The notes below the pieces were generated by a model. The model had not been told where the DNA came from, searched no databases, and worked only from the letters and a program-made list of their open reading frames with translations. 63,816 nt of DNA. Origin: a virus (lineage: Duplodnaviria; Caudoviricetes). Location of the stretch: the IMG/VR virus record IMGVR_UViG_3300032224_001028, positions 1-63,816 of that record; one strand, given 5' to 3'. Numbering within the stretch: the first letter of the stretch is position 1; the number at the start of each line of letters is the position of its first letter. The translations under genes were made by a program, and so were the position numbers. Of the stretch, positions 1-63,816 are shown one piece after another.

Positions 1-123
1 GCGCATGTTGCTCGAAAGGGCAGTGGATCCATCCCAAGCCGGACTGCCTACCGACGTAGAGGTGCGATCCGCCAAGTTGCTTGTCGAAAAGCTGGCACGT
101 AGGGCCATGACTTCGGGCGACGA
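1..123. repeat. Terminal direct repeat (assembly overlap), copy 1; genome is circular or circularly permuted
   Basis: 1-123 is identical to 63694-63816 and lies inside a continuous reading frame. Confidence 0.97.
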
Positions 124-2857
124 GAAGGCTCAACGAGAGGCTTCTATCTTGGCCTACGCCTACCGGCAGACCGGATCAGAGGTCGCAAGATCACTCAGGG
201 CCAGAATCGACGACTACAAGACACCGGCAGAACGACACAAAGCATTCCTGACAGACTTAATCTTTAACCCGACGAAAGAAATCGAGCGAAAGATTAAGTA
301 TGCCATCTCTCCTGCCGAGAAAAGCCGGAGGATCCAACAGCTTGAGGCCCAACTCCTAAACGAATCGAATCCGACTACGGAAGAAGAGCTAAAGAGGGTT
401 CGGAAAGAACCAGATTCGAACGACATTCTCCAAAGTGAAACTGCCAAAAGGCTAGCCAAGATTGAAACTGCCCTTGGTAAATGGGGGGTTACGCTCGCCG
501 ATCTCTTCTCCGGTGAAGTTCAAGTTTCACTTAAGACATCCAGCATGATTGACAACACCTTGAAGGGACTTAACCCAAGGGAAGTTAAGGCAATCCGGAT
601 GATTCAACAGAGGAACGACGTTTCGAAGATCAAGCGGATCACAGGACTCAAGGCCGAGGAAATTGAAGCACTCCGGAAGTCCGTAGCGGAAGAGATTCGT
701 CAAAAACTCATGCCTAAGACTCGTCGTGGAGCAACGGTCGAGGACTTGGCAACTGAAGAGCTAGGCGCAAGTGCATCCTACGGGAATCAGAACGTTTCCG
801 AGGCCGATGCCTTGCGTCAAGCAGACCGGATCCTTTCGGCCATGGGACTAGATGATGCTTACACAAAACCCAATATGTTCAGCCGACGCAGGGCCAAGGT
901 CGCTCCCGCAGGGCCGAACTTCCCACGTCCTGCACTTACGGAAGATGGATATACCTTTGACATCAACGACGCAATTCAAGTCAAGCGTGTTGCTAGGGCA
1001 ATCCAGACCGTAGAAGCATCTATGGACGATATTATGGTTGAAATGTGGGTTAATTCGATCCTTTCCGGAGCCAAGACATTCATCGCCAACTTATCTTCAG
1101 GGCCGTTTTCCGCTTACGAAATGACAGTTGGAAGAGGCATTCAGTCTATGGTGAATCTAGCTTTCAATGATCCTAAATCTGCTTCTTTCGGGGAGTTTAA
1201 GCCCTTAGTGGCGGGTATTTCACCGGCAATCAGTAGGGCATGGTCGAATGCGGTTGCCACTTGGTACACAGAATCAGGCTTCTTTGAAGAGGATATTTTG
1301 GATCAACCAATCAAACTCTTAGGAGAATTGGACAGGCAGGGTGGCGTAACCACAAGGGGAGTGAGTATTTCCGGAGCAAAAGGCAGATTCATACGGATCC
1401 CAAGCCGGCTTCTTTTGGCTACTGACGACTTTGTAAAGACCATGACGGCACAAATGGAGGTCGGCGCACAAGCCTACCGGATGGGTAAGGCAAACGGGCT
1501 TACCGGTCAGGACATGGAAAGGTTTATTAGGGAGCAAGTAAATACGGCAGGGAGCGATGCTTGGATTAAGGCGTCAGAGAAAGCGTATGCCTACACCTTC
1601 CAAACCGAACTTCCTACAATCGGAGAATCTAAGAACGTTATGGATGTAGTCGGGGCTTCTGCCCGTGCGCTCAACAAGTTCGTCAAGGCCCGTCCGGAAT
1701 CGGAAGTTGGTCGCATGCTCCTCCGGCCCTTCCAGCTAATTTTCCCATTCATTCGGACACCATTTAACCTTTTGAAAGAGGGAGTTAAGAAAAGCCCATT
1801 AGGACTTCCGGATGCCTTAATTTCCATCGGGAGAGGCATAAGGTTTGATAATGGCGGAGTAAGTTTATCTTCGGACATGAAGCCTGAAATCATTGAGAAC
1901 ATCTCAAATCAACTGGTTTCATCCATGGTGACTGCCGTGATATGGGGAATGGTCGAGGGAGACGATGACGACGATGAAAAATACATCGTCATCTCAGGAT
2001 CTAAACCATCCAAGCTAACCGGACAAGGGGAGAGGGATCTAGCCAACAGGACTCTTCCAGCTATGACAATTAGAGTCGGATCCAAGCAGTTTAGCTATGC
2101 TCGCATTGATCCGCTTGCCACTGCTCTAGGTACTACGGTGGATATGATTCGGGCAATCAAGAAGGGCCAGCAAGGACTCCCGCCGGCAGAGGTATTGGCG
2201 ATGTTCCAGTCCTACTTAATGCAAGCGATTGAAAGCAAAACATACATGAGGGGCATGGATGATCTTGGAAATCTTCTCAACGGACAGAACAACGTTGGGA
2301 CATGGACAGCAGGACAACTTGGTACAGTACTTGTTCCGAATCTTATTCGCCAACCTCTCAGAGAGATGGATCCTTACGTGCGGGATACTAAGACCGGAAA
2401 AGATACCCTAAAGGGGATGGCTTACTCCGTTCTCCCTGCTCCAATGCTTGCGCCTCCTCCTTTAAGGACGCCTGAGGGGGTCGAGATTAAGAAGCGTGGG
2501 AACGCACTTATCAGGGCAATTAGCCCAGTCTCCGTCGAGGATGCGCCCGAAGCGTCGAAACTTGACCAGTTCATGATGAAGTACAACCGCAAGAATCCTT
2601 CCGATCCGTTCTATGTATCTAGGCCGACTGCCTCATACAAGACACTGACAGGCAACGACAAGAAAATGACTCCCGAACAGTATAGCAGATTTACCAAGTC
2701 TGCCGGAGAAAAGACCAAGATGGCCGTAGCCCCATTGTTAGCCATGGGAAGAACCCCTGAGGCAAAAGACAAGATTTCTAGCGCAATCCAGAAGGCTAGA
2801 ACCGATGCAAAAAGGGAGCAGTTCGGGATCCCGTTGAAAGATTTATTAAAGGAATAG
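1..2857 (+). CDS. C-terminal part of giant polyvalent/internal virion protein (continues from 48791 across the junction); LPD38-like C-terminal region
   Basis: Same frame as 48791 after removing the 123-bp overlap. FPFIRTPFNLLKEG and FSYARIDP motifs resemble C-termini of large phage ejection proteins. Confidence 0.85.
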   Translation, partial: RMLLERAVDPSQAGLPTDVEVRSAKLLVEKLARRAMTSGDEKAQREASILAYAYRQTGSEVARSLRARIDDYKTPAERHKAFLTDLIFNPTKEIERKIKYAISPAEKSRRIQQLEAQLLNESNPTTEEELKRVRKEPDSNDILQSETAKRLAKIETALGKWGVTLADLFSGEVQVSLKTSSMIDNTLKGLNPREVKAIRMIQQRNDVSKIKRITGLKAEEIEALRKSVAEEIRQKLMPKTRRGATVEDLATEELGASASYGNQNVSEADALRQADRILSAMGLDDAYTKPNMFSRRRAKVAPAGPNFPRPALTEDGYTFDINDAIQVKRVARAIQTVEASMDDIMVEMWVNSILSGAKTFIANLSSGPFSAYEMTVGRGIQSMVNLAFNDPKSASFGEFKPLVAGISPAISRAWSNAVATWYTESGFFEEDILDQPIKLLGELDRQGGVTTRGVSISGAKGRFIRIPSRLLLATDDFVKTMTAQMEVGAQAYRMGKANGLTGQDMERFIREQVNTAGSDAWIKASEKAYAYTFQTELPTIGESKNVMDVVGASARALNKFVKARPESEVGRMLLRPFQLIFPFIRTPFNLLKEGVKKSPLGLPDALISIGRGIRFDNGGVSLSSDMKPEIIENISNQLVSSMVTAVIWGMVEGDDDDDEKYIVISGSKPSKLTGQGERDLANRTLPAMTIRVGSKQFSYARIDPLATALGTTVDMIRAIKKGQQGLPPAEVLAMFQSYLMQAIESKTYMRGMDDLGNLLNGQNNVGTWTAGQLGTVLVPNLIRQPLREMDPYVRDTKTGKDTLKGMAYSVLPAPMLAPPPLRTPEGVEIKKRGNALIRAISPVSVEDAPEASKLDQFMMKYNRKNPSDPFYVSRPTASYKTLTGNDKKMTPEQYSRFTKSAGEKTKMAVAPLLAMGRTPEAKDKISSAIQKARTDAKREQFGIPLKDLLKE

Positions 2858-2898
2858 CTTGTCGGCGAAACAACAACAAGGTATAGGAGTAGATCTTT

Positions 2899-5001
2899 AT
2901 GGCAGAACAAATCGAACAATTCTTAGATAAAACGGACGAATCAATCAAAGTCGCTGGGGTAGATCCGGCTTCACCACTCTCAGGTCAGGCCCAAAAAGTG
3001 CCTTTCCCAACTGCTTATTCCTTGTCGGCAGAGCAGGAAGATCGTCTTGTAAATCATATCTTAACCCGCCTAACTGCTCTTGAGCAGGAGAGTGGTCGCA
3101 ACATCGTCCGAGGAACCGGATGGTATCGAACAAGTGAAGTAGCGAGAGGATCCGCCTCATTTATGGGACGTAGGGAACTATTCGAACTTATGTACCACAA
3201 TCAGGTTGATTGGCGTCCAGCTTCGCTAGGAGGGATCTTTGAGGACAGTAACTTGACCGTACCGATCACCCGCCGAATTGCCCGTCAGATGGTAGCTAGG
3301 GCAAACAACTACTTTTTTAGTACAGATCCGTGGTTCTCGGCCTATCCGCAGGGGGCAAGGGACGCTCAGAAAGCAGATGCAGTTGAGCATTATGTCCGTT
3401 GGAAGCTAGATAAGTCAGACACGGCAACGAAACTACAAATGGCCGTAGAATTAGCCTTTATGCGTGGTGAATGTATCGTAAAGACCACACACGCATCTAA
3501 AGAGCAGATTTATAGGACTTTGGCTAAGGTATTGGTAGATCCAATCGGTAAGGATATTTTGGCACAGGACGGTGATTACATCCTTGAGACGGATGCTTTT
3601 GATACAAAGACAATCTCAGATGAAGCCGGCAATCCGGTGGGCATGCAGACTGTATTACGTAGGGATGGCGTTACAGAAATGCCGGCAACACCGATCTATG
3701 AGGAAAAGATTATAACCCGTAAGGCTACTATTATGCGTGGGCCTGATGTGGGACTTGTTTATTTCAAGGACTTTATATGCCCACTCAATGCACCATCAGT
3801 GGATGAGGCAGACATTGTGGCGCATTTTTATGATGTTCCGGTGGCAACTTTATCAGATCTATACCAACGCAAGAACCTATTGGACATGTCCACAGAGCAA
3901 AGCGTACTAGCGACAAAGAGTGCTATTGAGCTTATCAGGTCGCTTGCCGGTGAATCCGGAACACCTAAAGCCGGTATTAGTCAGGCTAAGACTGAGCGTG
4001 GAGAGACAACCCAAGCCCCGAACACTGAGAATCCTCTAGTTGAGGTTGCCGAAGTTTATATGACTTATGACGCAGACGGAGACGGGATCCTTGAGGAAAT
4101 CATGGTTCTAGTTGATGTTAAGAATCGTCGAGCCTTGTTCTATGACTATACCGCAAACCTTACCCCTGATGGTAGGCGTCCATTTACAATTATCCGGTGC
4201 AATCCGGTGGACGGTCGTTGGTATGGGATCGGGTCAGTTGAAATGTTCGAGCCAAGCCAAAACTTTGTAGATTTGACGATCAACCGGATCTCTTTTGCAC
4301 AGGGAGGATCCGGACGTGTTACGTTCTGGCAACCAGACGCTACGCTTGAGGGCAGATCCAATCCGCACCTTGTTCTGAACAACGGTGGTACTTACACACT
4401 GGCACACGGCAAAACCCCTAAAGATGCCCTTGAGTACGTGGCCCTTCCAGAAGTTAAGAGCGAATACCTATTTAAGATGGTTGAGTTCTTTCTTCAGGTT
4501 GTGCAACTCGAATCAGGGGTAGTAAATGCCGGAGATCAGCAGTTTGCAGGACTTGAGCCGGCCAAGCTAGCCACTGGCATACGTAACATTGAGAAATCAG
4601 GTCAGGAAATGTTTGCCTTGTACCTATCCCACTTAGAGCAAGGGGTTCAGCTAGTCTTAGACCGCTTAGTTAAACTGATTTTCAGAAATATGGACTCCAA
4701 AGAGGTGTTCACTTATCTGGAAGGAGACAAGGCTCAAATCGGATCCATTACGCCGGAGGAGGTTGCTAACCTTGATATGGATGTTCGACTGCTTCTGACA
4801 CGGTATCGTGGCGAGCAGATCCTACAATCTTCCACCCAAGGGGCTAACTTAGTCCAGCAATTCTACGCATATCCGCCGGTGATTCAGCAGAAGGTAGCAA
4901 GCCTTTACATTCAAATGCTAAAAGCTCTTCAAATTGCTGATGCGGAGACGATCATAACCCCCTTAGATCCTTCTCAAGTGCAACAGAATCCAAATGGATA
5001 A
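2899..5001 (+). CDS. Portal protein
   Basis: 700 aa; DGDGILEE and RPF...PVDGRWYGIG motifs typical of podovirus portals; start of head module. Confidence 0.8.
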   Translation: MAEQIEQFLDKTDESIKVAGVDPASPLSGQAQKVPFPTAYSLSAEQEDRLVNHILTRLTALEQESGRNIVRGTGWYRTSEVARGSASFMGRRELFELMYHNQVDWRPASLGGIFEDSNLTVPITRRIARQMVARANNYFFSTDPWFSAYPQGARDAQKADAVEHYVRWKLDKSDTATKLQMAVELAFMRGECIVKTTHASKEQIYRTLAKVLVDPIGKDILAQDGDYILETDAFDTKTISDEAGNPVGMQTVLRRDGVTEMPATPIYEEKIITRKATIMRGPDVGLVYFKDFICPLNAPSVDEADIVAHFYDVPVATLSDLYQRKNLLDMSTEQSVLATKSAIELIRSLAGESGTPKAGISQAKTERGETTQAPNTENPLVEVAEVYMTYDADGDGILEEIMVLVDVKNRRALFYDYTANLTPDGRRPFTIIRCNPVDGRWYGIGSVEMFEPSQNFVDLTINRISFAQGGSGRVTFWQPDATLEGRSNPHLVLNNGGTYTLAHGKTPKDALEYVALPEVKSEYLFKMVEFFLQVVQLESGVVNAGDQQFAGLEPAKLATGIRNIEKSGQEMFALYLSHLEQGVQLVLDRLVKLIFRNMDSKEVFTYLEGDKAQIGSITPEEVANLDMDVRLLLTRYRGEQILQSSTQGANLVQQFYAYPPVIQQKVASLYIQMLKALQIADAETIITPLDPSQVQQNPNG

Positions 5002-5275
5002 AAACGAGGCACGGGATCGGTCGATAACAGTAGCGCAGGAAACGATAGCTGACATAAAGGCACTTCGGCAGAATCAGTCGTTTCAGCGATACTGGGTTCG
5101 GCGTCTAGGCGGGATTACGGCAGGAATTGCACAAAGCATCTTAGACGAAGAGAAAGATCAGAATGCGGTTATGATCAACCTAGAAAAGTACCGGCAACTT
5201 AAAGCATTGTCTCGCATGATGGATGAGGACGAGGCATCTGCGATGAGAGTACTTCAATCCGAGGTAAAGAAATGA
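4994..5275 (+). CDS. Small helical protein downstream of portal
   Basis: 93-aa ORF coupled to portal. Confidence 0.6.
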   Translation: MDKNEARDRSITVAQETIADIKALRQNQSFQRYWVRRLGGITAGIAQSILDEEKDQNAVMINLEKYRQLKALSRMMDEDEASAMRVLQSEVKK

Positions 5276-5811
5276 GCGATGACATTCGAAGAATCCAAGA
5301 TGATATTCAACGGCAACGACAGGAATTAGAGAAATCCGCAAGCTTATTAAAGAATACCCAGCCTAGAGTGTTCTCTGGAACAGATGGAACTTTCAAGTCA
5401 CCAAATAAGAGATTTGCATTTTCAAGAACAGACAGTGCTTTATTGCCACCTTTTTCAATCGTGACTAGAGGTGCTGGCATAGGAGTTAGTGCAGGAACTA
5501 TAAATGGAATCCTTCCAACTAATCTCTTCTCTTTTGGTACTAGGAACAAAAACTGCACGATTATCTGCGAGGGAAACTCTCAGAACGGCGTCATAAAATC
5601 AGCAACACTAATTACTGGGCCAGCAGACGGGAAACCACAGGAATACATGATGGGAGCAGTGCCGGCCAAAATATATGCAACACTTGTTAGAATAGAAAAC
5701 GGAGAACCATACAGAACAGTATCGGGAAGCGTAGAAGCCTACCCTATCTTCGTTGGCGCAATGCTTAAGTATCCGCCTGAATACGCATTTAGTTGGGCTT
5801 ATTCGAGTTAG
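5272..5811 (+). CDS. Hypothetical protein, likely virion-associated
   Basis: 179 aa, ATGA-coupled, beta-rich. Confidence 0.55.
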   Translation: MSDDIRRIQDDIQRQRQELEKSASLLKNTQPRVFSGTDGTFKSPNKRFAFSRTDSALLPPFSIVTRGAGIGVSAGTINGILPTNLFSFGTRNKNCTIICEGNSQNGVIKSATLITGPADGKPQEYMMGAVPAKIYATLVRIENGEPYRTVSGSVEAYPIFVGAMLKYPPEYAFSWAYSS

Positions 5812-5813
5812 TT

Positions 5814-7799
5814 ATGGGTGTCTTAGTTCAGTGGCCGATTAGTTGGAGACTGGCAACAGGAGAGAGTGGCATGGTTCGGGACAATGGAGTAACTGCTGAC
5901 AGGACTCAGAATGACCATGGTGGTGGTAATGCGAACCTTAATGCTGGCTATGGAGCTACTGCGAATGCGGATAACGTACAAGACGTAGCTAACTTAAAAG
6001 GTATAAATCTAACCAGCAATGCAAAAACAACGAGTAGCATTGCTGGGCAAATGCACGCACATTATCATTATGAGTATTGGTTTACAACCTATGACTTGAA
6101 TTATAATGGTCAGACTCAGGGGAATGGGAACACCAACAGAGTAGGTAAAACTGTAATAGGTCAAGGGATAACTGACACATATGATGCGGTGAGTGGGTAT
6201 GGAGCAAACAATCAATCGCCCAACGATGCCTTAAAGGGAGGAGGATATGGAGTTACAATTAAGTATGGAGGAGGAAGTACTGTCGTTTATAAAAAATATG
6301 CTTGGCCGGAAGAAGGATATAGTTCTACTTTTTTTATCAGTCAATCTGTTAGCCAAACAACCAGTCAAGGTGGTTGTCAGGGGGCATGCCTACCTCACAC
6401 TTGGGGGCCGAGTCATGGTCAAGCTACTAACTCACATACAGATGGCGGTTCAGGATCAGCAAGGGGAATCATAGCCCAAGGGTATTACAGTGGCCCACCA
6501 TTTTATTCAACGACGACATCGCAGTGGGGGTATGTCGTTGTAAATAAAAAACTTTCTTCATCAACGTCAAGAATGAACACAGTTATCATCGCTCCGGCGA
6601 TAAGTGCCTGTAAAACACAACCGGAAAACTTTGTATGGGTAGCGGGTGGATTACACGGATTTGAACCAATCGCTTACGGTGTTGCCGAGGTATTTATGCG
6701 TGAAGAATTTTACGCAGGTCAAGTCGGGCGAGTCAATTTCGGAGAGATCGGGAAAAGCTCATGGGAGACTATTGATAATCTTAGCATTATATCGAGCAGT
6801 TACGGAGTTTCAAATATCCCCACAAAGCAAAGACTGGTCAAAACAGTTAATGGTATAGAGTCAATAACGAATGTCGAGACTCCTACGGTTCAAGCGACTG
6901 GTTATTATATGGAATATAAGACCGTTCCAAAAAATACAAAACAAATAAGCTATAACCAGAGATATGATGACGAAGATAAGAATCCGTTTCCAAACATAAC
7001 AACAGTGCAAACCACTGTTGAGCAGGGTAGTTATCTTTGGACTGGAAAGTACACTGATGGAACTGCACAAGATATAAGCGTTTCTGGAACGGGACTTACT
7101 ACCACAAAGGACTACACTAATTACTTTTACACAACTGCAAAACTGTACCCTTTTGGGCCTGATTATTTCGGAGGAACGACGAATGGTAGAGCCATAAATA
7201 GTAACAAATATGGAACCACTAACCGCAACTACGGAACCACTAGATCATATATTAAGAAACAAGGCGTTTGGACGGCGAGCAAGGCAGTTGGTTATCTTTC
7301 TAGGGAATATGAAACAAACAAAACTGGCTATTTTTATACTAATCCCGATGATAGATACTTTAATGCCAAAGGCGTAAATACTGACTTTGATCGCAATACT
7401 TACCGATGCTACGATGCAATGTGCATAGACTTTCTGCGGTTTGCCAATGCTCAGGTCTTTCAGACGGCAACAACCATGGGGAATAACAAAGTATCAGTTA
7501 ATCGAAAATCACCTAGAGACGGAAGAAGATGGACTAAAAGTATAAATCAGTTGAGTGAACAAGACAATTTCAAGCTAACGGATACAGAGCAAATAGGTAT
7601 CAACCCTCATACTGGGTATCCAATAAATACGGTGTCACCGTATGGCAATACTGCAACTTACTATTCACAAGGAGTATCAGATGCAAAAGGAATAGCTAAA
7701 CATTCAAGAATTAAAGTTGGCCTAGATCGTTACAATTACCCGCATTTCCCCGCCCCCGCCCTCCAACGACCATACAATCAAAAACAAAATAGGCTTTAG
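5814..7799 (+). CDS. G/T/Y/N-rich putative virion surface protein
   Basis: ~661 aa from ATG 5814; composition typical of receptor-binding or decoration proteins; visibly AT-richer. Confidence 0.5.
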   Translation: MGVLVQWPISWRLATGESGMVRDNGVTADRTQNDHGGGNANLNAGYGATANADNVQDVANLKGINLTSNAKTTSSIAGQMHAHYHYEYWFTTYDLNYNGQTQGNGNTNRVGKTVIGQGITDTYDAVSGYGANNQSPNDALKGGGYGVTIKYGGGSTVVYKKYAWPEEGYSSTFFISQSVSQTTSQGGCQGACLPHTWGPSHGQATNSHTDGGSGSARGIIAQGYYSGPPFYSTTTSQWGYVVVNKKLSSSTSRMNTVIIAPAISACKTQPENFVWVAGGLHGFEPIAYGVAEVFMREEFYAGQVGRVNFGEIGKSSWETIDNLSIISSSYGVSNIPTKQRLVKTVNGIESITNVETPTVQATGYYMEYKTVPKNTKQISYNQRYDDEDKNPFPNITTVQTTVEQGSYLWTGKYTDGTAQDISVSGTGLTTTKDYTNYFYTTAKLYPFGPDYFGGTTNGRAINSNKYGTTNRNYGTTRSYIKKQGVWTASKAVGYLSREYETNKTGYFYTNPDDRYFNAKGVNTDFDRNTYRCYDAMCIDFLRFANAQVFQTATTMGNNKVSVNRKSPRDGRRWTKSINQLSEQDNFKLTDTEQIGINPHTGYPINTVSPYGNTATYYSQGVSDAKGIAKHSRIKVGLDRYNYPHFPAPALQRPYNQKQNRL

Positions 7800-7807
7800 G
7801 CCAAGCA

Positions 7808-8863
7808 GTGAGAACTTGCATAATTCTTCCGTGTACAGAGTTATACGCTTATGCAATAGAGGAGTGTGTTCGAGCAATATATATAGCCCTTAAAGGTAAG
7901 CATGCAGATTTGTATCTTTGCACAGATAAAACGGGTTCAGTAATATCGAAAATATCAACTATACCTAAAGTAGATAATGTAAAAATAACAGAGATCGCTA
8001 TCGACGTATCGGATTACGGAAACAAGGCATACAATCAAAAGGCACAAGTCATAATTGCGAGATTACTTGGGGCTGGGCTGGATATAGCAAAAGATAGGGA
8101 CTATGACTTTTGCTGGATAGTTGAATCGGACGTAATTGTTCACCCCGATGCGCTTGATTGTCTGATTTGGGCGCAAAACTATCCTTCATCCCCTAAATAC
8201 GATGTTACTGTCGCAACTTACTATAATGGTTCTTTCTTATGCGGTAGGGGTACTCCTTATAACCATATTTCCGAGGATTATCTTCCCAGCGAGAAGATTG
8301 GGGGTGTTGAATTATCCAAAAAAATTAAGATGTTGGCTAAAAAACTTAATGCCTATGCCTCAAAAAGAAAGAATCCGCCCAAGGACATGATTAAGGAGAT
8401 GGATGACTTGCAGAAAAAACTAAAGGAATCCCCGCCAAAAGCGAATGTCTTTGCCTTAAATGCTAAGAAATGGAGGAAACGTGGCTGGCTGGATCAGGCT
8501 TACGCCGGATCTGCCGTTCAGGGTGCAGTTCTGCCTACGGACTGGTGTGGTAATGGTTGTACTCTACTTTCTAGGAAGGCACTGATGCTAAGTAACTTTA
8601 TTGGGTATGCCGGCCATGGTACTCAAGATCTATTTCTTTGCTGGAACAAATGGTATCCGGCAGGAATTAAGATTGGATTAGTTGTAGGTGTCCCAGCCTA
8701 CCACGTTAAAAAAGATCCGCAGGGCAACTTATTTGCTTGGGAACCGTATTTTGTGCCTGATTGCGAAGAAACTTCCGGACATCTAAGGGTACGTCAGATC
8801 CCATTCATTAAGTATAACTCAATCCCTCAAGCGAATGAGCCTGTGCCTAAAGACGCCACTTAA
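7808..8863 (+). CDS. Glycosyltransferase, GT-A/GT2-like
   Basis: N-terminal CIILP strand, WIVESDV (DxD-like), CGNGCTLLSR and QDLFLC motifs. Confidence 0.65.
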   Translation: MRTCIILPCTELYAYAIEECVRAIYIALKGKHADLYLCTDKTGSVISKISTIPKVDNVKITEIAIDVSDYGNKAYNQKAQVIIARLLGAGLDIAKDRDYDFCWIVESDVIVHPDALDCLIWAQNYPSSPKYDVTVATYYNGSFLCGRGTPYNHISEDYLPSEKIGGVELSKKIKMLAKKLNAYASKRKNPPKDMIKEMDDLQKKLKESPPKANVFALNAKKWRKRGWLDQAYAGSAVQGAVLPTDWCGNGCTLLSRKALMLSNFIGYAGHGTQDLFLCWNKWYPAGIKIGLVVGVPAYHVKKDPQGNLFAWEPYFVPDCEETSGHLRVRQIPFIKYNSIPQANEPVPKDAT

Positions 8864-9272
8864 GGTTATCGAGGACGGCAGGGGCCGGCTCATGGAAATG
8901 CTCAGAAATGATGAACATGGATTCACGGGTTTTGGGCAAGTGTACATGACTACTTGCAATCCTAATATAGTGAAGGCGTGGCACTTCCATAAGAAGCAGA
9001 CGGATCAGTTTGTATGCGTGAGTGGGACTCTAAAGGTAGGTATCTACGACGAGAAAACAGGGATAACAGAGACTTACTACATAGGTGAAAATAGCCCATA
9101 CAGGATTACCATACCTCCTAATCTATGGCATGGATTTATGGCATGCGGGACGAAGGAAGCGGTCGTTATCAATACCGTGGATCAACCATTCAACTACGCC
9201 AATCCGGACGAGTACCGGAGGCCATTTGACGATAAAAACATACCTTACGAGTGGGCGATAAAATCTTTTTAA
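8835..9272 (+). CDS. rmlC: dTDP-4-dehydrorhamnose 3,5-epimerase-like cupin
   Basis: EDGRG, VKAWHFHKKQTD and IPPNLWHGF motifs. Confidence 0.85.
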   Translation: MSLCLKTPLKVIEDGRGRLMEMLRNDEHGFTGFGQVYMTTCNPNIVKAWHFHKKQTDQFVCVSGTLKVGIYDEKTGITETYYIGENSPYRITIPPNLWHGFMACGTKEAVVINTVDQPFNYANPDEYRRPFDDKNIPYEWAIKSF

Positions 9273-9315
9273 GATAGGTGTTGACAGGGCGACAACAACC
9301 TACATACTTCGATTT

Positions 9316-10329
9316 ATGGACGAAACGGAAGTGACTCCGGCGCAAGCCGAGCAACCTAACGCCACTACAACTAATTCAGGGGAGGCTCCAAAAGAGAATC
9401 CTGCTGAATCGTCGTTAAGCGTGGATGCACTTGATGCGGTTGGCTACGAAAAACTCCTAAAAGATTTAGACGTCTCCAAGGATGAAAAACCACCCGCCGA
9501 GGTAAAGGCTGAAGCAGAACAAGTAAAAGAAGAGACGGTTCCGGAGGAACCCCAAAAAGAAGAATCCACCAAGGTAGATGAGCCTGAAGATACCGAGGAT
9601 CCCAATAAGCTACCCGAACGGGTGCGAGTCGGAAACTGGTCAGAGGTAGAACGAAAGGCGATTGCTCTCAGGGCGAGAAACCCTGACATGTCACTTGACG
9701 AGGCACTTGCCAAAATCAAGGGAAATGAGCCTGAAAAGGCTGAAGAAACCAAGCAATCAGTACCTTCACTCGATGAAGTGGAGGCTCAGGTTGCAAAGGT
9801 TAAAGCAGATCGCAAACAGGCACTTAAGGACTTGGACTTCGAAAAATTGGGAGATCTGGACGAAACTCTTGACGGACTTAGGGAGAAACAGGCGCAACTT
9901 CGAGAATCCGCCAAGGAAGCAGAAGTTGAAGCCCGTGCAAGCTACCAAAGGTCAGTCGAGGATTCGAAGCGGAAAGCAGTCTCTTTTTATCCTGACACTA
10001 CCAACAAAGAATCTCAGTTGGTGCGCCGGATGGTGGAAATTGATAATGCTCTTAAAGAGCAGGATAACCCACTTTACTATTCCGCCGATAAGCCTTTCAA
10101 GATCGCTCAAATGGCCGGAAACGACTTGGGAATCGCTCCCAAGGATCCTAACCGGAAGGTTGAGAAGGTCGTCACCCCAGCCCCATCAAGTGCATCCCGC
10201 AAAGCGATACAAACCCCAATAGCGAGTGGAAACGCTCGCTCAAACGGGAGCAGTATCAAATCGTTGGAAACTGTACTCGACGGGATTAGTGACGAAGAAG
10301 CCTTCCGGTCTTTGATCGGCAAGATCTAA
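9316..10329 (+). CDS. Capsid scaffolding protein (putative)
   Basis: Acidic coiled-coil, 337 aa, directly upstream of the MCP; TTGACA promoter-like site at 9281. Confidence 0.65.
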   Translation: MDETEVTPAQAEQPNATTTNSGEAPKENPAESSLSVDALDAVGYEKLLKDLDVSKDEKPPAEVKAEAEQVKEETVPEEPQKEESTKVDEPEDTEDPNKLPERVRVGNWSEVERKAIALRARNPDMSLDEALAKIKGNEPEKAEETKQSVPSLDEVEAQVAKVKADRKQALKDLDFEKLGDLDETLDGLREKQAQLRESAKEAEVEARASYQRSVEDSKRKAVSFYPDTTNKESQLVRRMVEIDNALKEQDNPLYYSADKPFKIAQMAGNDLGIAPKDPNRKVEKVVTPAPSSASRKAIQTPIASGNARSNGSSIKSLETVLDGISDEEAFRSLIGKI

Positions 10330-10406
10330 GTTACTAATTCGGGGCGATAGCCCCAGTCAGCAGTCTCCGGCTACTGCTCCCTCCAAAAGAATAGGAGGAT
10401 ACGACT

Positions 10407-11906
10407 ATGGCATCAGCATTTAACCTTAGCGTTCCTAATGTAAATCTAACGTCCGAGCTTAACGCTCAGACGACTAACAGTGATTTTCTCCCTAAACTTT
10501 GGAAGAAGGGTGTGCAGATTAGCGAGGCTCAGGAGGATTACTTCAATGATTTTGAAGGTGGTTCTCAGAACTCTCCTATTATGTCTGTCACCGATCTTGC
10601 CAAAGGCGCAGGGCAGAAAATCACCTTCCGGACAATGGCCCAGTTGTTCGGTGACGGTGTTCAGGGCGACGAGATCGTAGGATCGAACGTCGAAGAGTTC
10701 CGAGTTGGGAGCTATACGCTCTCGGTCGATTACCTCCGGCATGCGGTTTCCTACAACATCCGGACAGAAGATCAAACCGGTTTGATGACCGAACTCAAGT
10801 CCAGCATCCCCAACTTGTTGGGTAACTGGCTTGGACGGAAAAAAACCGAACGTCTCCTGAAAATGTTCATCCACAAAGGCAACGCTGAAAACACCGTTCG
10901 CCCTAACAACAAAGCTAACACAGACGCACTTCGTTCTGCTGATACTTTGACTATGGATGCAATTACAACCTTCGGACAGCAGATGAGAACCCGTGGCGCA
11001 AAACCCGCCATGGTCGGCAAAGTCGGTAAAAATACCGTTAATGCCTTCACGTTTGTATCTACTGGCGAAGGATTGTTGTCGCTGAGAAACTCAGCCGACT
11101 ACAAACAAGCTACCCGTGATGCGGGGATCCGTGGTGACGAGAACTACATCTTTAAGGGTGGGTTCGCAAACATCAACGGCCACGTAATCCGGTCTTATGA
11201 CCCGATTGATCACGACGGATGGGGGCCGGTTGGCTCTCCTCTGAATCCTAAGGCTTACTTGGGTGCTGATCTCACCACTGCTCCGACTGCTTCCTTCGGT
11301 TTGAAGGGTGGCGGATCGACTTCTGCTGGTGATAAGACTGGGCCTAAGTACTTCGAGTTCTTCTCGAATTACGCCTACAAATGGTCGCCGGATGATGCTC
11401 TAAGTGCTGGAAGTGACGCAAAATACGTCCTCATTTATAACCTTTCGGGTACAAATGCTGGAAAGTATTGCCTCTATTCCTACACGACGAACAACGGAAA
11501 CCAACTCACGATCACAGGCGCACTTAAGACTACCGCCGAGTCTGCCGGAACCTATCTGAAGGCAACTATCGGTTCGGTATCTGCTGACGCCTCGACTGGT
11601 GTGTGGGCGAATGCCAACATTAGCCGGCAACACCCCGTTGGATCCTTAATTGTTGAAACTAACAGTTATGGTGTTCCGATTGGTCGTACCGTGGTTCTCG
11701 GAGCTTCCTCGGCCCTTCGTGGCTACGGACGCTTCACGAACGAGCGTACCGAAGAAATGTTCGACGGTGATTTCATCCGCAAGGTGTATATCACTTCGAT
11801 CTTCGGTCAGACTCCGTTCCAACGTCCCGACGGGCGTTACCCGAACTATGCAGTCGTAGAACATGCGATTGCCTACGCCGGTCTGAACCTCCCAGTGATC
11901 AGCTAA
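10407..11906 (+). CDS. Major capsid protein, N4-gp56/DUF4043-like
   Basis: VTDLAKGAGQKITF...GDGVQGDEIVGSNVEEF signature; strong GGAGG RBS; terminator follows. Confidence 0.85.
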   Translation: MASAFNLSVPNVNLTSELNAQTTNSDFLPKLWKKGVQISEAQEDYFNDFEGGSQNSPIMSVTDLAKGAGQKITFRTMAQLFGDGVQGDEIVGSNVEEFRVGSYTLSVDYLRHAVSYNIRTEDQTGLMTELKSSIPNLLGNWLGRKKTERLLKMFIHKGNAENTVRPNNKANTDALRSADTLTMDAITTFGQQMRTRGAKPAMVGKVGKNTVNAFTFVSTGEGLLSLRNSADYKQATRDAGIRGDENYIFKGGFANINGHVIRSYDPIDHDGWGPVGSPLNPKAYLGADLTTAPTASFGLKGGGSTSAGDKTGPKYFEFFSNYAYKWSPDDALSAGSDAKYVLIYNLSGTNAGKYCLYSYTTNNGNQLTITGALKTTAESAGTYLKATIGSVSADASTGVWANANISRQHPVGSLIVETNSYGVPIGRTVVLGASSALRGYGRFTNERTEEMFDGDFIRKVYITSIFGQTPFQRPDGRYPNYAVVEHAIAYAGLNLPVIS

Positions 11907-11925
11907 TAGACTGAAAAACTAAATC

Positions 11926-11970
11926 GTTGTACCCCGCCTAGACGTAAAAATCTAGGCGGGGGCAACTTTT
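11926..11970 (+). terminator. Rho-independent terminator after the MCP
   Basis: ccccgcctaga-8 nt-tctaggcgggg stem followed by tttt. Confidence 0.8.
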
Positions 11971-11974
11971 AACA

Positions 11975-12262
11975 ATGAAAGCAATTCTCTACATCTCAGG
12001 AGTTTCCCGCACAATTCACGGGCCTATTACCTATCTAAACGGGAAATCTCAAAGAGAGTACACATTTACTTGGTCTGAGGCTTATCAGAAGCACATCCTA
12101 AACGGTAAGGAGATTGGGATTGAGGATAATTCAATCATCCTAGATCTAGCGACCTCAGAGGAAATCACTTACCAGAAGGCAGTTGTCATGCTCTTGGACG
12201 AACCCAAGGAGGCCGTAGAAGAGGCTCCTAAGCGCAAGAAAGCAGTCAAAAATGACAGTTAA
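11975..12262 (+). CDS. Hypothetical protein
   Basis: 95-aa ORF following the MCP. Confidence 0.6.
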   Translation: MKAILYISGVSRTIHGPITYLNGKSQREYTFTWSEAYQKHILNGKEIGIEDNSIILDLATSEEITYQKAVVMLLDEPKEAVEEAPKRKKAVKNDS

Positions 12263-12938
12263 AACCGTTTTTGACGATCTTTGGGGCAACTGGGGATTCG
12301 AAGCTGAAACAAACGTAACGGCATTCCTGAGGGATCGTACCGTAAATACCCTTAATTCGGCCATGCAACTCATTTGGTCAAACGCCAAAGAGATGTCTTA
12401 TTTCGCCCGTGAAACTATTACCGTGACTGTAAATAGCTCAGGGGTTGCTACTTTAGACGATAACATACAAACAGTAATCGGGCCGGTTCGGGTGGCTTCA
12501 ACAAGCCAACCGCTTTTACAGATTTCCAGCAGGGGAGCATACGAACGTTTTGGACTTCTCTTTGGGGATTCTCCTACGATTTCATCTGGAATACCACAAT
12601 TCTACTTTCTTGAGGAGAATCGTCAGGCCTCGGCAGATTCGGTAAGACTGCGGATCCTGACCGTACCGGCCCCGACATCTACCGCAAGCATTTCAGTGGA
12701 CGTCATTAAACAGCCCACACGTTATTCCTATTCCGATTATGACTCACAAACCGTTATTGCAGTGCCACATAACTACGAGGCAATCCTGCTTCCGGTAGTC
12801 CGTAAGCTGGGTCTAGGTACTAGGTTCTTTGTAGATAAAGGGCGTGAATCGTTTGTTGAGCAGGACTACCAAAATGCTCTTGCCGTGCTTTCCGGAACGT
12901 CGCCGAGAGTTACGCCAAAGGAGGCAAAGGCAAAATGA
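12252..12938 (+). CDS. Head-tail adaptor / tail tubular protein A-like
   Basis: Position; helix-beta-helix layout with GIPQFY and LTVPAP motifs. Confidence 0.55.
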   Translation: MTVKTVFDDLWGNWGFEAETNVTAFLRDRTVNTLNSAMQLIWSNAKEMSYFARETITVTVNSSGVATLDDNIQTVIGPVRVASTSQPLLQISSRGAYERFGLLFGDSPTISSGIPQFYFLEENRQASADSVRLRILTVPAPTSTASISVDVIKQPTRYSYSDYDSQTVIAVPHNYEAILLPVVRKLGLGTRFFVDKGRESFVEQDYQNALAVLSGTSPRVTPKEAKAK

Positions 12939-13786
12939 ACTCAGCCCAGTTAGCCCAGCGTCTCGTTCGATTCACGCCGGCCAAGGACGTAGCTTTACTT
13001 ACGGTTGAGGATGCGATCCGGTTCGTTGATATTATCAACTCCGGACTTTCGGCTTATCACCTAAGGACTCCTCCAAACTATCGTCATGCAAACGCTAGTG
13101 TGACGCTTCCGGCCCCTATTACAGCCTCATTTGGACTAACAAACGGTAGTCAAAACTTCACCGGCTACACTGCGACTGCTAGCCAAGAGGGATCCTCGGT
13201 TTTGTTTGCAGACAAGAACGATCCCCAACAAATCGTAAGCACAAACCAGTTTCTAGCAAGCTGGGGTGGAAGTACTGGTACTATGAACGGGACGATCTAC
13301 GGGGATGCAATTCAACTTCCATCCGGTGTAGCTAGGGTTGTCACGCATCCCACAATTAACGGGAACGTGCTGAAGAGGGAAGATGCCGAAATCTGGCTGA
13401 GTCCAACGGCAATCGGAAAGCCCTACGCCTATAAGCTAGAGGCAGTTGGATCTATCGGTGGTGCATTTCCTCCATTCTATCTGCGTGTTCACCCGCTTCC
13501 AGAGACGTCTTATATTGTGTCGATTACAGTAGAACTTGAGCCTTCTCAGTTAGTTATTACCGATCTTTCGGCTCAGACAACAATTCCAGTACGAAATGGT
13601 CATGTTGCTTCATTCCTTTTGCCTATTTGCGAAGGGGAGCTAGCGATGAGCGAGTTATGGAACTCCGAGTTTTCTAAAGATGGAGTCATGAAGAGATACG
13701 AGAATGCAATAATCGGACTCGGCCAACTTGAGTCTAATGACATGGCTTCTCCGGCAAACAGGGTGAAGTCTGCGAGGGGCTACTAA
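12935..13786 (+). CDS. Second adaptor-like virion protein with beta insertion
   Basis: GKPYAY and LRVHPLP motifs parallel the preceding gene. Confidence 0.5.
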   Translation: MNSAQLAQRLVRFTPAKDVALLTVEDAIRFVDIINSGLSAYHLRTPPNYRHANASVTLPAPITASFGLTNGSQNFTGYTATASQEGSSVLFADKNDPQQIVSTNQFLASWGGSTGTMNGTIYGDAIQLPSGVARVVTHPTINGNVLKREDAEIWLSPTAIGKPYAYKLEAVGSIGGAFPPFYLRVHPLPETSYIVSITVELEPSQLVITDLSAQTTIPVRNGHVASFLLPICEGELAMSELWNSEFSKDGVMKRYENAIIGLGQLESNDMASPANRVKSARGY

Positions 13787-13787
13787 A

Positions 13788-14480
13788 ATGGAAAACATCA
13801 TCCCTCTTTCAGACCTAGATAATCTAATCACTGAAACGATTCAGCAGATTAAGGTTGGTATTGTTGGTGCAAGGCAGTACGCAATCGCTGAACTTCCTGA
13901 GAAGGTTGATTTTGAGATGAACCTAGTAAGGGGATGGCAGGATTCGTCTTACGCACTTCAAAAGACAACGGCCAAAACGGGTTCGGCTAACCAAAACCAG
14001 ACATCAAACAATACAGGAAACCAGAACCAGACCAACACGGATACCGGAAGCACGAACCGAAACAGGACTGGATCTGAAAATAGGAACGAGAATCGGAACG
14101 AAAACCGGAACGAGAATAGGAACGAGAATAGGAACGAAAACCGGAACGAGAATAGGAACGAGAATAGGAACGAAAACCGGAACGAGAATAGGAACGAGAA
14201 TAGGAATGAGAATAGGAATGAAAACAAAAATGAGAATCGGAACGAAAACCGGAACGAAAACCGGAACGAGAACAAAAATGAGAATCGGAACGAAAACCGG
14301 AACGAGAACCGGAACGAGAACAAAAATGAGAATCGGAACGAAAACAAGAACGAAAACCGGAACGAGAACAAAAACGAGAACCGGAATGAGAACCGGAACG
14401 AGAATAGGAACGAGAACAAGAACTCAAACCAGAACAATAATTATGTTTACGGACAAGCTGACGGGATAATGGGGAACTAG
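13788..14480 (+). CDS. (ENRN)n repeat protein; N-terminus resembles the first half of a Trypco2-like domain
   Basis: 230 aa; 29 EN[RK]N units; LITETIQQIKVG..A...VDFEM N-terminus. Confidence 0.75.
   Translation: MENIIPLSDLDNLITETIQQIKVGIVGARQYAIAELPEKVDFEMNLVRGWQDSSYALQKTTAKTGSANQNQTSNNTGNQNQTNTDTGSTNRNRTGSENRNENRNENRNENRNENRNENRNENRNENRNENRNENRNENRNENRNENKNENRNENRNENRNENKNENRNENRNENRNENKNENRNENKNENRNENKNENRNENRNENRNENKNSNQNNNYVYGQADGIMGN
14076..14423 (+). repeat. Coding 12-bp tandem repeat, 29 units, GARAAY(MGG/AAR)AAY
   Basis: 348 nt; variation is almost entirely synonymous or R/K. Confidence 0.95.
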
Positions 14481-14491
14481 AGGATAAATAT

Positions 14492-15061
14492 ATGGATGGA
14501 AACGATTACGTCTTAAAAAGCGAAAACCTTCAAAATCAGGATACTCAGACGAGTACTGCCACAAGCACTTCTACTAGCACTGGAACGAGTACAGGAACGA
14601 GTACAGGAACCAGTACAGGAACGAGTACAGGAACCAGTACAGGAACGAGTACCGGAACTAGCACAGGAACGAGTACCGGAACCAGCACAGGAACGAGTAC
14701 CGGAACCAGCACAGTAACGAGTACCGGAACCAGCACAGGAACGAGTACCGGAACCAGCACAGGAACGAGTACCGGAACCAGCACAGGAACGAGTACCGGA
14801 ACTAGCACAGGAACGAGTACCGGAACCAGCACAGGAACGAGTACCGGAACTAGCACAGGAACGAGTACCGGAACTACCACCGGAACCAACACGGGAACCG
14901 AAACGGAAAGTCGTAGCGGATCCGCTAGCACAACTTTGTCTAAGACTGATTCTGGTGTTCAAAATAGCAATTCAAACTCAAACGAGAACGCTACTGAGTC
15001 CGAAAGGGCCAATCTCGCTTGCGTATGCAAGTTCTCGGTAGCAATTAGAGGAGGGTTATGA
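14492..15061 (+). CDS. (TSTG)n repeat protein; C-terminus resembles the last strand of a Trypco2-like domain (KFSV)
   Basis: 189 aa; GAGGA RBS; Thr at every second residue for 121 aa. Confidence 0.75.
   Translation: MDGNDYVLKSENLQNQDTQTSTATSTSTSTGTSTGTSTGTSTGTSTGTSTGTSTGTSTGTSTGTSTGTSTGTSTVTSTGTSTGTSTGTSTGTSTGTSTGTSTGTSTGTSTGTSTGTSTGTSTGTSTGTTTGTNTGTETESRSGSASTTLSKTDSGVQNSNSNSNENATESERANLACVCKFSVAIRGGL
14573..14896 (+). repeat. Coding 12-bp tandem repeat, ~27 TxTG units (ACNAGYACNGGA)
   Basis: Read directly; synonymous variation between units. Confidence 0.95.
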
Positions 15062-17850
15062 GCCTAAATACAACCGTACCAACGAACATCAATGACACCT
15101 ATGCAGTGCCGTCTTTGCCAGTTGAAAATATCTCAAACAAAGAAGATAAGGCAAACAAGGGCATAGCGAACGGGTACGCTCCTTTAGACGGAACTGGCAA
15201 AGTACCTGAAGCAAATCTTCCGGCTATTGATGTTTCTGGTCAGATTGCAACCCACAACTCCGCAACCACATCAGTTCACGGAATTGCAAATACGGGTGAG
15301 TTGATTCATTCGACTGTTATTGGCCCAAACACAGACAAGGTTGTTACATTTAATGAGTCTGGCGCAAACGGAGCTAATTCAGAAATAGGCGCATGGGGTT
15401 TTGGTGTAGCTGGCAATAATGCAGATGCCTACATCGAGCCAACTGGATTAACCGTAGAGGGTTCTGGAAAATCTATTTTTATCGGATCCGATAAGATTAC
15501 GTTTAACGGGTCAGGCAAAATCCATTTTGGAGGAAATTACGGAGGATCACTCGATCTATCTGGCGGGGGGAATGCAGATCCAAACTATGAAATCTATAAT
15601 GGTGACGGCATGGGAGCAAAAGGCGGGAGTATTGATCTTAGAGGAGGAAACGGAGGACAAGACGGGTGGGCTTCTTCGGGTGGCCTCATTCAGCTTCTCG
15701 GAGCAAACGGTGATGATGGAGTAAGCGGTAGCGCTGGGCAGATTATAATGAATGGGGGCACCCATCAAGGGAACGCTGGAAGCATTATAGCAAACGGAGC
15801 ACCCAACCGTTCAGCAGGGTCATTAAATATGTCGGCGTTCTATAATAATTTTAGTGGTCTTGGTGGAGCGGGTGGATCAATAAATACCTCTGGCGGTACA
15901 TCTGGATCTGGTGGCTCTATTAACTTGTCGGCAGGGGCGAATGAAGACGGAAATAATGGCGGAAGCATTATTGCAACCGCAGGAGAAGGCGGTGGGGCAA
16001 ACGGTGGAACACTTAACATGTCTGGAGGAACATTTAACAACACTTCTGGCGGAAACATAAATACATCTGGCGGTATTGGAGAAAATTCATTTGGCGGATC
16101 AATCAACACCTCAAATGGTGGCGGTTCAATCGATACCTCTAATGGTGGCGGTTCAATTAAAACGGGAGGCACAACCACGGACTATGTAGAAAGAATTGTT
16201 CTTCCTTCATCGTGCGGGGAGTATTCAGGAGACTACATTAATGGACGAACCTTTAGTCCTGATTATTACACACAGAATCCATCATTTCAAGATTGGTTCA
16301 AAGTCAGCAACAACAAAGTACTAATCACTTTAGAATTAGATTCGATGTTCTATTTGCGTGACACTGGGATCGAATATCCTTGGCCTGACGTTTATTTGGC
16401 GAGTTCATCTAATCTGACAAACTGGTCAGCACAAGGACAAATAACAAAAGTTACCGTTTCTGGATTTACTGGCGAATATAGCACTTCCAACGGAGTTTAT
16501 ATTTCTAGTGGGGATGGATATTTTAACAACAACAATGGTTGTATCATCGAATTTTCAGGAACTCAGCCTACGCACATATTGGGAGTTCCAAATCATGATA
16601 CAGGAAGTCAAGCAACTGTTGCGACAAAGGTAGGAGCAAATTGGGTTCTTTCAGCAGGAGTTACGGCAACTTCATTAACGGTAGCTTTGGATACCGGAGT
16701 TCCATCAACGTTCACAGCAACGCTTACCGATAACACAAAAGCTGGCGGATCGATTGTTACGAGTGGTGGAGGTGGATCTATAAATACTGCCGTGGGATAT
16801 ATCGACCTTGGAACACCTACCACAAGGACAAGGCTCAAGAACAGTCTTGTGAATGGGGTAACATCTGTATTGCCATCGACATCTGGAACTCTTGCTCTTC
16901 AAAATCACGTCCACGGCAACATAACTAATACTGGTTCAATAGGCTTTTTGGCTAACAAACCACTAATCACCACAACCAGTGGCGTTGTAACCACGGGAAC
17001 CTTTGGAACTACCGCAAACACCTTCTGCCAAGGTAATGACTCAAGGCTTTCAGACGCAAGAACTCCTGCTTCCCACACTCACGGCAATATAACGAATGAT
17101 GGTAAAGTTCTTGTTCCATACGGAGGAATCCTTTCCGCAACTGGCGTGGATGCAGGATCATTTTCAAATGACACATTCCCAATGATTCAAGGTAGCGGAA
17201 CTGGTGGCGTTATTACTGTACTCAATGGAGTAATTTCAGTTACAAGTGCTGGTAGTGGATATGTGGATGGCGTTGCCACAAAAGCTGGGGGAAGTAGATT
17301 TAACCTAGTAACTCAGTCCACTCAAAACGCCCCCGCAGATTTACCATTAGTCACCACAAGTGGAGGAGTGATCACTACTGGAGCTATCAGACCTTACGTC
17401 ATCACAATGGCTCATAGCTCAATTACATATTCCGCTAACGGATCCGTGCATTACTTTGGAAACTTTAATGATTCAGGGCTATCTGGCCCTTCGCAAAACG
17501 CTGATCAGAAAAACTTTATCCTGCCATACTCCGCTAAACTTGTAGGAGCCGGCCTGACATTCTATTCGCAGGGATCCACTCCTGCAAACACTACCAATAC
17601 TACTCAAGCTACAATAACATACGATATATGTGAGAAAGCGAGCGCAGATTCATCTTCAGTGACAACTACAGGGACAATAATGAGTGCAAATATACACGGC
17701 GCACCAACAGCAAAATGTTTTTCGACGACAGCAACGGGTCTAAACATTCAACTTACTGCCGGAAAACACTATGTAATCAGAATGACTGGTGGACAATTTA
17801 CAACATATCCCTCGCAATTTAGATCCGTACTTATGTTGTGGTTGCAATGA
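15058..17850 (+). CDS. Tail fibre / receptor-binding protein
   Basis: KGIANGYAPLDGTGKVP, GGSIN glycine repeats, HxHGNITN and GNDSRLSDARTP fibre motifs. Confidence 0.8.
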   Translation: MSLNTTVPTNINDTYAVPSLPVENISNKEDKANKGIANGYAPLDGTGKVPEANLPAIDVSGQIATHNSATTSVHGIANTGELIHSTVIGPNTDKVVTFNESGANGANSEIGAWGFGVAGNNADAYIEPTGLTVEGSGKSIFIGSDKITFNGSGKIHFGGNYGGSLDLSGGGNADPNYEIYNGDGMGAKGGSIDLRGGNGGQDGWASSGGLIQLLGANGDDGVSGSAGQIIMNGGTHQGNAGSIIANGAPNRSAGSLNMSAFYNNFSGLGGAGGSINTSGGTSGSGGSINLSAGANEDGNNGGSIIATAGEGGGANGGTLNMSGGTFNNTSGGNINTSGGIGENSFGGSINTSNGGGSIDTSNGGGSIKTGGTTTDYVERIVLPSSCGEYSGDYINGRTFSPDYYTQNPSFQDWFKVSNNKVLITLELDSMFYLRDTGIEYPWPDVYLASSSNLTNWSAQGQITKVTVSGFTGEYSTSNGVYISSGDGYFNNNNGCIIEFSGTQPTHILGVPNHDTGSQATVATKVGANWVLSAGVTATSLTVALDTGVPSTFTATLTDNTKAGGSIVTSGGGGSINTAVGYIDLGTPTTRTRLKNSLVNGVTSVLPSTSGTLALQNHVHGNITNTGSIGFLANKPLITTTSGVVTTGTFGTTANTFCQGNDSRLSDARTPASHTHGNITNDGKVLVPYGGILSATGVDAGSFSNDTFPMIQGSGTGGVITVLNGVISVTSAGSGYVDGVATKAGGSRFNLVTQSTQNAPADLPLVTTSGGVITTGAIRPYVITMAHSSITYSANGSVHYFGNFNDSGLSGPSQNADQKNFILPYSAKLVGAGLTFYSQGSTPANTTNTTQATITYDICEKASADSSSVTTTGTIMSANIHGAPTAKCFSTTATGLNIQLTAGKHYVIRMTGGQFTTYPSQFRSVLMLWLQ

Positions 17851-18104
17851 GTACTTCCGATAGAAAAAATATATCAGACGTCCGTGAGAGACTGGCTCGT
17901 TTAGAAGAGCGAATCATCACGATTCAGGCCGTACTGGAAAAGAATACATCTGAACTGGCTGAATGGTCGTCAAAGGTATCTGGCCGGATCGACTCCCTAG
18001 AGCGTCTCAAGTCGTATGCTCTTGGTTTTATTGCCTTTGCTTCTCTTGCCCTGAGCCTTACCTACGAATGGGTGAAGATTAAGTTTTGGGGGCAACAACC
18101 ATGA
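17847..18104 (+). CDS. Coiled-coil protein with C-terminal TM (XhlA/holin-like)
   Basis: ERLARLEER coiled coil and a single TM; first gene of lysis cassette. Confidence 0.55.
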   Translation: MSTSDRKNISDVRERLARLEERIITIQAVLEKNTSELAEWSSKVSGRIDSLERLKSYALGFIAFASLALSLTYEWVKIKFWGQQP

Positions 18105-18703
18105 AGAGCAAAAAAAAGCAGGATCTAAACTCTCTTGTGACGTTTGTTCTTAAGGAAAATACCCTTCTCAGGTCAGTGATTATGCACCTACACAGGATGT
18201 TGAAAGACGCCGAGGCCGGTGCGTCCGATGAAGTAGGTGAAGTACACGTAAATAAACTTACGGCATCCCTCAAGCGTCTTGAGCGTTTCTATTCGGCAAG
18301 GTTTAAGTCTTTCCCTCCGTTAGCTATCCTCTTTGTGATATGTATTGTCGGTTGTTCGACAACAAGTAGCAAGAGATCCGCCGGTGACTTTAACCGTGTT
18401 GACTTTTACCTAGAGCAAGTTGGGGAAGCTAAAACAGTAGAAGATGCCAAAAGGCTAGCGGATAAGGCAAAGGCCCAGCTTGTCTCGGCAAAGGAAGTAT
18501 GCGCCTCGAATACCGAAGAACTGGATCGTGTCACAAAAGAGCTAAATGAGGCTAATAAGAACGTCGATTATTGGAAGGGGAAGCAGAGGAAGGCACTAAA
18601 AGAACTCTGGTTCTGGCGGGGTGCTTTGATTGTCGTTGGCTTATTTGCCTTAAAGGGGCCGATCTTTTGGGTGATCCGGAAATTCGTGGGGATACCTTGG
18701 TGA
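18101..18703 (+). CDS. Spanin-like lysis protein
   Basis: Internal hydrophobic stretch plus lipobox IVG-C, coiled coil, C-terminal TM. Confidence 0.45.
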   Translation: MKSKKKQDLNSLVTFVLKENTLLRSVIMHLHRMLKDAEAGASDEVGEVHVNKLTASLKRLERFYSARFKSFPPLAILFVICIVGCSTTSSKRSAGDFNRVDFYLEQVGEAKTVEDAKRLADKAKAQLVSAKEVCASNTEELDRVTKELNEANKNVDYWKGKQRKALKELWFWRGALIVVGLFALKGPIFWVIRKFVGIPW

Positions 18704-19044
18704 GATTTTTAAGGAAGATTCAGGGGTTTCGGGCATTCGTATCGGCCCTAGCCCTTTTCGTCGTTTCAAGGCCGGTTATTCAGAACCTAGATCCGAGTGC
18801 CGGATCTACTGATTTTGGTGTAGTTCATGCCCTTGTTTTTGGCGTATGCGTATTTTTGCTTTCCATCGCCTTAGCCTTTTTCGTCGTTAGCTCGGAGTTC
18901 CCGACTATCGATGAACACATGGACTCAGGCCGGTTTTTACAGGATTGGAGAGCAATTAACTCCCGCACACGGGTAATTGTGACGGTTTGCGTCGTGTTAG
19001 CACTTTTCTTTGGTGCGATCCTAGCAATCCGGAGTGGGTTATGA
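18700..19044 (+). CDS. Holin candidate (3 TM)
   Basis: GTGA-coupled start; three hydrophobic segments; precedes endolysin. Confidence 0.55.
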   Translation: MRFLRKIQGFRAFVSALALFVVSRPVIQNLDPSAGSTDFGVVHALVFGVCVFLLSIALAFFVVSSEFPTIDEHMDSGRFLQDWRAINSRTRVIVTVCVVLALFFGAILAIRSGL

Positions 19045-19045
19045 C

Positions 19046-19549
19046 ATGCGATTACTCCTCAGGATCATGGTGGTCACGGCCCTCTGTGGATCGTGTTGGG
19101 CAGGAGAAAGGCAGGACGTCCTTAATTTCGCACGTTCGTTTCTTGGGGTTAAAGAAGCGACAGGAAAGAATGATGGCCCTGAGGTCGAGGCTTTCCTTGA
19201 GTCCGTTGGGCTTTCTAAGGGGGATCCTTGGTGCGCTTCATTCCTCTATTACGTTTTTTCCAAGAGCAGTACTGCGGTTGTACCGAGGTCTGGTTGGTCG
19301 CCTGATTGGGTATCCGGAGGCAAACGGCCAACTGCCGGAGTCCTTCCGGTTGCCGGAGTGTTTGGAATCTGGTTCGAAAGCCTACGACGAGTGGCACATG
19401 TGGGACTTATCGAAAAAAACGAAGGTCAATGGGTATTCACTATCGAAGGGAATACGTCGCCGGAAGGAAGCAGGGACGGGAACGGATGCTATCGGAGACG
19501 ACGCCTAGTTAAGCAGATCTACAAAGTGAAGGACTACCTCCATGAGTGA
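19046..19549 (+). CDS. CHAP-domain endolysin with signal peptide
   Basis: PWCASF, HVGL and TIEGNT motifs; N-terminal MRLLLRIMVVTALCGSCWA. Confidence 0.85.
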   Translation: MRLLLRIMVVTALCGSCWAGERQDVLNFARSFLGVKEATGKNDGPEVEAFLESVGLSKGDPWCASFLYYVFSKSSTAVVPRSGWSPDWVSGGKRPTAGVLPVAGVFGIWFESLRRVAHVGLIEKNEGQWVFTIEGNTSPEGSRDGNGCYRRRRLVKQIYKVKDYLHE

Positions 19550-20348
19550 TCGTCCAAGATTATTACTGGTTCTATCCGACATCCATTGTGGATCGGTCGT
19601 AGGACTTATGCCTCCGGAAACTGAGACTGTCACGGGCAACAAGATAGGTTTTGGCAGGAACATTCATCATGCGTGGCTATGGGACAAGTGGTTAGAGATG
19701 CAGAAGCGGTTTGCAAAAATCAGAGGGAAGAGTCCGTATGCGATGCTTTTGAACGGGGATCTTACCGAGGGAGTACACCACAACTCAATCGAGAATCTAA
19801 CCCAGTTAATTGAAGATCATGCAAACATGGCCGTTGAATGCCTTGAGCCTCTGGCAAATAAGGCTTGTCAGGTCTTGGTGACACAGGGAACAGAGTGCCA
19901 TACCCATAACATTGAGTCCTATATTGCCAAAAGGCTAAAGGCTCGATCTGGTAAGGCACTTCCTCAATGGTTGTTCAAGATTGCCGGCACACTTGTTTCG
20001 GCAACGCACCATATCAGTACGGCAGGACGGGCAGTAAGCGAATCGAGCGCATTAGGAGCCGAGCTAGGGAATGCCCGTTTGCAGTCGGCCCGATCCGGCC
20101 ATGAGATCCCAACGGTTTTCTTGCGGGGCCATAGGCACGTCGGGGGATGGTATTCGGATGGGGCCGGTCTTATGGGGATCACCGGAGGATGGCAGTTTTT
20201 GACCAGATACGGGCGCAAGGTTGTCCCGTCCAGTGTACCCCGCCCATCGGCCCTTGTGCTTGACTGGCGATCCGTTCCGGACGGATCCCTGCCGGTGGTA
20301 AATGAGATCAGTTTCCCATCACCACAAGGTGACATCGACGTTTTATGA
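19542..20348 (+). CDS. Calcineurin-like metallophosphoesterase
   Basis: SDIH, NGDLTEG, GTECH, HH and GHRH motifs. Confidence 0.8.
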   Translation: MSDRPRLLLVLSDIHCGSVVGLMPPETETVTGNKIGFGRNIHHAWLWDKWLEMQKRFAKIRGKSPYAMLLNGDLTEGVHHNSIENLTQLIEDHANMAVECLEPLANKACQVLVTQGTECHTHNIESYIAKRLKARSGKALPQWLFKIAGTLVSATHHISTAGRAVSESSALGAELGNARLQSARSGHEIPTVFLRGHRHVGGWYSDGAGLMGITGGWQFLTRYGRKVVPSSVPRPSALVLDWRSVPDGSLPVVNEISFPSPQGDIDVL

Positions 20349-20626
20349 GAAAACAACCTACCAAAAAGCAGTTAGAGGAAAGTGCAGACACCGCATGGAA
20401 AGATGCCATTCGGGATCACGTAAAGAAACGCTATGCTGAAAAAATCCCAAAGGGATGGTACACGGCAGATCAGATCTCAAAGCAGATCGGACATAACAAG
20501 GAGTACACTTCTCGCCACCTATCTGAATTGATCAGAGCAGGGAAGGCTGAAAGAAAGAAGTTTTCTCTATTGGTAAATGCGGAGCCACCCTACCACCGGC
20601 GACTACCCATGTTTAGGCTTCTATGA
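20345..20626 (+). CDS. Winged-HTH protein
   Basis: YTADQISKQIGHNKEYTSRHLSELIRAGK. Confidence 0.55.
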   Translation: MRKQPTKKQLEESADTAWKDAIRDHVKKRYAEKIPKGWYTADQISKQIGHNKEYTSRHLSELIRAGKAERKKFSLLVNAEPPYHRRLPMFRLL

Positions 20627-20835
20627 TCGCAGTACTAGCATTCCTTGTCTGCTTGTCCGGATACGTTTTCGCTTTCGTGGTATGGAAAGCGGGTAAGGTT
20701 GAGGAGCAACAAAAGAAGGATTTTGAGAGGGACGAGGCTTGCTCAAAATACATGATCGCCAACCGGATCTTCTCTAGGGATCCGGAAAACTTCAAGGACA
20801 AGGATGAGGACGGGGTAGAGGACATACTCGAATGA
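20623..20835 (+). CDS. Small membrane protein
   Basis: N-terminal TM; coupled. Confidence 0.5.
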   Translation: MIAVLAFLVCLSGYVFAFVVWKAGKVEEQQKKDFERDEACSKYMIANRIFSRDPENFKDKDEDGVEDILE

Positions 20836-21050
20836 GCGAAGGTCAAATCTCATCGTTTGCAAACGAAATGTCAAAGTTCGTGGTCAATGGCATGCCACTC
20901 GTAGAATCGGACAAGTACGAGGAACGCATAAAGATATGCCGGCAGTGCGAATTTTACGACCGCTACCAACGCAGATGCCGGAAGTGCGGTTGCTTCATGC
21001 TTTTCAAAGCACGGATGGCAACTGCCTCATGTCCTGAAAAGAAGTGGTAA
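20832..21050 (+). CDS. Small Cys-rich protein (DUF6171-like)
   Basis: RIKICRQC...CRKCGCF...K.....CP..KW. Confidence 0.7.
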   Translation: MSEGQISSFANEMSKFVVNGMPLVESDKYEERIKICRQCEFYDRYQRRCRKCGCFMLFKARMATASCPEKKW

Positions 21051-21057
21051 AATAGCC

Positions 21058-21405
21058 TTATTTGAGCTTATAAGCCGATTCTAGCAGTGCCTTCTTGTTG
21101 GCAAGTAGGCGACGCACTAAACGCAACTCCTCTTTATTTAACCCCTTTGGAGGCTCAAACTGATTCACCCATACCGGATCCTCAGTTCCTAGTCTTTGCT
21201 TCGCCCATAGAGCTTGAAGTTCATTGGACTCCTGCTTTGTCAGGCCCATGGCACGAACTACCAATCGAAGGATTTCGCCTTTGACCGGACGCCCCTTCTC
21301 AATTTTCCAGATTGTCGAACGATGCAGACCGCACTTTTTGGCGATCTCGCCCATGGTCATTCGCTTTTCGGAACGCTTCCATGCAAACCATTGGTTTATT
21401 TTCAT
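21058..21405 (-). CDS. XRE-family HTH repressor
   Basis: MTMGEIAKKCGLHRSTIWKIEKG. Confidence 0.85.
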   Translation of the reverse strand: MKINQWFAWKRSEKRMTMGEIAKKCGLHRSTIWKIEKGRPVKGEILRLVVRAMGLTKQESNELQALWAKQRLGTEDPVWVNQFEPPKGLNKEELRLVRRLLANKKALLESAYKLK

Positions 21406-21552
21406 AGTGGTTATGATATGGCAACAAGTACAGGGCGCACTAGCATTTTATTCGACTGATTGATAGGTGTTTATAGAAAAACAACTAAATGAGGAAGTCG
21501 AGCCAACTCAAAATCCCCATGCCAATCAGGATGCCGAATAATACCGATACGA

Positions 21553-21738
21553 TCACAAGGCCAATCTTTTCACCCAAAGGGCCGGCAGGGGTTTCCCCCC
21601 TGCCTCGGCGATAAACCGATCCGCCTTTCCTTTGGTAAGCTGAAGGACGCCCAACACTCGTCGGGCATCCCCCCGTGTTGCCACGGTATCGATTACCTTG
21701 CGCTCCTTTCCGCAGATTTGGATAATTTTGTACTTCAT
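21553..21738 (-). CDS. Hypothetical protein
   Basis: 61 aa; more protein-like than the overlapping 85-aa frame. Confidence 0.45.
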   Translation of the reverse strand: MKYKIIQICGKERKVIDTVATRGDARRVLGVLQLTKGKADRFIAEAGGKPLPALWVKRLAL

Positions 21739-21744
21739 TCATGT

Positions 21745-22548
21745 TTAACTGGCGAGTGCTAGCTCGTCAGCAGTCCTCCATAGGGCCGAATTGATCCGGT
21801 GATCTGCCACAAGGGAACGCACTGACCCCATCCGGCGCATTCTGTTTTTGGGAGTCACTGCATTGGCAACCCTGACAGGGGATCCATAATCACCTCGAAT
21901 CACGTTTTCCTGTACTCGGTTCAGAACAACCCAAAGGTTGTCTCCCCGATCCTCTTCACGACGGACAATATCGACCACTCGACTAGGCTGAGTAGGCCAT
22001 TTCGTCCGATCCTCACCATAACGGGCAGTCAATCCCGTTTCAGCAAGCCGGATGGCCCCGTCCATACCGCAGGGGGTTTTCATCCAGTTCTGAATGCCAT
22101 TCTCAAGCAGGGGTAGGTTGTCCATGATCTTAGCGATAGCCTCTTGGATTCCTTCCACTGCTTTGATCGAGTGACGCACACGGTACGAAAACGAGGAGCC
22201 GGCAAAGGCCGGAACGCTCAATCCGTTCGTGCATATCAATCGTGTCAGGCCGAGCGAAACGAGAAAGCCACTCGTTCCATCGTGAGAATTAAAGAGATCC
22301 ACTGAAGGTGAAACCTCATTCAATATCACCGGCGCATTTTCCCGCCGGAACGTCAGCTTGTGTTTGCTAAACACACTGGCGTTACGACGTCCTACCTGAC
22401 GTGCGCTTGCGACTCCCCATCCGGTTTGAGCCAAACTCGTCACGATCTCACGGGTAGGGACGAATCCGTACCGGTTCGATAAGTGCGAACTTGGCGTCTC
22501 GGCGAATACTGCCGGAGCCTTAGTTGCGATTTGTTCTGTTGTTAGCAT
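21745..22548 (-). CDS. DUF932/DUF945-family early protein
   Basis: SNRYGFVPT, NSHDGTS, RLICTNG, LWVVLNRVQEN and INSALW motifs. Confidence 0.85.
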   Translation of the reverse strand: MLTTEQIATKAPAVFAETPSSHLSNRYGFVPTREIVTSLAQTGWGVASARQVGRRNASVFSKHKLTFRRENAPVILNEVSPSVDLFNSHDGTSGFLVSLGLTRLICTNGLSVPAFAGSSFSYRVRHSIKAVEGIQEAIAKIMDNLPLLENGIQNWMKTPCGMDGAIRLAETGLTARYGEDRTKWPTQPSRVVDIVRREEDRGDNLWVVLNRVQENVIRGDYGSPVRVANAVTPKNRMRRMGSVRSLVADHRINSALWRTADELALAS

Positions 22549-22595
22549 GTGTATGTGTCCTTTCTTGGTTGGTTATTTTGTTTCTGATTGTCTAG

Positions 22596-22826
22596 TTAAT
22601 AAGTAACCCATTCGTGTCTTGAGACTTTGAATGGAATGCCCATTTCTTCCGCTTTCTTTTTTGCAAGTTTGAGCGTGGAGAACCGATCCCCAACCGGCTG
22701 GCCCACCTTGTTGAGCCAAGACGCAGACCAGACGACTTTTGAGCCGGCAACCTTATGGATGAACATTGTGTTGCGGGAGTCTGCCAAGTATGGGTTAGGG
22801 TTGTTGAGGTCTAGTGTTACCATCAT
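22596..22826 (-). CDS. Hypothetical early protein
   Basis: ORF with GAAAGGA RBS. Confidence 0.55.
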   Translation of the reverse strand: MMVTLDLNNPNPYLADSRNTMFIHKVAGSKVVWSASWLNKVGQPVGDRFSTLKLAKKKAEEMGIPFKVSRHEWVTY

Positions 22827-22858
22827 ATTACGTATCCTTTCTTTGTTGGTTGTTGTTA

Positions 22859-23080
22859 CTATTCATGACTTCCGACCAATTCGTTAAAGACATCTCCATG
22901 AACTATCTTTTCTGAGAGCGTGTGGATGGCCCCGTCGATCTCGTAGTCCAAGGCAACAATCGCAAGCGGACTGGTTTGGGTCTTGGGATAAAGCCGAATC
23001 ATCAGGCTTCGGTCTTTCCCATCGGCAGACCTTGGTAATTCAATCGACGCAAGATAGGTTCCGTCCTCAAGTTGTTTCAC
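22859..23080 (-). CDS. Hypothetical early protein
   Basis: Coupled ORF, GAGGA RBS. Confidence 0.55.
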   Translation of the reverse strand: MKQLEDGTYLASIELPRSADGKDRSLMIRLYPKTQTSPLAIVALDYEIDGAIHTLSEKIVHGDVFNELVGSHE

Positions 23081-23391
23081 GATTCCTCCTCTTGAGCGAG
23101 ATTCGCCCAGTTCAGTGCCTCGTAAGCCCGATTTCCGATTGAAGAGCGAACCATGATTGATCCGCTTAATTGCTTCTCATCCTTGGTGATCCGCCCGAAC
23201 AAGGCCAAGTCCCTGATGTCACCCAACGCCTCACGATAGAGGGCGATCTCAGTCTTGAGTTCCTCGATTCGCTTGATCTGTCGAGCGCACAGAACTCGAA
23301 CTCTGCTCTCTGCCATCTTGTACGGGTCGTCACTGAGATAGCTGGCAATAATTCTGGATTTGATTCGATTGGTCGTGCTTCTGGCTATCAT
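23077..23391 (-). CDS. Hypothetical early protein
   Basis: AAGGAGG RBS. Confidence 0.6.
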   Translation of the reverse strand: MIARSTTNRIKSRIIASYLSDDPYKMAESRVRVLCARQIKRIEELKTEIALYREALGDIRDLALFGRITKDEKQLSGSIMVRSSIGNRAYEALNWANLAQEEES

Positions 23392-23537
23392 GTTCGTGCC
23401 TCCTTGGTTTGAGTTTTTGGTGCAGGGAAGAGCAGTGGGATGGCGATTGAAGCGATGGAGGCCAGAAGCCAGCAGATCGCAAAGACGATCAACCGTGTTT
23501 TTCCCGCCGGAGAGAGAGGGGGGAGGAAGATTTTCAT
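23388..23537 (-). CDS. 49-aa membrane peptide (not in ORF track)
   Basis: MKIFLPPLSPAGKTRLIVFAICWLLASIASIAIPLLF..., directly after the promoter motif at 23569. Confidence 0.5.
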   Translation of the reverse strand: MKIFLPPLSPAGKTRLIVFAICWLLASIASIAIPLLFPAPKTQTKEART

Positions 23538-23544
23538 GACAACT

Positions 23545-23577
23545 TCATTACCCCAGTTGTTGCCATTCTGACAACAA
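23545..23577 (-). promoter_or_regulatory. Early promoter motif copy (TTGTTGTCA-N17-GTAATGAA)
   Basis: Aligns with the five canonical copies. Confidence 0.6.
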
Positions 23578-23610
23578 GTAAATCACGTTGAATGACAGTG
23601 GTTAAGGATT

Positions 23611-23871
23611 TCAACGCAATTTACCTCCTATTTTTTTGACCTTCTTGGCGCACGTTGGACAAGTCGGGATCCCGTTTTGATCCTCGATGGAAGTGTCCCA
23701 GCAGAGATATTTTCCAGAAATCTTGCAACCCATCTCACCATTGATTACCGCATGAGTGAGATAGGCCCACGTTTTATCTTTTTTGTAGAAAGGATGCTCA
23801 CTGGCATTCCCGCCAACTCCGTAGATCTCGATTGGGGCGTAGGTTCTGGACAGGCTCATCGCTTCCTCCAT
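23611..23871 (-). CDS. Hypothetical Cys/His protein
   Basis: THAV...C...CPTC. Confidence 0.5.
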   Translation of the reverse strand: MEEAMSLSRTYAPIEIYGVGGNASEHPFYKKDKTWAYLTHAVINGEMGCKISGKYLCWDTSIEDQNGIPTCPTCAKKVKKIGGKLR

Positions 23872-24311
23872 GCCCTGAGCCGGTTGATTGCGTAAGCCTC
23901 GGTGTCCACCTCGGAGGATTTGCCACGGGATCCCCAGCAGTAGCCTCGTTTGTTCTTTTGTTTGTACTGCCAGAGGTGGCGCAGTTCGTGAGCCATGATG
24001 ACAACCAGTTTCTCGACTCGGTTGTAAAGCCAGTACCTTTTATCCTTATGCTGGCCGTACTGGTACGGTTGGTAGTAACTGGGTTTATCAAGGGCATCGA
24101 TCCGGCAGACGACGAACGGACAACTCCGGTCGTGGAATCGACTGCGACGATAAGCACGACCGGCGACTCCTGCGCTTTTTGTATTGTCCCCGTAGTGCCT
24201 TCCAAGGTTGGAAACCCGCACGTCAAAGTTTTTCACTCCGGAGGGAACTGTGTGCCGGATTATCTCCCGCACCATCTCATCCGGAATTGTCGTGAAGTTT
24301 TTCAGTCTCAC
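23856..24311 (-). CDS. Zincin-like (HExxH) metallopeptidase, SprT-like
   Basis: IMAHELRHLWQ...SEVDTEAYA. Confidence 0.7.
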   Translation of the reverse strand: MRLKNFTTIPDEMVREIIRHTVPSGVKNFDVRVSNLGRHYGDNTKSAGVAGRAYRRSRFHDRSCPFVVCRIDALDKPSYYQPYQYGQHKDKRYWLYNRVEKLVVIMAHELRHLWQYKQKNKRGYCWGSRGKSSEVDTEAYAINRLRAWRKR

Positions 24312-24339
24312 TTTTTTTCCTTTCTCATTTTCTCATTCA

Positions 24340-24457
24340 CACATTCAATAGTACAAACTAAGTATTTTTGACAACAAATATATTTCACTGACTATCAACT
24401 AAATAAAAGATTAAAAAAGTTGTTGTCACTTTGCATTAGGGCCGGCTATGGAATGCG
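24340..24457. promoter_or_regulatory. Divergent pair of early promoters (TTGTTGTCA-N17-CTAT-N7-GTG)
   Basis: Motif at 24369-24377 (-) and 24420-24428 (+); AT-rich spacer. Confidence 0.75.
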
Positions 24458-24672
24458 TGAACTTTCCAATCGGCAAAAGAAACTTTCGGAACCGGCGGGA
24501 GGCCGTCATCGCTCTCCGGTCTGCGTTCCGTGCAGTGGCGGATATAGGAGAAGTGCCGGATGTACCTAACAACATCGAATACACGACTGAGGTATCCAAC
24601 ACTACTCTCTATGCCCTCCTCTCCGGAACCAGCATTTTCTTCGGGACAATCAAACTAGAAGGAGGATCATGA
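24457..24672 (+). CDS. Hypothetical early protein (leaderless GTG start)
   Basis: GTG 7 nt after CTAT box. Confidence 0.55.
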   Translation: MNFPIGKRNFRNRREAVIALRSAFRAVADIGEVPDVPNNIEYTTEVSNTTLYALLSGTSIFFGTIKLEGGS

Positions 24673-25523
24673 GAACAATGCCATTTCCTCAGTACCGGAA
24701 ACCAAACGGAGATTACAATACTTTCCGAGAACTAAAGCACCTGAGCGAATCGGAAGTACGGGCAATCGTCGAGGAACTTACGGATGCTTACAAGAAAACC
24801 AAGAATAGCGATGAAAGATGGGAAGTTAGTCAAACACTCTACCCATACCGAAGTGCGCTTGAGAGGTTCGAAAAAGCGAGCAGGGCCAAGGCCCGTGAGG
24901 AAAAGAAAAACTCCAAGATGGCAGAGGAGCAGAGGATCAAAGAGCTAGCCTCCTCGCTACGGATAAATCTGATACCCGTCGAAAAAGCCCTAGCCAAGTC
25001 GATCATCAAACGGAAAAACGGGGATCTAAAAGATGGGATTGAGTTCTTCAAGAAACTCAAAAACAAGATCCGGATTGTTAGTTGCCGTGAGGCTTTCGAC
25101 TTTGATAAAGGTGTTTTCCAATACTCCCAGTTCAGGGAATGCTACGGGGATCTCTTCGAGTATGACTACGATGATTCCTACGGAAATAGGGGCAGTGCAA
25201 CAGTCTCCAAAAAGAAGGGGATTGAGGAGAAGATCGAGACAGACTCGAAAGACTATGCCAAGTCAGCTTGTGACGCCTTCAGTTGCAAAATCGTTCGCCG
25301 GACTGAGGAGGTGATCGAAGCCGGACGACTTGGTACGACTGAAAAGATCGTCAAGACTGCCTACGTCGGAGCAGTCGATCCGTGGGCCGGCGGGAAAGTG
25401 ATCGTGACGACGACTAACGGAAAGTACGTTTGGAACACGAAAGTCATCCTAAACTTCTCCAAGCTGGGCAACCCCTTCAACCAATGGCCCACCAGACTAG
25501 AGGGGAGCAACGAAGAATTATGA
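24669..25523 (+). CDS. Hypothetical early protein
   Basis: 284 aa; GGAGG RBS. Confidence 0.7.
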   Translation: MRTMPFPQYRKPNGDYNTFRELKHLSESEVRAIVEELTDAYKKTKNSDERWEVSQTLYPYRSALERFEKASRAKAREEKKNSKMAEEQRIKELASSLRINLIPVEKALAKSIIKRKNGDLKDGIEFFKKLKNKIRIVSCREAFDFDKGVFQYSQFRECYGDLFEYDYDDSYGNRGSATVSKKKGIEEKIETDSKDYAKSACDAFSCKIVRRTEEVIEAGRLGTTEKIVKTAYVGAVDPWAGGKVIVTTTNGKYVWNTKVILNFSKLGNPFNQWPTRLEGSNEEL

Positions 25524-25536
25524 GTACTAAAAATAG

Positions 25537-25574
25537 TTGTTGTCAGAACGCCGGCGACCGTACTATGGAAACTG
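25537..25574 (+). promoter_or_regulatory. Early promoter motif copy
   Basis: TTGTTGTCA-N17-CTATGGAAACT-GTG. Confidence 0.75.
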
Positions 25575-25741
25575 TGAACGAAAAAAACCTCTGGCCCCCC
25601 AATCGGTACGTTGTTGTGAGCAAATACACGGGAGCAAGTGAGGTTTATGAATCTCTTGTTGAGGCCGAACTCAACGGCAACGTGATAGGTGAGCTATTCT
25701 TTTTAGTGGGAAAAACCAAAAACCAAAAGGAGGTCACATGA
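25574..25741 (+). CDS. Hypothetical early protein (MNEKNL..., leaderless)
   Basis: In-frame GTG after promoter motif. Confidence 0.55.
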   Translation: MNEKNLWPPNRYVVVSKYTGASEVYESLVEAELNGNVIGELFFLVGKTKNQKEVT

Positions 25742-25965
25742 GCTTAAGCGAACTAAACGAAAAGACGGGCATCTCAGAAGAGAGGCTGGAACAAATGTTC
25801 TTGTTCTTGTTTCGGCTTCGTGATTCGGCAGTAACGAACATGTTCGGGGCCGGATCCTACTTGGAGGGCCGGTTCTCCATCAAGCCACGGCAATCGACGC
25901 CGGTTCTGGTGTACTGGATGGAAAACTGCGAAACCTTGGCTGGAAAGATGGGGGTAACACTATGA
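25738..25965 (+). CDS. Conserved-looking small phage protein
   Basis: FLFRLRDSAVTNMFGAGSYL...VLVYWM; AAGGAGG RBS. Confidence 0.65.
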   Translation: MSLSELNEKTGISEERLEQMFLFLFRLRDSAVTNMFGAGSYLEGRFSIKPRQSTPVLVYWMENCETLAGKMGVTL

Positions 25966-26357
25966 GCCTAAGCGGGATAATTGCAACGAAGATAGAGTTT
26001 GAAGAGGACAGATCCTCTAATTGCACTAGATTGCGTTCAGATTTGGTCGATTTGTCTCCATCAAAACGCACTAAAAACTACGGATATATCGTAACTTTCA
26101 GGCATCGCAGGAAGGCAAATAGATGTTCCTATGGAGGATGGAAGGCAAGGAAGGCAAGCGTTGATTTTGAATTGTATGTATGCGGAATGTATCGTCGTGA
26201 CGACAATACAAGGTGGACAAGGAGAAGCGACGTTCCATTAAAACACAGAAAAGTTTGGGACTTCATGGAAAACTCTGCTCCCGTTGTATGGGAAAAGAAC
26301 AAATGGTATATGTCTTTGTGGAGTGAATCGAAAAACCAAAAGGCGGATCTAGCGTGA
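25962..26357 (+). CDS. Hypothetical early protein
   Basis: Coupled ORF. Confidence 0.55.
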   Translation: MSLSGIIATKIEFEEDRSSNCTRLRSDLVDLSPSKRTKNYGYIVTFRHRRKANRCSYGGWKARKASVDFELYVCGMYRRDDNTRWTRRSDVPLKHRKVWDFMENSAPVVWEKNKWYMSLWSESKNQKADLA

Positions 26358-26896
26358 GCGACGAGATCACCAAGCAGTACCACATCGAGTTTGTTCTAGG
26401 GATGAGTAAATCCACCCTGAAGCGCAAAATCTGGAATATGGCAAACAGTCCGGAAGCAATTCAGGCGTATAAGCTACTAAGTTCCAGAAGGAACGGACTC
26501 TTCACCTTGTCCGAGCTTTCCGGTTTGGCAGAATGGATTACTTGGGACGACGCATCAGCTAACGGAGAGCCGGATGCAGTTACCGGCCTAACCCTGTATC
26601 GAGATCGACGATGCAAACGCCGGTATGACCGAGCTTGCAGAACGATTCGTGAACTTGAAAAGATTGAGAAAGCAACCCAAGCAACCCAAGCAATTCAAGC
26701 AATGCAAGCAAACAGAATAGAAGTTTATATGTCCGAAAAGCGCATCAAAGAGTTTTCCAACCTTGATGATGCAATTATTTGGGCAAACCCTCGGCCTTGG
26801 TCGCATAGTCTTTTTTTTGAGTACTGGAACAGGAATGAATTAGTTCACAGTGGAATACTAAAACAAATCATAACAACCAATATGGAAGTCACATGA
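26354..26896 (+). CDS. Hypothetical early protein
   Basis: Coupled ORF; contains a 9-bp tandem (ATQ ATQ AIQ AMQ) at ~26670-26712. Confidence 0.55.
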   Translation: MSDEITKQYHIEFVLGMSKSTLKRKIWNMANSPEAIQAYKLLSSRRNGLFTLSELSGLAEWITWDDASANGEPDAVTGLTLYRDRRCKRRYDRACRTIRELEKIEKATQATQAIQAMQANRIEVYMSEKRIKEFSNLDDAIIWANPRPWSHSLFFEYWNRNELVHSGILKQIITTNMEVT

Positions 26897-27075
26897 ACCT
26901 AACCGAAGATATTCAAGATACGGACTGCCGGAAGTCTTTCGTGATGGTAAAAGGGGATTGGATCGATGCTTCCAAAGTCGAGTTCTTGGACATATCAGAG
27001 GATTTATACGGGCGAGATTGCATGACATTCATTTATGAGGGCAACCAATACGAAAGCGTTGTAGTGACAAAGTGA
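26893..27075 (+). CDS. Hypothetical early protein
   Basis: VEFLDISEDLYGRD...F motif; coupled. Confidence 0.55.
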   Translation: MNLTEDIQDTDCRKSFVMVKGDWIDASKVEFLDISEDLYGRDCMTFIYEGNQYESVVVTK

Positions 27076-27082
27076 AAAATAC

Positions 27083-27120
27083 TTGTTGTCAAAATCCAAG
27101 TACCGGCACTATTGAAGTCG
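27083..27120 (+). promoter_or_regulatory. Early promoter motif copy
   Basis: TTGTTGTCA-N17-CTATTGAAGTC-GTG. Confidence 0.75.
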
Positions 27121-27356
27121 TGAAACAAAGAAACCTCCCTGCCGGCCCCACAACTGCCAACAAAACTTGGCAGGAACGGGTGAACGAGCTTGAAGAGGAG
27201 GGATTTACCACCAGTGACGCACAAGGGGCCGTGGACGTCGAAATCATGGAAGGTTGGAGGCCCAGCGACTATCAACCTTGGATGAACCTTCCTCTTGGGG
27301 CCGATCTCTCCTACGAGGAAATGGGGAAATGGCTACGGAAGCAGGGGACAAAATGA
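27120..27356 (+). CDS. Hypothetical early protein (leaderless)
   Basis: WQERVNELEEEGFTTSDAQG. Confidence 0.6.
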   Translation: MKQRNLPAGPTTANKTWQERVNELEEEGFTTSDAQGAVDVEIMEGWRPSDYQPWMNLPLGADLSYEEMGKWLRKQGTK

Positions 27357-27607
27357 GCGAGAAGATTACATTAGATTTGACTTTCCCTGCGTACCTAAAG
27401 GTTCTCAAGTTGGACAATACTCTTGTTGGAGGCCCAAGCTACATGGGCTTTGCCTACTTCTGGAATCACGAATACCGGCACTACCTAAGAGATGCCAGTG
27501 AGGTTGAAAGGGTCAGGGTTCACCGGAAACTCCTTAAGGCCGGCCTAGATGTCGATGGATGTAGCAAAAAACATGAAAAAATAATAATAAAGGAGGTAGG
27601 CGAATGA
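27353..27607 (+). CDS. Hypothetical early protein
   Basis: ATGA-coupled. Confidence 0.55.
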   Translation: MSEKITLDLTFPAYLKVLKLDNTLVGGPSYMGFAYFWNHEYRHYLRDASEVERVRVHRKLLKAGLDVDGCSKKHEKIIIKEVGE

Positions 27608-27813
27608 AAACATATTTACTCAGATCAACTCGAAATGGAAATTACTACGGGTTAAGTAAGCCATACTTTTGCCCTTTCAATGGACAATTAAAAACCGTCG
27701 AAGGGTTCTTCGAGGGATGCTTCAAAGATGATGCGCTTCGCCTCACAAAACAGGAAGCAATCGATGCTTGGAAACGGTTTGATCCAACTAATCTTGAGAT
27801 TGTTGAACTATGA
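27604..27813 (+). CDS. Hypothetical early protein
   Basis: AAGGAGG RBS. Confidence 0.6.
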   Translation: MKTYLLRSTRNGNYYGLSKPYFCPFNGQLKTVEGFFEGCFKDDALRLTKQEAIDAWKRFDPTNLEIVEL

Positions 27814-27995
27814 GCGACAACGCCCCATTCCAAGTCGATGAAATTGTGATCATGCACAGTCCATTTACGGAGGAGGACGTGCTGGTAAATTACAGGGGCC
27901 GGAATGGTGCGAAAGCAGTCGTTATCCCAACCCCAAAGGGACTGCAAATGTCCGTGCCGGTGGAATGGCTACGGAAACAGGAGGAAAAGAAATGA
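27810..27995 (+). CDS. Small SH3-like hypothetical protein
   Basis: Coupled ORF. Confidence 0.5.
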   Translation: MSDNAPFQVDEIVIMHSPFTEEDVLVNYRGRNGAKAVVIPTPKGLQMSVPVEWLRKQEEKK

Positions 27996-28225
27996 AAACC
28001 AAAGCAGAAAAGACGGGAATCAAGAAAACATCAGAAGCGACTAGGCGGAGGGTAGAGAAAATGATAACGCTCAAACTGTTCAAAAACCTTGGGCAAGCAG
28101 TTGCGCTAATTAATGACGCATCTTCGCTTATCGACTACGAGGATGAAAAGAATCCTAGCTACGGAATAAAATTCAGATGCGAGAAGTTTGTTAAGAAGAT
28201 GCTGAAGGAATGGCAAGGGAAATGA
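27992..28225 (+). CDS. Hypothetical early protein
   Basis: GGAGG RBS. Confidence 0.5.
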   Translation: MKTKAEKTGIKKTSEATRRRVEKMITLKLFKNLGQAVALINDASSLIDYEDEKNPSYGIKFRCEKFVKKMLKEWQGK

Positions 28226-28446
28226 AGTTTTACGAAGTACAATGGAGTGAAGGATTAGCCGGAAACATTCGACAATTTGCGACTACCCTAGCCGGAGTTA
28301 AGGAAATAAAGGCAAAAGCCAACCAGCGTAATGAAACCCCACGGGACTATTTCATTGTGACAAAGGTATCGTTTAAGAATCCTTCTGAACTGTGCAAATG
28401 GTTAAATAAGCATGCGAGAAGTGCAGAATGTTGTGGAGACGAATGA
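28222..28446 (+). CDS. Hypothetical early protein
   Basis: Coupled ORF. Confidence 0.5.
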   Translation: MKFYEVQWSEGLAGNIRQFATTLAGVKEIKAKANQRNETPRDYFIVTKVSFKNPSELCKWLNKHARSAECCGDE

Positions 28447-28775
28447 AAGCCATCCTAATTAACCCATCAGCTACGCCGGCCATACAAGAAGTCGAGATCG
28501 GCGGGGAACTCGAAGAGGCTCAAAAGCTAGTTGGGGGCTACATTGAAATGATCCGGCTAGGGGCCAAGGACGCTATTTTTATAGACGAGGATTGGAATAA
28601 TAAGGATCCCAAGAAACGCTTTTCCGGATCCTTTGAAATAGGTGCAGAAAAATACGGCAAGTTCACAATCGGAGGCAGGGGATTGATCGTCGGAATCAAG
28701 GGATCCGGCAACACTGACACGTCGCTAAACCTACTAAAAGCCTCCCAGTTGGTGACAGTACTCTCCAAAGTTTAA
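28443..28775 (+). CDS. DUF3846-like protein
   Basis: MKAILINP...LEEAQKLVGGYIE...IFIDED. Confidence 0.7.
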   Translation: MKAILINPSATPAIQEVEIGGELEEAQKLVGGYIEMIRLGAKDAIFIDEDWNNKDPKKRFSGSFEIGAEKYGKFTIGGRGLIVGIKGSGNTDTSLNLLKASQLVTVLSKV

Positions 28776-28817
28776 TTTCATTATTTACATAAAACGCTCA
28801 TAACGAGCGAAATACTT

Positions 28818-28855
28818 TTGTTGTCAGTTTCGTTGCGTCACGACTATTGGAATCG
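28818..28855 (+). promoter_or_regulatory. Early promoter motif copy
   Basis: TTGTTGTCA-N17-CTATTGGAATC-GTG. Confidence 0.75.
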
Positions 28856-29061
28856 TGAACGAAAAAAACCTCCCCGCCACCGGCCCCGCCAAGACGACCT
28901 ACAAAGTTAGCTTCAGCGACGGGGACGAAACCTTTTGCCACCTCTACAATAACCTTGCTGATGCGGAAGAAGCGAAACAATGGTGCATCGAAAATGAGGG
29001 GAATGGGAAATTGGAAATCTTCAGCCAAGAAACAAAAAACCAAAAAGGAGGACAGACATGA
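28855..29061 (+). CDS. Hypothetical early protein (MNEKNLPATGP, leaderless)
   Basis: GTG after promoter motif. Confidence 0.6.
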   Translation: MNEKNLPATGPAKTTYKVSFSDGDETFCHLYNNLADAEEAKQWCIENEGNGKLEIFSQETKNQKGGQT

Positions 29062-29303
29062 AAACACGGAAACTGAAACTGCCGGCACTTAACAAGTACG
29101 CCAACCTCAAGGGCGATGACAGGGAGAACGTCGCAAAACTTCTCCTCGGTTCGCCACGGGGACGATACGTGATGGGTCAGGCTCTCGCCATCGGATACGA
29201 AACCCTGAAGAACACGGAACCCAGCAACGCCGAGGACATCGCCTTGATCGGCGACACGTTCTTCAAGCCCTTCTACCAGTTGAAAGTGAGTGGGGTTCTG
29301 TGA
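29058..29303 (+). CDS. Hypothetical protein
   Basis: AAGGAGG RBS. Confidence 0.6.
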   Translation: MKTRKLKLPALNKYANLKGDDRENVAKLLLGSPRGRYVMGQALAIGYETLKNTEPSNAEDIALIGDTFFKPFYQLKVSGVL

Positions 29304-29638
29304 AGTACCTGACCCTACTCCTCCTGACTGCCACCGGAGCCTTCGCCGACGGATACGAGGCATACAAGCGGGATTTCATGCTTAAGCAGTTGCCTCAGGT
29401 CATGTCGTCGAAGATGCCGGAGGAAGAGCGAAACGTGCGGATAGCGACGATGGAGTACCGGTGCTACCGGTACTACACCGAGCTAACAGATGAACGGAAG
29501 TTCTACTGGGAGTGGATGGATAAGTACGGCCTGAACGCAACAGAGTACGACCGAGAGAAACTTCGACGCTACATCGACACTCACTTCAGCTTGGGCCGAC
29601 GTACTTCCGGCCAGAGCTACGAGAACTTTGCTTTTTGA
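29300..29638 (+). CDS. Secreted hypothetical protein
   Basis: Signal peptide MKYLTLLLLTATGAFA. Confidence 0.6.
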   Translation: MKYLTLLLLTATGAFADGYEAYKRDFMLKQLPQVMSSKMPEEERNVRIATMEYRCYRYYTELTDERKFYWEWMDKYGLNATEYDREKLRRYIDTHFSLGRRTSGQSYENFAF

Positions 29639-29782
29639 TTTCAGATTCGAGGCAACGAGCTTCGACAAGTAGGCAGACACACTAAGTTTTTCGAGACGGG
29701 CAAGACGCTGAAGGCTGAGTTTATTAGTTTGCGAAATCCATAATCCAACGAAAGTCCGTGTTGGATGTCGTTTGTTGGGCAT
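29483..29782 (-). CDS. Ribbon-helix-helix-like regulator
   Basis: MPNKRHPTRTFVGLWIS...LQRLARLEKLSVSAYLSKLV. Confidence 0.5.
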   Translation of the reverse strand: MPNKRHPTRTFVGLWISQTNKLSLQRLARLEKLSVSAYLSKLVASNLKSKSKVLVALAGSTSAQAEVSVDVASKFLSVVLCCVQAVLIHPLPVELPFIC

Positions 29783-29827
29783 ACGGATACCTACCTGCTT
29801 CTCGGTAGAATCCAAGTAATTTAAGCC

Positions 29828-29863
29828 GGTGTAAAACACCGCATCTTTCTGGTGTTTAACACC
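29828..29863. promoter_or_regulatory. Two 13-bp palindromic operator candidates, GGTGT-N3-ACACC
   Basis: GGTGTAAAACACC (29828) and GGTGTTTAACACC (29851) between divergent genes. Confidence 0.65.
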
Positions 29864-29910
29864 TTAGAAATAGCATTTACAATAAAGTGACATAATTGTA
29901 ATTAGCTTTG

Positions 29911-30207
29911 ATGGATCTCCCTGCCGGAAACGGAAGAGGACGAATTTCTGCTCACGAAAAGAGAAGATTAGATCTAGCCCTGAGCCTCAGGGAACTTTCG
30001 ATTGCCTACGGATTAACCTATGCCCGTATCTGCAAACTCAGAGAATGCGCCGGCTTTCCGATTTTGGAAGGAGTAGTTGTGCCGTCTGATTTTGACCGTT
30101 GGCGAGAGGAGTACTACCGGCGTCCACGTACTTCCTTAGATCTCCCATCTCAAACCGATCATACATTCGGTGAACTATTTCAGAACTATGATTCACCAGA
30201 CGCATAG
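29911..30207 (+). CDS. Excisionase / AlpA-like HTH protein
   Basis: LSLRELSIAYGLTYARICKL...GFP...FDRW; convergent with and overlapping the integrase end. Confidence 0.55.
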   Translation: MDLPAGNGRGRISAHEKRRLDLALSLRELSIAYGLTYARICKLRECAGFPILEGVVVPSDFDRWREEYYRRPRTSLDLPSQTDHTFGELFQNYDSPDA

Positions 30208-31117
30208 CCGAGGCACGGGGTACTTCGGCCCTACGCATTCGGCTCACACGGGTAATACGCAGACTGTGGAATGTATGGTTCGGCATACCAATTCGGTCAA
30301 ACATCCGGCGAAACCGGTAGGACGCCTTGCGGGGCATCAAGCAAGTAACCTTTGCCCCGCTTTCTACGATATGGGTCAGGAGGGGGAGGATCGATGCGGG
30401 GATGGGGATAAGGAAGGCTTTCGTTTCCCCGCCCTTAGGGTTAGGGAAAGTGACTGTTCGCCTTTCCAGATCGATACAAGAGGTGGGAATGCAACACTCC
30501 CTTAGCCGGCATCCGGTCGCCAAGCTGATCTCAAAGGCTACGCCCATCCAAGAGGGCTTTTTCATAAGTGCCATTCGGCACTTTTGGATCTCCTCATCGG
30601 TTAGCTCCGGACGGATTCTCTTTGCCGATTGTTGGCATTTATAGTCGTCCATGGGGCGACCTTCCATTTTCCCCAAAAGGCGTCCCTGCCGTTGGATAAT
30701 CTTCAGGATCTTCAACTCCTGAATCATGGTATTCCGAGAAAGTTTTTTTCTCGAAAGATTTTTCTTTACGTCATGTCTCCAAAGTATAAACAAGTTTGCG
30801 TGAATTGGCCCAAACTCATCCAGCCTAATTTTTCTCAGAGTCATAAATTGATTAATGCTTCGCCACGCCGAGAGGTAACGCTCACAAGTTCCAGTCATGA
30901 TCGGCATGTTTTCAATCATCGGAACAACCCAGTCGGTGCTTTTATTTTGGGGAACGCTAACCTCGCCAACGGAAAGGGTGGACGCATAAACTTTGGCACG
31001 GGCCGTAGCCAGTGGATCGGCAACAAGGTAGCGAGTAGCCTTAGCAACCCAGCGGTTGCCCTGCTTAATTCTAACGTACCAGAACTTCGAACGCTTTCTC
31101 TTATAGATACTCGCCAT
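30038..31117 (-). CDS. int: Tyrosine recombinase (integrase)
   Basis: MASIYKR..SKFWY arm domain; TGCRLRE, K, HSLR and NHSS...MY catalytic set. Confidence 0.9.
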   Translation of the reverse strand: MASIYKRKRSKFWYVRIKQGNRWVAKATRYLVADPLATARAKVYASTLSVGEVSVPQNKSTDWVVPMIENMPIMTGTCERYLSAWRSINQFMTLRKIRLDEFGPIHANLFILWRHDVKKNLSRKKLSRNTMIQELKILKIIQRQGRLLGKMEGRPMDDYKCQQSAKRIRPELTDEEIQKCRMALMKKPSWMGVAFEISLATGCRLRECCIPTSCIDLERRTVTFPNPKGGETKAFLIPIPASILPLLTHIVESGAKVTCLMPRKASYRFRRMFDRIGMPNHTFHSLRITRVSRMRRAEVPRASAMRLVNHSSEIVHRMYDRFEMGDLRKYVDAGSTPLANGQNQTAQLLLPKSESRRIL

Positions 31118-31199
31118 GTAACAAGTGTCACACGCAAATCTAATCAAATCAAATCGATAAGTGGCGGATTAAGTCACTATCATACAAATCTTACCCTTG

Positions 31200-31233
31200 T
31201 ATCCTACCGTGGGTTCAAATCCCACCCCGTCCG
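31200..31233 (+). other. attP core candidate: 3' fragment of a tRNA (Ser-like)
   Basis: ACC-GTGGG-TTCAAAT-CCCAC-CCCGTCC-G equals T-arm plus acceptor 3' strand plus G discriminator; next to integrase. Confidence 0.75.
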
Positions 31234-31640
31234 AATGTTACCAGTAAGTCAGTTACACTGCGCCAAGTATGCTTGTGGCATATGGGCGCATCTATTCACA
31301 CCAAAAATAAATAATTACCACGGGAGGCGTGTGCGCTTATCCCGTGCAAAGAAAGGCACAAAATGAACAAAATATACTACGCCCTATTTGAAGTTTTTAT
31401 CTTTTTGAAGGACTACTTCGAATACATCGCAAGGAAAATGGACGACCTCGCCGTGTGGTTCTACGAAAGGACGAACCAGCATGACTAATCCTAAACAGGA
31501 TAGTAAGGAGCCGAGTTGCGACCACGAACTAGACGTCAAAAAAGACATGAGCTTCCTCAACGTCCCTACCAGCACGAAGTCCCAATTACGGGAGGACGGA
31601 ATGGGATGGGAATACTTACACAACCAATAAGGAGACAACC

Positions 31641-32363
31641 ATGAGCGACAAAGAAATTGCAGTAAAAAGCGAGAACACGATTCGGGAACTGATCGGATCC
31701 GACGAGTTCAAAAAGAAGATTTCCGATGCCCTGCCAAAGCACCTGACGCCGGAACGATTCGCACGGGTGGCACTGATGGCGATTAACAAGACGCCGGCCC
31801 TGCTGAATTGCACGAAGCCGAGCCTCTTTCAGTGCTTGGTAGATCTTGGGGCCATGGGCCTAGAACCGGATGGGCGACGGGCGCACCTGATCCCTTACGG
31901 CAACGTGGCTACTCTGGTGGTGGACTACAAAGGGATCCTTGACCTAATCATGCGCTCGGGCCACGTCCTATCGATCCATGCCGACGTAGTTTGCGAGGGT
32001 GACGTTTTTGAATACGACCTTGGGGAAATCAAACAGCACAAGATCGATTTCCGGAAGGATCGTGGGGCCGTAATTGCGGTCTATTGCATGATCCGCATGA
32101 AGGACGGATCAAACAAGTGTGAAGTCATGACAAAGGCCGACGTCGAATCGATCCGGTCACGTTCCAAGGCCGGTAAGTCTGGCCCTTGGGTTACGGACTG
32201 GAATGAGATGGCAAAAAAGACGGTATTCCGACGGGCATCCAAGTGGGTTCCCTTGTCGCCCGAAGTGCGGGATCAGATCGAACGTGAGGACGTCCATCAG
32301 TTTGCCGGTAAAGCGTCGAGCATACCGGTTGTTGCAACACCCATCTTTGAGGAAGCAAAATGA
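31641..32363 (+). CDS. recT: RecT single-strand annealing protein
   Basis: ALPKHLTPERF, GLEPDG..AHLIPY, DYKG and PWVTDWNEMAKKTV motifs. Confidence 0.92.
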   Translation: MSDKEIAVKSENTIRELIGSDEFKKKISDALPKHLTPERFARVALMAINKTPALLNCTKPSLFQCLVDLGAMGLEPDGRRAHLIPYGNVATLVVDYKGILDLIMRSGHVLSIHADVVCEGDVFEYDLGEIKQHKIDFRKDRGAVIAVYCMIRMKDGSNKCEVMTKADVESIRSRSKAGKSGPWVTDWNEMAKKTVFRRASKWVPLSPEVRDQIEREDVHQFAGKASSIPVVATPIFEEAK

Positions 32364-33415
32364 GCGACGAACGCAAAGGATTACCCAGCGCAAGCAACGC
32401 CAAACGCTTCCTGAACTGTGCCGGATCCTTTCGGGCAGAGTCCGGCTTTCCGGATACGTCCAATCCTGCATCAGAAGCCGGTACTAGGATCCATGACGTG
32501 CTAGCCGGCGAAGCACCTTGGACGAGCTTGAATGACGCTGAACGTGACATGGCCGAGACGCTGAACACGGAATCGGATTTGGTTCTGGCTAACTGGGAAT
32601 CTGAGAAGCCTCTGGTAGCTAGGGAAAAGCGGTTGTTCCTTGTGGAACAAGGCAAAGAACTAGCCTCCGGCAAGGGGGATTTGATGGCAATCTCCGCATG
32701 CGGTAAGCGGGGAATAATTATCGATTACAAGACGGGCAGGGGCGAAGTCGATAAAGCCGGAAAGAATCTTCAACTCCGATTCTTGGCCGTACTCATGGCG
32801 CAGGAGCATCCCAACCTTGAGGAAATTACCGTAGGCATCATCCAGATCGGCGCACCTACAACCCTGTGCGCTTATTCCAAAAGTGATATACGCCTATCCC
32901 GTGAGAACATTCTTACCGGACTTAAGGCACTGGATCAGGACAATGCCCCCCGCAAGAGTGGGACATGGTGCAAGTACTGTAAGGCAATCGGGGTATGCGA
33001 GACGGCCATGGGCGAAAGCATGCAAATCGTCCCTGCGGAGTCGAAGTTCGAGTTGGGCATGCCCTTTGAGGAATTGCTCATTAGGGCCGAAATCGTTGAG
33101 CAGATCATAGAAAGTATTAAGGAGAAGGCTAAGACGCTTCTAAAAGCCAATCCTGAAGCAATAAAGGGCTATAAATTGAGTTCTCCGATTCAACGTCGGG
33201 CGATTAAGAGTCCTGAGACTGCCTTTACCAAGCTATCGACCATCCTTAACGGATCCGAGTTTGCTTCATGTTGCTCAGTAAAGGTGGGCGATTTGCAGAA
33301 GTTGTTGGCAAAAAAACAACAACTCGGTGTGAAAGACTCAAAAGAGGCATTGTCGAATCTGTTAGGTGACGAACTAGAGGTGATTGAATCCGAACCGAGG
33401 TTGATGAAAAAATGA
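32360..33415 (+). CDS. DUF2800 / Cas4-like PD-(D/E)XK exonuclease
   Basis: SAS...C.GS, GTRIH, GKGD, IIDYKTG, QL and WCKYC...C motifs. Confidence 0.8.
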   Translation: MSDERKGLPSASNAKRFLNCAGSFRAESGFPDTSNPASEAGTRIHDVLAGEAPWTSLNDAERDMAETLNTESDLVLANWESEKPLVAREKRLFLVEQGKELASGKGDLMAISACGKRGIIIDYKTGRGEVDKAGKNLQLRFLAVLMAQEHPNLEEITVGIIQIGAPTTLCAYSKSDIRLSRENILTGLKALDQDNAPRKSGTWCKYCKAIGVCETAMGESMQIVPAESKFELGMPFEELLIRAEIVEQIIESIKEKAKTLLKANPEAIKGYKLSSPIQRRAIKSPETAFTKLSTILNGSEFASCCSVKVGDLQKLLAKKQQLGVKDSKEALSNLLGDELEVIESEPRLMKK

Positions 33416-33597
33416 AGATTAACAAAATGAAAACTAAGGCAATCAAAGAGATGATTGCCCGACTGGAAACTATGATCTCCGGCAACTTTACCAAGGAGCA
33501 GGACAAAAAGAATTGGACTCAGTTGCCAAAGGGCAGGGAAACCGGAAGTCAGTATTTCAAGCATCTCCGTGAAGAGCTTGGCCGGAGGAATGCTTGA
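33412..33597 (+). CDS. Hypothetical protein
   Basis: Coupled ORF. Confidence 0.45.
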   Translation: MKINKMKTKAIKEMIARLETMISGNFTKEQDKKNWTQLPKGRETGSQYFKHLREELGRRNA

Positions 33598-34148
33598 GTA
33601 TTTACCGAGATCCACTCAAGGAGTCCGGTGACGAATGCCGTCCGGACAACCAGAGGCTTGAGCAGATCATAGCAGGATCCTTGCTATGCCTTATGCCACT
33701 GCCTAACCGGTCGTGGCTGGACATAGGGGCCGGACAAGCAAAGGCCGAGCAACGCATCACTGGGTTTGGCTTTACCTACATGAGCCAAGATCCGGCCCCG
33801 AATCAACCAGTGGACGTGACGATACCTTTCCACACGATCCGGACACATAAGTTCGGAGTGGTAAGCGCATTCCACGTAATCGAACACGTTCCTTGCTACG
33901 TCAATTTTCTAAAAGACATGAAAGGATTGGTTGAGGCCGGCGGGTATGCGGTTGTTTCGACGCCACTCAGAGTTCAAACGGAATACCATTATAGGGCATT
34001 CGCCAAGGGATCCCACGTACTCAATAGCCTAATCGCTTTGGGCAACCTGATTGCCTCGTTTGACATTCATGAAGATCGGTTTGTGAGAACAGATGCCATG
34101 GCCGGTATCACCGATCCGAAATCAATTTTAAGTATATGGAAACCATAA
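33594..34148 (+). CDS. Class I SAM-dependent methyltransferase
   Basis: WLDIGAG, FHVIEHV and GGYAVVSTP motifs. Confidence 0.75.
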   Translation: MSIYRDPLKESGDECRPDNQRLEQIIAGSLLCLMPLPNRSWLDIGAGQAKAEQRITGFGFTYMSQDPAPNQPVDVTIPFHTIRTHKFGVVSAFHVIEHVPCYVNFLKDMKGLVEAGGYAVVSTPLRVQTEYHYRAFAKGSHVLNSLIALGNLIASFDIHEDRFVRTDAMAGITDPKSILSIWKP

Positions 34149-34308
34149 CTCCTTTCGCATACGAGGTCTTGAAAGTCGTCGTATCCATGGCCGAGCTAAC
34201 TGCCTTCTGGCTGGGTGTGGCGATCCTATGGGGAATGTTAATCGTCGGTGTAGCAAGCGGAGGCGCAGTCGCCTTCTGGTTTATCCGGAAGTTATGGAGG
34301 GAGTTCTT

Positions 34309-34650
34309 ATGAGTAAAATGATGGAAACCTTAAACGCAAAGATCGCAACGGAACGCAGGAGATCCGGAATGCTTGGTTTGGCCCTGAGTGCGCTAGCCAA
34401 GCAGAACGGAGGCCGGCTAATCATCCCAAGGAACGTACTGGGGATGGTGGCATTCGACGGAAAGATTGCCCCTCAGGTCGATGCAAGCGGGAACATGATA
34501 ATCAAAGTGGTGGAGGACAACTTCAACGAGGATTACTTCTTTTGGAAGAGGTGTTGTCGTTTTGGCATCAGCTACTTTGACGTGGCAAACGTCAAGACAT
34601 CCGGAAACTGGAAACATCTATTTTGGCGGATCTATTGGAGGACGGCATGA
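34309..34650 (+). CDS. Hypothetical protein
   Basis: GGAGG RBS. Confidence 0.55.
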   Translation: MSKMMETLNAKIATERRRSGMLGLALSALAKQNGGRLIIPRNVLGMVAFDGKIAPQVDASGNMIIKVVEDNFNEDYFFWKRCCRFGISYFDVANVKTSGNWKHLFWRIYWRTA

Positions 34651-34997
34651 GACACCTCGAAAGCCAACTCCAACAGTCACTCGTTACCCTGCTTCGAATG
34701 GATCACCGGTGCAGGAATCTGTTTGCGATCCCCAATGGTGGGCTACGCAACATCCGGACTGCCGTTCGATTAAAGAAAGAGGGAGTTCTGGCCGGCGTAC
34801 CGGATCTATTCCTGCCGGTGGCACGGGGGAAGTTTCACGGGCTATTCATGGAACTAAAAACGGACAAGGGAACGCTTTCGCCATCTCAAAAGATCATGGG
34901 CGAAAACCTAATAGAGAGTGGTTATGCGGTCGTTGTCATCCGATCAATCGACGAGGGCCGGCTCAAGGTTGCCGAGTACTTGGGGAGCAAATCGTGA
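34647..34997 (+). CDS. VRR-NUC nuclease
   Basis: ESQLQ, AIPNGG, GVLAGVPDL, ELK and LSPSQK motifs. Confidence 0.88.
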   Translation: MRHLESQLQQSLVTLLRMDHRCRNLFAIPNGGLRNIRTAVRLKKEGVLAGVPDLFLPVARGKFHGLFMELKTDKGTLSPSQKIMGENLIESGYAVVVIRSIDEGRLKVAEYLGSKS

Positions 34998-35191
34998 AGA
35001 AAACCCACAAGGTAATCACCCTAGAGAAGCTGAAACGGGCAGTGGACAAGGCTTACGTCCACTCCTGCAAGAAGGGCATCGATCCTGCCAAGGTAAAGAT
35101 TCTCGTTGCGAACGAAGCACCACCTGAAAAGCCCAAGGTGATGATTCACTACATCATAAACACTCAAGGCTTACAGGCGGGGAGGAACTGA
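34994..35191 (+). CDS. Hypothetical protein
   Basis: GTGA-coupled. Confidence 0.45.
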   Translation: MKKTHKVITLEKLKRAVDKAYVHSCKKGIDPAKVKILVANEAPPEKPKVMIHYIINTQGLQAGRN

Positions 35192-35192
35192 T

Positions 35193-35486
35193 ATGAGCGA
35201 AGTCAAACCGGCCCCGACAATCGAGGATCTAGCCGAGCTAGCCGGACACGTAGTTCGGAAGGTCATGATTACCGGATCCACCAAGTCAGGACTGAACGAA
35301 TGGTGGACGAAGAACAACTGCGATTATCACGGTCTTAGGGCCATTAAACATGCCTCAATCTGCCTAATGCAGAAGGACGGTAATGCCCCCAAGGACGTGG
35401 ACGGAGAAAACAAACTAGACCATGCGGAAAGGGCCATCGTCAGGGCCGTTTTCCTATTGGCAAAACTGAAAGGACAAATGAAATGA
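35193..35486 (+). CDS. DUF5664 (dATP/dGTP diphosphohydrolase)-like protein
   Basis: KVM..G..K....W...RAIKH...D.DGE...DHA......F pattern. Confidence 0.45.
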   Translation: MSEVKPAPTIEDLAELAGHVVRKVMITGSTKSGLNEWWTKNNCDYHGLRAIKHASICLMQKDGNAPKDVDGENKLDHAERAIVRAVFLLAKLKGQMK

Positions 35487-35605
35487 AGAAAACCAAGAAC
35501 TACCAAGGCCCATGTTGGAAGGGCTACGAAATGGTAGGAACAAAAAAGAAGGGCGCAAAGACTGTGCCTAACTGCGTACCCAACACAAAGGAGAAAAAGA
35601 AATGA
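35483..35605 (+). CDS. 40-aa CWKGY...VPNCVP phage peptide (not in ORF track)
   Basis: MKKTKNYQGPCWKGYEMVGTKKKGAKTVPNCVPNTKEKKK; ATGA-coupled at both ends. Confidence 0.75.
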   Translation: MKKTKNYQGPCWKGYEMVGTKKKGAKTVPNCVPNTKEKKK

Positions 35606-35823
35606 GCGACACACAAACCACTGGAAACTCAACCAATCAACCTATCCCACAATATCCGCCAGCAATAAACATCGGTGGGGGAATGGGAGGATTGGGAGGG
35701 TTGAACCAATACGGATTACCGACGAGTGAAATCGTCATCGATACAGTAAACCAACTGCGGGACAAGGTGATTGAATTAGACGGAAAGATCCAAACCATTC
35801 TCTCACTCATGCGGAAAGTGTGA
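35602..35823 (+). CDS. Hypothetical protein
   Basis: AAGGAG RBS. Confidence 0.5.
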   Translation: MSDTQTTGNSTNQPIPQYPPAINIGGGMGGLGGLNQYGLPTSEIVIDTVNQLRDKVIELDGKIQTILSLMRKV

Positions 35824-36026
35824 GGCCGAGTAGCGAAAAACTTGGATGGATCATCGATATTCTGAAAAGGAATACAGAAGCCTTGTCGAACCTTCATGCA
35901 AGCGCACCAAGCACTATGCAAGCGAGCGTCAAAGAAGTTAAGCAAGGAGTCGATAGTTCAATCCTGATGTTGAAAGAGATTATAGAACAAAAGAAACGCA
36001 GAAGAGAAAAGGAGTTAGAAAAATGA
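35820..36026 (+). CDS. Hypothetical protein
   Basis: Coupled ORF. Confidence 0.5.
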   Translation: MRPSSEKLGWIIDILKRNTEALSNLHASAPSTMQASVKEVKQGVDSSILMLKEIIEQKKRRREKELEK

Positions 36027-36487
36027 AATATCAGTTCATGGATAGAAAAGGCGGGAACACCTTGCTACCGGAGGGCGACTACAAACTTCGCTTCGTCGGT
36101 GGCGAGTTCATGGTGTCCAGAGCAGGAAACGAAATGCTTAAGATCACGATGGAGGACGTGGATAGCGGGGCGCAGATCACCGATTTCCTGTTCTTCACTG
36201 AGAAGAGCGCATGGAAAACGGACGCATTCCTAAAGTGTTTCGGGGTAGCACCGAAACGTGGTGAAGAGTTCGACTTGGACGAGGCATTCTTGACCAAGAT
36301 TACGGGCAAGGAAGGCGAGGCACTGATTGGCGTCGAGGAATACAATGGTGTGAAGCGCAATCGCATCGGTGAGTTCCTAAGCAAGCCAATGGCAAAGGTT
36401 GAGAAGGATCCTGAGCCGGCCAAGCACAAGGCAAAGGCCCAACCCAAGGCGGAACCCAAGCCGGACAACGACGAAATACCGTTCTAA
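36023..36487 (+). CDS. DUF669-family ssDNA-binding protein
   Basis: LPEGDY and SRAGNEMLK motifs; C-terminal DEIPF. Confidence 0.8.
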   Translation: MKYQFMDRKGGNTLLPEGDYKLRFVGGEFMVSRAGNEMLKITMEDVDSGAQITDFLFFTEKSAWKTDAFLKCFGVAPKRGEEFDLDEAFLTKITGKEGEALIGVEEYNGVKRNRIGEFLSKPMAKVEKDPEPAKHKAKAQPKAEPKPDNDEIPF

Positions 36488-37173
36488 TGCGTATTAGAAC
36501 CATCAAACCGTACTTCTGGAAGCACCCCCTAACGGGGAGGCTTTCAGGGGATGCGAAGTGGCTAGCGGTCGCACTGCTCAATGTGGCAGACGACGAAGGC
36601 TACTTCCATGCCGACGAGTACTACCTACGGGGTGAGGTGGATCCTTTTGCAAAGGACACCAAAACCATATCAAAAAGTTTAGAGGAATTGGCTAATATAG
36701 AGTTTATTAAAATAGTAACTCACCCCAAAATGGGGAAGATCGGTCGCATCTGCAAGTTCAAGGAACATCAGGTAATCAACCGGCCAACGGGCAGTACTAT
36801 AAAAGGTTATTACTTAGCGAGTAACACCCAAACTCACGGAGCGATCAGTGAGGACTCAGTGACGACTCACACACAACTCACTGACGACTCACTGCCGGAA
36901 GGGAAGGGAAAGGAAGGGAATGGAATGGAAAGGAATAGGATCCCATCACTTGAAGAATGGTTGTATTATTCAAAAGAAATCGGATTTGACGAAAGCAACG
37001 CTGAACAGACTTACAACTGGTATCAGTCAAACGGATGGAAAGTTGGCAAGAACCCCATGAAAGACTGGAAAGCGTGTGTACGCACTTGTCACCTACGCAA
37101 CAAACCAAAGCAAGTGAAGTCGCTCACAGCAATTAAACCACAAACCAAAACAATTCAGTACGAGGAGGCATAA
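36487..37173 (+). CDS. Replication initiator protein
   Basis: RIRTIKPYFW, ADDEG and C-terminal NGWKVGKNPMKDWKA motifs; internal iteron-like repeats. Confidence 0.8.
   Translation: MRIRTIKPYFWKHPLTGRLSGDAKWLAVALLNVADDEGYFHADEYYLRGEVDPFAKDTKTISKSLEELANIEFIKIVTHPKMGKIGRICKFKEHQVINRPTGSTIKGYYLASNTQTHGAISEDSVTTHTQLTDDSLPEGKGKEGNGMERNRIPSLEEWLYYSKEIGFDESNAEQTYNWYQSNGWKVGKNPMKDWKACVRTCHLRNKPKQVKSLTAIKPQTKTIQYEEA
36832..36894. repeat. Iteron-like repeats (ACTCASTGA/GACTCAC), candidate origin
   Basis: Several near-copies inside the initiator gene, followed by a GGAAR purine tract. Confidence 0.5.
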
Positions 37174-37177
37174 AACT

Positions 37178-37999
37178 ATGGGACGCATTCTAAACGCACC
37201 ATCAAAGTACTCGGCTCAGATCAAACACAAGCCTATGCGAGTCGAGAAGCTGATCACTGTCATGACCGGCGAACCTCACACCGGCAAGACCCACAGGGCA
37301 ATCGACGCCGGATACGCATGGATCTCAGACAAACCAAAAGCAACGGCATTGTTCCTGAACATGGAAAACTGGCTCAAAGACATCTCAGTGGCTTACCACG
37401 ACAACAAACCAATCCAGTCCGTGCTAGACCTACCCACAAAGGTAGATCTGCTTATCATGGACGACCTATGGGCCAATGATCGCCACTTGAAAGATCACAA
37501 TGGAGGCCGGATCTCAGACATGATCCGTAATCGCATGGACGCCGGCAAGACGACGATCATCACAACCAACTGCACGTTTGAGGATCTAACTAACCTGAAC
37601 GTAGATCAAAGGCTTCTCTCACGACTCGATCCATCCAACGAGCATGCCAAGTGGATCCTTTACAAGTCAGTCGATGCAACAAAGAAGGCACTCGAAGGAA
37701 ACTGGGAAATCAAGCAACCGCTCTGGTACTACGACGCAATCGCAGTCGCATCAGACGTGAAGAAAGGTCACTCCGGATGGTCGATAAGCCTACTTTGTCA
37801 TAAAATGCCCGAAGATGGGTGGATATGGCTCGAATCGATGCTTACCCCTAGCGAACTACAAACCGCACGGGAATCGGCATTGTTGCTCGATTCTGTGGCA
37901 TCTAATGAGAAAGATGTTGCCAACCTGACAACAACTGACATAGTGGATGAACTGGTAGCAGTCAAAGCACCAGCAAAGGAAGCAGAGGTAGTTTGGTGA
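37178..37999 (+). CDS. DnaC/IstB-like AAA+ helicase loader
   Basis: GEPHTGKT, LLIMDDL, TIITTN and RLLSRL motifs. Confidence 0.8.
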   Translation: MGRILNAPSKYSAQIKHKPMRVEKLITVMTGEPHTGKTHRAIDAGYAWISDKPKATALFLNMENWLKDISVAYHDNKPIQSVLDLPTKVDLLIMDDLWANDRHLKDHNGGRISDMIRNRMDAGKTTIITTNCTFEDLTNLNVDQRLLSRLDPSNEHAKWILYKSVDATKKALEGNWEIKQPLWYYDAIAVASDVKKGHSGWSISLLCHKMPEDGWIWLESMLTPSELQTARESALLLDSVASNEKDVANLTTTDIVDELVAVKAPAKEAEVVW

Positions 38000-38454
38000 G
38001 CGAACCCGCAACGTTAGCTGAGAAGATTGCGAGCAAGGGCCGAGAGAAGGGTTTGACCCGTTTTGGCCCACACCGAGCGCATGTGCGTGAGGGGGTAATG
38101 AACCTTAGTCAAGCCGAGCTACAAGATCCGGAGATTCTTAGGAAGTGCTATAACGCTATCAATGAAGCACTTGAGGCTAAAGAATACTTGTGGAATAATA
38201 AGACACACACGTATGACGAAAGGCCCGATCATAAAACTCGTTTAAGATCTGCGGAACTATATCTAGGTTATGCAGTTGGGAAACCAGTCGAGAGAATCCT
38301 CACGACGACTAAGCACATCAAGACTGAGGACGATCGGCTCAAGGATTTGACCCCTGAAGCATTGGAGCTTTTGGCCGATAAGCTACGTAAGCATGGGCAA
38401 GCGCAAGCAGTTATAGAGAATGTTCCACGGGCCGAGGTCGAAAGTCCTAAGTAG
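37996..38454 (+). CDS. Putative terminase small subunit-like protein
   Basis: PDHKTRLRSAELYLGYAVGKP motif. Confidence 0.4.
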   Translation: MSEPATLAEKIASKGREKGLTRFGPHRAHVREGVMNLSQAELQDPEILRKCYNAINEALEAKEYLWNNKTHTYDERPDHKTRLRSAELYLGYAVGKPVERILTTTKHIKTEDDRLKDLTPEALELLADKLRKHGQAQAVIENVPRAEVESPK

Positions 38455-39043
38455 TCTGATAATCAAGGAGTTCTGCGAGCGTATGATACACTGTACATTG
38501 TGCGACAAATCACCGGCCTACCCCCCTCCGTTCCCCATTTTTGGCCGGCCTTTTTCCACAATACATACGAATAAAAAAAGGTCGGGTTCCCGTACCCCCC
38601 CCCTTCGCTTTAATTCAACATCTCGTTTCCTACGGCTAATTCCAGTTTTATTTTTTCTGAGCTTTTCATTTTCAAGTTCTACGTGCCGTTCCGCTTTCGT
38701 AGTGCCGAAGCCTAAGGTTCTCAAGAAGGTTTATGTGACTGCGTATTGGCGGGGCGAGGATCCTGACACGTCAAGGTTGCGTAGTGCCTCTGGCCGGCGT
38801 CTGGTTAGCGGTCGAAGCATGGCGTCGGATCCACGGGTATTTGATTATGGGACAAGGTTAGTGGTGGGGAACAGGGAGTGGGTAGTCGTCGATACCGGTA
38901 CGGATGTAATCGCTAGGAAGGCATCTAGGGTGAATGGGCATCGGGGGGTTCCCGTTGTGGATTGTTTCTTTAATACGGAACGGGAGGCCATGCGTTTTCT
39001 ACATGAGCTTCCATCAAAGTGTTTATATGCGGAGGTCAAATGA
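38420..39043 (+). CDS. 3D-domain (lytic transglycosylase-like) protein; start uncertain
   Basis: VTAY, SASG, ASDP..YGT, VVDTG and VDCF motifs. Confidence 0.7.
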   Translation: MFHGPRSKVLSSLIIKEFCERMIHCTLCDKSPAYPPPFPIFGRPFSTIHTNKKRSGSRTPPLRFNSTSRFLRLIPVLFFLSFSFSSSTCRSAFVVPKPKVLKKVYVTAYWRGEDPDTSRLRSASGRRLVSGRSMASDPRVFDYGTRLVVGNREWVVVDTGTDVIARKASRVNGHRGVPVVDCFFNTEREAMRFLHELPSKCLYAEVK

Positions 39044-39330
39044 GAGAGGGTTCTAAAGTGGTATGCGTCGATGACAGTTTTGAGACTGGGATTATCAACT
39101 TATACAAAATGCTTCCCATAAAAGATAAAGTCTATACCGTCCGTGGGATGAGCGTCGGCGTTTCGACAACAAGTGAGGCGGGGGAGATTGCCGTTTATTT
39201 AGTCGGCCTAGAGAATCCGTGTTCGAATGTCGCTCCGTTTCCTGAGCGTGGATTTAAGATTGAAAGGTTTCGTGAGATTGAGGAGCCGGTTGAGGAAGCG
39301 GTTGAATACGCCGAGGAGATGTCGAAATGA
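39040..39330 (+). CDS. Hypothetical protein
   Basis: GSKVVCVDD...YTVR...ERFR; GGAGG RBS. Confidence 0.65.
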   Translation: MREGSKVVCVDDSFETGIINLYKMLPIKDKVYTVRGMSVGVSTTSEAGEIAVYLVGLENPCSNVAPFPERGFKIERFREIEEPVEEAVEYAEEMSK

Positions 39331-39539
39331 AAGTACTTCTTTCTAGGATTTTTTTCTGGATGGGGGATTGCGCTTACCGGTTGTTTGGATCCTTTGGATT
39401 TGGGGCATGGGCTTACCAGAAGCTAATGAAAATATCGGTGGATCTGGATAAGCACGGGGATGTGTGGGCATTCCGTCCCTCGAAGCGGAAGTTTGGCAAA
39501 TGGAAAACTACTCCTTTTGGAAAGAAGAAAAATAAATGA
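39327..39539 (+). CDS. Hypothetical protein
   Basis: Coupled ORF. Confidence 0.55.
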   Translation: MKVLLSRIFFWMGDCAYRLFGSFGFGAWAYQKLMKISVDLDKHGDVWAFRPSKRKFGKWKTTPFGKKKNK

Positions 39540-39739
39540 AAAAGAACAAGGACTTAGGAAACATCACGTTTGGCAAATCGAGGAAAGTGAAGATGGTCGA
39601 GGTGGATATTACTTTCAACAAAAAGTGCGGGGACAACCTTTACAAGTATGGGCTTATGGAACTGCGAAAAGACAGGGAAGCAGTGATCTCGTACATGGTG
39701 CGATTGGCGATTGAACGGATGGTTAGGGGCAATAAATGA
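39536..39739 (+). CDS. Hypothetical protein
   Basis: Coupled ORF. Confidence 0.55.
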   Translation: MKKNKDLGNITFGKSRKVKMVEVDITFNKKCGDNLYKYGLMELRKDREAVISYMVRLAIERMVRGNK

Positions 39740-39963
39740 TTACCTATTTGCCGGCCTCCCGCTGGGTTCTGACTCCGTTCGGGGAAGCGTTATGGGTAGC
39801 AACGATTGACTACGGGATTTCCCATAACCCGATCTACCTAGTGGAAGTTGCGTCGAGTGGCGAACACCGGTGCATTGACATGAGGGAGATTCGGGGATTG
39901 GAAAACAAAACATTCAACATAGATCGTCCGATCATGAGTAGTGGTCGGGATCCAAAAATATAA
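39736..39963 (+). CDS. Hypothetical protein
   Basis: VLTPFGEA...IDYG motif. Confidence 0.6.
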   Translation: MITYLPASRWVLTPFGEALWVATIDYGISHNPIYLVEVASSGEHRCIDMREIRGLENKTFNIDRPIMSSGRDPKI

Positions 39964-39982
39964 AGAAAGGCAGGGAAAAGTA

Positions 39983-40495
39983 ATGAGTCTGTATCAGGCA
40001 TTCAATCGTAGCGTGGAGCAGGGCAGGACAGCGGAGCGCAGTAACGTGGTAAATCTTGAATTGGCTAGAGACGAAGCAATCATGGCAAGGATCAAGTTGG
40101 TGGAACGGGGGCTAGAGGCTATTACCGTTTTATCGCACCGGATCGCCGGCATGGAGGCTAGGATTGCAAGCATGACGGTAAATACTGCCGGAAGCTGGGG
40201 CGATAATTATATCAAAAATCTCAGTGCAGGAGTTAATGCGGATCCGGTTGAGAAAGTCGAGGGGCCAAAATTTGATATTCCGGAAGATCTTAACTTTGAT
40301 AGAAGCAACTACACTAAAAAGCCGGCAAACAAAACACCGGATAAAGTTGCTCGGAGATGGGCTATATGGAAGGCACAGCATGAATCCGGCATGCGGATCC
40401 TTCAGATTGCAAAGATGTGGGGTTGCGATCACGGATCAATCCTCTATGCCCGTTCGAAAAACTGGAAAGCAAGTACCGGATGGCATAAGCGATGA
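39983..40495 (+). CDS. Coiled-coil protein with C-terminal HTH
   Basis: GMRILQIAKMWGCDHGSILY. Confidence 0.6.
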   Translation: MSLYQAFNRSVEQGRTAERSNVVNLELARDEAIMARIKLVERGLEAITVLSHRIAGMEARIASMTVNTAGSWGDNYIKNLSAGVNADPVEKVEGPKFDIPEDLNFDRSNYTKKPANKTPDKVARRWAIWKAQHESGMRILQIAKMWGCDHGSILYARSKNWKASTGWHKR

Positions 40496-40953
40496 GGCCG
40501 TTGTATGAAACACAAGAGGATCTTTCACGGGAAAGGGAAGTTGGCGAAGCGATTGCCGAAAAGTGGAAGGTCGGTATCGAAAAGTTGCCGATCAAGTACA
40601 TCGTCGATTACGGGCTTACCCGTAACGAAAGGGTTGTTGCGTGGGCCGAGATTCGTTGCCGTTCGAAAGTATGGGAATGTCCTTTTATCTCAGCGCAAAA
40701 GTATTGGTCAGGGATCGATCTTTCAAAAAAGTCAGGACTCCCGTTCTTCCTCATATTCTCTTTTCCAAAACTTGTCTGCTACCGAAAGATCGAGGAAGGG
40801 GAGTTTCCGGACATTGTGTTTGGGGGAAGAGGTCAGATTCGGGACTGGCAGGATCGTGAGCCAATGGTGGTCATGGACATTCAGAGCTTTACTAAGGTGG
40901 ATGTTGTTGTTAATCTGACAACAACATGGAGCGAACATTTACATCAAGTCTAA
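40492..40953 (+). CDS. PD-(D/E)XK nuclease-like protein
   Basis: VDY......VAWAEIRCR. Confidence 0.55.
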   Translation: MRPLYETQEDLSREREVGEAIAEKWKVGIEKLPIKYIVDYGLTRNERVVAWAEIRCRSKVWECPFISAQKYWSGIDLSKKSGLPFFLIFSFPKLVCYRKIEEGEFPDIVFGGRGQIRDWQDREPMVVMDIQSFTKVDVVVNLTTTWSEHLHQV

Positions 40954-40962
40954 GGGGAACCA

Positions 40963-41364
40963 TTGAAGGCGAAAGGTCAATCTTCTATTTCTGGCCGAAA
41001 GACAAACCGAAAACGCACAAAAAAAAGCTACATCGCCGAAAATTGCGTAAAGCTGATCGAGGCGGTCGTCGCCGAGGCGATTCACGATTACCGTCATCTA
41101 AGGGCCGGAGGAATCGTCGATAAACTTAAGAAGGTTGGATCCCTAAGAAAATACGGGTTCAGTAAAGACAGCAAAGTAACGACGATGCGCCACGACGGGG
41201 AGGTGGTGGATCTCTTGAACTTCCTCAAGTCTCCTGACCTAGATCTACTGCTCAGGATGTGCCATTCGCCTATTGACGGATCCACGCTACGCAAAAGGTT
41301 GGATAAGCCTTACAATTCAGCATCCGCAAGGAACAGGGGGGCAGACGGGGCTTTCTATATATGA
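40963..41364 (+). CDS. Hypothetical protein
   Basis: LIEAVVAEAIHDY. Confidence 0.5.
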   Translation: MKAKGQSSISGRKTNRKRTKKSYIAENCVKLIEAVVAEAIHDYRHLRAGGIVDKLKKVGSLRKYGFSKDSKVTTMRHDGEVVDLLNFLKSPDLDLLLRMCHSPIDGSTLRKRLDKPYNSASARNRGADGAFYI

Positions 41365-42095
41365 TCTTTTCCCCAAGGATCCGGTTTCTTTGCGAGGAAC
41401 GTTTCAAAGGGGTTATCCCTGAGCCTTATCCAGCGAGTCAGTTTCTTCCGGATTGGTATAAGAAACTTCCGCACCGGATAGGCAATCAGGGGTTAAGCAA
41501 AGGAACAGTAAAGAGGTGCGCCCCATTCCTAGATTCTCTTTCCGCCGGCTTCATCATTCCTTTGGCCGGTGACGTCGAACTTGTCTCAACCGAGAAGGGA
41601 TCGATTGTCGCAACGGATAGTTCTTTCCCGACGAAAATCATAGGGATGCACCAACCTTGGCAGTTAGGTGGCGAGGCTCATCCATCCCATCCGGCCCAAC
41701 CGCTTAAGTTCTCAAACTTCTGGCATATCCATGTTCCCGCCGGTTGGTCGGTATTGTTCGTGCCTCCCCTAAATAGGGCAGATCCTAGATTTGAGTGTTT
41801 TTCGGCAATCGTTGAATGCGACAAGTTTAAGAATCAGATTAACTTCCCGTTCGTCCTTAAGGATCCCAAGTTTTCCGGAATCATCGAGCAGGGAACACCG
41901 TTGGTTCAGGCTATTCCCTTTAAGCGGTCGGAGATGGGCGGGAGACATTCTTGCGGAACGCTGAGTAAGAAGGATCTGGCTGAGATCAATAAAACAAAAC
42001 TCAAGATGGATGCTCACGAATCGTATTACAGGGATCGGGTTTGGAAAAAGGACGGCAAGAGTCGATGCCCGTTTCATAGGATACTCGGCTTATGA
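41361..42095 (+). CDS. Conserved phage protein (DUF6065-like)
   Basis: PDWYKK, CAPFLD...GFIIP, NFPF and GTPLVQAIPFKR motifs. Confidence 0.6.
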   Translation: MIFSPRIRFLCEERFKGVIPEPYPASQFLPDWYKKLPHRIGNQGLSKGTVKRCAPFLDSLSAGFIIPLAGDVELVSTEKGSIVATDSSFPTKIIGMHQPWQLGGEAHPSHPAQPLKFSNFWHIHVPAGWSVLFVPPLNRADPRFECFSAIVECDKFKNQINFPFVLKDPKFSGIIEQGTPLVQAIPFKRSEMGGRHSCGTLSKKDLAEINKTKLKMDAHESYYRDRVWKKDGKSRCPFHRILGL

Positions 42096-43825
42096 GTCTG
42101 GATTCAGTAATCGAAACGAGTCCTGCTCTCTGGATGGCAACATCCGGAATCATTAAAAACAAGGCCGGCAATCTAGTTAGGCCCAAGCCGAATGATTTTC
42201 AGAAGTTCGTTTCGGAAGTGATTGAGTGGTGTATCGAAAATAACGAGCGTCCTAGAATAGTCATCCTTAAGCCTCGCCAAAAGGGATCCTCAACGGTTTC
42301 GTGCGCTTGCGTCTATACGTTCTTGCGTCGCTTCTCCGGAGCTAGGTGCGCCTTGATCGGGGATGAGTTGGATACGTCAAACAATCTTGCGGAAATCTTC
42401 AGCCGGTATGCAGACATGGACGATCACGCATGGGGCAACGAATGGCATAAGACTAAGTTGGCATTCTCAAACGATTCAAGTTGTCACAAGGAAACGGCAA
42501 ACGATCCACGGGCCGGCATGTCGTCCACCTTTCAAGTCGTCTTGGCGTCCGAGGTGGCACACTGGAAGAAGCGGGGAGAACGGAATGCCGAAAGCGTACT
42601 TCTTTCGATCCTGAATTGCGTACCCGATGAGCCGAAAACCCTAGTTATTGTTGAATCTACCCCGAACGGTGCGTCCGGTGCGTTTTATGAGAGGTGGCAA
42701 AAGGCAGTATGGTTTGAGGATTTCAAAAAAGGAAAGAAGGGGAACGGTTTCATCCGTGTCTTTTGGCCTTGGTATTCATTTGCGGATTCTGTCGAGACGT
42801 TGCCGGCTCAGAAAGAAGAGGAAATTAAGGAATCCCTCACGGATTCTGAGAGGAATCTGATGGGTTTGGGTGCGACGATACCGAATCTTGCATGGCGTCG
42901 CCGGATCGTGGGTGAGAAATGCGGTGGAGATGCCGAGCTTTTTAATCAGGAATACCCCACCGACGACGTTTCATGCTTCTTAACGTCTGGCCGGCCAAGG
43001 TTTGACCGGTCAGGGGTTGAAAGGATCGAGGTTCTTACCAGAAAGAAGCAGAGAACAGAGGGTGTTCTGGATCCTTCCGGTAATTCGGTTGTGTTCCGGC
43101 CTACCGGATCCGCCGAAGCGTGGCTATGGCTATGGGAAAAGCCTGAGTACGGTCGCCGGTATTTGATTGGTGTCGATACCATGACAGGGGCGAGTCAGGT
43201 AGCAGGATCCACAAGGGAGCCGGACTGTCATTCAGTGATAGTTTTGGCATCCGGAGCTTTCGTATTAGGCAAATGGATCCCGCCTTCCGTAGTTGGGAGG
43301 TTAAAACCACCTTGCAGGGTGGATATTGACGTTCTGGCCCTATTTGTGGACAGGCTTTCAAGGTTCTTTGGTGGTTGCATGGTCGTTCCAGAGGTAAATA
43401 ACTCCGGATTGGCCCTAATCGAACTACTTAAGGATGCTCAAACGCCGATTTACCAACGTGAAATCTTCAATTTACGTGAATCCAAGAAGGCGAAGGCACT
43501 TGGATGGCAAACAACCGAAAAGACAAGGACGCTAGCAATAGAAACACTAGCCACGGCAATCAGAGACGGGGATCTGGATGGTGGCGGAATCAATATCTAT
43601 TGCCCAAACATCCTTTCCGAACTTAAGACATTCGTAATTACGGACTCCGGCAAGGCCGAGGCGATGAGTGGGAATCACGACGACGATGTTTTGGCTTTAT
43701 CAATCGCAATAGCGACAATCGATGGCGCAACTCCCTATCTTGCACCGTCATCAACAAGAGGACTACCGAGAGATCTGCTCAACGCAGAGAAATCCATTCA
43801 GGCAAACCGCAGAAGCTATGCTTGA
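42092..43825 (+). CDS. terL: Terminase large subunit
   Basis: ILKPRQKGSST, LASEVA, VESTPNG, IGVD and HDDDV motifs. Confidence 0.92.
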   Translation: MSLDSVIETSPALWMATSGIIKNKAGNLVRPKPNDFQKFVSEVIEWCIENNERPRIVILKPRQKGSSTVSCACVYTFLRRFSGARCALIGDELDTSNNLAEIFSRYADMDDHAWGNEWHKTKLAFSNDSSCHKETANDPRAGMSSTFQVVLASEVAHWKKRGERNAESVLLSILNCVPDEPKTLVIVESTPNGASGAFYERWQKAVWFEDFKKGKKGNGFIRVFWPWYSFADSVETLPAQKEEEIKESLTDSERNLMGLGATIPNLAWRRRIVGEKCGGDAELFNQEYPTDDVSCFLTSGRPRFDRSGVERIEVLTRKKQRTEGVLDPSGNSVVFRPTGSAEAWLWLWEKPEYGRRYLIGVDTMTGASQVAGSTREPDCHSVIVLASGAFVLGKWIPPSVVGRLKPPCRVDIDVLALFVDRLSRFFGGCMVVPEVNNSGLALIELLKDAQTPIYQREIFNLRESKKAKALGWQTTEKTRTLAIETLATAIRDGDLDGGGINIYCPNILSELKTFVITDSGKAEAMSGNHDDDVLALSIAIATIDGATPYLAPSSTRGLPRDLLNAEKSIQANRRSYA

Positions 43826-43858
43826 CGCACTAACGCACAAACCTAATTCATAGACAAA

Positions 43859-45766
43859 ATGGCCGATTTTCCCCCAGCCCAGTATATTGACGGTTACACT
43901 GCAACGGGTGATACAATATCTTTCACGATTGCGGGATACACCGGAAAGAAAGTTGCAAGCGTAACGGTTACTAATGGTGGATCCTATACAACTCCAACTG
44001 CTTCAGTTGCATTCTCAGGAGGATCCGGAAGTGGCGCAACCGCAACTGCAAACATGGGATTAAAAACCTTATCTTTTGCGTCGGTGGGCGCATCGAGCTT
44101 ACTGCAAACAAGCCAACCAGAGTCCGTCCAGATAACTACAAGTGATGGATTGGAGATAACCCCTCTCTTTGGCCTAGCGACAGTATCTCCTAACATAAAT
44201 ATGTTCTTCGACAGTGCCACAACCCCAACAGTTTCGGTGTCGGGAGAAAACGGGACATATTCAGATGCTTCGGTGTCGATTGATAGTTCATCATCACTAC
44301 ACGTTGCGAGTCTCTCTACTCCTTATACGCCAAACGGTGATGGTGACTTTGAGCAAGGAAATGCTGGTAGCGGAAGTTACCCAGTATCAGCGTCGGTACC
44401 GGTGCAGATTGTTAATGCTTCCGATACAAATACAGTGCTTGGGACTGCGACAATACACACAAATAGTGCTGGCCGTATCGACGCTCAAACGATATTTCCG
44501 ACTAGCTGGAATACTGCTCAATCTAAAAGCACTCTAAACGGGCTTTCGCTGAAGCTAAAAATGACGCAACCGTATTATTTAGTAACCGGATACGAGATTT
44601 ATCCGACTAACAGAACTGTTTATTTCAGAACAGATGGCGCACTTCAACCATCAGTATTTATAGGGGCTACAAGCCCATACGGAAGTTCTGCATCTTTCAC
44701 TGTAAATACGAACGACGTTTATCCTACGACATTCAAGGACATGAATACTGGGAACATTTATGTGCCAAATGCTGATATGCTAATAAAAACAACCAATGGT
44801 ACACACGTTGCAAACCTTGGCACAGGTGACTCTGAATGCGCATGGATTGCGTCCCCTATGACGTGGACTACTGCAAACTCAAACGTTACGTACAATGCCT
44901 TCCGTGAATCGAATCCGAATGGAAATCCAGTAGCTCAATTAACGATATATACAGCACAAAAAAATGGATCAACTGCCATAACATACAATGGAGGAGGAAA
45001 ATACGCCACTGATGTCGGTCAAGCCAGTGCTACTAATATATACCTGAATCCAGACGGCACAGGAGATATCGGCGGGGTTTTAGATGTTTATTCTGAGCCA
45101 ACCACAGAAATAAGCACTTCAGCGTTTGCTATCAAGGCATACAAGATGCCAATTTCAACAGCTTCAAGCAGAATAAGCGCAACTACCGCAGGATCCGGTT
45201 ATACTGAAAAGCTACAAGTTTCAAGCACCGGACTATATACAGAGGCAGAGCTTGTGAATGCCGTTGGAACGGAAAGCTATGATCAAATGTTGATCCTTAA
45301 TAACTCTAATGTACTCAGTTCCGGAAGTACCTACACTTCTTCATCGTCTATTACTATTACGGGTGGAGGATTAACAAACTCAAACATCGTAAAAAACGTT
45401 ATATTCAAAGTTAATAGCGTAACCATAACGAACGGAGGAACTGGATACACGACAAATCCAACAGTTGCAATTTCAGGTAGCATTTCTTCTGATGGCTCAA
45501 ACGCAACTGCAACATCGGCACTTTCGGCAACCCCAGCCATATCTCTTCCAAACCTTACCGGAACCGAGGCGGATCCAACAACGGGAGACTTCCGTGAGAT
45601 TTGCTATTCGATCTGCGAGTTGGTCAATAATATCGATACTCAAAGCGTTCGAACTAGCATAGAAACCAAACTTCAGACTGGTGGTGTTGGAATCATCGAC
45701 AAGTTCACCTTTGTCTTTGACCTAGTACCCGAAGCTGGTGTTCTTGCCGTGGAACAGGAGCCGTAA
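43859..45766 (+). CDS. Virion structural protein with large beta-rich insertion
   Basis: VT[VI]TNGG..YT repeats; termini homologous to the 45768 and 48212 proteins. Confidence 0.65.
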   Translation: MADFPPAQYIDGYTATGDTISFTIAGYTGKKVASVTVTNGGSYTTPTASVAFSGGSGSGATATANMGLKTLSFASVGASSLLQTSQPESVQITTSDGLEITPLFGLATVSPNINMFFDSATTPTVSVSGENGTYSDASVSIDSSSSLHVASLSTPYTPNGDGDFEQGNAGSGSYPVSASVPVQIVNASDTNTVLGTATIHTNSAGRIDAQTIFPTSWNTAQSKSTLNGLSLKLKMTQPYYLVTGYEIYPTNRTVYFRTDGALQPSVFIGATSPYGSSASFTVNTNDVYPTTFKDMNTGNIYVPNADMLIKTTNGTHVANLGTGDSECAWIASPMTWTTANSNVTYNAFRESNPNGNPVAQLTIYTAQKNGSTAITYNGGGKYATDVGQASATNIYLNPDGTGDIGGVLDVYSEPTTEISTSAFAIKAYKMPISTASSRISATTAGSGYTEKLQVSSTGLYTEAELVNAVGTESYDQMLILNNSNVLSSGSTYTSSSSITITGGGLTNSNIVKNVIFKVNSVTITNGGTGYTTNPTVAISGSISSDGSNATATSALSATPAISLPNLTGTEADPTTGDFREICYSICELVNNIDTQSVRTSIETKLQTGGVGIIDKFTFVFDLVPEAGVLAVEQEP

Positions 45767-45767
45767 T

Positions 45768-46121
45768 ATGGCATACGATAAATCTCCATCGTCCTTCTTT
45801 GGGACAGGCTATTCTTATTCATCAGCAAATAATAAAATCACACTTAGCACTTCTAACTCCACTCATGCAATCAAGCTGGATGAGCTTACAAATAGTGAAG
45901 CTAGCACAACTACGGGTGATGTAAGAAAGCTAGCTTATGCACTTATCTTGTTTATCGAGCAAAGAGTGACGGCACTCGCAGGAAATAAGCCAACGAAGAT
46001 GACAGTCACAACCACTACATCCAACGGAAGCGCACAGGCGTCAGCAGGAGGCTTGCTCAAGACATTTGCTATAACTTTTTATCGCAAAAACACGGCTCAT
46101 TTCGACGTTACTCCGGAGTGA
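45768..46121 (+). CDS. Small virion protein (paralog family)
   Basis: ELTNSEASTTTGDVRK motif. Confidence 0.65.
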   Translation: MAYDKSPSSFFGTGYSYSSANNKITLSTSNSTHAIKLDELTNSEASTTTGDVRKLAYALILFIEQRVTALAGNKPTKMTVTTTTSNGSAQASAGGLLKTFAITFYRKNTAHFDVTPE

Positions 46122-46158
46122 TGCTTGACAGGGCTTGTTGTCCTTCTAACAACATTAT

Positions 46159-48198
46159 ATGGCTGAAAATAGTAACTTCTCTGCGCCTATTTCGGATACC
46201 GGTTATGGGGCATATTACGAAAAGATACGAGCCAATAAGATTGCCCAGCGTCAAAACAGTACAAGCGAGCGCAGAAGGAAACTTACCGACTCTGAGGAGA
46301 GTGACATAGCCTCCAAGTCCTTGCAGTGGTACAAAGATCTTCCTGATAAGGCAAAAGCAAAATATCGATTCGACGCAGAAAAAGGAGCGACAGCTACCGA
46401 CGCAGAAAAAGAACAATTTCAGGCCGAGCTAAGTCAAAACTACGACATGCTTGGACGCAGGAGACAGTCTCCTCAAGAGCAGTGGAAGCAATACGACGAT
46501 AATGTTGGTCGCAGTGGTGACGTAATGATTACCAATTCGGACGGAAAGAGGGTTGTTGATCCAAGATACAATCAGGACATTATTGAAAACTACGGAAAGA
46601 AATATCCGACAACTGGGAACAATGCAAAACCCGTGCCTGAGCCTTCCTCTAATAATGGGGAAGTTCAGGTTGCAGGGGTGGCTAACGCAGAGGGTAAGGT
46701 TAGCGGATCTCAACCCGCAGGATCGCCCCAGCCGGCGGGATCATCTCCTGAACTTAATAAAGCCAAGCAGAACAATGATAAAGAAGGATTCGGTTACACT
46801 GATTCTGAGTCATATAATGCTTTCAAAAAGGGACGCACTTCTGCGGTAAGCGATTACAATACTCAATTTAATAAAGGCCCGATGGGTGAAAGGCTTAAGG
46901 ACATTCAGACTGCTCAGGACGGAATAGCGATGAATAGTCGCTACAATACTGATAACAGTGCAGGACGAAAAATGGCCGATGCAGAAGCTAGAAACTTGCT
47001 TCAAGATGAACGTGAAAAGATTAAAATGGAGTATGATAAAGGGATTCAGGCAAGCGCAAGGCGAGACGAGGATGCAAGGCTTTTGGCAAGCGGAAGAACA
47101 CTTAAATATGACAAGGAGCGTGAGAGCAACGAAAGAGGCTACATAGCTGATCGTACTCAGTTCGCAGACATCGACGAAAGAATGGGCGAGATGCGAAGAG
47201 TCGTTACAGGAAGAGAAGAAAAAGACGGCAGGACTACAACATTCCTAAGGAACAAGGATGGATCAACCGCATCCGTCTCAACGACGACTCAGGCGACTGA
47301 AGATAAGATTGACGCACTTAGGGCTACTAGGACTAAAGAATTGCTTGCTGGTGGCATGGATGAAAAAAGCGCAAAAAAGCAAGCCTCTCAGGATGTTCGT
47401 CAAATATATGCTGAAGGGAACATCGACGACTACAACACAACCAACGGCAGACCCGCCACAAAAAGAGCAGATTATACGGCTTTAGACGACAAAGACAGGA
47501 TTTCAGCTATGGCCCGTAATAATTACGACCCATCCAAGCTAGCTTCAGATAAAGAATACCAATCTGTATTGGCACGACGAAGTGGCGACAAGAAGATCCA
47601 AGATATGTCAAAAGACTTCGATAAGCAGAAAATGGAAATGGCGAATGCAAAACCAGAAGTGGCAAAACCTTATGACTTTTTTAAGAAAGATGGTTCTGTT
47701 GATAAAAGCGCATTTGCCCGTGTTAGCGATAAGCCTTTAGAAGTTCCATACAAAGAGAACGCTCCCGCAACAGGCTCGAATCCAATACAAGCACCAAAGA
47801 CTCCACAATATGAGGGCGATGTTGGCTACAAAGGGCCATCTGATACGCCTAAGGCCGAAATCCAAAGCGCATCCAAAGAACCGGAGTTAAATGATTTTCA
47901 GAAAATGTACGTTGAAGAGGCTCAGAAAGCTATCGCTAAGGATCCATCAGTCGCTCAAACGATGGCAACAAACCAATCCGGAAAAGCGGGTGGATTCAAG
48001 TCGGGCATAGATGCAGAACAAACTAAAGAGTTAATGGCGATAGATACAAAAGCAAACCAACCAACAATCTCTGCACCAAAACAAGTTGCCAGTACACCTA
48101 AATATGAGGGGCCAGATGCTTCTGGTGGAACTGCCGACGCAAACGATTTAGCTAGAAAGAAAAAGAAAAATCCAAACGAAGGAACAATGGTAGCTTAA
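46159..48198 (+). CDS. Charged hydrophilic protein, putative internal virion/ejection protein
   Basis: 679 aa, K/D/E/Q-rich, upstream of the giant protein. Confidence 0.55.
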   Translation: MAENSNFSAPISDTGYGAYYEKIRANKIAQRQNSTSERRRKLTDSEESDIASKSLQWYKDLPDKAKAKYRFDAEKGATATDAEKEQFQAELSQNYDMLGRRRQSPQEQWKQYDDNVGRSGDVMITNSDGKRVVDPRYNQDIIENYGKKYPTTGNNAKPVPEPSSNNGEVQVAGVANAEGKVSGSQPAGSPQPAGSSPELNKAKQNNDKEGFGYTDSESYNAFKKGRTSAVSDYNTQFNKGPMGERLKDIQTAQDGIAMNSRYNTDNSAGRKMADAEARNLLQDEREKIKMEYDKGIQASARRDEDARLLASGRTLKYDKERESNERGYIADRTQFADIDERMGEMRRVVTGREEKDGRTTTFLRNKDGSTASVSTTTQATEDKIDALRATRTKELLAGGMDEKSAKKQASQDVRQIYAEGNIDDYNTTNGRPATKRADYTALDDKDRISAMARNNYDPSKLASDKEYQSVLARRSGDKKIQDMSKDFDKQKMEMANAKPEVAKPYDFFKKDGSVDKSAFARVSDKPLEVPYKENAPATGSNPIQAPKTPQYEGDVGYKGPSDTPKAEIQSASKEPELNDFQKMYVEEAQKAIAKDPSVAQTMATNQSGKAGGFKSGIDAEQTKELMAIDTKANQPTISAPKQVASTPKYEGPDASGGTADANDLARKKKKNPNEGTMVA

Positions 48199-48211
48199 CA
48201 AAGGAGACAAT

Positions 48212-48556
48212 ATGGCATACACAAAAACACCTACAACTTGGCTCGGAGCCGGCTATTCAGCCAACTCCGGATCAAATACCGTAACATTCACAACCGGTAG
48301 CGCATCTAGCAACGTAACAGTTGCAGAGCTTACCAACACCGAAGCAAATGCAAGTACCGGCGACATCCGGAAAATCATGCTGGCTTTTGTAGAGCAGTTT
48401 TATCGGGCCTACAACGCCACTGCGGTTGCAGATCGGCCATTAAAAATGACGGTCACAAGGAACATAGTTGCCGGTCAGGACAACGTGAATACGGCAAACT
48501 ACCAGTTCAGCTTTACTCTATCCCCCACTGTTCTCGAAGTAGCCGACGAGGTTTAA
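48212..48556 (+). CDS. Small virion protein (paralog family)
   Basis: ELTNTEANASTGDIRK motif; AAGGAG RBS. Confidence 0.65.
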   Translation: MAYTKTPTTWLGAGYSANSGSNTVTFTTGSASSNVTVAELTNTEANASTGDIRKIMLAFVEQFYRAYNATAVADRPLKMTVTRNIVAGQDNVNTANYQFSFTLSPTVLEVADEV

Positions 48557-48559
48557 TCC

Positions 48560-48787
48560 ATGGATGGCGAATCGGGAGTTTTCTCGGTTCCTATCCTTAC
48601 GGATTTTCCGGAGGAGTGGAAACCGAAAAAGTGGAAAAAAGGGTTATCTGTCTCAGAAGCCAATAACCAAGGCGGGGATTGGTATGACAAAATGAAGAGT
48701 GCCGACAGGAAAGCCCAAAAAGAAGCAAAGAATGAGGCAAATAAACAGGCAAATAGAGAATCAGCACAGAAACGTGCAAGCCTATAA
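48560..48787 (+). CDS. Hypothetical protein
   Basis: 75 aa; same frame as the giant ORF, separated by TAA. Confidence 0.5.
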   Translation: MDGESGVFSVPILTDFPEEWKPKKWKKGLSVSEANNQGGDWYDKMKSADRKAQKEAKNEANKQANRESAQKRASL

Positions 48788-48790
48788 TCC

Positions 48791-51700
48791 ATGAGCCTAG
48801 AGAACATCTTCGATGACTCCAAGGGAGCTAGTCGCCTACCTGACTCTAAGAGCGTTGGGATCGACCCAGTTAAACTTGAGGATGTTAATTTTGACCCTAA
48901 AGAGGCGGATCCGGTGGAACCGACTGGTTCTGCCATGGCTTACGCTAGTCCGGTAAATCCAAACCCATCCGGAATCGATTTCAGGTTTATCAGGGATCCT
49001 TACGCCAGAAAGAACTTCAAGGGCGAGATCGATTACGCAAACAAAGCGGATCAATTCAATAGCAGGATTGAATCTGCTCAGGCCCAGCTAAAGGCTAGGG
49101 AAGAGAGAGCAAAGCAAGTAGCGGAGCTTAAGGCTCAAAAGCAACAGGAAGCAGATTTCAAGAAGGGAATGAATAGCGAAAAGGAAGGGCAATACAGGAA
49201 GGCAGGACAAAAGTTTTATACGGATGCTTTTGGTGACGTTCAGCCTCAAGTCAATGAAGAGAACAAGCCAATGTTTGAGCCTACTCCTTGGAAGATTCAA
49301 AAGGGGTTAGATGGGCGAAACGTAAAAACCCGTAGGAATGAGTTTGGGCAAATAGAGACTGAAGATCCTGACAAGGAAGCACCTATTGCAGAATCCAAGA
49401 TTAAACCAAACCAACTTTTCCGGAAGAACAAGCTATCGGAGGATCAATTTGTCGGAACAGTGGATGAAGGTCTTACCTCTGGTGACGAAACAATCCGAGG
49501 TGTGGCGGAACAGGCCAGAGAGAAGCAGAACGATAATCTTCTCAAAGAAACAAGGAACTCGTTTGTACGCCAAGAGCTTAAGGTTAAAGCAGATCTCGAC
49601 GATCATAAACTTCAGATGGCCCAGCTTGCCAAGGCGTCGCAGGAAAACGACATGCTTCCGGATTCGCCTGAGAAGCTAGCAAAGAAGGCTGAAATTGATA
49701 AGGCAATCGAGGACGGTGCGAAAAAAGCGCAAACAATTAGCGAATCACTGCTAGAGGCAAAAGCCCAGCGTGAGGATTTTGAGGCAAGCCAGAGTCTATC
49801 TGCATGGTCAAATGCTGAGAGGGCAAGACTAGATTTCTTGAGAAGCGACAGAGGCGCAGAATATCTAAAGCGAAAAGGAATTGATAGCCCTGAAAAGGAT
49901 CAGGTTTTAATTGATATTCGCAACAAGCTGAATGAGCAGGGCAGGAAAACCTTGGAGCAGTCTCAAAAAAAAACTGAAGATAGAACCCAGCTAGTCGGAA
50001 ACATGATGATTGACGGGGGGGCGCAACCCGAATCATCCAAAAAGAGTCCTGCTTTGCCGATGCAAGACACGGCCACGCTTAGAGAAGCCGATGACAAGTA
50101 CGAAAAACGGGTTAATGAAGCAAAAACGGTAGCAAACGAAATAGGCACAAAAGAAAATGAAAAAGTACGTGCATTATATTCGAATCTAAACGCTAGTGCC
50201 GATGCGGTTACTTCAATCGATAATCAACTCAAAGGATTGCAAGACCGGATGACGGAACTTAAGGCGATGACTGGCGGGAAGATGACTCCCGAAGTTGCCG
50301 GTCGAATCAATGCCTTGGCACAACAAGCAGAAAACCTTAACAAACAAAGGCAGGGGCATGTTGCCAAGTACGAGGAATCGAAGAGTATATTTGATAAGGA
50401 AGTAGGAACATTTGACGAGAAAGGCGGGTTCAAGTCGATTGGTACACGAATGGGGGCGATGTTTGACGCCCAACGCAGTCTTGAAATTGAAGCCAATAAA
50501 GCCGGACAAGAAAGAAACTCAGCCTACGAATCTTTACAGGCAAAGATCGAGCAACAGGCAAAGATTAAGCAGGATACTTTCAAGACAGTCGTAATGCCGA
50601 AGATCGATAGTGCGGTTCGGTCAATGGACGACAAGGCATTCGAGGCTTCAATGAAGGAAGCTACTGACCTTGGAATGGATAAGGAAGTTTCCGAATCGCT
50701 TCGGATGTACTACCAGCAAGCTAAGAAGAAGTATAACGGAAGCGATACAGATTTTTGGGATATGGATGTTTTCAACCTGATGCTTCGAAGTTCGCCGGCC
50801 ATGGGCATGCGTATGATTGGAGCTTTGGCAGATATTGTTGCTGGCGAGAACGATCCTAGAACTTGGTATGTCTTTGGTGAAACACACGAACAAAGGCAAG
50901 CAAGACTAACCTCGTTTGGCGGGGTTGGAGCAGAAACATTGTCACCGGACGTAAAGGCCGGATCCGTTTCAATGGGAATGGGTGACGGGGCAAGGGAAGT
51001 GAGTTTTGGGGAGCTTCTAAGAGAGGCAGAAAAAGCCAAGACAGGCAAATACGACAAGAATGCCGTTCCGGATCCATTTAATCAGGTAATGATTGGTGGA
51101 AGGACATACGATATTGGTACTACCAATTATTTTGTAAATAGCCTTCGCATGGCATCAGAGTATTTAAGAAAAGAAGCTAAAAATCTTGAAGAGGCTCTAC
51201 CGGTATCCGAACAGTTCCTATCAACGGACGTCGGGCAGTTTGCAAAAGGATTGGCAGAGCTTCCGGCTCAAATCGGGCCGGCATTTATTCCTTTTGTTGG
51301 CCCTGCGTTAATGGGAGGTACGGTTTCAGCAGGAATGTACGACGAATACATGCAGGATGCAGAACAAACTGCAATTAAGAACGGTACTGAGTTTGACAGG
51401 CTTTCGGCCCATCAGGGTGCATTAAACTATGTAGCAAAAGGCGCACCGGCTGAAATTGTCTCAAATCTATTAGAGATAAAACTTTTTAAGCTATTTAAGC
51501 CTTTGCTGAATAAAATTACCACAAAGGCACTTGCTGAAGCACTTGGCGGAACGGCAATTTCAGGACTTCTTGGTGGTGGCACTGAGGGATACCAGCAGTA
51601 CATGTTGAACCGCACCAAAAAGTATTTTGATAATATGCCAAATGTCGAACTCACAGATGATGTTTGGCAGAGCTTTAAGATAGGTGGAGCAGTGGAAATG

Positions 51701-54700
51701 TTTATTCCGGCTATGGTTGCCTTGGCTCAATCGGCTCAATCGCAAAACAAGAGATCTACTGATGTTCGTAAGATGATGGAGGATTTTGGGAAGGCTAAAG
51801 AAGAATCGTTGAATGCGCTTCCCGTTGGTCAAAGGGTTACAAATCCTGATCTTTCCGAATATACTCCTAAAGAGATAAGCAAACAGGAAACTAGATTAAA
51901 CTCCATTGATACACGGATTGCTTCTATCGAACTTGAGCTACCCAAGGCAAAGGGAGACAGGAAGCGGGATCTACTGAATGAGGGGGCGCAATTATACGCT
52001 CAAAGAAATCAGATTATCCCTACGGTTACTGTTGGTGCAGAGATGCAGAACCAGATTCAGGAAGAGCTTTCTAGGTTTCCGGCTCAGACCGTAACAGACG
52101 AAAAGGGCAAGGTTGTATCAGAAGCAAAGCTAGGCCCAGTACGGGCATTGGCTAAGTATGCCTCAGGAGCAGAGCTTTCGTTCGACGAAATGGCAGAAGA
52201 GCTTCCCGATGGATCTCCCGTATTCGGCAAAGACAAGAACGGGGCCGTCGTTGTGTCACAAAGGGCAATCGACCAGTATCGAAATACTGCCTCTACGATC
52301 TCTGCCCTAGCTCAAGGCAGGAGCGTACTGAACGCTCGGTCAATGCTTGAGGAAAAGCAGGATCAGCAAAAGGCAAAAACCACTTCAGTTGTCGCAAAAG
52401 ATCGCAAGGAGGAGTCCGGCAATCTGTTCAGGGTGCGGGTTACGGACACAGCAACGATGCAGGATCGTGAGGTAGATGTCCGTTCAGAATCTCCCGAAAG
52501 GGCTAGATTAACGATTGCGGGTAGTCCTAAGGATTACGGATTTGATGGTGGAATTAGGGTAGGGGAAGCAATCCCAGTGGGTGCGGGTGATAATAAACAG
52601 GGTGCAAATGTCGGCAAAGCGACAACAATGCCTCAAAATGCGTTCAGGAGGCCGATTACAGGCAAGGAAAGAACATCCTTGGTAAGATCCATTCTGGACG
52701 CCCCGCCTGAGCGTAGAAAGGCTTTACAGAAGATTTCTGAGTCCGTCGGTGGTCTTGTTGAAAACTACAAGAGCATGTTCGACTCGGTGGACTTCACCGC
52801 ACAGGACAATATCTCTGGTGGCGTACAGATCCGATTCTCACCTGACGGAAAGACAAGAAAGCTAGCGATTAGCCTTACCGGACTGCAAAGGGAGCTTCAA
52901 GGAGCCGAAAATCCCGATCAGGTACTTCTTGGGAAGTTTGTCGAGGAAGTTACTCATTCGGTTGGGGTTCAGGTTGTTTCGAGGGAGGAATCACAAAACA
53001 TTTCAAAAACGATGTCACCAAAACTCCGGAGAGCATTCGTTGATTCTTATTACGCATCAGAAAAATCCGCCGGCAAACAGGGCAAGATTAGCTCTGATAG
53101 CGCATTCTCTGGTGAGCTTACCGATTTAGAGCATTATGAAATAGGGCAAGAGTTCATACGAGCGATTGTCCAGAAGGATGAGCGTGTTTTGGGCTTCATG
53201 ACTGAAGAGGCTCAAACCAATCCGGAGTTTTTGCCCTACTTCATAAACGCACTTAAAAAGATCCTAGATGCGATAACTTCCGGTACGTACAAGATGGACG
53301 CTCCTTTAGCCAACGAAGCTAAAGAGCGAATCATCAGCATGATGGACAAGCTAGGAGCGTTAAACAAAATATCTGCGGATCGGGCGAAAATTGGCTATGG
53401 AAACAGTGCCAAGACAACCGACACTGCAACCGTTCAAGGGGTTCCCGCCACAGGATTACCTACTTCTGTTCCTCAGAATAGAAGTGGAGTTGGAACTGGA
53501 TCAGTTAGCCAAACGAATGAGGGAGGAACCACCGGAGCAAGTGGGTTGGCAGGATCTCCCGCTATTTCAACACAAGGACGTAGCTACAATGTAGCTACAC
53601 CAAAAAATACGATGAGCGTTCCCGTTCAAGGGAAACTCGTCGAATTGGGAGATCTAAAATCATCGGCTGGAACAAACCTTCAGCCACGGGATAGGACACG
53701 GGCGGGTAACAGGGAACAAGAGCTAAAAATTGCAAGGAATCCAAATCATGCGATGTGGGCTAGGCCGGCTTCAACTTCTGATACCGGTCTTACGATTGTA
53801 GGCAAGGATGGTCGTATTTATAGCGGTCACGGAAGGACAAACGCCAAGAACCTTGTCTATCAAATGGCCGAGACACCATCGGCAGATCAAGCATTAGGCC
53901 AAAAGAACGCTCAAGGGCTTAGGGATGAGATCAAGAACACGATGCGACAGATGGGCGAACCGGAATCGGAGATAGCAAAGGTCGATACAATGAAACGCCC
54001 CGACTACGTGGGTGTGTATCAGGGTGACGAGAATCCGAGCAAGATCCGGCAATTCGTCAGGGATTCAAACATCGAGGGGATGAGTGTAGCGGAACAAGCA
54101 TCATACGATGCGCTTGAGTTTATCGATAATCCCAAGCTGATCAGCAACCTACGGGCCGGATCGAATGGAGAGATACTTCTTAAGCGCAACGACAAGGTTT
54201 TATCAGATTTCTACAATGCAATCGGATCCCCTAGAGAGTTAAGGAAGAAAGATGGATCTTGGAGTAAGGCCATGGAAAGCAGGGTAATGGGCGCACTCAT
54301 GGCCCTTAACTTCGGTCAGAATAGCGATACTCTCATCACAACCCTTACGGAAGATGCTGAAAATCTCGGTCTTATTGGACTCCGTGCTGGACTTGTACAG
54401 GCTGGGCCTGATCTTGCGATTCTCGGTGATGGGGAATTGGACATTAAGCCAACCCTGACAAGGGCCGTGGAAGAGTTTGTTAAGTACAAAGAAAACGATG
54501 GGAAAATGGAGGACTTCTTAAGCCAAGGGAGACTCCAAGGGATTGAATCGGAAGCGTCACAAGAGACTGAGTTCATGATGAGAACCATCGCAGAGAATCC
54601 CACGGGCCGAGCGATTGGTGACTTCCTGAGAACCTATGCGGTTTCCGCAGTAGCCATGAAGCGAGAGCGTCAAGCCTACGGGGGTGGGATGTTCCCCGAA

Positions 54701-57700
54701 ACAGAAGTACCCCTCAATGTCATGGATGTTCTCAAAATGGCAACATCCATTGTATCAAAGGGTGATTCAACACAGACCCTTAGTAGTCCCGCAAGGAATA
54801 CCGCAGAGACGTTAGCCGGAAAACTTTCAGCATTTCTTGATCTTTCCAAGAATCCACAAAAGCAAAAAATCGCCCAATACGTTGCAAACTACCATAAAAA
54901 CGGTTTATACGGGCTAATCAATAAGATGCTTGAACCGGTTCCATCCGGAGCATCCCTGCCTCCTCAGGCATACCAATTTGAAGAGAGACTTGAGAAGATC
55001 CTTTCGGTTGGTGATCCGGCTATCGACATCACGCTTCCAGATGGCAACAAGGTAAAGCTGGACGGTGTAGGAGCAAGCAAGGTACTTGCGGGTTTCTTGG
55101 AAGGCGTAAGCAAGCAACAGGACAACTTTAGAGAACTGATTGGAAAGGTTACTGCCGGAAGAGACTGGGTTGCGCTAGTTGCCTCTCCCAAAAAGATGAA
55201 GAGGCTTGCCGAGAAAATAATTTTCGAAAAGAAGGGCATAGTTGCAGATGACGCAAAAGATATTCTTCGGGCCACGATTGCCGTCAATACATTGGATGAA
55301 ATGGATGAGGCGATTGCTGAAATCCAAAAATACGCAAGAGTAACGCAAGATAAGAAGAATCTTTATTTGGACACCGAGAACACTGGCTATGCCCACCGGT
55401 TAATTCTTATTCAATGGGACGGGTTAAATTGGGAGGCAGAAGTACAGATTAACTTACCCGAAATGTTGTTGGCTAAGGATATTGGACATCGTTTTTACGA
55501 AAAGATCCGTAGCCTTGAGGCTTTAGCTACAACTCTTCGAAATAATGAAGAAGTTCTGGCTATCGAACGTCAAATCGAAGAACTAAAAGAAAAGGTTAAT
55601 CAGGTTTGGCGAGGCGCACGGGACTTGATCACTAAACGCTTAAACGCATCCAAGGATCTTACCCGTGGAGCTTCAAACGTGGAGACAAGTGGAAATCGAG
55701 TAAGCGGAATATCATCGCAACGCCAAGCCCTTACTCCAAGTACTGCAACAGGGGTATCATCAACATCAAATAGTTCTGTTTTTGGATCCGAAATCAATTC
55801 TTCGAGATCCGGAGCCTTGGACGCTTCATCAGGTGTTGTTGGCATGACAACAATCAATAGCCAGAAATACGCAGTTCCGCAACCCGAAAGTATCGTTTAT
55901 GCAAATGTCGAGGATTTCAGGGGTACGGTGGATAGTTCTAGGTTGGCAAACGTTCCAGAAAACGAGGCTTCTCTTGGTACTATCTTCAATACAAAGGCAT
56001 CAGGATCATTCGTCGTTAAGCTAGATAAGCTGATTTCACCGGTAAATGAGCTTAACGACGAGGGATTTGTAGCAGGAAAGAAGGCGGATCCACGACAAAC
56101 AGCTATCAATCGCATGGTTTCAAACCTTGATGGAGAGACATTTACACCAAGAGAACCTATTGACCTTGCGGATAACGGTGATGGGACTTACACAATTATT
56201 GACGGAAATGCTACTGCCCAAGGACTTATGTTGGCAGGATGGCAAAATGCGGTTGGAGTTGTTAAGGAGTTTGCCCTTTCAGCCCCCCGTCGAAACACTC
56301 AAGACGCTAATCAATTAAGCCTATTTGACGAAACCGGAAGTGCTTCGGTGTTGTCAAACAGCAAACAAGGGGGTATTGAAAGTGGAGAACAATATGGACA
56401 ACCAAGAACAAGACAATCAACCGGAGAATCCGCCCAAACTCAGGACGGACTACGAGGGAGCGATGAGCTTTTTGGCGAATACGCCAACGGATCAACTCAA
56501 CCAACTAGCCAAGAATCCGGCACTCCTAGAGAAGTTTATTCTAGAGAGGTATCCGGAAACGGAATGGATTCAGTCGGACAACGAGGCGGAGTCGAGCCAA
56601 CAGGCGGAACTAGATCAGGAGACGGTGTACAAAGCGGAACGCAAGATGCTAATACTATCGACGGAGAATCCGGAAGAGTGGTCAGTAATCAAGACGGTGC
56701 TAGAGAAAATCTGCCCGTTCGATCTAAACCTACCGTAGAACGTCCTGCGGAGGGTTCGCCCGACAGAAATCACGAAATTGCCCCTGAGGACATACTTGCC
56801 CCAAGGGGTGACGTAACAAGACTCAAGACAAACATATCGGTAATTAAACTACTCAAGCAACTTGAGTCAGAGGACAGGAATGCAACGACTGAAGAGAAAA
56901 AGATCCTAGCTCAGTACGTAGGATGGGGTGGTTTGTCACAAGCCTTAGATGAAGATAAAGCAGAAAGAGCAAGTGACATGGATTTTCAGCGACGATACAT
57001 GGATGAGGAAACAATTAAGTCGATTGAAAACTGGAATAAGAAATACGGTAAGTATTACACTGAAGTAAAAGACCTTCTTTCTGAGGATGAGTTTAGATCT
57101 GCAAAGGCAAGTACAACTAATGCCCACTATACGTCGCCTCAGGTCATTAAATACATGTGGGATGCGGTCAGGAAACTGGGATTCGATGGCGGAACAGTAC
57201 TCGAACCCGCCGGTGGGGTTGGTCACTTCTTTGGGCTAATGCCGAAGGATATGGCCGATGCGTCCTACACAAAGGCCGTCGAGCTTGACTCTCTATCCGG
57301 AAGGATCATGCGGAAACTCTATCCCGAAACCGACGTTCAGATCACAGGATTTCAGGATGCAGAGATTCCTGATAATTCTATCGACCTTGCCATATCGAAC
57401 GTGCCTTTTGCCAATGTTGCAATATACGATGCCGGCCTTGAAGCGCAGGGTGCGCCCAAATTGTCACTTCATAACTATTTCTTTGCCAAGGCACTTGAGA
57501 AGGTTCGGCCCAGCGGGGTTATAGCCTTTATCACAACAAGCAATACTCTGGACGCCAACGTTGCTCAGAGGAAATGGATTGCAGACCACGGGGAACTAAT
57601 TGGCGCAGTAAGACTTCCAAACACTGCATTCAGCGAAAATGCAAATACAGAGGTCACCACGGACATTATTTTCATGAGAAAGCCGGACGGCAAGATGCCT

Positions 57701-60700
57701 AGCTTTAGTCCGGAGTCATTCAAAAGCACAAAAGAAGTGCCACTAGAGAACGGTGGAACAGTTAAGATCAATGAGTACTTCGCAAGCAATCCCGACATGA
57801 TTCTTGGCCGACTTGCCAACGACGGATCTATGTACGGGGGCAAGGAAGAGATGACGGTACATCCTTTTCAGGATGGCCGAACATTAGAGAGCGTTCTTAG
57901 TCAGTCCCTAGAGAAGTTGTCCGGAGACGTAATGGGCCAGAGCAAACCGGTCAATATGGACGCAGTAAGAAGCGAAGAAGCGATGAGGGGCAAGAAGGTT
58001 GGGACTCTGGCGATGCTTGAGGACGGGAAACTTGGCATAGCCGGAGTAGAAAACTCGGATGAAGAAATCCTTAGTCCAAAAAATCGGCCTATTGCCATGG
58101 GATTCATGCAAGTCAGGGACGCCCTGAATGAATTGTATCGGATGGAAATGGATCCGGAATCTCAGGACGCCGAGATTGAAGATCAACGGAAGGCACTAAA
58201 TGTTGCCTATGACAACTTTGTGGCACGGAATGGATCATTCCATGCAAATAGTAAGCTATTAGACTTTGATCCTGACTATTACCGGATCATAGGAGCCGAA
58301 AATGAGGTAAAGTCTGATAGCAAGGCCGAGAACGTTAAGAAGTTCCTGACTAGGAAAAAGAACTACACAAAGGGTGATATTTTCACAAAGCGGATCCTCA
58401 CCCCAAGGCAGGAGCCTACTTCTGCTTCATCCGTTGAGGATGCTATGGGCATATCCCTTGGATGGAAAGGCACTCTCGACACCGACTACATCGCCGGATT
58501 GGTTGGCAAGTCAAAAGAGGAGGTCGAGAAAGACATTCTTGGCAAGGGTATTGGGTTCAGGGATCCATCTACCGGTCTTGTGTCCACAAAGGAAGAATAC
58601 CTGAGTGGCAACGTAAGAAAGAAACTTAAGATAGCCGAGGAAAAGGCCAAAAAAGACAACAGTTACGAGGCAAACATTGAAGCATTAAAGAAAGTGCAAC
58701 CGGTGGATGTGCCATTCTCCGACATATCAATGAACCTTGGGGCGAACTGGATCCCGACGGACATTATTTCTGACTTTGGTAGAAGCATACTCAAGACACG
58801 GGTTACAGTAACGTACAGCAAGGGGGTCGGGGATGTTTCTTCAGATAGGTACACGGTTACTTACGGATCCGACGGCAAGGGCGCAAGATCAATGGCCGAT
58901 CTTCCCTCAGAAGCCACAAGCATCTACGGCACGGATAGAATGTCAGGAGTTCGACTGCTTGAGATGGCACTTAACATGCAAACGCCGATGGTATTTGACA
59001 CAATCGACGAAAAGAAGGTTTTGAATGCCGGTGAAACCGAAAAGGCAAAACTTGCCATGGAGAAGATCAAGGAATCTTTCGCCCAATACGCATCATCCAA
59101 GCCTGAAGTTTCTGAAGAACTCGCAAAACAGTACAACGAGAAGCGGAACTCCCATGCGTTACGTCAGTACGATGGTCAATTCCTCACATTCCCGTGGCTT
59201 GCTAAGGGATACGACTTATATCCAGACAAAAAGAACGTGGTTTGGAGGGCTATTCAGGACGGCAAAATGCTTATTGCTCACGGGGTTGGAGGAGGAAAGA
59301 CGGTCATCGGCACTGCTTTGACCATGGAACTTCGTCGCCTTGGACTAGCCAAGAAGCCGATGATCGTTGTCCATAACGCTACTTTGGAACAGTTTGCCGG
59401 AACGATTGGAAGAATGGCCCCGACTTCCCGTGTCCTTGTTGCCCGTAAAAAAGACTTCGAAAAGAGCAAGCGAAAGGAGTTTGTGGCGAAAATAGCCTCA
59501 GGAGACTGGGATGCGGTCGTGATGGCCCACTCAACATTTAACCAGATCAAAGACGATCCGGAATACGTAAAAAAGATTACCTATGAGCTTATAGATGAGC
59601 TTCGGGATGCAATCACTCAAACCATGAGTGAAAGCAACGAGGTGAGTCGTTACGGCAGGATCTCCAAAAAGAAAGATCCATCCGTAAAGGAGAAGGAGAA
59701 GCAGATCAAGAGGCTCGAAGAAAGACTCAAGCGAGTACAAGAGCGCAAGGTCGATGATGTCCTTACGTTCCAAGAACTAGGGGTGGACGCTATTATTCTG
59801 GACGAGGCGCATATCTACAAAAAGATGCCTTTCGTAACAAAGCTAAAGAATATCGCCGGCATCGATAATTCGCCCACCGAATCAGGAACAAGCTTATTAA
59901 CCAAAGCACGATTTATTCAGGAAAAGAACAAGGGCCGGAACATCTTCACGATGACTGGCACACCGGTAACAAATACCCTTGGTGAAGTTTGGAATCAGGT
60001 TCGCCTTATCGATCCCGAACTATTGGCCGAGTTTGGTTCATCTAGCTTTGATTCGTTTGTTTCTACATTTGCAGAGGTAGAGAGAAGTGCAGAGCTAAGG
60101 GCCAACGGAAAATATAAGAGCATCCAACGTCTATCGAAATTGGCTAACTTGCCTGAGTGGAACAAGATGTTCCGGACTAGAGCAGACGTCAAGATGGGCG
60201 GGGATATGGTCGTAAAGAACCGGCCTGAAATCAAAGATGGAAAACCTGACCTTATTGCGGTCGAGGCAACTCCTCAGGTAATCGAATACAAAAAGATTAT
60301 CGATAGAATCATCGATGATTTTGACAGCATGGATGGACGAGAAAAGAAGGAAAACAGTCATATTCCGCTAGTTACTTACAATGCTTGCAAACTTGCATCA
60401 ATCGACATGCGTTTGGTGGATGACAAGGCAAAGGATGAGGCGGGAAGTAAATCAAACACCATGATTGAAAAGGTGTTCGAACTTTACAAGAGAACGAATG
60501 ATTACAACGGAACCCAAGTAATCTTCTCTGATCGTTACCGGCCCATGAAAACGGAATCCTTGTCATTCAATGGATTGGATTCGGGCGTTGAAACTGATGA
60601 CAGTGAAGATTCGGGAATGGATCTTATTTCTGGTGCAAAAGAGGAAGAAAAAGAAGAGCGTGAAGCGGAATCCATGGGCGGATTCAACCTTTATACAGAC

Positions 60701-63700
60701 ATCAAAGAGAAGCTGATCAAAAAGGGAGTAAAGCCTGAAGAGATTGCAATTATTAACGATTTCAAGACCGATCAAGCAAAAGAGCAGTTATTCGAGAGGG
60801 TGAACAACGGAACTGTTCGTATCATTATCGGATCGACACAAAAGCTGGGAACTGGCGTGAATATGCAAGGCCGGATGATTGCCGGACATAACTTGGACGT
60901 GCCTTGGACTCCGGCAGAGATGGAGCAACGGGACGGGCGGGTAATCCGTCAGGGCAACATTCACTCAGAGCTTGGCATACCGGTCGAGATCTACCGGTAC
61001 GGTATGAAGGATACGTTGGATTCGGCCCTTTGGCAGAAGCTAGAGTTTAAGGAAAGATTCATTAAACAGGCATTGAGTGGCAAGATTAGCGGTCGTGTCA
61101 TTGAGGATGATTCGGGGCTACTCAGCCTAGCAGAGCAAAAGGCGATCTTGTCCGGCCCGATGGGGCTTGAGAAGTTTAACACCGAGACAAAGATCCGTGA
61201 GCTAGAAAATCAGGAACGGGCATGGGTGCAATCATCGTTCGATGCGATTCAGGCCGGCAAGACTGCCGAGCTTCAGGTTAAGGCATACGAAAACAGGCTT
61301 AACCAGACAAGGGAGTTCCTAAGCGAAGTATCAAACTGGACGCCTGAGCCTACGGCCATGATTGAAGGCGTAGCATTAACGAAAGAAAACGACATCCGTG
61401 ACGCTATTCAGGAGTACTTTGATAAGCGCAGAGATCAGGCCATCCAAACCGGAAAATCGTTCCGAGCATCAGTAGAAGCAAAGAAGCCTTTGGGAGAATT
61501 TACATACAATGGAACAAAAATAACTCTTTCGCCAGCTTCAGTAGATGAAGTGCTAGGTGAACCGGATCCCAAGAAAGCCATTAAGGTAGAAACCGGCGTC
61601 ATGGTCAATGGCCGTGACTTGGGTGCAAAGGTAAAGAGCGCAGGATACGTCGTGAGCGCATTAAGGGATCTCGTTAAGAACCTTAAGAGTTATGAGCAAC
61701 AGTTTATCAACGGCATGGGATCGGCCCAAGAAACGGCAGATTCAGCGACAATCGCATCCTCCAAGGCATTCCCAAGGAAGGAAGAGCTAGATGGTCTTAG
61801 AGCTAAATACGCTAAGATCATGGAGGATTACACGGACAAGGGTAAGACAAATAGGGTTGAAGCAGAGCAAATGCAGTTAAACGCTCCCGCCCTTACGCCA
61901 AGCAAGGCAAGCCTACTCTCCAAAGATGCTATGAACCTGATCGAGCCTATTGCTAGGTCGTTCGTTTCCCCGCAGACATCGCTAGACGAGGCTATTCAGA
62001 TTGGCCGGATCGCACTCATCAAAGCAGTGCAGGGATTCGATCCGAATGCCGGTGATTTTGATAAATACGCAAAGGCAGTAGTTCGGAACGCACTTAAAAA
62101 GAACTACTCAAGGAACGAGGCGTCGGCCCGTGAGATCTCCATGAGATCCATGAACATTGACTCTCCGGTGTCCGGAGAAAGCACGGCCCCGCTGGGTAGC
62201 ATCATTCCGGACGAAAACCAGAGCTTGCCGTCGCAGTCGGCGATTACAAACGACGCACAGAGGCTCATGCAAACCATGATTGACGGACTACCGGTGCGCC
62301 CACGGACGGTTGTATCGGCATACATGAACGGGGAAGGGGTTGCCCAAATCGCAGAAAAGATGGGCATTTCCCGCCAATACGCTTTGACGATGCTCAACAA
62401 TGCTCTCTCAGTACTCCGGAAAAGGTTGGCAAAGGTCGGGATCGAGGAAACCAAGGATCTCATCTCCGGATCCACACGGGAGATTATATCCAGACTGAAC
62501 GCACCGTTAAGAGCAATCACAACGGAAGAGGAGAAGGCTCAGGCCGAGTATCTCACCGAATTGGCCCAAAGCAGAGGATTGACGTTGGATCAGTTTGCCA
62601 CGGAAAGAATCGATGAGTTCCTAGATAGCGCAAAGGCATGGAGACAGGCGCATCCTATTCAAGATGATGACATGCAAGTACTTGGGGCTTCAAATAGGCG
62701 CATCAAATCAAAGTTCCTCACGCCAGTCAGCAAGAGATATGAGGCAGAACAGTTTGAACTAGCATTCGTTAAATCAATGGTAGAGGTGGCAGACAAAGAC
62801 CAAGCCGGAAAGCAGGACATGTCAGAAGAAGGCAAAGCATATCTAATCGATGTCCTTGCCGAGTATCTAGCGTCGAAAACGTCTTTGGATGAAGTGGCAA
62901 AGGGGCAGATCCAGACAGATAAAAGCTTAGATAAATACCCCGATCTCAAGTGGTCTTTTCAGAAGTTTGGTAAAATTGCAGATAAAAACTCTGCGTTTTA
63001 TGATCTCAGTCAGGAGAACAACAAGAAAATATGGGAAGCATATAAACTGCTTGAACAGAACGAAAATAACTCAGTAATCGCATTCGAAAACGACCAAGGC
63101 GACAAACTTCTAGTATCTAAAGCAATAATCAATCCTGAAGATAATGTCGGAATAAATGACTACAACTATAAAGAAGTTCCACTCACAGATTTCAGAAACA
63201 CCGCATACCGACTTACAAAATACACAAGCAGTTTTGGAATACTCGGTGCAATTACAAACCCAACGACAGTAATTACCCCCGAAGGAGACAGCATTACACC
63301 GGCTTGGCATTCATTCTTTCCAAATAAAACTCAGGCAGTGATGAGTGCGATGGGCATAAAGAACCCGCAAAGGGAGACGTACGACGATTACAAGCCTATG
63401 GAATCCTTATTCTCTCCCAGTCGGAATCCAGACATGGATGCAGTTGAGGAGTACATGGACTATCTAGGTAAAGAGTTGCCTGAAACGAATGAGCTAATCA
63501 ACAAGGCAGATAACGAACGTAACAGATTCAAAATCACAGGAAACCCAACGCTAGCCAACCCCGCTAAGGGCATGGGGCGCAACCTAGTGAATGCAGTGGA
63601 TGAGGCTCGAAAAGACATACTGCAACGCCGGCCAGACGTTATCGTGATGGCCGAGGCCCGTGCGCTACTCGCAAATGACGAGGAAGGCGTAAAGCGCATG

Positions 63701-63816
63701 TTGCTCGAAAGGGCAGTGGATCCATCCCAAGCCGGACTGCCTACCGACGTAGAGGTGCGATCCGCCAAGTTGCTTGTCGAAAAGCTGGCACGTAGGGCCA
63801 TGACTTCGGGCGACGA
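48791..63816 (+). CDS. Giant polyvalent protein (~5,919 aa including 1..2857), N-terminal and central part
   Basis: ATG at 48791; the ORF track reports no ORF in this frame, so no stop occurs before the window end; hand translation gives several coherent domains; frame continues into 5..2857. Confidence 0.9.
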   Translation, partial: MSLENIFDDSKGASRLPDSKSVGIDPVKLEDVNFDPKEADPVEPTGSAMAYASPVNPNPSGIDFRFIRDPYARKNFKGEIDYANKADQFNSRIESAQAQLKAREERAKQVAELKAQKQQEADFKKGMNSEKEGQYRKAGQKFYTDAFGDVQPQVNEENKPMFEPTPWKIQKGLDGRNVKTRRNEFGQIETEDPDKEAPIAESKIKPNQLFRKNKLSEDQFVGTVDEGLTSGDETIRGVAEQAREKQNDNLLKETRNSFVRQELKVKADLDDHKLQMAQLAKASQENDMLPDSPEKLAKKAEIDKAIEDGAKKAQTISESLLEAKAQREDFEASQSLSAWSNAERARLDFLRSDRGAEYLKRKGIDSPEKDQVLIDIRNKLNEQGRKTLEQSQKKTEDRTQLVGNMMIDGGAQPESSKKSPALPMQDTATLREADDKYEKRVNEAKTVANEIGTKENEKVRALYSNLNASADAVTSIDNQLKGLQDRMTELKAMTGGKMTPEVAGRINALAQQAENLNKQRQGHVAKYEESKSIFDKEVGTFDEKGGFKSIGTRMGAMFDAQRSLEIEANKAGQERNSAYESLQAKIEQQAKIKQDTFKTVVMPKIDSAVRSMDDKAFEASMKEATDLGMDKEVSESLRMYYQQAKKKYNGSDTDFWDMDVFNLMLRSSPAMGMRMIGALADIVAGENDPRTWYVFGETHEQRQARLTSFGGVGAETLSPDVKAGSVSMGMGDGAREVSFGELLREAEKAKTGKYDKNAVPDPFNQVMIGGRTYDIGTTNYFVNSLRMASEYLRKEAKNLEEALPVSEQFLSTDVGQFAKGLAELPAQIGPAFIPFVGPALMGGTVSAGMYDEYMQDAEQTAIKNGTEFDRLSAHQGALNYVAKGAPAEIVSNLLEIKLFKLFKPLLNKITTKALAEALGGTAISGLLGGGTEGYQQYMLNRTKKYFDNMPNVELTDDVWQSFKIGGAVEMFIPAMVALAQSAQSQNKRSTDVRKMMEDFGKAKEESLNALPVGQRVTNPDLSEYTPKEISKQETRLNSIDTRIASIELELPKAKGDRKRDLLNEGAQLYAQRNQIIPTVTVGAEMQNQIQEELSRFPAQTVTDEKGKVVSEAKLGPVRALAKYASGAELSFDEMAEELPDGSPVFGKDKNGAVVVSQRAIDQYRNTASTISALAQGRSVLNARSMLEEKQDQQKAKTTSVVAKDRKEESGNLFRVRVTDTATMQDREVDVRSESPERARLTIAGSPKDYGFDGGIRVGEAIPVGAGDNKQGANVGKATTMPQNAFRRPITGKERTSLVRSILDAPPERRKALQKISESVGGLVENYKSMFDSVDFTAQDNISGGVQIRFSPDGKTRKLAISLTGLQRELQGAENPDQVLLGKFVEEVTHSVGVQVVSREESQNISKTMSPKLRRAFVDSYYASEKSAGKQGKISSDSAFSGELTDLEHYEIGQEFIRAIVQKDERVLGFMTEEAQTNPEFLPYFINALKKILDAITSGTYKMDAPLANEAKERIISMMDKLGALNKISADRAKIGYGNSAKTTDTATVQGVPATGLPTSVPQNRSGVGTGSVSQTNEGGTTGASGLAGSPAISTQGRSYNVATPKNTMSVPVQGKLVELGDLKSSAGTNLQPRDRTRAGNREQELKIARNPNHAMWARPASTSDTGLTIVGKDGRIYSGHGRTNAKNLVYQMAETPSADQALGQKNAQGLRDEIKNTMRQMGEPESEIAKVDTMKRPDYVGVYQGDENPSKIRQFVRDSNIEGMSVAEQASYDALEFIDNPKLISNLRAGSNGEILLKRNDKVLSDFYNAIGSPRELRKKDGSWSKAMESRVMGALMALNFGQNSDTLITTLTEDAENLGLIGLRAGLVQAGPDLAILGDGELDIKPTLTRAVEEFVKYKENDGKMEDFLSQGRLQGIESEASQETEFMMRTIAENPTGRAIGDFLRTYAVSAVAMKRERQAYGGGMFPETEVPLNVMDVLKMATSIVSKGDSTQTLSSPARNTAETLAGKLSAFLDLSKNPQKQKIAQYVANYHKNGLYGLINKMLEPVPSGASLPPQAYQFEERLEKILSVGDPAIDITLPDGNKVKLDGVGASKVLAGFLEGVSKQQDNFRELIGKVTAGRDWVALVASPKKMKRLAEKIIFEKKGIVADDAKDILRATIAVNTLDEMDEAIAEIQKYARVTQDKKNLYLDTENTGYAHRLILIQWDGLNWEAEVQINLPEMLLAKDIGHRFYEKIRSLEALATTLRNNEEVLAIERQIEELKEKVNQVWRGARDLITKRLNASKDLTRGASNVETSGNRVSGISSQRQALTPSTATGVSSTSNSSVFGSEINSSRSGALDASSGVVGMTTINSQKYAVPQPESIVYANVEDFRGTVDSSRLANVPENEASLGTIFNTKASGSFVVKLDKLISPVNELNDEGFVAGKKADPRQTAINRMVSNLDGETFTPREPIDLADNGDGTYTIIDGNATAQGLMLAGWQNAVGVVKEFALSAPRRNTQDANQLSLFDETGSASVLSNSKQGGIESGEQYGQPRTRQSTGESAQTQDGLRGSDELFGEYANGSTQPTSQESGTPREVYSREVSGNGMDSVGQRGGVEPTGGTRSGDGVQSGTQDANTIDGESGRVVSNQDGARENLPVRSKPTVERPAEGSPDRNHEIAPEDILAPRGDVTRLKTNISVIKLLKQLESEDRNATTEEKKILAQYVGWGGLSQALDEDKAERASDMDFQRRYMDEETIKSIENWNKKYGKYYTEVKDLLSEDEFRSAKASTTNAHYTSPQVIKYMWDAVRKLGFDGGTVLEPAGGVGHFFGLMPKDMADASYTKAVELDSLSGRIMRKLYPETDVQITGFQDAEIPDNSIDLAISNVPFANVAIYDAGLEAQGAPKLSLHNYFFAKALEKVRPSGVIAFITTSNTLDANVAQRKWIADHGELIGAVRLPNTAFSENANTEVTTDIIFMRKPDGKMPSFSPESFKSTKEVPLENGGTVKINEYFASNPDMILGRLANDGSMYGGKEEMTVHPFQDGRTLESVLSQSLEKLSGDVMGQSKPVNMDAVRSEEAMRGKKVGTLAMLEDGKLGIAGVENSDEEILSPKNRPIAMGFMQVRDALNELYRMEMDPESQDAEIEDQRKALNVAYDNFVARNGSFHANSKLLDFDPDYYRIIGAENEVKSDSKAENVKKFLTRKKNYTKGDIFTKRILTPRQEPTSASSVEDAMGISLGWKGTLDTDYIAGLVGKSKEEVEKDILGKGIGFRDPSTGLVSTKEEYLSGNVRKKLKIAEEKAKKDNSYEANIEALKKVQPVDVPFSDISMNLGANWIPTDIISDFGRSILKTRVTVTYSKGVGDVSSDRYTVTYGSDGKGARSMADLPSEATSIYGTDRMSGVRLLEMALNMQTPMVFDTIDEKKVLNAGETEKAKLAMEKIKESFAQYASSKPEVSEELAKQYNEKRNSHALRQYDGQFLTFPWLAKGYDLYPDKKNVVWRAIQDGKMLIAHGVGGGKTVIGTALTMELRRLGLAKKPMIVVHNATLEQFAGTIGRMAPTSRVLVARKKDFEKSKRKEFVAKIASGDWDAVVMAHSTFNQIKDDPEYVKKITYELIDELRDAITQTMSESNEVSRYGRISKKKDPSVKEKEKQIKRLEERLKRVQERKVDDVLTFQELGVDAIILDEAHIYKKMPFVTKLKNIAGIDNSPTESGTSLLTKARFIQEKNKGRNIFTMTGTPVTNTLGEVWNQVRLIDPELLAEFGSSSFDSFVSTFAEVERSAELRANGKYKSIQRLSKLANLPEWNKMFRTRADVKMGGDMVVKNRPEIKDGKPDLIAVEATPQVIEYKKIIDRIIDDFDSMDGREKKENSHIPLVTYNACKLASIDMRLVDDKAKDEAGSKSNTMIEKVFELYKRTNDYNGTQVIFSDRYRPMKTESLSFNGLDSGVETDDSEDSGMDLISGAKEEEKEEREAESMGGFNLYTDIKEKLIKKGVKPEEIAIINDFKTDQAKEQLFERVNNGTVRIIIGSTQKLGTGVNMQGRMIAGHNLDVPWTPAEMEQRDGRVIRQGNIHSELGIPVEIYRYGMKDTLDSALWQKLEFKERFIKQALSGKISGRVIEDDSGLLSLAEQKAILSGPMGLEKFNTETKIRELENQERAWVQSSFDAIQAGKTAELQVKAYENRLNQTREFLSEVSNWTPEPTAMIEGVALTKENDIRDAIQEYFDKRRDQAIQTGKSFRASVEAKKPLGEFTYNGTKITLSPASVDEVLGEPDPKKAIKVETGVMVNGRDLGAKVKSAGYVVSALRDLVKNLKSYEQQFINGMGSAQETADSATIASSKAFPRKEELDGLRAKYAKIMEDYTDKGKTNRVEAEQMQLNAPALTPSKASLLSKDAMNLIEPIARSFVSPQTSLDEAIQIGRIALIKAVQGFDPNAGDFDKYAKAVVRNALKKNYSRNEASAREISMRSMNIDSPVSGESTAPLGSIIPDENQSLPSQSAITNDAQRLMQTMIDGLPVRPRTVVSAYMNGEGVAQIAEKMGISRQYALTMLNNALSVLRKRLAKVGIEETKDLISGSTREIISRLNAPLRAITTEEEKAQAEYLTELAQSRGLTLDQFATERIDEFLDSAKAWRQAHPIQDDDMQVLGASNRRIKSKFLTPVSKRYEAEQFELAFVKSMVEVADKDQAGKQDMSEEGKAYLIDVLAEYLASKTSLDEVAKGQIQTDKSLDKYPDLKWSFQKFGKIADKNSAFYDLSQENNKKIWEAYKLLEQNENNSVIAFENDQGDKLLVSKAIINPEDNVGINDYNYKEVPLTDFRNTAYRLTKYTSSFGILGAITNPTTVITPEGDSITPAWHSFFPNKTQAVMSAMGIKNPQRETYDDYKPMESLFSPSRNPDMDAVEEYMDYLGKELPETNELINKADNERNRFKITGNPTLANPAKGMGRNLVNAVDEARKDILQRRPDVIVMAEARALLANDEEGVKRMLLERAVDPSQAGLPTDVEVRSAKLLVEKLARRAMTSGD
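52700..53370 (+). other. Domain: zincin-like metallopeptidase variant
   Basis: FVEEVTHSV (EExxH) at ~52940 and a downstream GQEFIRAIVQ helix. Confidence 0.45.
53406..53594 (+). CDS. Candidate overprinted gene (+1 frame) in giant-ORF linker
   Basis: CTGCGG-N16-CTATGGAAACA-GTG; host frame is a T/G/S linker here. Confidence 0.45.
   Translation: MPRQPTLQPFKGFPPQDYLLLFLRIEVELELDQLAKRMREEPPEQVGWQDLPLFQHKDVATM
53580..54700 (+). other. Domain: DdrB-like ParB
   Basis: LQPRDRTR...Q...IA...TSDTG..IVGKDG..YSGHGRT. Confidence 0.75.
55100..55620 (+). other. Domain: RelA/SpoT nucleotidyltransferase (toxSAS-like)
   Basis: KKMKRLAEK, KDILRATI, TGYAH, EVQI and AKDIGHRFYEKIR motifs. Confidence 0.8.
55600..55845 (-). 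CDS. Candidate antisense-overprinted gene (81 aa), possible antitoxin
   Basis: MPTTPDEASKAPDLEELISDPKTELFDVDDTPVAV...; TTGCGG-N17-TATTGA upstream; sense frame is an S/T-rich linker. Confidence 0.6.
   Translation of the reverse strand: MPTTPDEASKAPDLEELISDPKTELFDVDDTPVAVLGVRAWRCDDIPLTRFPLVSTFEAPRVRSLDAFKRLVIKSRAPRQT
55900..56275 (+). other. Domain: ParB/sulfiredoxin-like
   Basis: PREPIDLADNGDGTYTIIDGNAT. Confidence 0.65.
56382..56738 (+). CDS. Candidate overprinted gene (+1 frame; GTG 56382 or ATG 56394)
   Basis: TGTTGTCA-N17-TATTGAA promoter motif; GGAG RBS; helical acidic product. Confidence 0.65.
   Translation: MENNMDNQEQDNQPENPPKLRTDYEGAMSFLANTPTDQLNQLAKNPALLEKFILERYPETEWIQSDNEAESSQQAELDQETVYKAERKMLILSTENPEEWSVIKTVLEKICPFDLNLP
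56760..57930 (+). other. Domain: DarB-like N6-adenine DNA methyltransferase
   Basis: YVGWGG, NAHYT, VLEPAGGVG (57203), VELD and ISNVPF (57398) motifs. Confidence 0.9.
58000..61250 (+). other. Domain: DarB-like SNF2/SF2 helicase
   Basis: AHGVGGGKT (~59280), DEAH (59801), TGTPVTN, GTGVNMQ and EQRDGRVIRQGN motifs. Confidence 0.9.
61889..62460 (+). other. Domain: sigma-70-family factor (regions 2 and 4)
   Basis: LIEPIARSF..SLDEAIQIGRIALIKAVQGFDP..FDKYA...VRNAL; LPVRPRTVV...GEGVAQIAEKMGISRQY....NNALSVLRKRL. Confidence 0.85.
63694..63816. repeat. Terminal direct repeat (assembly overlap), copy 2
   Basis: Identical to 1-123. Confidence 0.97.

Follow-up and report, generated by a model that had tools for sequence, protein, structure and literature searches.

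A gene in the +1 frame of a giant DarB-like phage gene that probably encodes a small helical protein

Genes that lie inside a larger gene on the same strand, are read in another frame and begin at an internal start are known from several classical systems, among them Rz1 inside Rz of phage lambda, the B, K and E genes of phiX174, and comS inside srfA. To our knowledge, few long same-strand overlaps in bacteria and their phages are conserved across phyla, and those that exist are discarded by annotation pipelines. A second point of reference for the locus described here is the Dar system of phage P1, in which the anti-restriction protein DarB acts in a set with Ulx, DdrA, DdrB, DarA and Hdf; in the first 30 kb of P1, neither of the two nested gene families discussed below was found. 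A third is TnpV (PF14198), a small protein of Tn4451-type transposons which, in a passage of PMC3158075, is postulated to aid excision from its likeness to lambda Xis. The open literature, with supplements and subscription journals outside the search, yielded no paper on the nested-gene arrangement reported here, and the main text of PMC5512222 contains no mention of TnpV, overlapping or frameshift.

Here we describe a stretch of phage DNA, positions 56394 to 56738 of the genome analyzed, which very probably encodes two proteins: a disordered linker of a giant protein and, in frame +1, a separate acidic protein of 114 residues and five helices. Nested TnpV-like genes occupy the same slot in many related loci, and what is new, judged by sequence comparison, is a second family in this slot that is distinct from the TnpV-like one.

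The giant gene and the frame inside it

The window, by which we mean the whole stretch of DNA analyzed, spans a complete virus record; it has 63,816 bases and is bounded by direct terminal repeats of 123 bases. Sequencing runs that contain this stretch carry the labels freshwater or lake metagenome. Because the PHROG matches include a portal (2899-4998), a major head protein (10407-11903), a terminase (42092-43822), an exonuclease and, on the minus strand, an integrase (30038-31144), the predicted gene content identifies the virus as a temperate tailed phage.

A giant frame opens on the plus strand at 48791 and runs to 63814 (5,008 codons), where it is still open as the window ends; it crosses the 123-bp repeat in frame and continues over positions 2-2857, for a total, by our own arithmetic, of 17,760 bases and about 5,919 residues. 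Along the plus strand its product carries a ddrB-ParB domain (about 53606-53923), the start of a DarB-like N6-adenine methylase-helicase module (56741-58540), a ResIII domain (about 59255-59965), a Helicase_C domain (about 60725-60955) and sigma-70 regions r2/r4 (about 61937-62374). The methylase module gives a weak Eco57I match and has the conserved columns G.G.F and N.PF (N220, P222 and F223 of the stretch 56741-58540), with the N.PF and G.G columns invariant. The 400 residues that follow the nested gene match 120 phage records, many of them annotated 'DarB-like antirestriction', and on account of these records and of the domains we assign the predicted product to the polyvalent DarB-like proteins, at a length of about 5,900 residues. 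The wrapped-around tail of the gene (5-2854) matches the PHROG 'internal virion protein', and this match is the sole pointer that the giant protein may be packed in the virion and injected.

Directly 5' of the methylase-helicase module, the giant protein reads a low-complexity linker (56327-56740), and the same plus-strand DNA holds the nested gene (56394-56738), in the +1 frame relative to the giant ORF. Its predicted product has 114 residues, a pI of 4.2 and five helices. The open +1 stretch covers 56319-56738, between a TAA at 56316-56318 and the TAG stop of the nested frame at 56736-56738. Six nucleotides upstream of the ATG at 56394 stands a Shine-Dalgarno-like GGAG (56384-56387), and an in-frame GTG (56382-56384) is an alternative start which would yield 118 residues; GTG 56382 and ATG 56394 are not distinguishable by sequence, and gene callers began the homologues at the ATG. 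This agrees with a first-pass annotation of the same DNA, which had described an acidic helical ORF of 114-118 residues lying over a low-complexity linker. The composition of the linker likewise bears that description out: across the nested ORF the giant frame reads 20 G, 14 S, 11 T, 10 Q and 10 R among 115 residues, and V, L, I, M and F together account for 15 of the 115, compared with 25% in the whole giant protein.

A recurring slot and two protein families

With the downstream module as query, we obtained 58 IMG/VR loci, 55 of which are distant (34-60% identity). At these 55 loci an open +1 stretch of about 90-165 codons lies immediately upstream of the module, and its translations resemble genuine proteins. 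Pfam TnpV (PF14198) was listed for 10 of the 18 such +1 ORFs submitted, with three matches above the 27-bit cut-off (L013, 31.2 bits; L026, 28.6 bits; L046, 27.6 bits). A TnpV-like profile built from 24 Met-trimmed sequences matches 45 of the 55 distant loci, a count that includes the 24 seeds themselves, and all 45 matches are in frame +1; an earlier, untrimmed profile matched 42 of the 55. The giant frame is open across the TnpV-like domain in every one of the 45 loci, and 36 have an ATG close to the beginning of the domain.

The same arrangement is found in cultured phages and in Bacillota plasmids. Erwinia phage PEp14, Klebsiella phage LASTA and Pseudomonas phage Itty13 each have a TnpV-like ORF (MNLN.W...HWKEH.P...) in frame +1, which in PEp14 and LASTA falls within a single annotated 'DarB-like antirestriction' CDS. 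The match lies under a large CDS in 21 phage records, where the names given to that CDS vary ('hypothetical protein' in Itty13), and is separately annotated in none of them. Plasmids of Clostridium perfringens and Virgibacillus encode a canonical TnpV, also in frame +1, within CDSs labeled 'helicase-related' or 'SNF2-related', and in both plasmids it likewise sits just before the methylase module. All of the public records that we inspected annotate the giant CDS alone over the nested gene.

The small protein of the window belongs to a different set of sequences. It has no family match in Pfam, PHROG or NCBIfam, and none by tblastn against the phage and plasmid collections. A word-indexed search identified six full-length homologues of 114-118 residues (75-92% identity), the proteins P0004-P0008 are 75-85% identical to it, and scans with the family alignment located four contigs in IMG/VR and one in the JGI metagenomes. 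A full HMMER scan of 1.84 billion representatives returned eight matches at E<=0.001, comprising the window's own cluster, six further clusters (116-197 residues) with the same conserved columns, and a 334-residue repeat protein (P0015), which we set aside as unrelated. Five of these further clusters, of 116-128 residues, start at their own Met right before a DY..M[ST]FLA motif, and the sixth has 197 residues. The columns invariant across 13 family members are M1, Y20, M24, F26, L27, D62, E66, A81, E82, P93 and K100. A degenerate-pattern scan of genome contigs found no family member among at least 120 stretches, the best of which (L096) is a 41-residue ORF matching just the pattern.

More distant homology is seen at L009, whose downstream module is 60% identical to that of the window. 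A +1 ORF in the same place there matches the family profile (E=6.5e-12), and its product is 30% identical to the nested protein of the window over 94 residues. When the same nucleotides are aligned in both frames, the nested frame scores 125 (z=17.9 vs shuffles) and the giant frame 79 (z=4.7), the latter mostly from the single motif GLR.SDELFG. The most conserved nested motif, AMSFLAN, overlaps the giant-frame motif SDELFG, itself conserved, and the giant frame could drive part of its conservation.

AlphaFold2, run on 13 sequences, produced five models that agree with one another (pLDDT 71.7-77.4; 45 residues reach 90 or more) and contain five helices, predicted at residues 20-29, 32-39, 42-52, 64-91 and 93-106; an earlier run on 7 sequences had produced just one good model in five. 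Searches with the nested protein model retrieved nothing at E<=0.001 from PDB and BFVD with Foldseek, and the best Z in a wide VIA-align search, 5.2, is a value common to helical models in general. A candidate XPC-binding cluster in the ESM Atlas was rejected, its best score of 0.78 being below the level that counts.

Several comparisons address the relation of this family to TnpV. At E<=1 there is no TnpV row for the protein of the window or for that of L009, and no Pfam TnpV match in the whole record; hhalign of the window family against the nested TnpV-like set returned probabilities of 1.3% and 0.4%. In a quick maximum-likelihood IQ-TREE tree of the module, whose midpoint root serves for drawing only, the window clade and L009 form one branch (support 98), with L010 and L011 as successive sisters. 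The +1 ORFs of these two sister lineages match neither family and do not bridge the window family to TnpV. TnpV-bearing lineages occur on both sides of the midpoint root. Because the module tree places the window clade among TnpV-bearing lineages, the simplest reading is that a TnpV-like occupant would be ancestral, and that in the lineage of the window it was either replaced in place or has diverged beyond recognition. On sequence criteria, then, the protein of the window is either a new family in a recurring two-frame slot or a TnpV diverged beyond recognition. By eye, both families end in a helix P-E-x-W-x-x-[IV]-[KR], a resemblance with no statistical support.

Initiation and constraint in two frames

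The first-pass annotation had also proposed that the nested gene has a promoter of its own and is expressed independently of the late polyprotein. All of the motifs that it quoted are present in the sequence (TGTTGTCA at 56349-56356, followed by 17 bases and TATTGAA at 56374-56380, then GTG 56382 and GGAG-N6-ATG 56394). The promoter-like motif itself, TGTTGTCA-N17-TATTGAA (plus strand, 56349-56380), is sub-threshold against the consensus and is not counted here as a working part: TATTGA agrees with TATAAT at only three of six positions, and a consensus scan of 55800-57300 found no sigma-70-like site, vs an average of 2.0 in shuffled sequences. Moreover, a transcript starting about 7 nt after the TATTGA hexamer would begin at or past the GGAG, and therefore the proposed promoter and the proposed Shine-Dalgarno motif are incompatible. 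With the promoter scan empty, neither the separate promoter nor independent expression finds support.

A GGAG stands 5-10 nt upstream of only 3 of the 141 off-frame ATGs of the giant ORF, and Shine-Dalgarno-like motifs accompany 17 of the 37 gene starts picked in the window. The nested ORF, an identical Shine-Dalgarno-ATG pair and an unbroken giant frame are all kept in four relatives of 90-97% nucleotide identity (L002-L005; three from IMG/VR and one metagenome contig). This conserved pair points to internal translation initiation on the mRNA of the giant gene: ribosomes would load internally on that mRNA, and the small protein is likely to be started independently at GGAG-N6-ATG.

The strongest competing explanation is that ribosomes arriving from upstream shift into the +1 frame and finish there, so that the product would consist of the upstream modules plus the helical domain, beside the full-length protein. 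Products of this form do occur among relatives: P0010 (197 residues) and P0016 (217 residues), from two sources, have a ParB-like end and a QLNLF/LFG linker in frame with the helical domain, the TnpV-like counterpart in phage PBC5 is the in-frame C-terminus of the upstream protein, orf33, and phrog_938 places a TnpV-like domain at profile positions 2084-2180 of 2185. Homopolymer runs also lie in the region, five G 20 nt upstream of the ATG in the window and seven A in L009. However, GGGGG, the sole slippery-looking run in the window, is broken in L004, the ATG and GGAG are identical in all four relatives, five distant family members start at their own Met, and in PEp14 and LASTA a +1 stop only two codons upstream of the nested ATG leaves no room for a shift site. 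Because the G run is broken in L004 and the Shine-Dalgarno-ATG pair is invariant, a frameshift route appears unlikely in the window and internal initiation is favored. The in-frame fusion of the domain to an upstream module in P0010 and P0016 shows that independent initiation is not the sole natural route.

A less probable explanation is that the ORF yields no protein and is a by-product of a linker too poor in V, L, I, M and F to make +1 stops. Among the 234 open stretches that the giant ORF contains in frame +1, this one, at 139 codons from stop to stop, is the longest (mean 20.4 codons; second longest 107), and the nested ORF is the sole plus-strand alternative-frame ORF of at least 100 residues within the giant ORF; as one among 234 stretches, however, this length is unremarkable. 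Resampling of synonymous codons in the linker leaves the +1 frame open in 13% of 20,000 trials; for random segments taken from the rest of the giant gene, up to 60 in number, the mean is 0.2%. Because the linker so often remains open under resampling, length by itself is not significant and is no evidence for a gene. A +1 stop requires a giant-frame codon with T in second place, and codons for V, L, I, M and F are scarce in the linker.

The pattern of substitution is a separate matter. Among the window and its four relatives, variable sites at positions 1/2/3 of the giant codons number 21/13/135, 31/15/114, 28/15/77 and 19/13/115 in the flanks and 11/6/6 inside the nested ORF, where the commonest variable position is the third position of the nested frame. 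In 386 sliding windows of 115 codons, third-position variation reaches its minimum exactly over the ORF (6, vs a median of 28; Fisher p=1.3e-8), and every sliding window with at least as many variable sites at position 1 as at position 3 overlaps it. The ORF carries 23 changes, 12 of which do not alter the nested protein and four of which do not alter the giant one, in contrast to the flanks of L003, where the giant protein is unaffected by 191 of 256 changes (p=8e-8). Across the four relatives the nested protein differs at 2, 9, 10 and 10 of 114 residues and the giant protein, over the same DNA, at 2, 16, 13 and 14 of 115. Purifying selection is thus stronger on the nested frame. In the reverse test, in which the nested protein was held fixed and its codons were resampled, none of the 20,000 trials kept the giant frame open, and the mean number of stops was 9.9; the giant frame, too, is held open by selection. 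These two results together indicate that both frames are maintained.

A by-product frame would not depress silent-site variation in the giant frame to 6 from a median of 28, would not have 12 of 23 changes silent in its own frame, would not retain homology at the protein level, at about 30% identity, when the giant frame decays, and would not fold with a pLDDT of at least 90 over 45 residues; we therefore consider this explanation very improbable. Least credible of all is a nucleic-acid element, such as an RNA structure or a DNA site, as the source of the conservation. In its favor, about 420 bases are conserved at every codon position; the residual variation, however, is three-base periodic in the nested frame, and distant members share amino-acid, not nucleotide, conservation.

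Collectively, the selection signatures in the nested frame, the homologues down to about 30% identity and the confident helical model argue for a real nested gene, as the first-pass annotation had suggested. Among the checks which that annotation had named, two compare relatives. In the first, a break of the +1 frame in close relatives, the frame proved intact in four of four; in the second, selection in both frames, the nested frame is the more constrained, but constraint is shared with a giant frame that is kept open as well. In contigs from two RNA libraries and from two DNA runs, the ORF is covered by a relative of 90-95% identity, free of insertions and deletions; the contigs from RNA libraries may derive from DNA, and they show neither a separate transcript nor, strictly, transcription.

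Possible role and comparison with known systems

If the small protein is started internally, it would be made beside the nascent giant protein, as translation of the downstream methylase-helicase module begins. The slot before that module holds a small helical TnpV-like gene in 45 of 55 distant relatives and in plasmids, and for this reason our leading guess, which is a tentative one, is that the protein acts as an accessory factor of the methylase-helicase by holding it, adapting it for packaging or gating its activity. Such a holder or adaptor might keep the DNA enzyme quiet or fit for packaging. The first-pass annotation had suggested that the product is perhaps an inhibitor or chaperone of the adjacent ParB or MTase-helicase, and toward such a role the sole pointer is the position before the MTase-helicase module, which nested TnpV-like genes also occupy in distant relatives. 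Other candidate roles are that of a DNA-mimic anti-restriction protein, which the acidic character (pI 4.2) might suit, and a part in DNA handling, by analogy with the Xis-type function once postulated for TnpV. A complex predicted for the nested protein and residues 1-600 of the methylase module scored 0.00 and bears neither way.

A broader and more speculative proposal, which we regard as somewhat doubtful, is that the slot before every DarB-like methylase-helicase is a conserved two-frame cassette, and that the giant genes arose by what may be called fusion through overprinting. The module would need a small helical partner, whether TnpV-like or of the new family, and this partner would always be supplied from the +1 frame of the linker. 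A stand-alone small gene between two large genes would have been read through in another frame; such read-through would weld the neighbors into a polyprotein, with the small gene surviving inside. PBC5 and P0010, where the upstream protein and the small domain share one frame, might then be snapshots of this process.

That the slot is conserved, rather than one protein family, argues for a small-protein function tied to the anti-restriction methylase-helicase. The arrangement also bears on the evolutionary assembly of giant polyvalent proteins and on the way in which DNA that codes for a folded protein can also specify a disordered linker. One stretch of DNA would here specify two proteins, the smaller of which routine annotation misses, and an experimental handle is offered by point mutations that silence one frame but leave the protein of the other unaltered.

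The closest counterparts of the nested gene are the nested TnpV-like genes of other DarB-like genes. Like them, it is on the same strand as the giant gene, in frame +1, in the slot directly before the methylase-helicase module, and it has a small helical product with its own Met while the giant frame reads a low-complexity linker; unlike them, its product has neither a Pfam TnpV match nor profile-profile similarity to the nested TnpV-like set. With Rz1/Rz, the B, K and E genes of phiX174 and comS/srfA it shares the plan of a complete gene within a larger gene of the same strand, read in another frame. It differs from these in that the host gene is about 17.8 kb long, the overlapped part is a disordered spacer and not a folded domain, and the product has no known spanin, lysis or competence role. 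Stand-alone TnpV is likewise a small helical protein whose function is not established, but it is encoded by a separate, un-nested gene beside a serine recombinase and has no sequence similarity to the protein of the window. Finally, the giant gene resembles the Dar system of phage P1 in combining a DarB-like methylase-helicase module with a ddrB-ParB domain, whereas P1 encodes its accessory proteins in genes of their own and its darB begins at the methylase module.

Motifs in the linker around the nested gene

In the giant-frame reading of the linker, positions 56312-56326 of the window encode QLSLF, which fits the beta-sliding-clamp binding motif (consensus QL[SD]LF). The equivalent position reads QLDLF in L009, a relative whose methylase-helicase module is 60% identical and which has a homologous nested ORF, and QLNLF in P0010, a 197-aa database protein in which a nested-type helical domain is fused in frame to the upstream ParB-like end. 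When the 300 residues preceding the module were scanned for the pattern, only 4 of 62 loci had it, each of them a locus with the window's nested family, and there are 0 occurrences of the pattern in the 80,745 residues downstream. A second giant-frame motif, SDELFG, overlaps AMSFLAN of the nested frame.

In the 2076-2099 stretch of L009, seven consecutive A stand 17 nt ahead of the nested ATG, and the giant-frame residues at this point are KKRK; the two frames are joined in P0010 near the equivalent position.

Slot occupants outside both families

Four other relatives also have a +1-frame ORF directly before the module, namely L010 (2681-3013), L011 (2585-3007), L016 (2585-3028) and L038 (2525-2902). 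These ORFs, of 110-147 codons, match neither the nested family of the window nor the TnpV-like profile, and may represent more strongly diverged occupants of the same slot.

Further domain matches and extent of the giant protein

The giant frame crosses the 123-bp terminal repeat in frame (48791-63816 followed by 1-2857), giving a total of ~5,919 codons, and the tail encoded beyond the repeat has a PHROG match labelled 'internal virion protein'. Downstream of the helicase, a sigma-70 region 2 match (33.4 bits) and a below-cut-off region 4 match (22.3 bits) fall within window 61937-62374; a sigma-like domain inside a giant virion protein would be unusual, if the protein is injected. In the part that separates the linker from the ddrB-ParB domain (window 54700-55500 region; giant-frame residues ~422-676 of 53441-56317), Pfam gives two weak matches below threshold, one with a HigB-like RelE toxin (16.7 bits) and the other with RelA_SpoT (13.9 bits).

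Annotated phages with related modules

Where Pseudomonas phage Itty13 encodes the DarB-like module (L193, NC_070969.1 3367-9461), RefSeq places its CDSs on the strand opposite to both the tblastn match and the open giant frame, and their orientation is probably a strand mis-call in this 67% G+C genome. In Sinorhizobium phage PBC5 (L194, AF448724.1), the 2,185-residue orf33 ends in an in-frame C-terminal TnpV-like domain, which is overlapped by the downstream methylase frame, open as early as 359 codons before the module. Similarly, phrog_938, labelled 'endolysin', includes a TnpV-like domain at profile positions 2084-2180.

Follow-up and report, generated by a model that had tools for sequence, protein, structure and literature searches.

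The DNA analysed here (the window) is the 63.8-kb genome of an uncultured freshwater phage (IMG/VR record IMGVR_UViG_3300032224_001028, positions 1–63,816), and the features described below lie on its plus strand unless stated otherwise. The contig ends overlap by 123 nt; as the contig is a circular assembly, its last 123 nt are a repeat of positions 1–123. An open reading frame at 48791–63814 runs on in frame into 2–2857 across the circular junction and gives a product of 5,919 aa. By ORF reading its first part (aa 1–5008) occupies 48791–63816, including the 123-nt repeat, and its continuation occupies 1–2857, in frame from nt 2 and with the stop codon at 2855–2857. The full length is matched in two close relatives, P0003 (5,921 aa, 94.6% identical) and P0004 (5,901 aa, 85.2%). 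The protein is larger than was visible to the earlier reader of this DNA, because the ORF crosses the contig ends. The gene order is terminase, giant gene, portal: the terminase large subunit gene (42092–43825; phrog_24361, E 9.4e-15) is the upstream limit of the head module, and an SU10-type portal gene (2899–5001; PF23899, E 2.5e-29; phrog_1216, E 1.1e-25) begins 42 nt past the stop of the giant gene. No tRNA genes or Rfam families were found in the genome.

The giant protein combines a ddrB-ParB domain, a methylase, an SNF2 helicase and a sigma factor in a single ORF. The ddrB-like ParB domain (aa 1606–1711; 53606–53923) belongs to a domain family defined on polyvalent proteins and scores well above the cut-off (Pfam PF18763, 50.7–52.9 bits against 27.6). 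The DarB-like block of N6-methylase and SNF2/helicase (56381–61867) is matched by phrog_10089, 'DarB-like antirestriction', with E-values of 8.8e-141, 9.3e-178 and 1.3e-104 over profile positions 1471–3221 of 4647; in Pfam, ResIII, SNF2-rel_dom and Helicase_C exceed their cut-offs and Eco57I is weak. Just before this block, directly 3' of a junction-like LSAPRRN and 5' of a disordered linker, lies the pentapeptide QLSLF (56312–56326), which is identical in letters to the consensus of the beta-clamp-binding pentapeptide. The sigma module follows at 61877–62506 (aa 4363–4572). The last part of the protein is a mostly alpha-helical module of about 1,050 conserved residues (63398–63816, then 124–2857) that opens at a junction-like LFSPSRN, and the tail of the protein matches phrog_6651, 'internal virion protein' (E 7.6e-8). 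The AlphaFold model of this C-terminal module is poor (pLDDT 61.2, pTM 0.37), comparison of its fold with the PDB yielded nothing at E <= 0.001, and by sequence nothing in the PDB came under E 0.2. LPD38 was suggested by a protein atlas and the six-frame search for it was empty, though its control also matched in 0 genomes. For the relatives Pfam PF28553 is the accession listed. LPD3 was met only in two relatives, L012 and L026 (121.6 and 38.7 bits), from Verrucomicrobiales and Victivallaceae assemblies.

That the giant gene encodes a virion protein, as the earlier note assumed, is supported indirectly by its position between terminase and portal, by phrog_10089 and phrog_6651, and by its scarce cysteine. 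It has one cysteine among 5,919 aa, compared with 119 among the 11,269 aa (1.06%) of 39 other ORFs of the genome (binomial 3e-26), and 40 giants together have 29 among 162,313 aa, compared with 208 among the 25,079 aa of the small sigma relatives. As in phage P1, whose DarB is described as a head protein that is believed to enter the cell, the giant gene adjoins the portal gene (PMC9024508). For podovirus JC1, CsCl-purified virions yielded 51 unique peptides of the DarB-like gp69, a protein of 4,515 aa (PMC9144972), and members of the family were detected by mass spectrometry in both P1 and JC1 virions (PMC9024508, PMC9144972). Packaging and ejection are suggested by the homology to these virion-borne DarB-like proteins together with the avoidance of cysteine, and the giant protein is probably virion-borne.

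The segment at 61877–62506, which the earlier note took for a complete sigma-70-like factor, is a genuine and complete two-domain (sigma2 + sigma4) module of the sigma-70 family, with regions 2, 3.2 and 4 and without a sigma3 domain. The whole-factor model NCBIfam TIGR02937 matches it over profile positions 13–165 of 165 with 65.4 bits against a cut-off of 42.9, and in PHROGs it is matched by phrog_351, 'RNA polymerase sigma factor' (E 1e-18). Domain 2 (regions 2.1–2.4; 61937–62116) passes the Pfam cut-off (Sigma70_r2, PF04542; 35.1 bits against 24 over module residues 21–80, and 36.8 bits in the six-frame scan). The helix-turn-helix of domain 4 (62264–62428), which TIGR02937 covers and which is modelled with pLDDT 96–98, falls just short in the individual models: Sigma70_r4_2 (PF08281) reaches 25.3 bits against 25.7 over residues 130–166, and Sigma70_r4 (PF04545) 18.1–20.8 bits against 24.1. 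The strings on which the assignment had originally been made, DEAIQIGRIALIKAVQGFDP...FDKYA in region 2 and IAEKMGISRQ in the region 4 helix-turn-helix, are both present in the translation. The AlphaFold2 model of the module has a mean pLDDT of 87.8, with helical bundles at residues 8–89 and 118–186, and Foldseek gave 122 matches in the PDB at E <= 0.001; all of the 50 matches listed are described as sigma-factor or RNA polymerase-sigma entries, with a probability of 1.00. The TM-scores of these matches are low (0.31–0.40), which is to be expected of two domains free in relative orientation. Residues 86–130 align to region 3.2 of SigA and RpoS. Free-standing relatives begin at about positions 5–15 and end at about positions 195–215 of the LNAP-bounded piece, which therefore has the size of a whole sigma, and free relatives of 200–250 aa have the C-terminal tail motif of the module. 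The module is almost certainly a real, functional sigma fold.

As the earlier note had proposed, the structure was also predicted together with core beta-prime, for which E. coli beta-prime served as a stand-in partner. Sigma residues 1–100 with beta-prime residues 230–340 scored 0.52, against 0.01 for the best of three controls; agreement between the runs is at least 51% of contacts, and the pLDDT of the partner is 68 or higher. Of 80 solved complexes 58 attained the mark used for such predictions, as did 2 of 110 mismatches, and among those reaching it scores of 0.60 or less came from only 7 of the 80 solved complexes and from both mismatches. Sigma and beta-prime are moreover a textbook pair, and the score therefore reflects likeness to solved complexes rather than binding as such. 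The prediction weakly supports the idea that the module could bind core RNA polymerase.

The substitution pattern points to strong purifying selection on the sigma module. Compared with locus L004 of a relative genome, G001, the segment differs by 42 synonymous and 3 non-synonymous changes, i.e., a dN/dS of 0.018, while the whole gene has 0.082 over 4,480 aligned codons. Domain 4 is conserved as highly as domain 2, with 1 non-synonymous and 13 synonymous changes, and the identity of the segment with its counterparts in P0003 and P0004 is 99% and 90%, respectively.

Relatives of the module were taken as the best 150 of 1,426 matches in 1.84 billion representatives. Among these best 150, 39 proteins have at least 1,000 aa; one of them, P0006, is a repeat artefact and was left out of the count and of the sigma tree, which leaves 38 giants with an internal sigma at 25–36% identity. 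The C-terminal module is common to 26 of the 38 and the helicase block to 13, in the same order. Of 68 viral loci that were selected by the C-terminal module and are not near-identical, 17 show a strong match to sigma in the same open frame, at most 3 kb upstream; of 24 bacterial-assembly loci with that module, 2 have a sigma. In the tree the giants cluster (16 changes of the label against 36.1 in shuffles), yet the clade of the window falls outside the main giant-rich group, on a long branch of 0.85, and a single origin of the giant-embedded sigmas does not follow from the tree. Neither megablast of the region nor tblastn of the portal found near relatives among phage records, and when 50,697 phage records were searched by tblastn with the sigma module, only four small uncultured records (23.5–27% identity) and 0 isolated phages matched. 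Contigs of freshwater and lake metagenomes contain relatives at 90–99% identity, and pieces of the early region are present in two RNA libraries (X11, X20); all these matches are contigs and are therefore uninformative on starts, strand or transcription of that region.

The sigma module is bracketed by the tetrapeptide LNAP, at 61877–61888 and at 62495–62506 in the translation, just as had been pointed out before. These are the only two copies in the 5,919-aa protein, one per module end, where 0.08 would be expected from composition; in both close relatives (P0003, P0004) the second site reads LNSP. The wider pattern L-x-[AS]-P has 8 sites in the giant protein against 3.04 in shuffles (at least 8 in 9 of 1,000 shuffles), and five of the eight are at the edges of homology blocks. 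As a junction code this pattern is suggestive only. Pfam scans found no protease domain in the giant protein, nor was one found in the scanned ORFs near the head genes; in particular, they gave no peptidase family that would provide a zincin-like metallopeptidase, and the motifs HExxH and HxxEH are absent from the giant protein. Release of the sigma by cutting at LNAP appears doubtful.

No other RNA polymerase or sigma gene had been recognised in the genome by the earlier note, and for sigma factors and multisubunit enzymes this holds. A six-frame scan of the 63.8-kb genome gave one Sigma70_r2 and one Sigma70_r4 match, both in the giant ORF, and no second sigma, and no multisubunit (Rpb1-type) RNA polymerase domain was found in the genome with a control that matched in 14 of 14 genomes. 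A T7/N4-type single-subunit polymerase (PF00940) was likewise not found in the genome, though here the control matched in 0 genomes. The 10 early ORFs scanned contained no transcription factor, sigma or anti-sigma family.

The promoter-like motif TTGTTGTCA-N17-CTAT, to which the earlier note had linked the sigma, is real: motif scan and alignment gave five exact sites against 0.00 expected, all at 24.3–28.9 kb before small ORFs in an early-looking region. They lie at 24348–24377 (minus strand, the divergent partner of the next), 24420–24449, 25537–25566, 27083–27112 and 28818–28847, and the site at 25537 is followed by a conserved GTGAA and an AAACCTC leader. The aligned sites have in common an A-rich tract upstream, the two boxes and, some 7 nt downstream, a GTGAA. 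In five distant sigma-bearing genomes (G005–G009) the 9-mer TTGTTGTCA occurs in 0, 0, 0, 1 and 2 copies, i.e., without enrichment, and a scan of these genomes for over-represented 9-mers revealed no clear shared promoter class. With TTGTTGTCA so sparse and no common class in G005–G009, co-variation of sigma and promoter could not be demonstrated, and this null result is evidence neither for nor against a pairing. It is possible, albeit on the doubtful side, that the five sites are the targets of the sigma of the giant protein.

The only sigma of this genome sits in a type of protein that other phages pack in their heads, and the phage may therefore import its own promoter-recognition subunit. 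The best explanation is that a polyvalent, DarB-like internal head protein carries the sigma module as one of its cargo domains. The 5,919-aa protein would be produced late, with the head genes, enter the capsid, and exit the particle alongside the DNA at the next infection. In the new cell sigma domain 2 would dock on the host core RNA polymerase, with the sigma released by a cut near the two LNAP motifs or, alternatively, remaining attached to the SNF2 motor. Polymerase would then be sent to promoters of the phage, most probably the five sites at the head of the early-looking block, and phage transcription would hence begin without new protein synthesis and without the host housekeeping sigma. 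Packaging, ejection, core binding, cleavage and the pairing of the sigma with the five sites are the inferred parts of this scheme. Whether a packaged sigma acts after delivery is an even bet in our estimation. In its most specific form the proposal is that a lineage of uncultured podophages, possibly living on Verrucomicrobiota and their kin, injects a ready-made sigma from an essentially cysteine-free polyvalent capsid protein, that the sigma is freed at junction peptides (here L-N-A/S-P), and that within seconds of entry core polymerase reads private early promoters without host sigma or translation; we put this forward tentatively and with rather less than even confidence.

Even if the sigma is delivered and active, the five sites could be promoters of the host housekeeping sigma, with the phage sigma using other sites. 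The housekeeping -35 consensus is TTGACA, in the layout TTGACA-N17, and CTAT-type -10 boxes serve housekeeping sigmas in some bacteria; TTGTCA with its 17-nt spacer is one letter off that consensus, and all five sites may therefore be promoters of the host. The A-rich tract upstream is UP-like, and TTGTTGTCA doubles as a palindrome half-site, TTGTTGNCA-N5-TGACAACAA (e.g., at 23555, 37912, and 40902), an arrangement that suits the operator of a dimeric regulator better than a sigma element. On the other hand the -10-like (A/G)CTAT bears little resemblance to TATAAT, and from 20 to 40 kb there is no excess of canonical TTGACA/TATAAT-type sites (13 against 19.4 ± 3.8 in shuffles). The relative G001 keeps four exact sites with differences confined to the spacers, so that the boxes are invariant and the spacers variable between relatives, and no other repeated promoter-like class was seen in the genome. 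Use of the five sites by the host sigma is in our view somewhat unlikely. It is less likely that the delivered module binds host RNA polymerase without being a promoter-specificity factor. It could act as a handle by which the incoming DNA end and the adjacent SNF2 motor are docked to polymerase, for instance in genome entry or clearing, or it could soak up core enzyme or a host anti-sigma and thereby shut off host transcription. Such roles would fit the position of the sigma directly after the SNF2 block here and in several relatives, in which single alignments span both, and the loss of the aromatic pair of region 2.3: in the alignment the tryptophans of sigma-70 are replaced by A and V. In addition, clamp-binding-like QLxLxF motifs 10–25 aa before the sigma in nine distant giants (11 motifs in the 38 giants against 0.95 expected) hint at tethering. 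A mere core-binding handle would not need domain 4, however, and this domain, including its recognition helix, is conserved like domain 2 (1 against 13 changes); furthermore, 25 of the 38 giants have the sigma without a helicase block, and two-box promoter-like sites are present.

The sigma might also work in the cell that produces it, where the late-made giant protein or a fragment of it would drive or boost late transcription and packaging would be irrelevant. Free-standing phage sigma factors such as T4 gp55 and SPO1 gp28 redirect host core polymerase and serve middle or late genes; gp55 drives late transcription in T4, which is clamp-activated, and the clamp-binding-like motifs beside the sigma in relatives recall this. 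The giant gene moreover lies inside the late-looking head module. Against this, the only repeated two-box sites are in the early-looking block and none are before the head genes, a late sigma within the late operon would be unable to start that operon, and it is hard to explain why a regulator needed in catalytic amounts would be part of a cysteine-free 650-kDa DarB-like head protein unless it travels along; a role confined to the producing cell thus seems quite improbable. Finally, domains are shuffled freely in polyvalent proteins and the sigma is present in only 17 of the 68 viral and 2 of the 24 bacterial-assembly loci with the C-terminal module, which would fit a decaying or purely structural passenger without a role in transcription. 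With a dN/dS of 0.018, under the gene average, a confident and complete fold, and the module at the same position in 38 distant giants (from the best 150 of 1,426 matches), a passenger of this kind is highly improbable.

If the sigma is indeed delivered with the phage DNA, it would add to the ways in which phages are known to start transcription, i.e., from host sigma-70 promoters, with an injected complete RNA polymerase (N4, crAss-like, and phiKZ-like phages), or with injected modifiers of polymerase (T4 Alt). To bring in only the specificity subunit would make a fourth strategy, one that is much cheaper, and transcription initiation factors would join the cargo of polyvalent proteins. A positive result would apply widely as the family is broad, with 38 clusters in the best 150 of 1,426 matches and 315 viral stretches encoding relatives of the C-terminal module. 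No published description of a virion-borne or injected sigma was found in a literature search, and the supplements of PMC5512222 may list further domains.

Among the closest known systems are the polyvalent proteins (Iyer, Burroughs, Anand, de Souza, and Aravind, 2017), and 'jump-starting transcription' is named as one of their themes (PMC5512222). Like them, the giant protein is one huge head-module polypeptide that joins disparate activities (ParB, methylase, SNF2) and whose entry into the host along with the DNA is predicted (PMC5512222). As presented in that paper, the transcription theme consists of N4-like RNA polymerase and host-modifying enzymes, and its main text has 0 mentions of sigma, whether as a word or as the Greek letter (PMC5512222). 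The zincin-like peptidase, which is frequent but not universal in polyvalent proteins and is their proposed processing enzyme (PMC5512222), was not found in the giant protein. A virion-borne sigma may extend a known theme. With DarB of P1 and the 4,500-aa DarB-like proteins of Bcep22-like podoviruses (PMC9024508, PMC9144972) the giant protein shares the block of methylase and helicase, matched by phrog_10089 down to 9e-178; the known members are, in the accounts given there, described as antirestriction proteins, and with tblastn matches to 0 isolated phages and four small uncultured records a sigma cargo is no described part of this family.

The free phage sigmas provide a second comparison. 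In phiEco32, a relative of which, SU10, has a similar portal type, gp36 is a free sigma (PMC12276001, PMC4281155), and the sigmas of group 2 jumbo phages are described as free-standing phage sigma factors as well (PMC7824862). The module resembles these as a member of the sigma-70 family matched by phrog_351; unlike them, with their small separate genes, their production after infection and their middle or late targets, it is residues 4363–4572 of a head-module protein. In its logic the proposed delivery matches that of the virion RNA polymerase of N4, gp50, a giant head-packaged carrier of transcription machinery (PMC5512222), as in both cases machinery would be brought in by a giant head protein and early genes read without host sigma-70. 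Whereas N4 delivers a whole single-subunit polymerase, however, this phage would bring the specificity subunit only and borrow the core enzyme of its host.

The open frame that contains the sigma module (61877–62506) begins at 48791 and leaves the window at its 3′ end after 5,008 codons. The window is an entire virus record of 63,816 nt. The contig carries direct terminal repeats and is 100% complete according to the classification of the source database; an identical 123 nt is found at both ends, and the giant frame carries on across the junction into 2–2857, which gives a protein of 5,919 residues once the terminal overlap is taken out. Two full-length database relatives (5,921 aa, 94.6% identical, and 5,901 aa, 85.2% identical) indicate that this giant reading frame is real and conserved. 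Upstream are the large terminase gene (42092–43825) and three further ORFs, while an SU10-type portal gene starts 42 nt past the end of the giant gene and is followed downstream by the major capsid gene at 10407. The adjacent ORFs 13788–14480 and 14492–15061 are made up mostly of four-residue repeats (N-E-N-R, about 40 copies; G-T-S-T, about 30) belonging to a 12-nt tandem repeat family (D1).

The finding of a sigma module inside the giant ORF is real. Re-checking of the coordinates located the sequence strings quoted in the earlier note, and LNAP at each end, in the translation of 61877–62506, and the module is, as claimed there, a complete sigma factor with region 2 and region 4. TIGR02937, a model of the whole minimal sigma, is covered from profile position 13 to 165 of 165 (65.4 bits, cut-off 42.9), Sigma70_r2 scores 35.1 bits against a curated Pfam cut-off of 24, and PHROGs returns "RNA polymerase sigma factor" (E 1e-18); two Pfam region-4 models are slightly below cut-off (25.3 vs. 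25.7 and 18.1 vs. 24.1 bits). A PDB sequence search gave 27 distinct sequences, every one a sigma factor, and paired module residues 86–130 with region 3.2 of SigA and RpoS, so that the module comprises regions 2, 3.2, and 4 without a sigma3 domain. In that alignment the tyrosine of region 2.3 is kept and the next two tryptophans of sigma-70 are replaced by alanine and valine. An AlphaFold2 model, made from an alignment of 86 free-standing relatives, has a mean pLDDT of 87.8 with helical bundles at aa 8–89 and 118–186. It gave 122 Foldseek matches in the PDB at E ≤ 0.001, and among the 50 listed all are sigma or RNA polymerase-sigma entries with probability 1.00; the TM-scores are low (0.31–0.40) because the two domains orient freely. 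In a single pairwise comparison, with locus L004 of the closely related complete genome G001, the sigma segment differs at 42 synonymous and 3 non-synonymous positions, i.e., a dN/dS of 0.018; the gene gives 0.082 over 4,480 aligned codons, and the 300 residues after the sigma give 0.104.

The tetrapeptide LNAP is present in exactly two copies in the 5,919 residues, one at each end of the sigma module (4363 and 4569; expected 0.08); close relatives have LNAP at the first site and LNSP at the second. Free-standing relatives (200–250 aa) begin around position 5–15 and end around 195–215 of the LNAP-bounded piece, whose length is thus that of a complete sigma, and share with it a tail motif at the C-terminus, G-[IF]-x(3-5)-D-x-x-hydrophobic-L-x-S. 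Edges of homology blocks elsewhere in the giant protein carry LSSPARN (residue 1997), LSAPRRN (residue 2496), and LFSPSRN (residue 4873), and 8 sites fit the loose pattern L-x-[AS]-P compared to 3.04 in shuffles, 9 of 1,000 of which reach 8. From the sequence, this excess would fit a junction or processing code. No peptidase family was found by Pfam in the giant protein and ten ORFs including the portal-to-capsid interval, nor any HExxH motif in the giant protein, and cleavage seems less likely than not. A weak match to Peptidase_S49 (21.4 bits, cut-off 24.9) comes from the relative at locus L026. At 56276–56326 (aa 2496–2512) the protein reads LSAPRRN-TQDAN-QLSLF, where QLSLF is identical to the consensus of the beta sliding-clamp-binding motif. 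The hexapeptide form D-x-x-Q-L-x-L-x-F is present in 11 copies in 38 distant giants (expected 0.95), nine of them 10–25 aa upstream of the sigma module, and motifs of this type could be a clamp tether or a component of the junction signal.

Searched exhaustively with the module by HMMER, 1.84 billion representative proteins yielded 1,426 matches at E ≤ 0.001, of which none reached E ≤ 1e-30. Among the best 150 of these, 39 are at least 1,000 aa long; one, P0006, is a repeat protein whose score builds by accumulation and was dropped. The other 38 giants (1,014–6,277 aa) have one internal sigma module each, at 25–36% identity. BLASTP with the window protein demonstrated a common order of ParB, methylase-SNF2, sigma, and a roughly 1,000-aa C-terminal module, with the last of these found in 26 and a helicase block in 13 of the 38. 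As judged by sequence comparison, a sigma inside a giant protein is thus not a one-off but recurs in distant giants. Relatives of the C-terminal module are encoded by 315 IMG/VR stretches, from which 74 loci were kept and six near-identical ones removed. At no fewer than 17 of the remaining 68, the open frame of the C-terminal module also contains a strong sigma match (E < 1e-30) at most 3 kb upstream of that module, a lower bound as some upstream flanks are incomplete. In bacterial assemblies only 2 of 24 loci have the sigma in frame, L012 from a Verrucomicrobiales MAG and L026 from a Victivallaceae MAG. This patchy presence indicates that the sigma is an optional cassette within a larger family. 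In 50,697 deposited phage records the module was matched only in four small uncultured ones. In a tree of sigma segments (152 rows, P0006 excluded) one half holds 35 of the 41 giant rows together with 40 small proteins, and the giant label changes 16 times compared to 36.1 in shuffles; the three-row clade of the window is on a long branch in the opposite half, so that the tree does not demonstrate a single origin of the giants' sigma.

The nearest bacterial-assembly relatives of the C-terminal module (L012, L014, and L026) are in Verrucomicrobiales, Chthoniobacterales, and Victivallaceae bins. These nearest relatives, and both assemblies with an in-frame sigma, are from Verrucomicrobiota or Lentisphaerota bins, which may serve as a lead to the host. 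More distant relatives without sigma look like prophages, as they are located within large Sphingomonas and Hoeflea contigs. Contigs 90–99% alike to the window come from freshwater and lake metagenomes, a lead to habitat only.

Six-frame scans of the genome gave one Sigma70_r2 and one Sigma70_r4 match, both inside the giant ORF, and no Rpb1-type domain, for which the control was positive in 14 of 14 genomes. The claim that the phage has no other sigma or RNA polymerase gene is borne out to this extent and not for T7-type polymerases, where the scan gave 0 matches and the control was likewise silent. Ten early-region ORFs have only DUF3846, a methyltransferase domain, and DUF932, and it is possible that a novel polymerase is hidden within unannotated parts of the genome. 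The C-terminal module has a weak second sigma-4/LuxR-like helix-turn-helix (536–730; aa 179–243 of the piece 2–2857), scoring 10.7 bits to a purpose-built sigma profile and kept in 16 of 17 aligned relatives, which explains weak "sigma" matches at loci without a true sigma module. Complex prediction for sigma residues 1–100 with E. coli beta-prime 230–340 as a stand-in partner gave a weakly supportive score of 0.52 (best of three controls 0.01), with at least 51% contact agreement between runs and a partner pLDDT of at least 68. Of 80 solved complexes 58 pass the mark used, as do 2 of 110 mismatches; scores of 0.60 or lower were given to only 7 of the 80 and to both mismatches. Sigma/beta-prime complexes have many solved structures, and as the partner is also a stand-in the score reflects likeness to these rather than binding by this copy.

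The sigma had been suggested as possibly reading promoters of the form TTGTTGTCA-N17-CTAT. Such sites do exist, with 5 copies in the window (expected 0.00), all within 24348–28847 and one on the minus strand, creating a divergent pair at 24.3–24.4 kb. When aligned they have an upstream A-rich tract and GTGAA about 7 nt past the second box, and three are followed by the leader ACTATNGNA-N3-GTGAAC-GAAAAAAACCTCC, with AAACCTC(C), at 25562–25591, 27108–27137, and 28843–28872. G001 keeps four exact sites that differ from the window in spacers only. Canonical TTGACA/TATAAT-type sites are not enriched at 20–40 kb (13 vs. 19.4 ± 3.8 in shuffles). The five are good candidates for early promoters. Either the phage sigma or the host housekeeping sigma may read them, as the first box differs from TTGACA by one letter and TTGTTGTCA doubles as a palindrome half-site elsewhere in the genome. 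Comparison with distant relatives revealed no co-variation of sigma and promoter. The imperfect palindromes, TTGTTGNCA-N5-TGACAACAA, are at 9276–9298, 23555–23577, 33300–33322, 37912–37934, 40902–40924, and 46133–46155, mostly intergenic or at gene ends with one half equal to the first box, and may be dimeric-regulator operators or weak hairpins. Related-strain contigs have unlike sequence right after the leader (joints 25591 and 28890; a further joint at 27356), which gives the promoter-leader unit the look of a boundary between modules of a mosaic early region.

The giant protein has a ddrB-like ParB domain (50.7 bits, cut-off 27.6) and a methylase-SNF2 block matching phrog_10089, "DarB-like antirestriction" (E 8.8e-141, 9.3e-178, and 1.3e-104; profile 1471–3221 of 4647). 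The C-terminal module (63398 into 124–2857) has the very conserved motifs W-I-N-x-I-L-S-G-P-Q-T-H, F-P-F-V-R-T-P-Y-N, E-G-D-D-D-D-D, and L-V-P-N-I-I-R-Q-P-L-R and matches phrog_6651, "internal virion protein" (E 7.6e-8), and its MAG-contig relatives contain LPD3, a "large polyvalent protein-associated domain" (121.6 and 38.7 bits). Cysteine is found once in the 5,919 residues compared to 119 in 11,269 (1.06%) in 39 other tallied ORFs (binomial 3e-26), is absent from the ORFs immediately upstream (45738–46121, 46159–48198, and 48212–48556), and amounts to 29 in 162,313 (0.018%) in 40 giants compared to 208 in 25,079 (0.83%) in small sigma relatives. By analogy with other translocated proteins, this scarcity probably marks a protein kept unfolded-competent and disulfide-free for storage in, and threading from, the particle. 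Two glycine-rich, moderately hydrophobic segments in the N-terminal third (51281–51340 and 51671–51739; aa 831–849 and 961–982; Kyte-Doolittle 1.3–1.4 over 19 aa) are perhaps membrane-active portions of a protein with a role in ejection.

The best explanation is a sigma carried within a head-type polyvalent protein; for the full mechanism, in which a packaged sigma acts after delivery, the chances are about evenly balanced. No description of a virion-borne or injected sigma was found in full-text literature searches, and the word sigma is absent from the main text of the polyvalent-protein paper (PMC5512222). Experimental footing comes from podovirus JC1, whose DarB-like gp69 (4,515 aa) is represented by 51 unique peptides from CsCl-purified virions (PMC9144972). 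The polyvalent carrier protein is of a known kind, and the sigma is a new cargo.
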